Part shown: one piece after another, positions 1 through 45,340 of the stretch
Position numbering within the stretch: position 1 is the stretch's first letter
Layout of the letters: each line of letters begins with the position of its first letter
NCBI GenBank assembly: GCA_963169515.1
Contig: CAUJEF010000068.1
Span: forward strand, 1-45,340
Direction: 5' to 3'
DNA from: Bdellovibrionota bacterium
Lineage (GTDB): Bacteria > Bdellovibrionota > Bdellovibrionia > Bdellovibrionales > JAEYZS01
DNA: 45,340 nt
Program-made: the position numbers and the translations under genes
Notes under the pieces: model-generated
What the model saw: only the letters and a program-made list of their open reading frames with translations
What the model was told of the DNA's origin: nothing
Database searches by the model: none

Positions 1-33
1 TGCGATTCTTTTGACTGTTTCTTTAGAAATCAT
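1..33 (-). CDS. gatC: 5' end of probable Asp/Glu-tRNA amidotransferase subunit C (runs off window)
   Basis: Not in the ORF track. The minus strand from ATG at 33 reads MISKETVKRIA, resembling GatC N-termini (ISxEEVxHIAxLARL), with a GAGG RBS just upstream. Only 11 codons are visible. Confidence 0.55.
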   Translation of the reverse strand, partial: MISKETVKRIA

Positions 34-135
34 ATGGCCTCTAGTCAAGCGTCTCACCGCTTTTGCTGTTCATTTCGGTAAACACAAAATATCTGACATT
101 TCCGGCATAATGGATATGGTATTTGCGTTGCGTTG

Positions 136-164
136 TTGACCTGGGTGCTTGTAAAAATTAGTCT
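136..164 (+). promoter_or_regulatory. Candidate sigma70 promoter for ligA
   Basis: TTGACC (136-141), 17 bp spacer, TAGTCT (159-164), about 40 bp upstream of the ligA ATG. Confidence 0.4.
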
Positions 165-205
165 ACCCACCAAAGCCCAATTGTCCTTGGCTGCAGGGCC
201 CTAAA

Positions 206-2248
206 ATGAAACGTGATGAAAAAGTCAGATATCGAATTGAAGAGCTTCGGCGGGTAATACAACAACACGACTATAATTATTTCGTGTTGGATAAACCCAT
301 CATCCCAGATTTTGAATATGATCGTCTTTTCTCTGAACTTAGAGGTCTCGAACAAAAGCATCCCGACCTAGTTACTGCAACTTCTCCTACCCAGCGGGTT
401 GGCAGCATTGCGCTGAATAAATTCCCCAAAGTAAAGCATCGTATCCCTATGCTGTCTCTTCAAAACAGCTATTCTCCCGACGAAATTGTGGCCTTCCATG
501 AACGGGTATTAAAATTCTTAAAAAAGGAAGATGACTTCCAAATCGAATATTTTTGCGAACCCAAATTCGATGGTCTTGCGATTGAATTAATATATGAAGG
601 GGGTGTCCTCACTCACGCTGTTACACGCGGAGACGGCACAACCGGAGAAGACGTGTTTCCCAACGCAAAGACAATTAGAACAATTCCGCTCCGCCTATAT
701 GACGAAAGCCCGCCGCCCTTGATCGAAATCCGCGGCGAAATTTTAATGTTTAAAAAAGATTTTTTGGAATTAAACACCCAACAGCAAGAAAACGGCCAAG
801 AGCCTTTTGCAAACCCAAGAAACGCGGCGGCCGGCACCCTTCGCCAGCTTGATCCGCAAGTTGTCGCCAGCCGAAGCTTAAAGTTTTTTGCATACGCCAT
901 CGGGAAGGCAGAGGGCATTACATTTTTTCACCAAAGCGATCTGGCCCCCCATTTTCGGAGATGGGGAATCCCCGTTGTTGGGACGACAGACCTGGCTTTG
1001 CTTAGCTACAAAAAAGGGCTTTCTTGCGTTTGTAAGAGCGTCGACGAGGCGGTTTCTTTTTACAAACGGATTGAAGAGATCCGCCATGAACTGCCGTTTG
1101 AAATTGATGGCATCGTAACCAAAGTAAACAGCTTTGAGCTTCAAACCGCCCTTGATTTTATTGCGCGAAGCCCAAGATGGGCGACCGCCGCGAAGTTCAC
1201 CCCAAGCCGAGCGGAAACAAAAATTTTAAACATCGTTGTTCAGGTTGGTCGCACTGGCGCACTGACGCCCGTTGCAATCATGGAGCCTGTTGTCGTTGGC
1301 GGCGTAACAATTACGCACGCCACTCTTCACAACCAGAGTGAGATTGACCGAAAAGACGTTCGCATTGGTGACTCGGTTATTGTTCATCGGGCAGGCGACG
1401 TGATACCTGAAATTATAGAAGTCCTTTTGGACAAACGAGAAAAAAATGCATCTCCTTACAAAATTCCAAGCAAATGTCCTGTTTGCAAATCAGATGCTGT
1501 AAAGCTAACGGGCGAGGCCGTTTCCCGCTGTGTTAACCCGGCTTGTGAGGCCAAGCTCCGCGAGTCACTAAAACATTTCGCCTCTAAGCGCGCCATGAAT
1601 ATTGAATCCTTAGGCGACAAAATGATTGATCTCCTGGTTGATAAAAAACTAATTCACACCTATTCCGACATTTATCGAATCACCTTTGACGATTTAATCG
1701 CTCTAGATCGGCAGGGAAACACGTCTGCACAAAACCTGATCAATAGTATTGAAAAAAGCAAAAAATCTTCACTCAATAATTTTATCTATGCCCTCGGCAT
1801 TCGTTTCGTTGGCGAACAGACTGCAAAGTTGCTTGCTGATTATTTTGGCGACTTAGATAAAATTATGGTCGCCACCCCGGAAGACCTGTTGCGTGTCGAC
1901 GGCATCGGAGAAAAAATGGCCTTCTCTATATACGAAGCCTTTCAGCAAAAATCGTTTAGAGACGAAATCAAAAGTCTTTTGAAACACGGGATTGAGTTTG
2001 AAATCCGTACTAAAAAAGGACGCCGACTAAGCGAGGTCACCTTTGTAATTACCGGAACCTTGCCAAAGCCGCGCGAAGAAATTAAGACTCAAATTGAAAA
2101 CGAAGGGGGCCATGTTCTCGCCAGTGTATCTAAAAAGACGAACTATTTATTGGCTGGCGATGAAGCGGGCAGCAAAATAGAAAACGCCAAGAAGCTTGGC
2201 GTTCCTATTATTGATTGGAATAAATTTCAAAAAATGCTTGAGAAATAA
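206..2248 (+). CDS. ligA: NAD-dependent DNA ligase
   Basis: 680 aa. KFDG adenylation motif, EIRGE, NPRNAAAG, EIDG, OB-fold VGRTG, Cys4 zinc finger (CPVC...CVNPAC), HhH repeats and C-terminal BRCT (FVITGTL...SVSKKTNYL). Confidence 0.98.
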   Translation: MKRDEKVRYRIEELRRVIQQHDYNYFVLDKPIIPDFEYDRLFSELRGLEQKHPDLVTATSPTQRVGSIALNKFPKVKHRIPMLSLQNSYSPDEIVAFHERVLKFLKKEDDFQIEYFCEPKFDGLAIELIYEGGVLTHAVTRGDGTTGEDVFPNAKTIRTIPLRLYDESPPPLIEIRGEILMFKKDFLELNTQQQENGQEPFANPRNAAAGTLRQLDPQVVASRSLKFFAYAIGKAEGITFFHQSDLAPHFRRWGIPVVGTTDLALLSYKKGLSCVCKSVDEAVSFYKRIEEIRHELPFEIDGIVTKVNSFELQTALDFIARSPRWATAAKFTPSRAETKILNIVVQVGRTGALTPVAIMEPVVVGGVTITHATLHNQSEIDRKDVRIGDSVIVHRAGDVIPEIIEVLLDKREKNASPYKIPSKCPVCKSDAVKLTGEAVSRCVNPACEAKLRESLKHFASKRAMNIESLGDKMIDLLVDKKLIHTYSDIYRITFDDLIALDRQGNTSAQNLINSIEKSKKSSLNNFIYALGIRFVGEQTAKLLADYFGDLDKIMVATPEDLLRVDGIGEKMAFSIYEAFQQKSFRDEIKSLLKHGIEFEIRTKKGRRLSEVTFVITGTLPKPREEIKTQIENEGGHVLASVSKKTNYLLAGDEAGSKIENAKKLGVPIIDWNKFQKMLEK

Positions 2249-2251
2249 ATG

Positions 2252-2446
2252 CTACAGGTGGTCGATTTTAATATCACGAGCCATAACGGTTTTACGACCG
2301 TCTGCTTTTGCGCTTTCACAACCTCTTTCACATAGTTGCTCTACCGCTTTACTTAAAACTTGGACCGTTTCAGAAGAGGTATTAAATCCGCTTTTTTCTT
2401 TTATAAACTTCTTCACCTTGCTGGTAACAACTAATATATCTGCCAT
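2252..2446 (-). CDS. Bacterial histone (single histone fold, Bd0055/HBb-like DNA-binding protein)
   Basis: 64 aa, basic. LVVTSKVKKFIK helix 1, long helix 2, and AKADGRKTVMARD matching the HMf/H3/H4-type L2 'RKT(I/V)xxxD' motif. Strong GGAGG RBS at 2451-2455. Confidence 0.92.
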   Translation of the reverse strand: MADILVVTSKVKKFIKEKSGFNTSSETVQVLSKAVEQLCERGCESAKADGRKTVMARDIKIDHL

Positions 2447-2455
2447 TCGACCTCC

Positions 2456-2479
2456 AAAAAGCTTGGGTTGGTTCCCAAG
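2456..2479 (-). promoter_or_regulatory. Hairpin plus U5 directly upstream of the histone RBS
   Basis: On the transcript: CUUGGG-AACCAA-CCCAAG, then C-UUUUU-GGAGG. The stem is a perfect 6 bp. Confidence 0.4.
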
Positions 2480-2591
2480 TAGATTAAAATGTATCCTAAA
2501 ATTTATAAGTCATTGTTCTTTGCTTAGACCACTTAATTTTGAGGTTTTGGGCGGTTGCACAACAAAATATGTGTAAACGCGCCGCGTTTGG

Positions 2592-4112
2592 TTAGCCTGC
2601 TTGATTGGATGGATAGAGCTTTTTTCGTTCTTTTCGTGTGTAAAAAGGGCGTGCTTTATAAGTCTGTTTTGACGTCCCATTTGAAAACTCTCGAAGTTCT
2701 GCCTTTCGAGTGCCGTCTTCGCTTGGCGTTAACCAGATAAAAAGCTTTTTTGAAAATAGCTTTGTGCACTCTACGTCAAGAAAGGCCGGCGACCAGCTGC
2801 CGCTGTTCAAATGCTCAATTTCGCCTGCGATCTCATGCCTGGGTATATGAGTATGACCATAAACGATTCTTTTCACACGCGTGATTTTTGAAGAAATACT
2901 TAAAATCATTTCGTCAGGTTCTTTGTAGCGATGCACCTCAGATCGAATCGACTTTGAATAAAAGATGAAAAAGGGAACACATATCGCAAGCGGAATGAAC
3001 ATCCAAAAAAACGAAATACTAAACTGAAGCTTAATTAAGGTGAAAATCCAAAAAATAATTAAAAAAGAAAGCAATACTATAAAAGCACGATCAAGCCAGA
3101 GCTCCTGTGCCATCCGAAGCGGGTAGCTCGTCGCGGGGTGTGCCGCAAGCTCCTTGAGCTCTCGTACCATTCTCGGCGTCGCATTGGATTTATTCGCAAT
3201 CTCGTTGATTCGGTCTTCAATTGTTAGTGGATCTTTCAGGTCTGGAAGCAATCGATCTGTAAACGAATGAATAAGCGTCAAAAAAGAGCCCCAAAGCCAA
3301 GAAAACATAATAAGCGGTTCCGACTTCATCATGTACTTAACAAAAAAATTAATATATTCCTTGAAACTCATGATGTAGTTGGAATCCACATGGGGGTTAA
3401 AAAACCCCATTCCGTTAATCAAGTATCGGCAGGCTAAGTCGCCAAAAGGCAATCGCACCTCGATGCGATTAAATTTTTGAATCAATGGGTTAATCGGATT
3501 TTGACACAGACAATAAGGATCATATTGATTCCCATGTTCTATAAGAGTATCTCCGTTAGAGATATAAAACCACTCACAGAAACGAAGCCGGGCGTTTTCT
3601 TCGTCGGTCAAGCCCAGGGTCTTTCGAATTTCTTTTTGGACCCCTGGGTAATGTAGCTCTAGATCGTGATTCCCAATAACAACAACGACTCGATTCCCCT
3701 CTCTTACAAACTTCGTCAAAGACTTTACAAATAAGTCGTGATCTTTCAAAATCACCTTAATTTTAAAAACGGATTTTGCTTCTTCGGCAAATAGGCCTCT
3801 TTTTTTTTCTATCCAAGAAATGCTGTATGGCGCGTCCGGCGGCAAAGCCATAACGCTATCAAAGTCAAAAATGTCTCCATTTAGAACAAGCTCAACCATT
3901 TCCCCCTTTGCCTCTTTTTGTATATGATCTAGAAATCCGCTGAGCTGCTCATCAAAAAAAAACTGTCTTGTTTTATATTTCTTCCAAAGTGGTCGCTCTT
4001 TGTGTTCTGGTTCTGCTTCCGTAAGATGAATATCAGAAATCACAGCCGTAAATTTCGTCTTCGAAAAGTTTTTTAATACATCTTCTTCATTTTGGCTTGT
4101 GTGTGTCATCAT
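2592..4112 (-). CDS. Calcineurin-like metallophosphoesterase with two internal transmembrane helices
   Basis: Motifs SDIH, NGDIFD, GNHD, EHG and GHTH. Hydrophobic hairpin AFIVLLSFLIIFWIFTLI...FFWMFIPLAICVPFFIFY lies before the last motif. Confidence 0.85.
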   Translation of the reverse strand: MMTHTSQNEEDVLKNFSKTKFTAVISDIHLTEAEPEHKERPLWKKYKTRQFFFDEQLSGFLDHIQKEAKGEMVELVLNGDIFDFDSVMALPPDAPYSISWIEKKRGLFAEEAKSVFKIKVILKDHDLFVKSLTKFVREGNRVVVVIGNHDLELHYPGVQKEIRKTLGLTDEENARLRFCEWFYISNGDTLIEHGNQYDPYCLCQNPINPLIQKFNRIEVRLPFGDLACRYLINGMGFFNPHVDSNYIMSFKEYINFFVKYMMKSEPLIMFSWLWGSFLTLIHSFTDRLLPDLKDPLTIEDRINEIANKSNATPRMVRELKELAAHPATSYPLRMAQELWLDRAFIVLLSFLIIFWIFTLIKLQFSISFFWMFIPLAICVPFFIFYSKSIRSEVHRYKEPDEMILSISSKITRVKRIVYGHTHIPRHEIAGEIEHLNSGSWSPAFLDVECTKLFSKKLFIWLTPSEDGTRKAELREFSNGTSKQTYKARPFYTRKERKKLYPSNQAG

Positions 4113-4252
4113 ATGGATACCAACTGATTAACTTTAATCGGCTCTTTTTGAGAAAAAAGGAAGATTATTTCTTTATGTCGTAAGACATTAGAAAAGCGCC
4201 GCTGACAGGCAATCGTTAACAAGTTATACATGGTTCTCATTCTGAATCAACC

Positions 4253-4265
4253 TAAGTGCCTGAAA
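4253..4265. promoter_or_regulatory. IHF-like binding site upstream of the sigma54 promoter
   Basis: TAAGTGCCTGAAA, whose reverse complement TTTCAG-GCAC-TTA has 1 mismatch to WATCARNNNNTTR. It lies about 25 bp upstream of the -24 element. Confidence 0.4.
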
Positions 4266-4288
4266 CTTTGACGTTTTTTGATGAGTTC

Positions 4289-4305
4289 CTGGCATTGCCT
4301 TTGCT
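4289..4305 (+). promoter_or_regulatory. sigma54 (-24/-12) promoter
   Basis: CTGGCATTGCCTTTGCT, with GG (4291-92) and GC (4303-04) exactly 10 nt apart. One mismatch to TGGCAC-N5-TTGCW. Confidence 0.7.
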
Positions 4306-4319
4306 GTATATGTGAGCAT

Positions 4320-5864
4320 ATGGAACGAAGATCAAGGAAGAGAAAAAGTACCGCGATAGAGCGCCGGCTATTAGCGAGAAAAAAGTCCGTTCCTAAATGG
4401 AAAAAATTTATTAAAAACACCTTTGCCGCAACTGCCCTGGCAACATCTCAATTTGTAGTGGTTACCCCTCTTATCTATCTAACCTGCGCTGCGCTTAATT
4501 TTAAAGAAGACCTTCGGCTTGCAAAAGAAGATGACTTTCAAGACTCCTCGTTAATGTCTTTTGTCGTAGGCGAAGACCCTCCGGACGAAGTTTTCGACTA
4601 CATTGATTTCCCCGGATCGACCCTCGCCCTTGTTCCAGATCACAATCGAAGGCCCAGCAATGAAATTTCTAAAAAAGACATTCTATCAGACAAAGAAAAG
4701 CGAATTTCGCCCGAGTTTAGGGTCCCGGAGGCCCTCTATAACCGCACGGCTTTTTGGTATGATGTCTATACAAAATATTCCAACCAACAGCATGTATTTC
4801 ATAATCGCGACTTCCCCTGGATCGTCTACTCTGTTTCTGATGTAACTTCAATAATGAAGAACACCTCTTACAAAAACAAATGGACAAAGTTCCATCTGGC
4901 AAAACAAAAGGTTGTGCGAGACCGACAGCGTGTACGAAGCGCCCTTCTTGCTCTGGCCAAAAAAGACTTCAATAAATTGACTGGCGAAGATTTGGCGCTT
5001 TACAAATTATTCGATGAGATCCCTGGGAAAAATCGTCGCAAAATCATTCGAGATGCGGCATATACAATGCGCACACAGACCGGACAAAGGGAGTTTATCG
5101 AGAAAGGAATTTCTGAAAGCGCTCAGTATCTCCCGCACATGGAAAATGTTTTTAGCGAACAGGGCCTTCCGACAGAGCTAACTCGAATGCCCTTTGTAGA
5201 AAGCAGCTTTAATACCGCGGCCGAAAGTAAGGTGGGCGCAAGCGGCATTTGGCAATTTATGCCGACGACAGGAAAACAGTTTATGAAAGTCGGAGATCAC
5301 ATTGATGAAAGAAACTCTCCTTTAAAGGCGACAGTTGCCGCCGCAAAATTATTAAAGCAATATTATAAGGCTTTGGGGGCGTGGCCACTTGCGGTAACTG
5401 CGTATAATCATGGCCTTGGCAGCCTCCAAGAGGCCGTTAAAAAAACAAAATCAAAAGATATTTCATACATTATCAATAACTACAGAACAAAGAGTTTTGA
5501 TTTTGCCTCTCCCAATTTTTTTCCATCTTTCTTGGCAATCCTTCATGCAGAAAAATATCACGACGCAATCTATGGCCAAATCAAAAAAAATACGATCCTC
5601 GCCTTCAAAGAAGTTCGTTTGAAAAAAGGAATTCGAATTTCAAAGCTCCTTCGAGTTCTAAAAATGGACATGAATCAGTTTAAATTCTTCAACAAAGATA
5701 TTAGTGATGATTCGTTTAAGTTGAATCTTTCTTTGCCCCGCGGGTTTCGCCTGCATCTACCAGACAAATATTTGGATAAATACGTCGAGTACGAAAAGAA
5801 TCTTCTTCGCTCTCGCAGCCAGGGACGCATCACTATTACGAGCCAAAAGAAGCGGGAGTCTTAA
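4320..5864 (+). CDS. Lytic murein transglycosylase (SLT domain, MltD-like), N-terminally membrane-anchored
   Basis: PFVESSFN catalytic Glu, GASGIWQFM, AYNHG and a degenerate LysM-like C-terminus. Basic N-tail followed by a hydrophobic segment. Start moved to ATG 4320 because the ORF-track start (4278) lies upstream of the sigma54 promoter. Confidence 0.88.
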   Translation: MERRSRKRKSTAIERRLLARKKSVPKWKKFIKNTFAATALATSQFVVVTPLIYLTCAALNFKEDLRLAKEDDFQDSSLMSFVVGEDPPDEVFDYIDFPGSTLALVPDHNRRPSNEISKKDILSDKEKRISPEFRVPEALYNRTAFWYDVYTKYSNQQHVFHNRDFPWIVYSVSDVTSIMKNTSYKNKWTKFHLAKQKVVRDRQRVRSALLALAKKDFNKLTGEDLALYKLFDEIPGKNRRKIIRDAAYTMRTQTGQREFIEKGISESAQYLPHMENVFSEQGLPTELTRMPFVESSFNTAAESKVGASGIWQFMPTTGKQFMKVGDHIDERNSPLKATVAAAKLLKQYYKALGAWPLAVTAYNHGLGSLQEAVKKTKSKDISYIINNYRTKSFDFASPNFFPSFLAILHAEKYHDAIYGQIKKNTILAFKEVRLKKGIRISKLLRVLKMDMNQFKFFNKDISDDSFKLNLSLPRGFRLHLPDKYLDKYVEYEKNLLRSRSQGRITITSQKKRES

Positions 5865-5875
5865 GGATGTCCCGA

Positions 5876-8131
5876 TTAATAGTTTGGATTGAAAACATTG
5901 ATAACGTCTGGGTCTGACAGCGCTGTATGAATTTGCGTTTGCTGTATCCCTTTATAGTTCATAAGAATCGTTCGAACACCAGGAACTGCGTTGAAAATTA
6001 TAAATCCGCCTCCCAGAGGGGCGCTTGTCCCACCAACTAAGATATCGCCCTTTGAATCAAAATAGACAATGTCTGTCTCGTTATCTATACCAAGTGGATC
6101 CAGCTCAATACGCATATCCGCTTTCCTTGCTATGCCAACAATAATCCCCCGGTCCACATTTTGGTTAATGCGAGTTCGGGCAAGTGCTGCTGTAATCCAT
6201 TCATAAGAAACAACCGGAATCATAACTTGCTTCTGCGCTTTATCAACTGTAGCGCGAGAAACAAAATGATGTGTACTGTCTGTTCGCGCCTCTAGAACTT
6301 GGATTCCCTCTTTCCCAGAGAAATTCACAATATGCTTTCCCGTTTTTGAATATGCTGTCTTATCCGATCCTATGAATTTAATTTCAGAAGGCATTGGCTC
6401 GCTTGTTTCCAAATCAAACACATAAACTTCGGACTGTGATTTTTTCTGCCATTGAACCGTAACCGTCGACACAAATCCTCGATCTACTACAACAACTTGT
6501 GGTGGAAATAATTTGCCCTTATGGCGCGCTCGAACAATATAAATTCCTGGGTCAACGTCAAAGATCGCAAAGCGACCGTTTGAAGTTGTTGCCTTAAGCG
6601 AAGCGTCTGGGATTACTCCGCCGACAAAATACGTCGGCTGCAAGGCTTGCTCACTCGACACAACCTCGATCTCAGCATCAGAAATTGATACACTACCAAT
6701 TTTTACCTCACCCCAAATGATACCTGTCTTTTTTAATTTAGATGCCCCTATGTTGAGCTGCTCAAACCATGACCGAACTGTTTCGTCCCCGAACAGTGTA
6801 TGCTTGAAAACTTGCCCCGCTGTTTTAAACAGCATACTCCCCCAAAACCCATCTTTTTGTGCCCTGATTACCATCGTTGAGTCCGTCAGAATCTGAGCGC
6901 TGTCTTTGCCTGTGCTATCCGTTTTCCCCAGATCCATAAAATCATTAATCGATACGCTTGCCCCATCAACCTTTTGTTCGTCATCAAACGAATAGCCGGA
7001 CACCGTGACTATATTTGCTGATCCCACGACAGGTTTTATTTTTAATGGAATGTTTCTCAAGTCATCATATGTTTTTTGGTTTCGAATCGTTTCGTTTAAA
7101 AGAATCTCTCCGCGCCCCAATATTTGCTGATCTATCGTACGAAGTTCTGCAACAACAACGCCGTCTTGAGGGTTTCTAACAAAAATTTCATATCGCCCCT
7201 CTTTAATTACAACATTTCCTTCTTCCAATAACGTAGTCCCCGCTTGACGATACACCTTTATATATTGATCGTTTCCTAGGTATGCCAAACCATCCGCCAT
7301 TTCAATAGGACCCGAGATCAAGAGCTGTGGCTCTGCCAACAAACTTGCTTCTGCTGAGGTAGGTTGCACGGCCGTACGCAATGGCATCTCGGTTTGATCT
7401 TCGCCCATGTCGCGATTGTCTGCTACCGTTACTCCTGTGTCTGGCAAACTCGGCTGGCGAGTGGAATCATTGTTTGAGAGCAGTTTTTTCGCCTGCTGTT
7501 CAAAGGTTGGCTGTGACCAGTCCGCAGCGAGCACGCTATCCAAATTTTGTACTCCTTCAAGGCGCGCCCTCTGAGATGCCGTCAAATTTCCCATAATTTG
7601 ATTTCTTAAATAAAACCGCTTGATATCTTCAAACTGTTGATATGGATTTTTCGTAGAATCGGGTCTGTATTCTACAATATCCTGAGCGCGATCTCTCTCT
7701 TGTATTGTTTGGGGAGGCGGCGGCTTTCCATTGTCGCTTTTAGGTAGCGCTTTTAAAAGCATCATTACGTTGGGGCTATTTTTTTGAATCTTTATCCCAG
7801 ACAGACGAACAATTTCGTTTGTGTCTTTCGCGGGCACCAATTCGTCTTCCGCCACAGCCACAACGGTTTCTGTCGCGACTTTTCGAGCAATCTCTAGCGC
7901 TCGTTTTGTCAGGTCAAACATACCTGAGCGCAGCGGTATACCGACCGTCACTACAGGAACGATCTGCTTCATCATTTTTGGCTTAAGTTGCTCATCTTCA
8001 AAAATTGCTAGCGGCGGAGATTTTTTTGAGACACGGATGGATATTCCCTCCTGATGTCTAACAACATAGTTATTGATAGACTGAGGAATCATAGAAATCA
8101 AAATGAGAGTAACCAATTTGAGCTTTAGCAA
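5876..8131 (-). CDS. Large exported hypothetical protein with repeated beta-sandwich (carboxypeptidase-regulatory-like) modules
   Basis: 751-aa ORF with a hydrophobic N-terminus. Patterns such as GASVSI, TTSNGRFAIFDVDPGIYIVRA and FIIFNAVPGVRTI are typical of prealbumin-like folds. Confidence 0.65.
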   Translation of the reverse strand: MLKLKLVTLILISMIPQSINNYVVRHQEGISIRVSKKSPPLAIFEDEQLKPKMMKQIVPVVTVGIPLRSGMFDLTKRALEIARKVATETVVAVAEDELVPAKDTNEIVRLSGIKIQKNSPNVMMLLKALPKSDNGKPPPPQTIQERDRAQDIVEYRPDSTKNPYQQFEDIKRFYLRNQIMGNLTASQRARLEGVQNLDSVLAADWSQPTFEQQAKKLLSNNDSTRQPSLPDTGVTVADNRDMGEDQTEMPLRTAVQPTSAEASLLAEPQLLISGPIEMADGLAYLGNDQYIKVYRQAGTTLLEEGNVVIKEGRYEIFVRNPQDGVVVAELRTIDQQILGRGEILLNETIRNQKTYDDLRNIPLKIKPVVGSANIVTVSGYSFDDEQKVDGASVSINDFMDLGKTDSTGKDSAQILTDSTMVIRAQKDGFWGSMLFKTAGQVFKHTLFGDETVRSWFEQLNIGASKLKKTGIIWGEVKIGSVSISDAEIEVVSSEQALQPTYFVGGVIPDASLKATTSNGRFAIFDVDPGIYIVRARHKGKLFPPQVVVVDRGFVSTVTVQWQKKSQSEVYVFDLETSEPMPSEIKFIGSDKTAYSKTGKHIVNFSGKEGIQVLEARTDSTHHFVSRATVDKAQKQVMIPVVSYEWITAALARTRINQNVDRGIIVGIARKADMRIELDPLGIDNETDIVYFDSKGDILVGGTSAPLGGGFIIFNAVPGVRTILMNYKGIQQTQIHTALSDPDVINVFNPNY

Positions 8132-8178
8132 TTATTCCATCCGTGAATAATCAGTTTTCTCTTAACAATTTAGTGTAT

Positions 8179-8622
8179 TTAGAAAGCGCGGAAGTCGTCA
8201 AATAGGTTCTTATTCTTACGACGTTTGGCAAGCTCACTTTGAACTTTTGTGACTATCCTTTTGGATAGGGATTCCTCACCAACGTAGGGGGTACCGTTCT
8301 GAAATGCCTCTTGCGGTTCCATCGTCATGTTCGACGAAACAACATTAACCTCAACCGATAAATTATATGGTCGCCGATTTCCTAAAACGACGGTTTTAAT
8401 CACTAGAACAACGGGCCTGTCCCCTTCTACTTTTGCTTTATATTGTTTTGTGTAATACTCTCGCGCATTAGGGCTAACAAATCCAACCTCCGCCGGAAGG
8501 GACTCACCCACGGCTTTTTGAATATCCTGCAGTGAGTAGTCAAGCGGCTCCGAATTGTACCCGCTTGTAACACAGCCGGTGAGTATCCAAAATAATACTG
8601 AAAGTTTAAATAGTTGCTTGAT
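8179..8622 (-). CDS. Putative lipoprotein (start probably non-canonical ATC 8622 or ATT 8637)
   Basis: The frame of the 110-aa ORF stays open upstream to 8640 and encodes [17 protein letters not shown] (lipobox LTGC, Cys codon 8574-8572). There is no ATG, GTG or TTG in frame before the Cys. Confidence 0.65.
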
Positions 8623-9259
8623 TTGCTTGTTTCCAATCGTCTAAAAATCTTTGAATACCCTGTTCAGTCAATGGATGTTTCGTCAGTTGCTGCATAACTT
8701 TGTAGGGGATTGTCACAATGTTCGCGCCAACTAAAGCAGCATCCAAAATATGAATCGGGTGGCGCACGCTTGCAACCAAAACTTCAGTCTTGAATTGGTA
8801 GTTTTTAAAAATCTTCATTACTTGCGAAATCATTTCCATCCCGTTTGATGAAATATCATCCAGGCGGCCGACAAACGGGGAGAGCATCGTTGCTCCTGCC
8901 TTTGCCACCATTATTGCCTGAACTGGCGAAAAGACCAGTGTCACGTTTGTTTTAATGCCCTCTTTTGAAAGCTTTCGAACCGCAACGAGTCCCGCTTCTG
9001 TCATGGGAATTTTAACAACAACATTGTCGTGGATTTTTGCTAAATCCATGCCTTCCTTAAACATGCCTTCTGCCTCTAGGCTCACCACCTCTGCAGAAAC
9101 GGGGCCAGACACTTCCATACAAATATCTTTGATAACTTCTTTCATTGGCCGTTTTGTTTTTGCGACTAGGGATGGATTGGTCGTAACGCCGTCAACCCAG
9201 CCGCGCTTGTTGGCCTCTCGAATTTCGGTAATATCTGCACTATCAATAAAAAACTTCAT
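8606..9259 (-). CDS. tal: Transaldolase (short TalC/Fsa-family type)
   Basis: [16 protein letters not shown], Schiff-base VVKIP. SAEV (Glu) and SPFVGR (Phe) indicate transaldolase rather than FSA. AGGGG RBS before ATG 9259. Confidence 0.9.
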
Positions 9260-9308
9260 AAAATCCCCTGTTTGTTTTTCAACAACAAAACTACTGATTG
9301 GATCCAAC

Positions 9309-9794
9309 CTAGTTCTCATTTGAGAGAAAATCAAGAAGGGTTTTGTTCTGTTTATAGAACGAAATTCCCTCTATTTCCTTGAAAGAGTTTCGTATTGTTT
9401 TAATCGACTCATTTAAAACCGGATGATTATAGGATTCCCAGATATCTGTCGCGGGAACAATCCACTTGGGCGATTTGTGTAATAGCGGGTGGGGGATGGT
9501 CAGATGCGGCGACCTAAACACAACATCATCTATCAGCAAAATTTCCCACTTAAAATATTCACTTTTAACGCTCGCCAGTATTTTCTCAATTTCCCCCTTC
9601 GCCTCCAGTGGAGACTTTTTTGCGAGCTCTATGTGTGCCACAACAGAGATGCCATACGCATACGGCTCTGTCAGCTCATAAACAGAGGAAATATCTTTCA
9701 TTTTCGAATTGTAACTTAATTGAAGTAAAATTTTTCTAAGAGTAATCAGTTCTTTCTCAAATTTTGTCTCGAGCGCCAAAAGCACATTAGCCAT
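9309..9794 (-). CDS. folK: Degenerate HPPK/FolK-like protein
   Basis: Retains SSVYE, ILL..D, LTIPHP and HPVL of HPPK, but lacks GSN and RWGPRTLDLD. Confidence 0.6.
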
Positions 9795-10446
9795 GCATCA
9801 CGCTTTCCATTCCATAGAGCCCTTTTTTCTTTTTAATCAGCCATCGCGCACATATCAATGCGCCTCTTGCGAAAACAGTCCTGTTAAGCGCCTCATGCTC
9901 AATTACAATTTTTTCTTCTTTCCCCGCAGCAATGACCCTATGAATACCAAACACGTCCCCCTCTCGCACCGATCGGATAGGAATATTTTTTCGCCTTGTT
10001 TGGCGCTCCAAGCTTAGTTTTAAGTAGCGCGCGGTCCCGCTCGGAGAATCCTTTTTGTTTACATGATGAATGTCTTCGATGGAAAAGTTATACCCTTTAA
10101 GCCCCGCAAACGACTTCAGCATAGCACGAACAATTTGGATTCCCACACTCATATTGGGGGCCCATAGAACCGGAATTTTTCGCGCCGCACGTCTAAGCGC
10201 TTTTTGCTTTTGCAAATCAAGCCCCGTTGTCCCGATTACCACTGGCGTTTTTGTTTTTGTTGCAAAATCTAAAACATCATTTAGAAATTCGGGCTGAGAA
10301 AAGTCAATAACAACATCGGCTTTCACGGATTTCAGGGGCTGGGCCCGCCCCACTGACAAAACTATTTTTGTTTTTTTGTCCTGACCAACTAATTTAGAAA
10401 TTTCTTGTCCCATTCGCCCAGACGCGCCGGATAAAATGATTTTCAT
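9787..10446 (-). CDS. dapB: 4-hydroxy-tetrahydrodipicolinate reductase
   Basis: GASGRMG, IDFS, GTTG, APNMSVG, HHVNKKDSPSGTA, R..FARGAL. Confidence 0.96.
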   Translation of the reverse strand: MKIILSGASGRMGQEISKLVGQDKKTKIVLSVGRAQPLKSVKADVVIDFSQPEFLNDVLDFATKTKTPVVIGTTGLDLQKQKALRRAARKIPVLWAPNMSVGIQIVRAMLKSFAGLKGYNFSIEDIHHVNKKDSPSGTARYLKLSLERQTRRKNIPIRSVREGDVFGIHRVIAAGKEEKIVIEHEALNRTVFARGALICARWLIKKKKGLYGMESVMHG

Positions 10447-11324
10447 TTCATCAGCCTCGCGTCTTCCAGAAGACTGTCCATATCAGCCCTTAGGCTCTCG
10501 CCCAGGGCCACGAGCGGCAGCCTTAGTTCCTCGGACTGAAGAATGCCCATTCGCCGCAGACAATATTTTATTGGAATTGGGTTTGTTTCCTTGTAGATGC
10601 CCTTGATCAATGGTTGAAACTTATCATACGCTGTCTTGGCGAAGTGATTTCCTTTTTCAATTTCTTTATATATGGCCCGCATAGGATTAGAAATCAAATG
10701 TGAAACCACGGAAATAACGCCTCGTCCGCCCCGAGTCGCAAGATCCATGCAGGTTGCATCGTCGCCACTTAAAACAATAAAATCTTTCGAACAATTATTA
10801 ATAATTCTTTCGCCAAATGAAATATCTCCTGTCGCCTCTTTAATCCCAATGATGTTATCTACTTTACTCAGTTCTGACACCGTCTCCACCTCAAGCCCCG
10901 CGCTCGTTCGACTGGGAACATTGTATAAAATAACAGGGATGGCGACCTTTTCTGCAACCCATTTGAAATGCTTATGCAGCCCTCTTTGCGGAGGCTTATT
11001 GTAATATGGGACAACAACCAAAAGGGCGTCTGCGCCCCACTCTTCGGCTGCTTTTGATTTCTCAACCGTTTCTGCCGTAGAATTGCTGCCTGTTCCAACA
11101 ATTAATGGCACCTGTCCCGAGACTTCCACCTTTATAAATTCAAAAATTTTTTTCCGCTCTCTTTCCGTAACCGTGGGGGATTCGCCTGTTGTTCCGTGGA
11201 CAACAAATCCGTCAATGCCTTGTTCAAGCTGATGTCTTACAAGCTTTCCTAATGAATCAAAATCCACCTCGTCGTCTCGAAACGGAGTTACAAGGGCCGT
11301 AATAATACCTTGAAATTTAGACAC
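10443..11324 (-). CDS. dapA: 4-hydroxy-tetrahydrodipicolinate synthase
   Basis: TALVTPF, GTTGES, PYYNKP, LYNVPSRT, GIKEA, SGDD, NPIPIK. Confidence 0.97.
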   Translation of the reverse strand: MSKFQGIITALVTPFRDDEVDFDSLGKLVRHQLEQGIDGFVVHGTTGESPTVTERERKKIFEFIKVEVSGQVPLIVGTGSNSTAETVEKSKAAEEWGADALLVVVPYYNKPPQRGLHKHFKWVAEKVAIPVILYNVPSRTSAGLEVETVSELSKVDNIIGIKEATGDISFGERIINNCSKDFIVLSGDDATCMDLATRGGRGVISVVSHLISNPMRAIYKEIEKGNHFAKTAYDKFQPLIKGIYKETNPIPIKYCLRRMGILQSEELRLPLVALGESLRADMDSLLEDARLMK

Positions 11325-12177
11325 TCAAAACCTCTCGATGTACAACGCCGTCGCAAACTCGAAGCGCAGGGCCTGTCAATTCAACATCGCCCTCGCTTGT
11401 CAGGCCAACAGCCAAAGTCCCCCCTGGCATATTGATTTTTACAGGCTCATTTGTGCCATTTATTTTACAATAATAAATGGCTGCCGCGACAGCCCCCGTG
11501 CCGCACGCAAGAGTGAAGTTCTCCACCCCTCTTTCAAAAGAGACCGCGTTTAATTCGTTTTTTCCAATTTCCTCTATAAAAGTAACATTTGTTCCGCGCG
11601 GATGAAAATATGGGTGGTTTCTTAACATTGCCGCCTTGGCAATTCGCCCATGATGCTCGTGAACATTTCGTGCCCGAACAACGAAATGCGGGACCCCTGA
11701 ATCAATCCATCCCCCCTCAACATTTTCATTCCCGATCAGCACTTTCTTTTTGAGGTCAAAAATGCTTACTTTCGGGATTTTAATCGTAACAAGATCCTTC
11801 TTTTTCCGCCCATGAATAACTCCGAACGGGGTCTGTATCTTCAGCGGCTTCCCGTTGCTGATTTTTTCTTCGACTAAATAGCGCACGACACATCGGCTTG
11901 CATTCGCACACATTTCTGGCCGGCTGCCGTCAGAATTATAAAAATCCCATCGGATCGAGGCGCCGTTTACGTCCGGCTTTTCTAAAAAAAGTAGCCCGTC
12001 TGCGCCAATCCCTAATTGTCTGTGACACATTTTCAAGGCAAAGTCTTCCCTGGATACTTTCCCTAAGAATTTTTTGATTGCTTTCTGGTCAGCGTCTTTC
12101 AGGGCAGGAATTATGATAAAATCATTCCCGGCGCCAGACATTTTGGTAAATTTAATTTTGTTGTTCTTTTTTTCCAT
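11317..12177 (-). CDS. dapF: Diaminopimelate epimerase
   Basis: FTKMSGAGNDF, GIGADG, EMCAN and TLACGTG (both catalytic Cys), GVPH, FERG. Start set at ATG 12177. Confidence 0.95.
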   Translation of the reverse strand: MEKKNNKIKFTKMSGAGNDFIIIPALKDADQKAIKKFLGKVSREDFALKMCHRQLGIGADGLLFLEKPDVNGASIRWDFYNSDGSRPEMCANASRCVVRYLVEEKISNGKPLKIQTPFGVIHGRKKKDLVTIKIPKVSIFDLKKKVLIGNENVEGGWIDSGVPHFVVRARNVHEHHGRIAKAAMLRNHPYFHPRGTNVTFIEEIGKNELNAVSFERGVENFTLACGTGAVAAAIYYCKINGTNEPVKINMPGGTLAVGLTSEGDVELTGPALRVCDGVVHREVLSV

Positions 12178-12367
12178 TTTTCTTTTTTGCTTCATCTTTT
12201 TCATAAAGGGGCGGCACATATGGAGTCGCTAAATCTTTCGTCACCTCTTTATACATTGGCTGTCCCCGCCCTAGAGATGGCGGTTCTGTTGGTGGGATGG
12301 GATCTCCACGGACTCCACAGCCCAAAAGCGCCGATAACATCAATATACTTGTTGTTTTACTGATCAT
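12152..12367 (-). CDS. lptM: Small lipoprotein, LptM/YifL/LppL-like
   Basis: Signal peptide with lipobox LLGC, then GVRGDPIPP (compare CGxKGPLxxP). Lies immediately upstream of dapF, as yifL does in enterobacteria. Confidence 0.55.
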   Translation of the reverse strand: MISKTTSILMLSALLGCGVRGDPIPPTEPPSLGRGQPMYKEVTKDLATPYVPPLYEKDEAKKKNGKKEQQN

Positions 12368-13202
12368 CGCCTTCCTTCTTTTCTGCCGCTTGATCTTCTA
12401 ACTTTGCCTCTATGCTTTTGTATTCTTGGCACATTCTTGGTTCATACTCAAATTTCGCCCAGTCGCTCCGGGCAAGAGTCTTGCATAGTTTCACATATTT
12501 TTTTGCGCTCTCTGTCGCCGGCTTGTTTAATTTTTCAAGAATTTGATTTTCCCAATAATAGTTTTCGGGAAAGGCTTCGCTAATCTTTTCTGCCCTTTGA
12601 AGGTATTTAAATGACTCTCCAAGCTCTCCCTTGAAATAATGCATTTGAGCTAACGCCAAATTGAGATGCAATCCTATCGCGGGCTCCCGAACGTCCTTCT
12701 CCTCAATGTCCTTTTCCAGGCTTTCGAAATCCTGCAGACAGGTTCGCGCCTGGATCTGCAATAAGAAGTTTTCATTATTAAACGGGTTCAGTCCGTCCAG
12801 AACATGGCTTGTTTCAAGGCTGTCCTTACACTGTCCTAACAAAAGATAGGTTCTCCCTAACGTCGTTAGAACTTTCGTGTTCTTCGGTTCGATTTCAAGT
12901 ACGGCTTTAAATGCTTTCATGGCCTCTGCCGGCTTTTGCCTAATAAGCACATTCCCCTGCTCGTAAAGCTTTTGAGCTTTGTCTGTATAAAAAATTTCAC
13001 TCAGTTTTTTTAATGTTGTTATGAGTGCCGCTCTGCCTTTCAGATCCTTTTCTTTTTGGATTCCAGTTAAAAGCATTTGTTGCGCTTCGCTGCGTGCTTG
13101 TTGAAGGCTTAACTGTTGGGCTCGCGCGATAATCTCTTTGTAATTGCTTTGTTCCGAGGGCAGAGCCAGGCACAACGACAATATTGCTAATAAAAATAAC
13201 AT
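12357..13202 (-). CDS. Exported tetratricopeptide-repeat protein
   Basis: Hydrophobic N-terminus and TPR patterns (AMKAFKAVLEIEPKN, LGRTYLLLG, LAQMHYFKG). Confidence 0.75.
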   Translation of the reverse strand: MLFLLAILSLCLALPSEQSNYKEIIARAQQLSLQQARSEAQQMLLTGIQKEKDLKGRAALITTLKKLSEIFYTDKAQKLYEQGNVLIRQKPAEAMKAFKAVLEIEPKNTKVLTTLGRTYLLLGQCKDSLETSHVLDGLNPFNNENFLLQIQARTCLQDFESLEKDIEEKDVREPAIGLHLNLALAQMHYFKGELGESFKYLQRAEKISEAFPENYYWENQILEKLNKPATESAKKYVKLCKTLARSDWAKFEYEPRMCQEYKSIEAKLEDQAAEKKEGDDQ

Positions 13203-13232
13203 ATTATTTATATAGCCGAATCACATAAGATT

Positions 13233-15560
13233 TCAAAGTTTATTGATAAGAACCTGCCGCGGCTTGCTTCCGCTTGCTGGTCCAACAACACCTTCTTTTT
13301 CAAAGATCTCAATGACACGGGCGGCTCTTGGATAGCCAAGGCGAAACTTCCTCTGTAATAAAGACGCGCTGACCTCTTTCATCGTAGAAACGTAGGCTAA
13401 AATTTCATCATATCGCTCTTCTGTGTCTGGATTACCGTCCTCAAAAAACGATTCTTCGCCCCCCAAATCATAGCCTCCGCCACTGCCGTCTAGTTGTTTC
13501 ATTGCTGCGGCATCAAACTCTGGCTCACCTTGTTTTGACCAAAACGCTGTGACCCTGGCCATTTCGTCTTCTGAAATCCATGCGCCATGATGCCTTTGTG
13601 GTTTTGAAACCCCCGGCGCTAAAAAAAGCATATCTCCTTGGGCAAGAAGCCGTTCCGCTCCAGATTCATCTAGAATAATTCGAGAGTCCATTTTGCTTGC
13701 CACCTTAAAGCTGATTCGGCCGGGAATATTCGTTTTGATTAGACCCGTAACAACGTCTCGCCGAGGACTTTGCATTGCAAGAATCAAATGGATTCCACAT
13801 GCGCGTGCCATTTGTGCCAGACGCACAATCATTTGTTCAACGCTTGCTTTGTCAACAGTCATAAGGTCGCCGAATTCTTCAACGACAATCACAATATAAG
13901 GAAGCTCCGTAAAATAATACCCCTCGGCTGTGTCTCGCCGTTGGGCTTCCAATTCTTCATTCATTTTTTGATGCGCTTTAATTTCGTCGCCAAACAACGA
14001 TCGCATTTTGTCGTTAAATCCCTCAATCCCGCGAGCGTTGAATCGTGACATAGACCTGTATCTCTTCTCCATTTCGCGGACGGCCCACCGCAACCCGTTT
14101 ACAGCTTTTTTCGGTTCTTTTATTGGAGGCATTATGAGGTGGGGAACTTTGTGAAATGTTGCAAGGTCCACTTGTTTGGGGTCAACAAGAATAAGTCTAA
14201 GTGTTTTTGGAGAGTGTTTGAACAGCAAGCCGGTCAAAATACTGTTAATAAAAACAGACTTCCCTGATCCCGTTGTGCCGGCAACCAAGAGGTGGGGCAT
14301 CTTTCTTAAATCCACCACTCTTGTTTCTCCGTTGGCCTGCTTGCCTAAGGCGAGTGGCAACTTCAGATCATCTTCCCAAAAATTAACGTCTTCAAGGATT
14401 TCGCTTAAAAACACCGTGTCGCGTTCATAGTTTGCCGTTTCAATTCCTACAACGTCTCGCCCGGGCAGGGGGGCAATAATTCGAACAGATTCGCTACTCA
14501 TCGCAAGCGACAGGTCGTCTGCAAGTTCGGTAATTTTGCTGATTTTGACGTCGGCATTAGGTTTAAATTCGAACATCGTTACGGCGGGCCCAGGCAAAAC
14601 AGCGACGACTTTACCATTTACATCAAACTGGGAGAGCTTGTCCTCTAAGAGAAGGGTATTTCTTTTAATTATTTTCTCGTCTACTTTAAACTTTGTGTTT
14701 GTGGGAACTTCAAGCATCGCCAATTTCGGCAACTCCCAGTTTTCCACTCTTCGCTTCATTTCTTTCATTTGTTTCTGCGCCTTATTATCCGCAAAATCAA
14801 AAATAGACTTAATAACAAATGACGTTTTATCCTCTGCGCGCGCCGAAATGGGCGTCTCTTCCGCGGGATGCGCTCCTTCGCCTTTTTGTTCCCTATATTG
14901 ATCTAGCAAAGACAATAGCTTTTTTTCTTGAATTTTTTTGTCGTCAGAAATTCTAGCTCGCGCCTCGCGGCGACAAATCACGGTGGCAATTTTTGAAGTA
15001 ACCCTATCAAACGACAGCCGTTTCAATAAAAAGATTACATGCTTAATATTTTCGTCAATTGTGTGTTCTGTGTAAAATACTAAGAGTACCGCGGCACTCG
15101 CCCACAAAATAATTGCGACACCTGTTGTATTAAACACTGCAATCAAAGCTTTTGACGTAACAAGGCCCAGAAGGCCTCCTATGTGAATGGATTTGTGTAG
15201 GACCCGCGTTTGGGGAAAATAAAGTGTAAGTAGTGCCGTAACCACAACAAAAAGAAGTACATTTAGTCCTACACGCGTTTTTGTAAATGGAATTTTTTTC
15301 CCTTTAATGGATTGCCAGCCAAATCGTGTAAACGCAAAAACGATTAACCAGGCGGCAACTCCAAGAAATTGAAATAAAATGTCCGACAGGAAGCTTCCGA
15401 AATATCCACAAAAGTTCTCCACTCCTTGGCCATATCCCGTCGAATTAAATGAGGGGTCTTTTGGATTAAAACTTATTAGGGATAGGCCCACAAAAAGACT
15501 AAGCGCAAAAAAAATTATGCTTTTGATATCTCTCTGGAAGCGCAATACAAGTTGAGACAT
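13233..15560 (-). CDS. ftsK: DNA translocase FtsK
   Basis: N-terminal 4TM domain, PHLLVAGTTGSGKS Walker A, RLAQMARACGIH, GAERLL..GDML and gamma domain SASLLQRKFRLGYPRAAR. Confidence 0.97.
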   Translation of the reverse strand: MSQLVLRFQRDIKSIIFFALSLFVGLSLISFNPKDPSFNSTGYGQGVENFCGYFGSFLSDILFQFLGVAAWLIVFAFTRFGWQSIKGKKIPFTKTRVGLNVLLFVVVTALLTLYFPQTRVLHKSIHIGGLLGLVTSKALIAVFNTTGVAIILWASAAVLLVFYTEHTIDENIKHVIFLLKRLSFDRVTSKIATVICRREARARISDDKKIQEKKLLSLLDQYREQKGEGAHPAEETPISARAEDKTSFVIKSIFDFADNKAQKQMKEMKRRVENWELPKLAMLEVPTNTKFKVDEKIIKRNTLLLEDKLSQFDVNGKVVAVLPGPAVTMFEFKPNADVKISKITELADDLSLAMSSESVRIIAPLPGRDVVGIETANYERDTVFLSEILEDVNFWEDDLKLPLALGKQANGETRVVDLRKMPHLLVAGTTGSGKSVFINSILTGLLFKHSPKTLRLILVDPKQVDLATFHKVPHLIMPPIKEPKKAVNGLRWAVREMEKRYRSMSRFNARGIEGFNDKMRSLFGDEIKAHQKMNEELEAQRRDTAEGYYFTELPYIVIVVEEFGDLMTVDKASVEQMIVRLAQMARACGIHLILAMQSPRRDVVTGLIKTNIPGRISFKVASKMDSRIILDESGAERLLAQGDMLFLAPGVSKPQRHHGAWISEDEMARVTAFWSKQGEPEFDAAAMKQLDGSGGGYDLGGEESFFEDGNPDTEERYDEILAYVSTMKEVSASLLQRKFRLGYPRAARVIEIFEKEGVVGPASGSKPRQVLINKL

Positions 15561-15635
15561 ATGATCGCCCCCGGCGACTTAGCTGTTAATGCGAGACTTT
15601 GCCCCACAGTTTCTTTAATTCTACCCGAACATCAA

Positions 15636-15664
15636 TTGACTTTGGTAGTCGGGGACTTTAATTT
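15636..15664 (+). promoter_or_regulatory. Candidate sigma70 promoter for queE-fis
   Basis: TTGACT (15636-41), 17 bp spacer, TAATTT (15659-64), 18 bp before the queE ATG. Confidence 0.5.
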
Positions 15665-15682
15665 GTTGAGATCATTTTTGGT

Positions 15683-16321
15683 ATGATTAAAATCAACGAA
15701 ATCTTTTTCAGCATACAGGGCGAATCAAGCTATGCGGGCTGGCCCACAGTCTTCGTAAGAACGTCTGGGTGCCCGCTCCGGTGCAGCTATTGCGATACAA
15801 AATATGCATATTATGAAGGCGAACGCCTTTCTGTTGACGAGATCGTGGAGAAAATTCAAGGTTTTTCAACAAAGTATGTTTGCATTACTGGTGGTGAGCC
15901 ATTATCCCAAGGCAAAACCTTCGCTTTGATGGCCAAGCTTTGTGATATGGGCTACACCGTTTCCATAGAAACAAACGGGGCCGAGCCTGTGAAAGCGCTC
16001 GACACTAGAGTCAAGAAAATTATTGACGTAAAAACTCCCGATAGCGGTGCGGCAGATACCTTTTTAATGCAAAATTTGGAACACACAACCCCGTTGGACG
16101 AATTCAAATTTGTGATTTGTTCAGAAAAAGATTTCCATTGGGCAGAAAGTTTTGTAAAAGAACACCACCTTCACGAAAAAAATTTGGTTTTATATAGCCC
16201 GAGTTTTGGATGCGTGAATGAAGAATGGCTTGCAAAACAGATTTTAGAAAATAAATCCCTTGCAAGACTTCAATTGCAGTTACATAAATACATTTGGACG
16301 CCGAACAAACGCGGAGTCTAA
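15683..16321 (+). CDS. queE: 7-carboxy-7-deazaguanine synthase (radical SAM)
   Basis: EIFFSIQGE, FVRTSGCPLRCSYCDT, ITGGEPL, ETNG, QLQLHK. Confidence 0.9.
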   Translation: MIKINEIFFSIQGESSYAGWPTVFVRTSGCPLRCSYCDTKYAYYEGERLSVDEIVEKIQGFSTKYVCITGGEPLSQGKTFALMAKLCDMGYTVSIETNGAEPVKALDTRVKKIIDVKTPDSGAADTFLMQNLEHTTPLDEFKFVICSEKDFHWAESFVKEHHLHEKNLVLYSPSFGCVNEEWLAKQILENKSLARLQLQLHKYIWTPNKRGV

Positions 16322-16341
16322 AATTAAAGGAGATCCGTCAC

Positions 16342-16674
16342 GTGGAAACAACGCCAACGCCTGTCCCTGTCACCCCTGAAAATTATGAAGCAAACCATCT
16401 TTTTGTAGCGAACTTAAAATCCGTTAGCTTGGAAAAGCTCGTACGAAGCAAGCTAGAAGTACTCTTTGAAGAGCAACAAAAGGCGGCCGTTGAGCTTGAT
16501 GGTTTATATGATGTGGTGTTGGAGCAGGTCGAAAAGCCGTTGATTGAGCTTGCTTTGCGCGTTCACAAAGGCAACCAAGTTAAAACTGCGAAAATGTTGG
16601 GCATAAATAGAAACACATTGAAGAAAAAAATGGACATTTACAAAATTAGAGTCCGCGCCTTGGGTCGAGCTTAA
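16342..16674 (+). CDS. fis: Fis-family nucleoid protein
   Basis: LYDVVLEQVEKPL...GNQVKTAKMLGINRNTLKKKM closely matches Fis. AAGGAG RBS before GTG 16342. Confidence 0.88.
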   Translation: METTPTPVPVTPENYEANHLFVANLKSVSLEKLVRSKLEVLFEEQQKAAVELDGLYDVVLEQVEKPLIELALRVHKGNQVKTAKMLGINRNTLKKKMDIYKIRVRALGRA

Positions 16675-16837
16675 AAAATTAAAAGTAAAGTAAAATACAA
16701 CAGCGGGACACCCTTGTCCTTCATCTAGAAGCGCCCCGCAAATTAGCCTTAAGTCTAGTTTTTTAATCCCACTGGCGTTAAACGTCGACGGTCATAACCA
16801 CTCCCTGAAATTATTTTGTCATCGTTTTGGGGGGCGG

Positions 16838-17029
16838 ATGGGCGAAACCTTATTACAGCAAATTATCGATCTAACGGGCTTACCAAAAGAAGTCTTAACA
16901 AAAGAATTTCTTGCTCTTTTAGAGAAGAAAGGGCTTCCTTCACAAACTCTTACTCTTGAACACGTTCGCGTGATTTTAGCTGAATACCTTCAAGATGTTT
17001 TGTTAAATGCTCGGAAAGAATTTGAGTGA
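16838..17029 (+). CDS. Small helical hypothetical protein
   Basis: 63 aa with amphipathic helices and a G-rich RBS. It fills the gap, and its stop codon abuts the dnaB stop. Confidence 0.65.
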   Translation: MGETLLQQIIDLTGLPKEVLTKEFLALLEKKGLPSQTLTLEHVRVILAEYLQDVLLNARKEFE

Positions 17030-18439
17030 TTAAAACTTAGGCGCAAGATTTGGAAGCTCCTTTGGAGCATTGCTGTTGTGCCTGCCCTGTTGTGGCATGG
17101 ATTGTTCCATACTTTGTGGGGCCAAGTTTGCAAATACCCCATATTGTGGGACCCAAGCAAGCTTCACAACCCCCGTTGGTCCGTTCCGTTGCTTCCCCAC
17201 GATCACCTCTGCAATACCTCGATTATCAGTTGCTTCTTTATCATAATAGTCTTCTCGATAAATCATCATTATAACGTCTGCATCTTGCTCGATGGAACCC
17301 GACTCGCGAAGGTCTGAAAGCATGGGCCTGCGGTCTGAGCGCCCTTCGACTCCGCGATTAAGCTGGGATAATGCAATAACTGGAACCTCCAATTCTTTTG
17401 CAATAGCTTTCAAGGTGCGTGATATTTCAGAAACAGCGCGCTCGCGACTTTCTACCTTTTGTTTTAAGTCCATCAACTGAAGATAGTCGACCACGATCAT
17501 ATCAAGCCCGCCTTGAGACTTCAGCCTTCTACATTTCGCCCGAATTTCAAATGGACTAATTCCCACAGAATCATCAATGTGTAGAGGCGCTTCGCTCACT
17601 ACACTTGCCGCGTTGATCAATTTTGGCCATGCTGTATCGGCAATTTTTCCAACCCTTATGTTTGACAGATCCACCCGCCCCTCAGAGGCGAGCACCCGAA
17701 ACATCAGTTGCTCTTTGCTCATCTCAAGGGAAAAATATGCGACCTTCTTTTTTCCGCGAATTGCGGCATGGGTGGCCATGTTTAAGCTTAACGCCGTTTT
17801 CCCCATAGATGGACGGGCCGCGAGGATGATTAATTCTCCCGGCTGGAAGCCTGCCGTTATAAGATCTAGATCTGTGAACCCACTCGGAACCCCAATAATC
17901 GAGGCCCCGCGACTGTAAAGATCTTCTAAGCGTGCCAAAGCTTTTTTCAAAATATCTTTGGCTGGGACGACGCCTTGAACTTCGCGTTTTTCAACGATTT
18001 GGTAAATCTTTGCTTCCGCTTGGTCTAAAAAACTCCCAATGTCTTCATATTCTTCTTCGTAAGCACTATTCACAAGCTCCGAACACGTTTGGATTAATCG
18101 TCGGCAGAGGGCCTTTTCAACAACTATGTCGACATATGTTTTTAAATTAAGTGTCGTCGGCGTCGAATTCAAAGTTTCTGCCAAATACCCTGCGCCACCA
18201 ACCAAATCGAGCAATTCTTTTCGCTTCAGGTATTCAGAAACAGTGAGTATATCAATGGTCTGCCCTTTTTGCTGCAACTCTGTGATGGCAGAAAAAATAC
18301 TTCTATGCGCAGACTTATAAAAATGTTCTTCGGAAATAGATTCGCAGATTTCGTCCCACTTCTGAGGCTCAAGCATCAAGCCCCCGATAATGTACTGTTC
18401 TGCTTCTGCGCTGTGTGGCGGTACGCGTACTTGCACCAA
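17030..18439 (-). CDS. dnaB: Replicative DNA helicase
   Basis: PPHS.EAEQ, AARPSMGKT, FSLEM, VDYLQL, SQLNR, SDLRESGSIEQDAD, KQRNGPTG. Confidence 0.98.
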   Translation of the reverse strand: MVQVRVPPHSAEAEQYIIGGLMLEPQKWDEICESISEEHFYKSAHRSIFSAITELQQKGQTIDILTVSEYLKRKELLDLVGGAGYLAETLNSTPTTLNLKTYVDIVVEKALCRRLIQTCSELVNSAYEEEYEDIGSFLDQAEAKIYQIVEKREVQGVVPAKDILKKALARLEDLYSRGASIIGVPSGFTDLDLITAGFQPGELIILAARPSMGKTALSLNMATHAAIRGKKKVAYFSLEMSKEQLMFRVLASEGRVDLSNIRVGKIADTAWPKLINAASVVSEAPLHIDDSVGISPFEIRAKCRRLKSQGGLDMIVVDYLQLMDLKQKVESRERAVSEISRTLKAIAKELEVPVIALSQLNRGVEGRSDRRPMLSDLRESGSIEQDADVIMMIYREDYYDKEATDNRGIAEVIVGKQRNGPTGVVKLAWVPQYGVFANLAPQSMEQSMPQQGRHNSNAPKELPNLAPKF

Positions 18440-18477
18440 AATCCCCTCTTAAAGCCTATTAAACAAGAGCGCTTTTA

Positions 18478-18921
18478 TTAGTTGCGCTCCACAGATACTA
18501 CGATTTCAGCAAAAAGCTCTTCTGAAAAGCGAATCATCGCTTTATGTTGTCCCAAAATTTTGATCGGCTCTTCCAAGTGAACGTCGCGGCGTTCAATGTC
18601 GAACCCCATTTTTTCCAGTTCGCGCGCAATGTCAACATTTGATATAGATCCAAAAAGTTTTTCATTTTCACCCGCATTAACTTTAAACGTAACTATTTTA
18701 CCGGATATGCTGTCTAGAACTTGCTTCCTTTCGCCAATCGCTTTTTTCTTTTTTGCTTCGGCGACTTTTTTTAGGTGTTCAAACTCTTGGGCACGCTTTT
18801 CTGTGGCCTCAAGAGCTAGCCTTTTTGGAAACAAAAAATTTCGTGCAAAACCTTTTGCAACATTAATAATTTCTCCAACTTTACCAACATTTTTAACGTC
18901 TTGTTTTAAAATGACCTTCAT
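18478..18921 (-). CDS. rplI: 50S ribosomal protein L9
   Basis: [29 protein letters not shown] and KLFGSI. GGAGG RBS before ATG 18921. Confidence 0.97.
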
Positions 18922-18981
18922 ATTACCTCCGGCGATCAATTTTGCTAAAATGTTTGATCCTCTTCCCGAATCACGCCCGCC

Positions 18982-19854
18982 TTAACTCGAGCCATCTGTA
19001 GAGGAAGCCTTAAAAATTCTTCCTCTAAAATTCAGCCAGTAATCAAGAATCCCCAAGATGCTCACAAATAAAAACAACTGCGTTACGAAAACCACATACA
19101 AAAACGCTTTGATAAATGGTCCCAACCTATACCGGGTGAACGCGAGCGCTACTATAGAAAGCCCTTGGAAGAAATACAACAAAAGAATCACGTTCAATAA
19201 ATTTAATGCAACTTCCTGCCCCCAATTAATAGGAGTTTTTACGAATGAAAATAGCAGGGCCACAATCACCAGCCATACCAGGCCATCGGGAAGGCGCGTA
19301 TTTAAAAATGGATCTTCCTCTGGACGAAAAAGTTTCGATACCCCACGAAATCGGCGGTCAAAAAGAATCGCCAACCACATCGCAATACCTAGCGCCGTAA
19401 ATAAAATTGATGGCAGCTGTTTTACAACGCTTTCCAGGTCAACCTTAAGGCTGGGATCGATCTTCTGGATAGACTCAACCATCCCTTGTAGGGAAGAGGT
19501 CGCCCACTCCACTGCCTGTATATTTTGAGATTTAATGTAAAAAAAACAAACCCCGCCAATAAGAAGTGATGTTTTTAAAACTGAAAAGAAGCCGGCTTTT
19601 AAATAGCCAAAATACTCTAATTCAAAATAAAAGACCACCAGAAGCGAACAAATCAAATATGGGGCCCACAAAAATGGATTGTTCGTAAAAATCAATCCCA
19701 TAGCTATAAAAAAATTAAAAGCGAGGAACTGCCATCGCCCAACTTCTCGATATAAAAACATAAGGGGAACTGCGCCCAGGACCCCTGTCAGAGTTGCCAA
19801 AACAAAACTCAAAGCTTCGTAAAAAAATACTGACGATATCTTTTTTTTAAACAC
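18982..19854 (-). CDS. DUF2232/YybS-family membrane protein
   Basis: Multi-TM protein with YFFQGLSIV and LGILDYWLNFR. Classic position between rpsF and rplI. Confidence 0.85.
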   Translation of the reverse strand: MFKKKISSVFFYEALSFVLATLTGVLGAVPLMFLYREVGRWQFLAFNFFIAMGLIFTNNPFLWAPYLICSLLVVFYFELEYFGYLKAGFFSVLKTSLLIGGVCFFYIKSQNIQAVEWATSSLQGMVESIQKIDPSLKVDLESVVKQLPSILFTALGIAMWLAILFDRRFRGVSKLFRPEEDPFLNTRLPDGLVWLVIVALLFSFVKTPINWGQEVALNLLNVILLLYFFQGLSIVALAFTRYRLGPFIKAFLYVVFVTQLFLFVSILGILDYWLNFRGRIFKASSTDGSS

Positions 19855-19863
19855 GTATTTGCC

Positions 19864-20289
19864 TTACATTGGCATTGACGGACGACGCTCGCGCTTTCTT
19901 TGTTCGCGAATTTCACGCTCTTTTGCTTCACGAGCATGAACTTCTGCCAAAGTTTCTTTGAATTTTTGAAGATGTTTATCTAGCTCCACGCGCTCATCAA
20001 GCCGAACGTGCATGAAGCGAAGGATGCTGTCGTTAATTCTCATTGTACGCTCTAGCTCCGCGATACACTCTGTTCCTGCCATGAATGTAACATGGAAGTA
20101 CAATCCCGTACGTTCTTTGCGAATCGGGTTACAAAGCTTGCGCCGACCCCAGGTATCCACGCTGTGTAGGGTTCCTTTAAAGCCTTCAATGATTTTTTTG
20201 TTCTTTTTGAAAAGAGTCTTTTGTGTTTCTTCGGACGCTTCCGGCACCAGAATTACTACGCCTTCATAAGGTCGAATACGTTGATTCAT
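19864..20289 (-). CDS. rpsF: 30S ribosomal protein S6
   Basis: RPYE..I, DTWGRRKL..PI.K...G.Y, ELERTMRIND.ILRFM. Confidence 0.95.
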   Translation of the reverse strand: MNQRIRPYEGVVILVPEASEETQKTLFKKNKKIIEGFKGTLHSVDTWGRRKLCNPIRKERTGLYFHVTFMAGTECIAELERTMRINDSILRFMHVRLDERVELDKHLQKFKETLAEVHAREAKEREIREQRKRERRPSMPM

Positions 20290-20296
20290 TTAATGA

Positions 20297-20335
20297 TTCC
20301 TTTTGGTTTAAGCCCCTTTTTGTTGGAGCAAGGTT
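20297..20335 (-). ncRNA. S6:S18-binding ribosomal leader (cis-regulatory RNA)
   Basis: Transcript reads CCUU-GCUCC-AACAAAAA-GGGGC-UUAAACCAA-AAGGA...AUG. The outer stem CCUU/AAGG sequesters the RBS, there is an inner hairpin, and the 3' bulge contains CCA. Confidence 0.7.
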
Positions 20336-20495
20336 TTTCAGCGAACTGAATTAGGTAACACGAGCCTTTTCAAAAAACAATGCACCTCTTTTTGCTGCGC
20401 AGCGTCTGTGCGGCTCTAGTTAAACGACCAGTTCAGACCGAAACCATTTAGCCCTTCCGCCATCGGGTTTAAAATAAGTTTGAGGACTACAGGCA

Positions 20496-21200
20496 ATGGC
20501 AGAACCGTTCCACATAAAGTTTACTTCCGGTGATTTTAAAGGCGCCTCATTTAAAATAAAAGATGGCTTAACTCTGGGGCGCGCAAAGGCAGATTTAAAT
20601 TTTAAAGATCCCAAAATTTCTACAGTACATGTGAAGTTTATTCGCGAAGAAACGGGGAAATGGTTCATAAAAGATATGGATTCTACGAATGGGATCTGGT
20701 TCGACGGCAAAAAAGTCAAGGCTCAAGAGCTGCAGGCGGGACAGCAATTTCGTATTGGCAGTATTGAATTTGAAATTATTTCTCCCTTTCAAAGCGTTCA
20801 GCCCGATCCGACTGAAATCAAAGCGTGGCGAGAACCACTTTTTAATTTTCTGGACAGACTTCAGCTAAAGCAAACGCCACAGGCTCTAAGTGCGTTTCAT
20901 CCGCCGCTCATACTCACAATAACAGAGGGTCAACAGGCCTCTACAAAATGGGTTTTGGGCTATGGTCCAAGGGATATAGGTCCCGTACATTTTGACCATC
21001 CAATACTCGAACCCGGCTCGCCGGACACATGCTTCACCATTGAGCCTTCAGCCGCGGGACCTATAATTAAAACTGCGTTTCCGGACAAGGTTTTGCTCAA
21101 CGGCCAAAGCAAAGATACCGAAAAAATTCATGATGGACTCTGGATTAAAATTCAGAATACAAAAATAGTGGTGAGTCTAGATCATGAAACAGATTCCTAA
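20496..21200 (+). CDS. FHA-domain protein (intact N-terminal FHA plus degenerate second FHA-like domain)
   Basis: LGR, IS.VH and DSTNG phosphothreonine-binding residues. The C-half repeats the fold pattern (ITEG...VLLNG...IHDG..IKI) without them. Confidence 0.85.
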   Translation: MAEPFHIKFTSGDFKGASFKIKDGLTLGRAKADLNFKDPKISTVHVKFIREETGKWFIKDMDSTNGIWFDGKKVKAQELQAGQQFRIGSIEFEIISPFQSVQPDPTEIKAWREPLFNFLDRLQLKQTPQALSAFHPPLILTITEGQQASTKWVLGYGPRDIGPVHFDHPILEPGSPDTCFTIEPSAAGPIIKTAFPDKVLLNGQSKDTEKIHDGLWIKIQNTKIVVSLDHETDS

Positions 21201-22065
21201 AAAGACCGGCTATTTCAAAAGTTTTGACGGGACACAAATTTATTACGAAATTCGTGGGGAGGGTTTGCCTGTCATACTTAATTACGGAATTGTTTGCCTG
21301 ATTAATCATTGGCATAATCAAATCAAGTACTTTTCACAGAGATACCAAACCATCGCATTTGATTTGCGAGGACATCACAATTCGGCCGTCCCCCAAGATC
21401 GGGCACATCTTTCCATAGATGCGATTGCTCAGGATATAAAAGGTCTTGTCGACCATCTGAAAATAAAAAAGGCCAGCTTTTGGGGCCATAGTTTTGGCTG
21501 CCAATTTTTAATTCGTGGATACGATATGTTCCCAGAAATTTTTCACAATATGATTTTTATAAACGGCTTTGCTGCCAATCCCCTAAATGGAATGCTTGGG
21601 ACCGATAACCTCAATCAGGTTTTTCAAGGCATAAAACAAGTTTACAAACACATTCCAGAAACTATGAGCTTTGCGTGGGAAAAACTAGCCAATAATCCAC
21701 TTACCATGCGTCTTCTGGCTTTGTCGGGTGGGTTTAACTTGAAGTTGACGAGCTTCAAAGACATTGAAATCTACGCCAAGGGGATGTCGAATATTCCTGT
21801 AGACGTTTTTTTGACACTGTTTGAAGACATGGTCCAATACAACGGGACAAGCGTTCTTGAGCGCATTGAATGTCCGACTCTGATCATCGGTGGGAAAAAA
21901 GACACTGTCACTCCGCTCGAACATCAGCTTCTTTTACATAGTAAAATTAAAGGGAGCGAATTCATGGAAGTTCCATATGGGACCCACTGCACACAGCTTG
22001 ATATGCCCGACCTTGTAAACCTGCGAATAGAAAAATTTTTGAATCAGAACGAATATGTTAAATAA
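21184..22065 (+). CDS. Alpha/beta hydrolase
   Basis: DLRGH, GHSFG nucleophile elbow, PTLIIGGKKD and GTH catalytic His. Confidence 0.9.
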   Translation: MKQIPKKTGYFKSFDGTQIYYEIRGEGLPVILNYGIVCLINHWHNQIKYFSQRYQTIAFDLRGHHNSAVPQDRAHLSIDAIAQDIKGLVDHLKIKKASFWGHSFGCQFLIRGYDMFPEIFHNMIFINGFAANPLNGMLGTDNLNQVFQGIKQVYKHIPETMSFAWEKLANNPLTMRLLALSGGFNLKLTSFKDIEIYAKGMSNIPVDVFLTLFEDMVQYNGTSVLERIECPTLIIGGKKDTVTPLEHQLLLHSKIKGSEFMEVPYGTHCTQLDMPDLVNLRIEKFLNQNEYVK

Positions 22066-22300
22066 TTTCTTTTTTATTGGCTTCGAAAGGCAGCTCCATT
22101 TGCTCAGCCGGAGATGGTTTTAAAATCGAATCGACGTTGTGGTTTGAATTTTTTTCGTCATAGAGCGGAGGAATTTTTAAATCCACCCCATATGCCGCTT
22201 TTGCTAAATATTTAATAAATGCTGCCTTAGAGCTTGTTGTCGCTTTTTGATTAAATCCCAGCTCTTCCATTAGCCGGTTTATTTTTTTGATGTCACCCAT
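22058..22300 (-). CDS. Small hypothetical protein
   Basis: 80-aa ORF with an AAGGA RBS and a candidate sigma28 promoter upstream. Confidence 0.65.
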   Translation of the reverse strand: MGDIKKINRLMEELGFNQKATTSSKAAFIKYLAKAAYGVDLKIPPLYDEKNSNHNVDSILKPSPAEQMELPFEANKKEII

Positions 22301-22319
22301 AGCAAGATCCTTTGAATTC

Positions 22320-22346
22320 TTATCGGAGACTCGGGTGTTTTCTTAG
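22320..22346 (-). promoter_or_regulatory. Candidate FliA (sigma28) promoter
   Basis: Minus strand reads CTAAG-N14-TCCGATAA, compared with the consensus TAAAG..GCCGATAA. It ends 19 bp before the ATG at 22300. Confidence 0.5.
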
Positions 22347-22482
22347 ATCTTGCGCTAGAACTTCTGGTCCTCCGTGAACCTGAACCTATGACAAGTGTAC
22401 CACTACCGATGGTTAATTTCAGTTTGTTTAAGCGTCGCATCATCTAAATGTGGCGGGGTGGTGCCAACAAGGCCCTCCCGTG

Positions 22483-22512
22483 TGTGGATAAGTATGTGTG
22501 CCTTGTGGATAT
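22483..22512. promoter_or_regulatory. Pair of co-oriented DnaA boxes outside oriC
   Basis: TGTGGATAA (22483-91, perfect TTATCCACA) and TGTGGATAT (22504-12), starts 21 bp apart, in an intergenic region. Confidence 0.55.
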
Positions 22513-22594
22513 TTCCAATATTTTGGGACCAGAAATTTCGATGGCCACAATATAACGGGTTTGATAAGAATTCATATTCAAAATAGGAGTCAAA

Positions 22595-23365
22595 ATGAAC
22601 ATACTTGTTTGTTTAAAACAGGTTCCCGATACAGAAACAAAAATTAAACTGGGCCGAAACGAAATTGATACAAACGGTATTAAGTGGATTATGAATCCTT
22701 ATGACGAATTTGCTGTTGAGGAAGCCCTTAAAATTAAAACACAGTTCCCGGGCTCTACGGTTACAGCCTTAAGCTTGGGCCCAAAAGTGCGTGTAACGGA
22801 GGCTCTTCGAACCGCCCTTGCAATGGGGGCGGACAAAGCTGTTGTCATAGACGCGGAGGAAACTTTGGATAATTTCGTAACAGCAAAAGCTCTCGCCGCC
22901 GCGGCCTTAAAGATTGGCCCGTTTGAAATAATTCTGGCCGGAAAATCTGCCATTGACGATAATTCTTTTTGTGTTGGACAAATGTTAGCTGAATTTTTAG
23001 GTGTTCCTCACGCGACTTCCATTTCAAAAGCGACATACGAAGGAGACAGGGCTCTGGTTGAGCGCGAGATTGAAGGTGGCGCACGCGAAGTTTTAGAGCT
23101 TGAATTGCCTTGCTTGTTAACAGCAAATCGGGGGCTGAATACGCCAAGATATGCAAGCCTTCCTGGGATTATGCGCGCTAAGAAAATTGCTATCGAAGAA
23201 ATTTCACTGTCAGCGCTCGGCCTCTCTGGAGCAGACCAAAAAATAAAATACATGGACTATCAACTTCCCGCAGACAGACCCTCTGTTAAAATGATTCAAG
23301 GGGACTCGGGGCAACAGGCAAAAGAGCTCGCCCGTTTGCTAAGGGAAGAGGCGAAAGTAATTTAG
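22595..23365 (+). CDS. etfB: Electron transfer flavoprotein beta subunit
   Basis: VCLKQVPDT, MNPYDEFAVEEAL, ALAMGAD, LNTPRYASL. Confidence 0.96.
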   Translation: MNILVCLKQVPDTETKIKLGRNEIDTNGIKWIMNPYDEFAVEEALKIKTQFPGSTVTALSLGPKVRVTEALRTALAMGADKAVVIDAEETLDNFVTAKALAAAALKIGPFEIILAGKSAIDDNSFCVGQMLAEFLGVPHATSISKATYEGDRALVEREIEGGAREVLELELPCLLTANRGLNTPRYASLPGIMRAKKIAIEEISLSALGLSGADQKIKYMDYQLPADRPSVKMIQGDSGQQAKELARLLREEAKVI

Positions 23366-23375
23366 AGGATATAAT

Positions 23376-24338
23376 ATGGCAACCGTTATAATTTTTGCAG
23401 AATTCATTGATAATAAAATTAAAAAGGGAACGCTTGAGCTTTTTACTGCCGTCAAAAATGACTCTGTCGAGGCCATTTTGTTGGGAACAGACTCGGCTGA
23501 ACTCGTACAAGAGCTGAGCAGAGTTGGCGCCAAAAAAGTTTATCTTGTGAAAGACCCCGTACTTAAAAACTATAACTCCGCCGCTTATGCTGCTGCCGCA
23601 ACAGAAGCGATTAAAAAATCAGGCGCAACCGTTGTGTTGGGGTCTGGCAGCATGATGGCAAAAGATCATTTCCCCCGCTTAGCGGCCCGTTTTGACGGTG
23701 GGTTTGTTGGCGACTGCACAGACATCCAAATTTCAGAAGAACACGTTACAGGGAAAAGACCTCTTTATTCTGGAAAATGTACGGCAAATTTCGCTTTCAC
23801 CGATAAAGTACGTATGAAATTTATATTGATGCGCCCAAACCAATTGCCTGCGCCACAAATAAAAAAGGTTCCCACCACGGCAGAAACGCTCCCTGTCTCC
23901 TTTGAAGGTTTAAAAGTAAGAGTGAAAGAAGTTATTCAGGGCACATCTTCCCAGGCCGATTTAACCGAAGCGGCGGTGATCATCGCCGGCGGTCGCGGGA
24001 TGAAAGGACCGGAGAACTTCAAACTACTCGATGCTCTAGCCAAGCCTATACATGCAACCGTCGGCGCTTCGCGCGCTGTTGTCGACGCCGGATGGACCGC
24101 TCATTCTACTCAAGTTGGCCAAACCGGTAAGATTGTTGCGCCAAACTTATACATTGCCGTGGGAATTTCGGGCGCAATTCAGCATTTGGCAGGCATGAGT
24201 TCCAGCAAAGTTATTGTTGCAATCAACAAAGATCCTGAGGCTCCGATATTCAAAAAAGCAACCTATGGGGTCGTAGGTGATCTGTTTGAAATCATACCAA
24301 AACTGACAGAAGAATTTACAGCACTTGTTTCTCACTAA
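23376..24338 (+). CDS. etfA: Electron transfer flavoprotein alpha subunit
   Basis: IAGGRG, GASRAVVDAGW, QVGQTGK, GISGAIQH, AINKD.EAPIF. Confidence 0.97.
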   Translation: MATVIIFAEFIDNKIKKGTLELFTAVKNDSVEAILLGTDSAELVQELSRVGAKKVYLVKDPVLKNYNSAAYAAAATEAIKKSGATVVLGSGSMMAKDHFPRLAARFDGGFVGDCTDIQISEEHVTGKRPLYSGKCTANFAFTDKVRMKFILMRPNQLPAPQIKKVPTTAETLPVSFEGLKVRVKEVIQGTSSQADLTEAAVIIAGGRGMKGPENFKLLDALAKPIHATVGASRAVVDAGWTAHSTQVGQTGKIVAPNLYIAVGISGAIQHLAGMSSSKVIVAINKDPEAPIFKKATYGVVGDLFEIIPKLTEEFTALVSH

Positions 24339-24976
24339 TGGGACGAAGTATTCTCGCCTTTTTTATTTGGGCTGTTTACAAGGCCTGGACATCGACCTGG
24401 CGCAAAGTAGCTATTGAGTCATCCGAAATGAAGGCTCTCATGAGGGATAATAAGCCCATCATCTTTGCCATGTGGCATGGAAACGAATTAGCAATGATTT
24501 CGTATTCTACGATATATAAATGCGCGGCCATGACCTCTCAAAGCAAAGACGGAGATTTAATGGACTTTGTTCTGCGTATGCTCGGGTTCAAAACTTCTCG
24601 CGGTTCATCTACCCGCGGTGGCATTTCTGCATTAAAAGGTATCATTAGAAATTCTCGCGCAGGTTATATACCTGTTTTCCCTGTAGACGGCCCCAAGGGA
24701 CCCATCTACCAGCCAAAACCTGGCGTGTTCGAGATGTCAAAAATTATGAATGCACATATAATACCCAGCGGGATTGCTCACTCCGGAGCAATTCACTTTA
24801 AAAAGTCTTGGAACAAGACTTTTCTACCTCTTCCATTTAGCCGCGTTGTACTTTATTGGGGGGCGCCGATTCCTCCGGTGAACAAAAACCAAGATCCTCG
24901 CGATCCACAGCTTGCAAAAATACTAAAAGAATCTCTTGATGCTTGTGGTCAGCGCGCACGACAATTTCGCTCTTAG
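24338..24976 (+). CDS. DUF374 / lysophospholipid acyltransferase-family protein
   Basis: WHG, SQSKDGD, RGSSTRGG, DGPKGP, SW.KTFLPLPF. Confidence 0.88.
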   Translation: MGRSILAFFIWAVYKAWTSTWRKVAIESSEMKALMRDNKPIIFAMWHGNELAMISYSTIYKCAAMTSQSKDGDLMDFVLRMLGFKTSRGSSTRGGISALKGIIRNSRAGYIPVFPVDGPKGPIYQPKPGVFEMSKIMNAHIIPSGIAHSGAIHFKKSWNKTFLPLPFSRVVLYWGAPIPPVNKNQDPRDPQLAKILKESLDACGQRARQFRS

Positions 24977-24978
24977 GT

Positions 24979-25007
24979 TTGCAGACTAAATCCTTCGATG
25001 CTAGCGT
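24979..25007 (+). promoter_or_regulatory. Candidate internal sigma70 promoter for the PPIase cluster
   Basis: TTGCAG, 17 bp spacer, TAGCGT, with an extended -10 TG at 24999-25000. Confidence 0.4.
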
Positions 25008-25045
25008 TTTAATTGATCTACTTTAACGGATTCGAGGTATTTACC

Positions 25046-25855
25046 ATGAAGAAACTTTTACTTCTTTCTTTGATTTTTGCGTTTCCCGTTTTTGCCGCGA
25101 CATCGTCTGCAATTGTTGCAGAGGTTGGCGATATCAAAATTACAAACAAAGAGTTTAATCATAAATACGATGCGGTTAAAAAGTCTTTGAATCCTCCAAC
25201 GAAAGAGCAGTTTTTAGAAGACCTTGTTCGTTTTCAAATCGGAGTACAAGAGGCAAAAAAAAGAAAAATGGACCAAGACCCTGTCGTCCAAGAGCGGCTA
25301 GAACAGATTATGTATGTCCATTTGGTTGAAACTGAATTGGGCCAAAAGGCGACGGATTTAAACGTGAAAGAGTCTGAAATGCGCGAGTTTTATAAGTCCA
25401 ACCCAGAGCTTAGAACCAGCCACATACTGATTGAACTAAAGCCAAATGCAACGGCAAAAGAACATGCGGTTGCAAAAAAACGCGCTCAAGAAATCTATTC
25501 AGAAGTTAAGAAAAGCAAGCGCCCGTTTGAGGAGCTTGTTAAGCTATACAGCGACGACTCTCTAAGCAAAGTAAACGGAGGCGACATCGGATGGCACACT
25601 CCGCTTACCCTGCCAAACAGAGATTACTATAATACTGCAATGAAAATGAAGGTGGGAAATATTTCTGGCTTGGTTGAAACGGCCTTTGGGTTTCATATCA
25701 TAAAACTTACCGGCATTAATAAGTTTGAAGACGCAGACAAAACAAAAATCCGCGCGGCTGTACTCGAAACAAAAAAGAAAGCCCTGTTTGATAAGTTTTT
25801 TGCCAGCTTAAAGTCGAAATACAAAATAAAAACTTATAAAGAAAACCTAGAATAA
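25046..25855 (+). CDS. Periplasmic parvulin-type peptidyl-prolyl isomerase
   Basis: Signal peptide MKKLLLL...VFA, SHILI, NGGDIGW, TAFGFHII. GAGG RBS before ATG 25046. Confidence 0.9.
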   Translation: MKKLLLLSLIFAFPVFAATSSAIVAEVGDIKITNKEFNHKYDAVKKSLNPPTKEQFLEDLVRFQIGVQEAKKRKMDQDPVVQERLEQIMYVHLVETELGQKATDLNVKESEMREFYKSNPELRTSHILIELKPNATAKEHAVAKKRAQEIYSEVKKSKRPFEELVKLYSDDSLSKVNGGDIGWHTPLTLPNRDYYNTAMKMKVGNISGLVETAFGFHIIKLTGINKFEDADKTKIRAAVLETKKKALFDKFFASLKSKYKIKTYKENLE

Positions 25856-25859
25856 AACA

Positions 25860-26846
25860 TTGAACTCGCATCGTAAATTTTCATATGTTTTTTGGGGAGC
25901 CCTTCTTCTTCTATTTCTTGTTGGAGTAGCAAATCATTTTGGCTGGCTTAAAAGAAATCCTTTGAATAGGATTGCTATTATCAAAGTGAATGACCATGTT
26001 TTGTATGCACAAGAATTTTCAGAAAAGCTCGCCTGGGGATTGAAACAGTATGACGTTATTCTGGCAAAGGACCCTAAAATATTAGAGTTCGAAAAAGACA
26101 AGATCTTAGATGAATTTATTAATCGGTCTATTGTTGCCGATTGGACTAAAAAACATAACATCGACATCGCCGACAAAGAGCTCGACGAGGCGCTTTTTGA
26201 AATTCGAAAGAACTACCCAGATGATATTAGTTTTAAGCAAGCACTAAGTGATTCGAATCAAACGCTCGACAATTATAAAGAACGGCTTCGTTATACGCTT
26301 CTTCAAAGGAAGGTTTTTGCATATTTATCACAGAAAATAGGGTCGCCCCCAGACTCTGAACTAAAAGACTACTATGAAAAAAACAAGGCCGCGTTCGTGC
26401 AAAAAGCTCTTGTGCGGCTTCGACAAATCGTATTTGAAAAAGAAGACGCCGCCCAGCAGCTTTACCACAGCCTTTCTTCGGCCTCTAGCTTTGCCGATTT
26501 GGCAAAAAAATTCTCAATTGCGCCAGAGGCCCGTAATGGGGGGGACACTGGATGGATCGAGCGTGGCACATTAGAAATTTTTGACCGGGCCTTTAATATG
26601 CGCGTTGGTCAGCGAACTGGGGTTCTTAAAAGCCCTTACGGATTTCATATTTTTGAAGTAACAGAAAAGAAACCCGAATCTTATTTGAAATTTGAACAGG
26701 CCCGAGATAACATCCTGCGAACGGTTCGTGCGTCTAAGGAGCAGGCCCTTTACACCGAGTGGTTAGAAGATCAGATTCGCCTCGCACAGGTCTTTAAAAA
26801 CCCAGAAGCTCTAAAGGCTATTCAAGTGAAAGCGCTTGGGGAATAG
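25860..26846 (+). CDS. Membrane-anchored SurA/PrsA-like parvulin chaperone
   Basis: N-terminal TM helix, SurA_N-like helices, FADLAKKFS, NGGDTGW, SPYGFHIF. Confidence 0.88.
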   Translation: MNSHRKFSYVFWGALLLLFLVGVANHFGWLKRNPLNRIAIIKVNDHVLYAQEFSEKLAWGLKQYDVILAKDPKILEFEKDKILDEFINRSIVADWTKKHNIDIADKELDEALFEIRKNYPDDISFKQALSDSNQTLDNYKERLRYTLLQRKVFAYLSQKIGSPPDSELKDYYEKNKAAFVQKALVRLRQIVFEKEDAAQQLYHSLSSASSFADLAKKFSIAPEARNGGDTGWIERGTLEIFDRAFNMRVGQRTGVLKSPYGFHIFEVTEKKPESYLKFEQARDNILRTVRASKEQALYTEWLEDQIRLAQVFKNPEALKAIQVKALGE

Positions 26847-27785
26847 ATGAAAAAAATTTTCTTTGTTTTTTTGCTTGTTGGTTCTGTGGCTGCCGCCGAA
26901 GTCATCGAAAAAATTGTTGCCGTTGTAAATGACGAAATTATTACGCTTTCTGATATAAATAAATATCGATCTCAACTAAAAAAAGGAAAGTTTCTGGATG
27001 AAACTGTGTTGGCTAACAAGGATAAGCTTTTAAAAGATGAGGATGCTCTTATTAAGCATTTGATCGATGAAAAAATTATTGATTCCGCCGTTAAGCAAAT
27101 GGGGCTCGCAATGACCGTAGAAAAGGTGGAACAAGAAATAGAATCTATTGCCCGTCGAAACAAGATCTCAACGGGCGATTTAAGGTCTGAAATTAAAAAA
27201 GAGGGCGTCAGTTTTTCTGAATATCAAAATTTCGTAAAGCAACGGCTCGAGAGGCAGGCGCTTATCGAGCGCGCCGTGACTTCTAAAATAAAAATAACCG
27301 ATGAAGAGGTGCAAGCCTATTATTTAACAAAACACAAGGGTCCGAACGCCGAAAGCTATGAGTACACGCTTGCCCATATTTTAATTTCTGACAAGTCTGG
27401 CCCTGACGCGGCGAAGAAAAAAACTGACGATCTGGAAAAAAGGCTGCGCAATGGCGAGGGCTTTGAATCCCTTGCCGCACAATTCAGCGAAGACCCAAAT
27501 TTTACAGCTGGCGGCTTTTTAGGAACCTTTAAGTCTGGTGAGTTTTTAAGTGAACTTGAGGCGGGGGTAAAAAATATCCCCATCGGAGGCCTTTCGGCTC
27601 CCGTTAAAACAAAGCTCGGTTACCATATCTTAAAAGTTTTGAATAAAAAAATCATATCTGATCCGAAATTTGAAGCGCAGAAAGAAAATATTCGAAATTT
27701 GCTGTACAAAGACGCATTTTCCAATCAGTTCAATTTTTGGCTAGAACAAGAGCGCGCCTCCGCATTTGTTAAAATAAACAAATGA
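26847..27785 (+). CDS. surA: Chaperone SurA (single parvulin domain)
   Basis: Signal peptide, EKIVAVVNDEIITLSD, AHILI, GG.LG, TKLGYHILKV. Directly upstream of pdxA. Confidence 0.8.
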   Translation: MKKIFFVFLLVGSVAAAEVIEKIVAVVNDEIITLSDINKYRSQLKKGKFLDETVLANKDKLLKDEDALIKHLIDEKIIDSAVKQMGLAMTVEKVEQEIESIARRNKISTGDLRSEIKKEGVSFSEYQNFVKQRLERQALIERAVTSKIKITDEEVQAYYLTKHKGPNAESYEYTLAHILISDKSGPDAAKKKTDDLEKRLRNGEGFESLAAQFSEDPNFTAGGFLGTFKSGEFLSELEAGVKNIPIGGLSAPVKTKLGYHILKVLNKKIISDPKFEAQKENIRNLLYKDAFSNQFNFWLEQERASAFVKINK

Positions 27786-28699
27786 AGAAAGTCGTTATCA
27801 CAACCGGAGACACTGATGGCATCGGGCTTGAGATCACTGCAAAAGCATTACTAAAGTTAAAAATTCCGCGTTCCATACAAATAATTTATTGGCGCTCTTC
27901 TGGGGCACAAAATAATCTTATCGAAAAGCTTCGAAAAAGATTTTCTCCTGCCACCTATTCAAAATATTCAGCTGCCTTGAGGTCAAACAGTCGGGTTGTG
28001 GAGATCATTTCTGATAAAAATCCTGCCCTTTGGTTTGAAGAATCTGTCCGCAGTTGGAAAAGCATTGATGCAATCGTCACGGCCCCACTTTCAAAACTTA
28101 CAATTAAAAAATCTGGACTGAAAGATGCCGGACACACAGACATTCTGCGTCGCCTAACAAAAAAGCCCGTCATGATGGCCTTCTGGGGAACACAATTTTC
28201 TTTAATGCTGGTCACAGATCATGTTGCTTACAAAAATGTCCCAGGTCACATCAACAGAAAAAAAATATTTGATGCCATACTTGATTGCGATAAGTTTTTG
28301 AAGAAATACAAGAACAGGGGGCGCATCGGCGTTTTGGGCCTTAATCCGCACGCAGGAGAAATCAAAAAGCTGGGGGACGAAGAGAGAATACTTATTGCCC
28401 CTGCGATTCGAGCAGCAAAAGCGCGTGGGATTAAAGTTTATGGCCCCCTTGTCCCCGATGTTTGCTTTCAGCCCCAAAATATAAAAAAACACTCTATGTA
28501 TGTTGCGATGTATCACGACCAGGGCCTGATACCGTTTAAAATCTATCATAAATATAACCGGGGCATTCAGTTCTCAATAAATCTCCCTTTTATTAGGACA
28601 AGCGTTGACCACGGAACGGCGAAGGATATTTTTGGAAAAAATAAGGCAGACCCGTCGTCTATGCTAATGGCAATACAAAAAGCCTTCGAATGGTGTTAG
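27782..28699 (+). CDS. pdxA: 4-hydroxythreonine-4-phosphate dehydrogenase
   Basis: TAPLSK, GHTD, GLNPHAGE, MYHDQGLIPFK, RTSVDHGTA. Confidence 0.92.
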   Translation: MKKVVITTGDTDGIGLEITAKALLKLKIPRSIQIIYWRSSGAQNNLIEKLRKRFSPATYSKYSAALRSNSRVVEIISDKNPALWFEESVRSWKSIDAIVTAPLSKLTIKKSGLKDAGHTDILRRLTKKPVMMAFWGTQFSLMLVTDHVAYKNVPGHINRKKIFDAILDCDKFLKKYKNRGRIGVLGLNPHAGEIKKLGDEERILIAPAIRAAKARGIKVYGPLVPDVCFQPQNIKKHSMYVAMYHDQGLIPFKIYHKYNRGIQFSINLPFIRTSVDHGTAKDIFGKNKADPSSMLMAIQKAFEWC

Positions 28700-28721
28700 G
28701 CTGGCCTGTTTGGAGATGCTT

Positions 28722-30092
28722 ATGAAAATGAATCCCGTTGTATTTCGAGAATACGATATTCGTGGCGTTGTGGACGATGATTTTGATTCTGCTTTTGCAT
28801 TCGAATTAGGGCGTGCCTTTGCAACTTTCTTTAATCAAAAAACGGGAAGAAAGAACGCAACAATCGCTCTCGGCAATGATGCCCGCCTGTCTTGTCCTGA
28901 AATTGTAACCGCCCTATCAGAGGGACTACGCTCTTCGGGATTCCATGTTAAAAAATTGGGCCTTGTCACAACGCCAATGACGTATTTTACGACCTTTTTT
29001 TATAAAGACGTCGATGGCGCAATTATGGTTACGGGAAGCCATAATCCACCAAATTACAACGGGTTTAAACTTTCTGTCGGCAAGCAGACTATTTTTGGCG
29101 AAGACATTCAGAAGATAAAAGGAATTTTGTTAAGGAAAGATTTTTTGCAGGGCTCGGGTAAAGAATCTTCTCTAGATATTTTCGAAGATTATATTCAGCG
29201 CTATAAAAGCGAATTCGCGTCACTAAGTAATATCCCCGTTGTTTTGGATTGCGGGAATGGTGCCGCCGGCTGCGTTGCAAGGCGCCTTTACGAGGCTTGC
29301 GGATTAAAGCCTTCTATCCTTTTTGAAGAACCAGATGGGCGCTTCCCAAACCATCACCCAGATCCAACCGTTGAAAAAAACAATAAAGACCTGATTAAAA
29401 AGGTCATTGCTACAAAATCTTTTCTTGGGATTGGATTTGACGGCGATGCTGATCGTATTGGGATCGTCGATGAGAATGGGAAAATGATCTTGGGCGATGA
29501 GCTTATGATCTTAATTTCTCGCGAAATATTAAAAATTTCTAAGGGCGCAACCATCATTGGCGACGTTAAGTGTTCTGATCGTATGTACGCAGATATTTTA
29601 AAACACGGCGGAAATGCTCTAATGTGGAAAACGGGCCATAGTCTAATTAAGCAAAAAATAAAAGATGAAAATGCCCCGTTTGGTGGCGAACTGAGTGGTC
29701 ACATTTTTTTTAATGACAGAAACTATGGTTATGACGACGCCCTTTATGCTGGACTTCGTGTCATTGAAATTCTCAGCAATGCAAATAAGCCTTTTTCCTC
29801 CTTTTTATCTGACTTGCCAAAGTGCTTTTACACACCTGAAATTCGCATTGACACAACGGAAGAGAAGAAAGCCTCTATTGTTAACAAAATAAAAGACACC
29901 TATTCAAAAGAGCTCAAGCCTCAGTTCATTAATACAATTGACGGAATTCGAATTACTTTCCCCGATGGATGGGCGCTCGCTCGGCCGTCGAATACCCAGC
30001 CCGTTCTTGTTCTGCGATTTGAATCAACGACTGAGGCCGGCCTTGAGCGCATACAAAATGAAGTTCAAACTATAGTAGAAAAAATGTTATAA
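28722..30092 (+). CDS. Phosphomannomutase/phosphoglucomutase (AlgC-type)
   Basis: [14 protein letters not shown] phosphoserine, FDGDADR, GELSGH, RPSNT. GGAG RBS favours ATG 28722. Confidence 0.93.
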
Positions 30093-30094
30093 AT

Positions 30095-32632
30095 ATGGAC
30101 GGAATTGTCGTTAAGGGAGCCCGCGAACACAATCTTAAAAATATTGATGTTTTTATCCCCCGAAACAAAATTACTGTGATTACTGGGATCAGCGGAAGCG
30201 GAAAGTCGACTCTCGCTTTCGACACTATTTATGCTGAGGGACAGCGCCGCTATGTTGAGGGTCTATCCACCTATGCCCGACAGTTTCTAGACCAAATAAA
30301 AAAGCCAGACATAGATTCAATTCAAGGCCTTTCTCCCGCCATCTCGATTGAACAAAAAACAACTGTTTCGAGCCCCCGGTCGACGGTGGGCACGACTACA
30401 GAAATTTATGATTTAATACGCTTGCTTTTCAGTCGAGTGGGCATCCCTAGTTGCCCCACCCACAATGTTCCGCTTCAGTCTTTAAACGAAGACGACATCG
30501 TAAAGGAAATTCTAGGTCTCCCCACTGGCTCTAAAATTCACATCCTTGCCCCTGTGATTCGAAATAAAAAGGGCTCATTTTCAAAAGACATTGAAAGCTG
30601 GAGGATGAAGGGATTTTTGCGTGCAAAAATTGATGGAGAGTATGTTGATCTTGATAAAGCAGAAAAAATCATAAAAACAAAAGTACACAATATTGACCTC
30701 TTGGTAGACCGTTTGATTGTAAAAGATGACATCAAGGTCCGATTGAAAGAAAGCCTTTTGCTGGCCTTGTCATTGTCGAAAGGCTTCATAACCATAGAAA
30801 ATATAGGAAACAAGACGATCAAGACCTATTCTAAAAAATCATCTTGTAGTGTTTGCCAATACAGTCCGCCGGAAATCGAGCCACGACTGTTTAGTTTTAA
30901 TGATCCGCGTGGATATTGTCCAACGTGTCTCGGATTGGGGTGCTTAAACAATGACGCCACTGGGTCTTCTTTTATAGTTATACCTGATGACGGAAACGAA
31001 GAAGAGGATGGGCTTGACGAGGTACAAATATGTCCTGATTGCAATGGAAGCCGGTTGCGCCCCGAAGCCCTTCACATTTTCGTAAAAGGGAAAAACATAA
31101 TTGAATTTACCAGTTTGTCTTTAGAGAAACTAAAAAAGTGGAGCGATGTCGTACAATGGGGTCCGCGTGAGTTTCAGATTTTGGAAAAACTTCTTTTCCG
31201 ATTGAAATATCGTCTTAATTTTTTACTGCGCCTGGGTTTAGGGCACTTAACCATGGGCCGAAGCACCAGATCGCTTTCGGGTGGAGAAGCTCAGCGCATT
31301 CGGTTGGCGAATCAATTGGGATCGCCTCTTGTTGGTGTTCTCTATGTTTTAGATGAGCCCAGTATTGGCTTACATCCTAAAGATCATCACGAGCTTCTGA
31401 GGGCCTTACGCGAATTGCAAGAGCAGGGAAATACGGTATTGATTGTTGAACACGACGAAGAAACAATTTTGTCCTGCGATCATATTATCGATATTGGCCC
31501 GCGCGCAGGAATCTTGGGTGGAAATGTGGTAGAGACGGGCACGCCTGAGGAAATAATTAAATCTCATAAAAATTTAACAGGAGAGTATCTTTCTAGAAAA
31601 AAACTTGCATATACAATCCCGAAAAAGATCGATTTACATGATTATCTTAAAGTTGATGGGGCCAAAGGAAATAACTTAAAAAATATTTCGGTCTCTATAC
31701 CTCTTAATACATTAACTACAGTAACCGGAGTTTCTGGCAGCGGGAAAAGTACGCTTGTTGTTGATACTCTCTATAAGTATCTTGCTAATCAGTTTTATAA
31801 ACGCACATACAAACCGCAAGCTTTTGATAAAATTACGGGATGGGAAAAGCTAACTGGTGTGATCGAAATTAACCAGAAGCCGATTGGCCGAACTCCGCGG
31901 TCAAATCCGGCGACATACATCGGTTTATTTTCTTTGATTCGGGCCTTGTTCGCCAACCTGCCAGAGTCAAGAATCCGGGGCTACAGACCCGGTCGCTTCA
32001 GCTTTAACGTCAAGGGCGGGCGCTGCGAAGCCTGTCAAGGTGGGGGCCAAATTCGAGTTGAAATGCACTTTATGGCCGACGTTTTTGTCAGTTGCGACGT
32101 GTGTCAAGGGAAGCGCTACAACCGTGAAACACTGAGCGTTGATTATAAAGGAAAAACAATTTCTGATATTTTAGAAATGAGCATTGCCGACGCCATGGTT
32201 TTTTTTGAAAATCATGATCAGATTTATCGAAAGCTAGATATGCTCCACCAAGTTGGGCTCGACTATATAACGCTCGGACAAAGTTCAATTACCTTATCCG
32301 GAGGAGAATCACAACGTGTAAAGCTGGCTCGCGAACTTTCAAAGCGTCATGCTGGATCGATTCTTTATATTTTAGACGAGCCCACAACGGGCCTGCATTT
32401 TGAAGATACAAAAAAATTGATTGAGCTCTTGCATAAGCTTGTAGAACAGGGCCATACCGTAATCTGTATCGAGCATAACTTAGACGTTATGGCATCAAGC
32501 CACCACATCGTAGATTTGGGCCCGGGGAGCGGGGATAATGGTGGTTTTGTTGTAACCAGTGGCTCCGTCGAAACAATTATAAAAAACAAGGAAAGCTGGA
32601 CTGGAAAATATTTAAAGAAACATTTGTTATAA
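30095..32632 (+). CDS. uvrA: Excinuclease ABC subunit A (short form, 845 aa)
   Basis: GAREHNLKN, two GxSGSGKS Walker A motifs, LSGGE signatures, LDEP motifs, and [11 protein letters not shown]. Confidence 0.96.
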
Positions 32633-32634
32633 AT

Positions 32635-34551
32635 CTAACTTGCCTTTGTCTTTTTATTTTCTTCGGCCCTCGAAATAATAAATATTTTAGCGCAGTAGAT
32701 TCTATAATAGTCCACGTGTTCTGCCTTTAAATAACAAACTTGAACACTTGAGTTCTCTTTTAAAACTTGTCGCTCAAAAAACATATCGTGTCGTTTTACA
32801 TATAAAATATATTTATCGTTTTTTTGTAAGTACAGATACATATCAAAATCAAGAGCCGTGTTCGGCTGAATGGTTCTGAGGGGAACCGGGACCATTTTTT
32901 CAGCTTTTATTTGGAAGTCTGGAATATACCCGTCGGCATCTATAAAACCAATGGCTACTTCGTCTGCCCCCACTTGCACATATGAGACAAAAACCGCATG
33001 TTTCTTAATCCAAGATTTGAAATTAATGGAAGGAATTTCCACCTCCGCTACCAGCATCTCTCGCGGCCCGTGCCCCTCAGCCATGAGCGTATTCGATAGC
33101 ATTTCTCTAATTTGTTCGAGTCGATCAAGGTCTGCGCGCTTGTTGTTTCCTGTTGCACAAACAAAATAGCCCTTATAAATTCTTGATGTAATTGTAATGA
33201 TTCCAAGTCGTGTACAATCACGTATCTGATCTGCCTTTTCCTCGGCCTCTTTTGTTTTTAGTGAAATATTTGATGCATGCACAATCAGAGCAAAATCAGA
33301 CTTCGTCCCCTCTATTCGGGGTCGGTATCGCCCTTGTTCGTCTGTCTCCATTGTAGAGTCATTTTGAGTATCTGCTTTATCATGCCCACTTTGAATGTGG
33401 TTGGTTTTGATTTTTTTCCGTTCTTGAAATATAAGGTCGCCTTTCTCCCGCTCTGCCCCTTTTATGATACTAAGCCGTCCCTCTTTTCTTTCTCCTTTAA
33501 TGTGTGTATAGCCCCTCTCCTTTTCTGGCTCATCTTCAAGGGCCTCATATTGCTTAGATTTCCCACGCTCCTGAAGAAGGTCGTCTGGGTTATCGTCGGT
33601 TGGATCGATATAGGCCAACCCTTCTTTGCTATCCATCTTTAGTCTTTGTTCTTCGTCATGCAAAAAGCCAGTCTCAAGATTTTGAATTATCCCATCAACA
33701 ACAGAATCAACTTCCACCCCAGGAAGCACTATGTCTTTGGTGATTTCCTCTTGGTATATTTCCTCTTCACTAAATCCATCATTTTCATGTCTAATTGCGC
33801 CTATCTCTATTTGTTCCAAAGACATACCGAGCGCATTTGTAATTTTCTGAGCAGCCTCTTCTTCGGTTAATATCGCTTGCCTTAGAGGCTCCATGATCGG
33901 GGTCTCCGGCCCCTCTTCAATGACATTTAGAATTTCGAAATCAAGCTTTCCTTTTTTGCTGTCAATATTCCACTTTCCATTTATCTTCCTTTCTGGAATA
34001 TTATCCCCTTGATAGATAAATCGACCATTTTTCTTTCCAAAAATTTTTAAGGCAACGTCAGTTTGAAAATACCAGGCCTTTGCCTTTCCAGGAATTGGCT
34101 CCCACTCTCCATCTGGCGGGACGTCATTTGCATCAACACGTATTTGAATTTTACTGAGGGACTGGGTCCCACCAGTGTCTCTTTTTTCTTGCGAGGCTTT
34201 TCTCCGTTCAATAATTCTAAGAACCGTTTCGCCGCTTGCCGGGTACAAGACGATATCTTTAAATCCACTTCTTGTAATATTTATTGATGTTGTTCTATCG
34301 CTGCTTTCGGCTAGCGGAATGCAATTAACAGAAAATGTTTTATTGAGCGTTCTTAAGAACTTTTTGGGCTGTGGGTGGTAATTCCAGCTTACAAAAATAA
34401 ATTTTGGCTGTTCTTTAAGCATGAATGTAATTGCGGCTTTTACAGAAGTGAATGTTACTGGTTTGAAACCGACTTTTTTCAAGTGGACGATAACACGTTC
34501 CAGTTTGGATGGTGTGCGACAAAGAAATACTATGTGAGGTACGTCAGACAA
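32635..34551 (-). CDS. Hypothetical signalling-type protein with N-terminal pseudo-receiver domain
   Basis: REC-like topology (HIVFL...AITFMLKEQPKFIFVSW...IVLYP) without the Asp/Lys active-site residues. Acidic central linker. GGGAG RBS before TTG. Confidence 0.65.
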   Translation of the reverse strand: MSDVPHIVFLCRTPSKLERVIVHLKKVGFKPVTFTSVKAAITFMLKEQPKFIFVSWNYHPQPKKFLRTLNKTFSVNCIPLAESSDRTTSINITRSGFKDIVLYPASGETVLRIIERRKASQEKRDTGGTQSLSKIQIRVDANDVPPDGEWEPIPGKAKAWYFQTDVALKIFGKKNGRFIYQGDNIPERKINGKWNIDSKKGKLDFEILNVIEEGPETPIMEPLRQAILTEEEAAQKITNALGMSLEQIEIGAIRHENDGFSEEEIYQEEITKDIVLPGVEVDSVVDGIIQNLETGFLHDEEQRLKMDSKEGLAYIDPTDDNPDDLLQERGKSKQYEALEDEPEKERGYTHIKGERKEGRLSIIKGAEREKGDLIFQERKKIKTNHIQSGHDKADTQNDSTMETDEQGRYRPRIEGTKSDFALIVHASNISLKTKEAEEKADQIRDCTRLGIITITSRIYKGYFVCATGNNKRADLDRLEQIREMLSNTLMAEGHGPREMLVAEVEIPSINFKSWIKKHAVFVSYVQVGADEVAIGFIDADGYIPDFQIKAEKMVPVPLRTIQPNTALDFDMYLYLQKNDKYILYVKRHDMFFERQVLKENSSVQVCYLKAEHVDYYRIYCAKIFIISRAEENKKTKAS

Positions 34552-34580
34552 ACACGTCTCCCTTAACTATTCCTTAATTC

Positions 34581-34609
34581 TTTTCGGGACTTCTGCTATT
34601 TGGCCTTAG
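34581..34609 (-). promoter_or_regulatory. Candidate FliA-like promoter
   Basis: Minus strand reads CTAAG-N16-CCCGAAAA, about 30 bp upstream of the pseudo-receiver gene and downstream of the atp terminator. The spacer is 2 nt longer than at 22320. Confidence 0.3.
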
Positions 34610-34672
34610 AAAATAAAAAAATTTTTAACTAGTTTTAAAGACTTATGAACCAACTAGACCAATGCTAGAAAC

Positions 34673-34702
34673 AAAAAAAGATCCCATTTCTGAGATCTTT
34701 TT
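34673..34702 (-). terminator. Intrinsic terminator after atpE
   Basis: Minus strand AGATCTCA-GAAA-TGGGATCT (one G-U pair) followed by a T run. Confidence 0.8.
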
Positions 34703-34733
34703 AGTTTTTTTATGAATTGAGACTTTATCCGAT

Positions 34734-35057
34734 TTAAATCTTACCAACTAGTTGAAAGGCTATAACGAGAGCATAAATTACAAGGGATTCTATCAGAGCT
34801 AGACCAATGATCATTGGTACAAACATTTTTCCTTGAGCGCCCGGATTCCGTGAAATTCCCGTCATTGCTGCGCTCGCCGTCAGCCCCTGTCCAATTGCGC
34901 CACCCAATGCTGCAATTCCGATTGTAATTGCTGCTGCGAAACCCAGATCGGCCCCGGCCCCTCCGGTTGCGTGTGCTACTGTTTCTTCTGCAAAGGCTGG
35001 CAGGGTTACCATACTTAACAATAGGGCCCCAAATGTATACTTACTAAGCTTGTTCAT
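34734..35057 (-). CDS. atpE: ATP synthase F0 subunit c
   Basis: GIAALGGAIGQG, SRNP loop, LALIESLVIY. N-terminal extension present. Confidence 0.96.
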   Translation of the reverse strand: MNKLSKYTFGALLLSMVTLPAFAEETVAHATGGAGADLGFAAAITIGIAALGGAIGQGLTASAAMTGISRNPGAQGKMFVPMIIGLALIESLVIYALVIAFQLVGKI

Positions 35058-35078
35058 ATTTTCTCCTCTGTTATTAGT

Positions 35079-35798
35079 TTAGTGATGCTCGTCGTGCGCT
35101 ATTGCCATAGAAACATAAACCATGGAAAGTAACGTGAACACAAACGCTTGTATAAAACAAACAAATATACCCAATGCATAAAACGGGATTGGAAGTCCTA
35201 TCGGAAATATATCCGTAAAAATTCCCAAAACTGTATGGTCTCCCGCCATGTTCCCCATCAAACGAAGACCTAGACTCATTGGTCTAACCGTATGAGAAAC
35301 TAATTCAATAACAAACATCAAAGGAAGCAATATAAGTAACGGGCTCAAGGTCAATGGTAAATGTCCTGTGAATTGCTTTATATAATGTGCCCCATGTTCT
35401 TTAATGCCAAGGGCTGTGTAAAGGACGAAAGAAAAAAGGCCAATTGCAAGTGTTGCGTTTAGGTTGTCTGTCGCTGGGGTCATGCCAGGAACAAGGCCCA
35501 TCAAATTATTAAAAAGAATAAAAAGAAAAATAGAACCAAAAACAGGCACGAACTTGCGTCCCTCTTTTCCAATAACCATATCAACAAGGGCCGCGATGAA
35601 CTCTGTCAACAGTTCACATATTGCTCGCACTGAAAACTTACCCGCAGGCACTGAGCTATTATTCTTTTTTAAGGCGAAATATCCCGCCATTGAAAAAGCA
35701 ATAAGAACAAGAGCGGTCACGGCTGATGTTGCTAAAGAAATTTTATCCGCGTTGTGTCCAACTCCGGGGGCTAATTGTGTCCAGTTAAAGTGAACCAT
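35079..35798 (-). CDS. atpB: ATP synthase F0 subunit a
   Basis: NLMGLVPG, RPMSLGLRLMGNM, IQAFVFTLLSMVY. Confidence 0.96.
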   Translation of the reverse strand: MVHFNWTQLAPGVGHNADKISLATSAVTALVLIAFSMAGYFALKKNNSSVPAGKFSVRAICELLTEFIAALVDMVIGKEGRKFVPVFGSIFLFILFNNLMGLVPGMTPATDNLNATLAIGLFSFVLYTALGIKEHGAHYIKQFTGHLPLTLSPLLILLPLMFVIELVSHTVRPMSLGLRLMGNMAGDHTVLGIFTDIFPIGLPIPFYALGIFVCFIQAFVFTLLSMVYVSMAIAHDEHH

Positions 35799-36156
35799 TT
35801 AACTTGTTATCCTTAAACCTATGCCCCTTTATGTTTACAAAGCCATATAGAATGATTGAAGGGACAGGAACACTTAATCCAAAAACGAGCCAAGGTAAAG
35901 AAATAGTTGTGTGTCTTATCAAAAAGAAAAGGGCAACTCCAAACATACTATATTTTCCAACCAAAAGCATTGCGGGAAAAAATGGCGACTTTTTTTTAAA
36001 AAGCTTTTCTAAAGAAAAAAATAAAATTCCAAGATTAATAATTCCAAAAATTGCGCCATACAAAAAGGATTTAGCTTCGATAAAGTTTTGATTTATTGTG
36101 CAATAGCCCGCCACGCCGGCAATAATTGCTAATTGTATTTTGGCCAACAGCTTCAT
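35785..36156 (-). CDS. atpI: ATP synthase protein I
   Basis: 123 aa, four hydrophobic segments, overlaps the atpB start. Confidence 0.75.
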   Translation of the reverse strand: MKLLAKIQLAIIAGVAGYCTINQNFIEAKSFLYGAIFGIINLGILFFSLEKLFKKKSPFFPAMLLVGKYSMFGVALFFLIRHTTISLPWLVFGLSVPVPSIILYGFVNIKGHRFKDNKLNGSL

Positions 36157-36359
36157 TCGTCGATATTTTCTTTATTTTTAAATGTTTTTATTAGCTGCAA
36201 AAGCCAAATGACAATAGCCAAAATGCCGCCAAACGTCACCCCTATCCCGGACCAATGCATTTTATTGTCTATGTAGCGCCCCGCGTAAAGAAACAAAATA
36301 ACCAATCCAACAAGCTCAAATACAAGTCCAAAAACAGTGGCATACATCTTTTTGTTCAT
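36153..36359 (-). CDS. AtpZ/AtpQ-family small membrane protein
   Basis: Two TM segments with a G.YID motif, located upstream of atpI. Confidence 0.75.
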   Translation of the reverse strand: MNKKMYATVFGLVFELVGLVILFLYAGRYIDNKMHWSGIGVTFGGILAIVIWLLQLIKTFKNKENIDE

Positions 36360-37164
36360 TTGTTTAAGCCCCCTGCGCCAGGTAAAAATTCTCTCCGACT
36401 CATAAGCCGCTCAATCTTTTCTTTAATAAATTTTTCCCCCAATTGACTTTGATCCATATTTTTTAAAACGTCGATTGCTTTGTCGAAATCTTCCATCTCT
36501 TCATAAATGATCGCAACATTCAAACCAAGATTATTTTTTTTATAAAACTCCGCATCCTCGCTTTGTATTTGAAAAAAAATATTTAATGCTTCGCTGTATT
36601 GTTTATTCCCAGAAAAAATATCGGCAACCAGCATTTGTCCTTGGAATTTTAATTCTGCCCTCGGCGCGTCCTTGATGACTTTTTTTATTTCGACCATCGC
36701 TTGATCAAACCGCCTCAAAAAATAATAGCTCTTCGCAAGGCTAATCAAAACTTCAAATTTCCCCTCTTGAAAGGATGGCTTGGACAAAATCCTTTGATAT
36801 TCGACAACTGCTCGGCCGTAATCAGCCTCTTCAAAATAGGAGTCTGCAATTTTTCTTTGGTACTGAACTAACTGGCTCTCATCCGCCGAATGGGAAATGA
36901 TAAATTTGGCAAATTTTTGGAAAAAAGTTCTGTTCTCAGGCATTTTAAAAGCTGTGTCTGCCCCCAAAATAGCGGCCTTCAGAGCAACTGGATGTTCCGG
37001 TGACATTATCAAAATAAGTTCGAGGTCCTTTAGACCTTTTTGAATTTTTTCCTTTCGAATTTCGTTTTGTCCAGACTTATAAAGTCGCTCTTCTTTTTCG
37101 GTCTTACAGCTCGCTGTAGTTAAAAAAAAACTACTACAAGGCTAGTGAGTATTTTCTTTTTCAC
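36356..37164 (-). CDS. TPR lipoprotein, frameshifted within a T9 tract in its signal peptide
   Basis: GTG 37164 (GAGGG RBS) gives MKKKILTSLVVVFF*. One extra T continues it into LTTASC-KTEKEERLY..., joining the 218-aa TPR ORF for 269 aa in total. Confidence 0.75.
37122..37130. repeat. A9/T9 homopolymer at the frameshift
   Basis: Nine consecutive A on the plus strand. Confidence 0.9.
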
Positions 37165-39619
37165 CGCTTCCCTCTTCTTGCTTGTCTGATACAACCGCGA
37201 CGCTTGAAACATTTTCATCTTCGCCAACAGTGATCAATCGTACTCCTTGCGTATTTCTTGATATCAGAGAAATTGCCGAGCACTCCAGTCGAATAACTTT
37301 GCCGCCATCAGTAATAATTACGATGTCATCGCTTTCATTTACAGCCACTGTTGAAACAACTTTCCCAATTTTTTCTGTAATTTTTTGTGTAATGATACCG
37401 GACCCGCCACGTCCTTGAGCCCTGTATTCTTCAAGTGACGTTCTTTTTCCATAGCCTTTTTCTGTAACCATAAGAATTTGGCGAGCATCGTCCGGAACAA
37501 AAACTTCCGCTCCAATTACCGCGTCGTCTTTGCTCAGTGCTATCGCCTTTACGCCGCGAGCATTCCGGCCCATGGCGCGCACGTCGTCCTCAGGGAAGCG
37601 AATAGACATACCGTCGGTGGTGGCAACAAAAATATCATCGCTCCCGGTTGATAATTTTGCCTGGACCAGACTGTCGTTAATATCAATTGTGAGGGCAATG
37701 ATTCCGGACTGCCTTGGCCGTGAAAACTCGGACAATGGAGTTTTTTTGATAATTCCATTTTTGGTGACCAAGACAACATATCTATCCTCTGCAAACTGAT
37801 CCACGGGCAGGATGGCTTGAATTTTTTCGTTGCTTGATAGCTGGACAACATTCGCAATTGCTTTCCCTTTTGAAGTTCTCGTTCCGGCAGGAAGCTTATG
37901 AACCTTTACCCAGTAGACCTTTCCCTTATCTGAAAAAACAAGAAGAGTCGTTAGGGTATTGGCAATAAAAATTGAGGAGACAAAGTCTTCTTCATTTGTC
38001 TCTATGCCCTTCAGACCCTTCCCTCCTCGGCCCTGGGATCTGTAGGTGTTTTTTGGAATGCGCTTGATGTAGCCCTGACTTGTTATGGTTACGACGACGT
38101 CCTCTGGAGCGATGAGATCTTCATCTTCGATGGCCTCGGCCTCCTCGCCTGTGATTTGAGTTTTTCTTTCGTCTCCAAATTTCTTTTTTACCTCACGGAG
38201 GTCTTCGACAATAATTTTGTGAATTTCCTTAACGTCGGAAAGTACCTTCTTAAGCCAGGCAATCAGGCCTTCTTGTTCTTTTATCTCAGCGTCTATTTTC
38301 TGACGTTCTAGGCCTGTCAATCGTGACAGGCGCATTTCAAGAATCGAGTTTGCTTGGATTTCAGAAAATTGAAATTTTTTGATTAGATTTTCGCGCGCAA
38401 CACCAACCTCGGCACTTTTCTTAATTGTATCTACAATCTCATCAATCTGATCCAGAGCCTTTTTTAACCCAAGCAAAATATGAATTCGCGCTTCTGCTTT
38501 TTTTAAGTCGAATATGCATCGCTTAGTTACAATGTCTTGCCTGTGGGCAACAAATGCCTGCATGATTCCTTTAAGATCAAAAACTTTGGGCCTATTTTTT
38601 TCATCCAGAGCCAGCAAGATGATGCCGAAGCGCGATTGCAATTGAGTATACTTAAATAAATTATTTAAAATAACAGAGCTGTTTTCGCCTTTTTTTAAAT
38701 CAATAACAACACGCATTCCTTCGCGAGAAGATTCATCACGAATATCAGATACGCCTTCAATTTTTTTATCTCTTACGAGGTCTGCTATATTTTCAATTAA
38801 CCGTGCCTTGTTCACCTGATATGGTATTTCTGTAACCACAATCCGTTCGCGATCTTTTCCGTGAGTTTCTATTTCTGTTACTGCACGCATGGTAATGCCA
38901 CCGCGACCATTCTTATAGGCGTCTAAAATTCCTTTGCGCCCAACAATTAATCCCGCGGATGGAAAGTCTGGTCCTTTTACAATCTGCAATAGGTCCGACA
39001 ATTGACAGTTCGGATCCTCGATAACCTTTATGCATCCATCTATAACTTCGTTTAAATTGTGGGGAGGAATATTTGTAGCCATGCCAACGGCAATTCCGGC
39101 GCTACCATTAATTAAAAGGTTGGGGACTCGGGCCGGAAGCACCAATGGAATTTCCAAAGAATCGTCATAGTTTGGGCCAAAAGGAACCGTTTCTTTATCT
39201 ATGTCCTCGAGCAAAGACTCTGCAAGTTCAGTCATTCGCACTTCTGTGTATCGCATCGCCGCAGGGTTATCGCCGTCTATAGACCCAAAATTCCCCTGTC
39301 CTTCAATTAATGGATACCGTAATGAAAAATCTTGAGCCATACGAACAGCCGTATCATAAACGGCTGTGTCCCCATGGGGATGATATTTACCAATCACATC
39401 ACCAACAACGCGAGCAGATTTTTTGTATGGCTTATCATGGGTATTCCCCATTTCGTGCATTGCGAACAAAATACGTCGATGAACGGGCTTCAGTCCATCT
39501 CGAACGTCAGGAAGAGCGCGACCCACAATTACGCTCATGGAATACTGAAGGTAAGCTTCCTTCATCTCTGAATCTATATCAACGTCCACTACGTTTTTAG
39601 GGACTTCAATTTCGTTCAC
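37142..39619 (-). CDS. gyrA: DNA gyrase subunit A
   Basis: RALPDVRDGLKPVHRR, HPHGD, AAMRYTE, GyrA-box QGRGGKG and pinwheel repeats. Confidence 0.98.
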   Translation of the reverse strand: MNEIEVPKNVVDVDIDSEMKEAYLQYSMSVIVGRALPDVRDGLKPVHRRILFAMHEMGNTHDKPYKKSARVVGDVIGKYHPHGDTAVYDTAVRMAQDFSLRYPLIEGQGNFGSIDGDNPAAMRYTEVRMTELAESLLEDIDKETVPFGPNYDDSLEIPLVLPARVPNLLINGSAGIAVGMATNIPPHNLNEVIDGCIKVIEDPNCQLSDLLQIVKGPDFPSAGLIVGRKGILDAYKNGRGGITMRAVTEIETHGKDRERIVVTEIPYQVNKARLIENIADLVRDKKIEGVSDIRDESSREGMRVVIDLKKGENSSVILNNLFKYTQLQSRFGIILLALDEKNRPKVFDLKGIMQAFVAHRQDIVTKRCIFDLKKAEARIHILLGLKKALDQIDEIVDTIKKSAEVGVARENLIKKFQFSEIQANSILEMRLSRLTGLERQKIDAEIKEQEGLIAWLKKVLSDVKEIHKIIVEDLREVKKKFGDERKTQITGEEAEAIEDEDLIAPEDVVVTITSQGYIKRIPKNTYRSQGRGGKGLKGIETNEEDFVSSIFIANTLTTLLVFSDKGKVYWVKVHKLPAGTRTSKGKAIANVVQLSSNEKIQAILPVDQFAEDRYVVLVTKNGIIKKTPLSEFSRPRQSGIIALTIDINDSLVQAKLSTGSDDIFVATTDGMSIRFPEDDVRAMGRNARGVKAIALSKDDAVIGAEVFVPDDARQILMVTEKGYGKRTSLEEYRAQGRGGSGIITQKITEKIGKVVSTVAVNESDDIVIITDGGKVIRLECSAISLISRNTQGVRLITVGEDENVSSVAVVSDKQEEGSGEKENTH

Positions 39620-39647
39620 ATCGTCTCCGGCTATCTAACTAATTAAT

Positions 39648-43210
<3,563 letters not shown>

Positions 43211-43211
43211 A

Positions 43212-44336
43212 TCAGATTCTCATTGGCATAACTAGACAACGATAGTCACCATCTTTTGATGGACGAATAATTCCTGGTGAAAGCTGATCATTTAATTCAA
43301 TTTTTATTTCATCATCTTCAATAGCATTCAATATATCTAATAAATATCTAGCATTGAATCCTATTTTCATATCTTCACCATTATAATTTACTTGTAGTTC
43401 TTCCTTTGCATCTCCTAATTCTGGATTATTAGATGTAATCGTCATATAGCCATTAGAAAAACTTAGTGTTACGCCTTTTGATTTTTTATTCGACAAAAGT
43501 GATACGCGCTTTAATGAAGTGAGCAGATCATTTTTAGAAGCCAATACTTGTCTCTTCAAAGATTTTGGCATCAATTGCATAAAGTTTGGATACTTCCCTT
43601 CTATCAAACGAATCATCAAAACTGTCGAAGACTGCTTTAATATTAATTGTGGTCCATCTACAGCTATTGAAATTTCATCTGTAGAATTCAATTCCAATAA
43701 TTTTTTTATTTCAAACAGGCCTTTCCTTGGAATAATAACACCCTTTTCTATTTTGCAATCATCGCTTCCTTCCACAGATCGGTCTATCAAACTTAATCTA
43801 TGACCATCGGTTGCAACCATCCGATACTGGGCGCCCTTCCCACTTTTGGTTTGTTCAAAATAAACACCATTTAGGTGATATCGAGTTTCGTCATTCGAAA
43901 CACTATAGATTGATTTTTCTATCATATCCCGAAAAAGTTCTGGTTTTAGAGTTAAGTAGTGATGTGCATGATACGTTGGGAAAACAGGATACTCTTCTGG
44001 ATTTTTTCCAACGATATTAAAAATGGCTTTACCTTGTTGGATTATTAGCCAATTATTTTCTTTGCTCTTTAACTGTATTAATCCATCTTGATTAAGTTCA
44101 CGAATAATGGAGTAAAGGTTTTTTGCATCCACAGCAACCTTGCCTTCTTTTTTAATCTCACATTCGACTTCGTCGGTAAGACTAACTTCCAAATCCGTAG
44201 CATAAATTTTTAATTTGTTATCCTTTGCTTCTAAAAGAGCATTAACAAGGATAGGCATGGTATTTCGTTTTTCGACGATATTCTGCGCCTTATCGAGCAA
44301 AACAGATATCAAGTCTTTCTTAATTTTAATTTCCAT
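43212..44336 (-). CDS. dnaN: DNA polymerase III beta clamp
   Basis: ATDLEV, ATDGHRL, IIPRK, IEGKYP, GFNARYL, VMPMRI. Confidence 0.97.
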   Translation of the reverse strand: MEIKIKKDLISVLLDKAQNIVEKRNTMPILVNALLEAKDNKLKIYATDLEVSLTDEVECEIKKEGKVAVDAKNLYSIIRELNQDGLIQLKSKENNWLIIQQGKAIFNIVGKNPEEYPVFPTYHAHHYLTLKPELFRDMIEKSIYSVSNDETRYHLNGVYFEQTKSGKGAQYRMVATDGHRLSLIDRSVEGSDDCKIEKGVIIPRKGLFEIKKLLELNSTDEISIAVDGPQLILKQSSTVLMIRLIEGKYPNFMQLMPKSLKRQVLASKNDLLTSLKRVSLLSNKKSKGVTLSFSNGYMTITSNNPELGDAKEELQVNYNGEDMKIGFNARYLLDILNAIEDDEIKIELNDQLSPGIIRPSKDGDYRCLVMPMRI

Positions 44337-44546
44337 ACCTTCTTATCTCCTTTTATCTATATATAAAACTAGTAGTTGCTGTAGGGGCGTTGATAAATCA
44401 TTTTAATTCTAACCATTTAAGACCATTAATCTTTTTCTGCTAAAAGCCATGTTGATAACTTTTTGTTTCATCCATGTTTTTTGTGTATTAATCTCATCAA
44501 CATCCTCATACCAATTTTTTACACTAGCATATTCACAATCCACATT
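44337..44546. other. oriC: Chromosomal replication origin oriC (dnaA-dnaN intergenic)
   Basis: DnaA-box-like 9-mers at 44388-96, 44450-58, 44482-90, 44494-502, 44529-37 and 44536-44. GC stretch at 44384-88, trio-like TAG TAG TTG CTG TAG at 44370-84, AT-rich tract at 44351-68. Confidence 0.85.
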
Positions 44547-45340
44547 TCACAAACCTGTGATATTGTGAATTTTCCTCTGCAACTCCTCGATTTCTCTTTT
44601 TAAATCTGAATCTTTTTCATGTAGATCTTCGACTCGACGCAAAGCGTTTATAACTGTTGTGTGGTCGCGTCCGCCGAACGCTCTTCCAATGTCCATAAGC
44701 GACTTGTCCAGAGAAGTTTTGATGAAATACATGGCAACTTGGCGTGCCACAACAATCGGTTTAGATCGAACAGAAGATTTTAAATCAGAGACGCGAATAT
44801 TAAAATGATCAGCTACAAGCTTTTGTATGTCTTCAATCGTCAATTGCTGCGACTCAGATGAATGTGAAGACAAAATTCTTTTTGTTAATTCTAACGAAAT
44901 AGGCAGGCCTTGGAGTTCCGTGAACATTTTTACTTTATTTAAATTTCCCTCAAGCTCACGAATTGAGCGCTTTGAAATTCGAGCTATGAAATTAATAACG
45001 TCGTCTGGAATGTTTAAATTTTTCCGCTCTGCTTTGTACCTTAAGATGGCAATTCTAGTTTCAACGTCAGGCATTTGTATATCAGCAATTAAACCCCATT
45101 CAAGGCGGGTTCGAATACGATCTTCCAAATTTTGAATATCTTTTGGCATACGATCACTTGCAACAACGACTTGGCGACCTGTTTCAAAAAATGAATTCAA
45201 TGTGTGAAAAAACTCTTCTTGAACCGCATCTCCACGACCAAGGATTTGGATATCATCCATTAACAAAACGTCGCATTCTTCTCGGTATTTCTTCTTAAAT
45301 TTTTGCATTTCGTTTGTGCGGATTCCGGCAATGCATTCAT
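44547..45340 (-). CDS. dnaA: Chromosomal replication initiator DnaA (3' part; 5' end outside window)
   Basis: LLMDDIQ Walker B, QEEFFHTLN, IRELEG, FGGRDHTTV. The frame is open to the window edge. Confidence 0.97.
   Translation of the reverse strand, partial: ECIAGIRTNEMQKFKKKYREECDVLLMDDIQILGRGDAVQEEFFHTLNSFFETGRQVVVASDRMPKDIQNLEDRIRTRLEWGLIADIQMPDVETRIAILRYKAERKNLNIPDDVINFIARISKRSIRELEGNLNKVKMFTELQGLPISLELTKRILSSHSSESQQLTIEDIQKLVADHFNIRVSDLKSSVRSKPIVVARQVAMYFIKTSLDKSLMDIGRAFGGRDHTTVINALRRVEDLHEKDSDLKREIEELQRKIHNITGL

Follow-up and report, generated by a model that had tools for sequence, protein, structure and literature searches.

The window analysed here, i.e., the whole 45,340-nucleotide stretch of DNA, carries a short histone gene between the genes of a DNA ligase and a phosphoesterase, and the origin-region genes lie at its far end. 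The features on which the analysis was based are as follows.

206..2248, plus strand: ligA, NAD-dependent DNA ligase of 680 aa, complete and convergent with the histone gene, with the full Pfam set (adenylation, OB, Zn, HhH and BRCT domains)
2181..2205, minus strand: terminator-like hairpin of 11 pairs with a T-run (pattern scan), 47 nt past the histone stop codon and inside the 3′ coding end of ligA
2252..2446, minus strand: histone gene (open reading frame, PF00808, phmmer, AlphaFold2/Foldseek and third-position-dominated divergence)
2451..2455, minus strand: Shine-Dalgarno sequence GGAGG (direct reading), 4 nt before the ATG at 2446-2444
2462..2479, minus strand: 6-bp hairpin with a T-run (pattern scan), directly upstream of the Shine-Dalgarno sequence
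2592..4112, minus strand: calcineurin-like metallophosphoesterase of 506 aa (PF00149, E 1.3e-08), separated by a 145-nt gap from the histone start
37142..45338, minus strand: origin-region cluster dnaA (partial)-dnaN-recF-gyrB-gyrA (Pfam)

The histone frame at 2252-2446 (minus strand) comprises 64 codons and a TAG stop, with no in-frame start farther upstream, which confirms the 64-aa open reading frame called in the first-pass annotation. The GGAGG ribosome-binding site reported with it was found at 2455-2451 of the same strand, and a Shine-Dalgarno-like motif was located at most 20 nt upstream of the gene in 90 of the 91 orthologous loci. The convergence on ligA was as described as well: the ligA stop codon TAA (2246-2248) and the histone stop codon (2252-2254) are separated by 3 bp. 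The product had been characterized as a tail-less basic protein. It has no tail, and it is basic, but only mildly so (pI 9.06, 12 K+R versus 9 D+E).

A search of the protein database with a threshold of E ≤ 0.001 yielded 1065 relatives. Among the best 120 of these 1065, identity to the window protein was 77–92%, and 110 of the 120 were exactly 64 aa long. The set of orthologous loci (n = 91) was composed of 80 related public loci and 11 loci from genome sampling of the same order, and mean identity over the set was 72% for nucleotides and 81% for amino acids. Across the 91 orthologue comparisons, which are non-independent, the differences at codon positions 1, 2 and 3 numbered 1042, 510 and 3308, respectively, and 2629 synonymous codon changes stood against 1110 non-synonymous ones. 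This pattern of divergence indicates purifying selection on the histone gene. Altogether, 29 columns were invariant across 169 unique 64-aa relatives and the window protein.

Several signals flanking the gene were evaluated. The hairpin at 2462..2479 (minus strand) could belong to the 5′ UTR as a stem-loop, or it could terminate transcription of the upstream gene. Its candidacy as a conserved leader or attenuator was rejected, with such an element present in 4 of 84 unique upstream regions against a shuffle mean of 3.86 (sd 1.7), and the fold of 2440-2520 was no better than that of shuffled sequences (z −0.77). On the other side of the gene, the hairpin at 2181..2205 (minus strand) is a candidate terminator of the histone transcript; terminator-like sites in 1800-2800 numbered six versus 1.4 expected from shuffles. 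A palindrome within the DGRKTV codons (2286-2301, plus strand) was considered as a ligA terminator kept through codon choice and was discarded, with all five pairs found in 21 of 84 unique coding sequences and the codons varying freely. In the same interval, 1800-2800, no sigma-70-like promoter was detected (1.5 expected).

The order phosphoesterase, histone, ligA is conserved. Of the 80 related loci, 51 have a convergent ligA no more than 400 nt away, and 67 have ligA on the opposite strand somewhere in the fetched flank. The phosphoesterase gene precedes the histone gene on its strand, at a distance of at most 600 nt, in 57 loci. For both neighbours, the sequence available on the side concerned reached 600 nt or more in 77 of the 80 loci. 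The related public records are labelled as Bdellovibrionales, Pseudobdellovibrionaceae and Bdellovibrio. In the window, dnaA is about 42 kb from the histone gene, and the GC content falls to 0.343 in 42001-45000. In complete Bdellovibrio chromosomes, the orthologue is found about 44–52 kb from the record start. The origin-proximal site and the orientation, which is that of the dnaA-gyrA cluster, would be in keeping with a function during replication.

Every one of the 41 genomes sampled within the order, which represent 13 families and 30 genera and include that of the host, contains the gene. At the level of the phylum, a match at E ≤ 1e-10 was obtained in 148 of 201 sampled genomes, some of these matches being longer ZZ-type proteins, and Bd0055 homologues were reported in 67% of Bdellovibrionota genomes (PMC10627809, accessible part). 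A 3.4-kb contig labelled as a Bacillota bacterium (L053) encodes an 80%-identical histone within the same phosphoesterase-histone-ligA order; it looks like mis-binned Bdellovibrionota DNA and not like a Bacillota histone. In one relative of the same order, two singlet histone copies, both 77% identical, are located about 2.2 kb apart (G202:C5:141979-142164 and 144366-144551, minus strand). Elsewhere in the window, three tandem PPIase (rotamase)/SurA-like genes are followed by pdxA (25013-27785, plus strand), and three minus-strand frames of 751, 638 and 161 aa (5876-8131, 32635-34551 and 9309-9794) are without a Pfam family at E ≤ 1e-5.

DNA nearly identical to window positions 1900-2900 was present in metagenomes from wastewater, biofilm, wetland, soil and bioreactors. 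At least half of the sampled words were present in 16 runs; the 20 runs with such sequence (DNA and RNA together) came from 13 studies, and three are possibly source runs. Two metatranscriptome runs of one study (X19 and X20) each contained one contig over the gene without mismatch (2229-2471 and 2265-2473), although such contigs cannot prove transcription, strand or level. Neither run had a contig on the ligA or phosphoesterase flanks, an absence which proves nothing. Of two further runs, taken as RNA only by guess, one (X17) had contigs over 2525-2801 and not over the histone gene, and the other (X18) had contigs over 2268-2418 and 2729-2879. Codon adaptation, with the ribosomal-protein operon as reference, was also tried as a proxy for abundance. 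The CAI of the histone gene was 0.704, the 49th percentile of length-matched windows, on a scale where ribosomal-protein genes had 0.738 and the background 0.703 (sd about 0.04 for 64-codon windows); given this percentile and a genome bias that is weak for a 64-codon gene, the proxy was set aside as uninformative.

The window protein is an orthologue of Bdellovibrio bacteriovorus HBb/Bd0055, the “bacterial dimer” type of histone with a truncated α3. In a phmmer search against the sequences of solved structures, the HBb/Bd0055 chains 8FVX_A and 8CMP_A were the two best matches, covering residues 1-64 with an E-value of 3e-27. Counted over the full length of this alignment, 50 of the 64 residues (78%) were identical. 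In Pfam, residues 11-60 matched PF00808 (CBFD_NFYB_HMF, clan Histone) with 24.4 bits versus a cut-off of 21.4. The score for PF00125 (19.2 bits) was under its cut-off of 26.4, and that for the NCBIfam model archaea_histone (30.6 bits) was under its cut-off of 50.

An AlphaFold2 model, built from a 23-row alignment, had a mean pLDDT of 86.5 and contained helices at residues 2-19 and 25-48 and a one-turn helix at 56-58, in line with the three-helix spacing that had been read from the sequence. The five top PDB matches of the model in Foldseek were all HBb entries (TM 0.78–0.86, rmsd 1.6–2.4 Å). These were followed by Leptospira HLp, by archaeal HTkC and then by eukaryotic and archaeal core histones, and every match listed at ranks 1-50 was a histone-fold protein. 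Thus, the comparison with Bd0055 and archaeal HMf that the first-pass annotation had proposed gave a histone-fold match in both profile and structure searches, and its assignment of a stand-alone protein to the Bd0055/HBb family held. The “bacterial dimer” category was defined by sequence clustering (Schwab et al. 2024, PMC11390915, accessible part), and the window protein is close in sequence to its HBb/Bd0055 members by the E-value and identity given above. The model also displays the truncated α3 (56-58) and the shortened α2 (25-48) that define this type in the accessible parts of PMC11390915 and PMC10627809.

The residues to which functions have been assigned in Bd0055 are nearly all retained. 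The DNA contacts described by Hu et al. 2024 (PMC11317129, accessible part), namely, N22, R57, S9, T53, T8, S24, K10, K12, K52 and K16, are identical in 10 of 10 cases. Against the same source, the residues of the L2 salt bridges (D49, R51 and D58) are identical in 3 of 3 cases and those of the dimer interface (L31, I35, L38, V11 and I59) in 4 of 5, with I35 replaced by V. The L2 motif recognized earlier, AKADGRKTVMARD, was found at residues 46-58. It includes the RKTxxxD motif, or RD clamp, as R51-K52-T53...D58 together with D49, and the α1 lysines K10, K12 and K16 are present; R51, K52, T53, R57 and D58 were invariant in alignment A1.

With respect to tetramerisation, the α3 helix of Bd0055 was reported to form one turn, with the remainder packing in an extended form, and the archaeal tetramerisation His to be absent (Hocher et al. 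2023, PMC10627809, accessible part). In that study, DNA wrapping was restored by the triple mutant A48H, S45F, I61L. The window protein has S45, A48 and I61, the same residues as the non-tetramerising Bd0055, and lacks the archaeal tetramerisation residues; in the 91 orthologous loci, S45 occurs in 87, A48 in 75 and I61 in 88. The published account of Bd0055, as far as its text was accessible, therefore matches the earlier proposal, in which the very short helix 3 was taken to fit a lost tetramer interface.

Compared with the solved HBb/Bd0055 structures (PDB 8CMP, 8FVX, 8FW7, 9EZZ and 9F0E), the window protein has the same length of 64 aa, the same fold, the short α2 and the one-turn α3. The DNA-contact residues, the RD clamp, S45/A48/I61 and the conserved C39 are shared as well, and so are the origin-proximal site beside a convergent ligA and the presence of a ZZ-type second histone in the same genome. 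The differences consist of 14 substitutions, among them C43, K60 and Q29, which are rare in the family. The host also differs from B. bacteriovorus: it is uncultured, is placed in a different family within the order and has a genome of 2.4 Mb with 42.5% GC.

HLp of Leptospira perolatii (PDB 9QT0-9QT2) shares the α3-truncated fold and an RKT-type L2 loop with the window protein (Foldseek TM 0.70–0.78, 34–36% identity). However, HLp is a stable tetramer that wraps about 60 bp of DNA (PMC12701072, accessible part), whereas the window protein has HBb-type residues at the tetramer-linked positions. The likeness to archaeal HMfA/HMfB and HTkA extends to the histone fold, the L1-L2 and α1 DNA contacts, the RD clamp and PF00808, and the HMfA chains were matched with an E-value of 0.17 in phmmer and a TM of about 0.46–0.49 in Foldseek. 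In contrast to the window protein, the archaeal histones possess a longer α2, a three-turn α3 and a His-containing four-helix-bundle interface, which lead to tetramers and hypernucleosomes (PMC10627809, accessible part).

The assembly (2.38 Mb, 173 contigs, 96% complete) contains three HU/IHF-family genes (PF00216) and a second histone-fold gene. The latter is located on another contig (G000 contig C107, L002:1231-1695, plus strand) and encodes a protein of 154 aa, the C-terminal 60 residues of which are 47% identical to the window protein. Its N-terminus is rich in Cys and His (C-x2-C ... C-x4-C ... C-x3-C-x3-H-x5-H), and Pfam gave only sub-threshold zinc-finger hints there. ZZ histones were described as carrying C4 and C2H2 sites (Schwab et al. 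2024, PMC11390915, accessible part), and the sequence of this paralogue fits the ZZ type, probably Bd3044-like. Its C-terminal fold shares 42–47% of residues with the window protein, LC... and DGRKTVM.RD among them, and the N-terminal Cys/His-rich domain has no counterpart in the window gene. Low expression was reported for ZZ histones in B. bacteriovorus. The repertoire of a histone, a ZZ histone and HU/IHF mirrors that of B. bacteriovorus HD100, for which Bd0055, Bd3044, HU and Dps were listed (PMC10627809, accessible part).

The first-pass annotation had drawn attention to a C-x3-C pair, C39 and C43, and attributed only the first of the two cysteines to Bd0055. This is correct: in the phmmer alignment, Bd0055 has C39 and V43. 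C39 was invariant in the 110 relatives of 64 aa among the best 120 of 1065 and in all 91 genomic orthologues, and the ZZ paralogue of the same genome has it as well. The alignment of orthologues that had been proposed for the second cysteine revealed that C43 is lineage-restricted. At position 43, the 169 unique 64-aa relatives have I in 102 cases, V in 43, S in 7, A in 5, M in 5, F in 3, C in 2, Y in 1 and L in 1, so that C43 is found only in the window protein and in P0001 and P0002, the two database entries nearest to it (92% and 89% identical). Twenty more distant homologues, taken from further families within the phylum (43–61% identical), are divided evenly at position 39, with Leu in 10 and Cys in the other 10; at position 43, 13 of them have I, 4 have V, 2 have M and 1 has A. 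Archaeal HTkC (9F2C) has V and I in columns 39 and 43 of the phmmer alignment. At position 21, the 169 relatives have M in 74 cases, C in 61 and F in 25. Judging by helical periodicity, positions 39 and 43 are on the α2 face of L31, I35 and L38, which are interface residues according to the accessible part of PMC11317129. K60 and Q29 are also rare: K60 occurs in 2 of the 169 relatives (mostly V/I elsewhere) and Q29 in 4 (mostly D/E elsewhere). C43, K60 and Q29 are common to the window protein and its two nearest relatives, with the net charge slightly increased.

Based on the above results, we suggest, with a probability of roughly 0.9, that the gene encodes a histone of the HBb/Bd0055 type, i.e., a dimeric, non-wrapping, nucleoid-associated protein acting beside HU/IHF, in which C43 has no special function. 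Dimerisation, DNA binding, abundance and a role in the nucleoid are attributed to the window protein by homology and would operate as follows. Two chains would form a homodimer by antiparallel packing of α2 (handshake), as suggested by the interface residues, of which V11, L31, L38 and I59 are unchanged and only I35 differs, with V in its place. The dimer would bind DNA via the phosphate backbone without sequence preference. The paired L1-L2 loops would contact DNA through N22, S24, K52, T53 and R57, and the N-terminal turn of α1 through T8, S9, K10, K12 and K16, with the L2 loop presumably held by the D49-R51-D58 salt bridges. Single dimers may bend DNA, or they may coat it at high density, and the protein would be an abundant nucleoid component alongside HU/IHF. 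Because the archaeal tetramerisation residues are absent, no wrapping into nucleosomes or hypernucleosomes would be expected.

Two binding modes have been described for Bd0055. According to PMC10627809, the dimers bind end-on and sheathe straight DNA at high density, and according to PMC11317129, single dimers introduce an HU-like bend of about 84 degrees over 36 bp. Within their accessible parts, the two studies agree that there is neither a tetramer nor wrapping, and they differ on the DNA-binding mode; the dimeric, non-nucleosomal behaviour that the first-pass annotation gave for Bd0055 matches both. The sequence evidence is equally compatible with the sheath and bending models and does not choose between them. 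The abundance and essentiality given there for Bd0055 also correspond to the published data, in which it outranks every other protein of the nucleoid fraction in amount and its deletion was not possible (PMC10627809, accessible part). In a Bacteriovorax study, promoter-centred accessibility was described (PMC11789641, accessible part). Histone-based chromatin in the present organism, as proposed earlier, is plausible on these grounds of homology.

Other explanations of the locus have to be weighed against the HBb/Bd0055-type histone. The frame is short, only 64 codons, and overlaps a 126-aa frame on the plus strand (2196-2576), so it might be a chance open frame, e.g., antisense to a real feature, that encodes nothing. 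The 1065 homologues, the match to a solved structure (E 3e-27) and the third-position-dominated divergence refute this reading, which we regard as having a negligible probability. The Shine-Dalgarno motif in 90 of 91 orthologous loci is against it as well, and an Rfam scan of 1-6000 (E ≤ 1) gave no match nearby, the only two matches being sub-threshold and distant from the histone gene. A real histone-fold protein could still have another role, for example as a specific regulator of low abundance or as a scaffold for protein-protein contacts, like some eukaryotic histone-fold proteins. The codon bias is not elevated, and the genome keeps three HU/IHF-family genes; the authors of PMC11390915 also caution, in its accessible part, that prokaryotic histone-fold proteins need not all organise genomes. 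However, ten identical DNA-contact residues, 78% identity to Bd0055, the nucleoid abundance and failed deletion of the latter, the presence of the gene throughout the sampled order (41 of 41 genomes) and its conserved origin-proximal position all argue for a general nucleoid function, and such another role seems very improbable.

The remaining alternative accepts the histone and concerns the cysteines: C39-x3-C43 would be a thiol switch, where oxidation or a soft metal alters dimer stability or DNA binding and couples chromatin to stress. Residues i and i+4 share one helix face. The pair does exist, C39 is invariant, and C43 is confined to the window protein and its two nearest relatives. Moreover, Bd0055 was purified in 1 mM TCEP (PMC10627809), and its redox behaviour appears unexplored in the accessible texts of PMC10627809 and PMC11317129, in which the word “disulfide” occurs 0 times and “cysteine” only in a proteomics setting. 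On the other hand, a cysteine kept for its thiol should not be exchanged for aliphatic residues, whereas 145 of 169 relatives have I or V at position 43, and nearly all the rest have S, A, M, F, Y or L there, and position 39 is Leu in 10 of the 20 distant homologues, which have I, V, M or A at 43; HTkC has V and I. Both columns belong to the hydrophobic α2 face with L31, I35 and L38, and Cys is one hydrophobic option at position 21 too. Two thiols are too few for the usual structural metal site, and an i/i+4 disulfide in a regular helix is sterically unfavourable. Given the I/V at position 43 and the Leu/Cys alternation at position 39, the simplest reading of these substitution patterns is therefore that both cysteines probably occupy buried packing positions of the hydrophobic core, and that C43 would be a rare, conservative I/V-to-C replacement without special function. 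Consequently, of the redox or metal site proposed by the first-pass annotation, the lineage specificity (C43 in 2 of 169) stood and the site itself was unsupported. A thiol switch is thus improbable, if a shade less so than the regulator or scaffold role. We rate just as low the broader suggestion that C43, together with C39, K60 and Q29, makes dimer packing or DNA coating responsive to thiol oxidation or soft metals; if it were true, the lineage of the window protein, P0001 and P0002 would have a redox-tunable bacterial chromatin protein.

The family had been described as often annotated as hypothetical, and the NCBI name was indeed “hypothetical protein” in 3 of 3 rows carrying such a name among the best 120 of 1065 relatives. 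In the same 120, the JGI name “histone H3/H4” was given to 22, and a precomputed PF00808 assignment was present in only 8. The near-threshold Pfam scores and the scarcity of PF00808 assignments explain the “hypothetical protein” labels.

It should be noted that the family, its structure, its dimeric non-wrapping behaviour and its spread in Bdellovibrionota have already been published (2023–2025), in agreement with the earlier remark that it is a described one. The sole new element in the window histone is the second cysteine, C43, which is real and lineage-restricted. The discovery of bacterial histones is both recent and notable, but the window gene adds only one orthologue to a well-described family. 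The further gains are modest: the proximity of the family to the Pfam threshold is confirmed, the origin-proximal order phosphoesterase-histone-ligA is documented, and the C-x3-C pair is best read as a substitution in the hydrophobic core and not as a new regulatory site.
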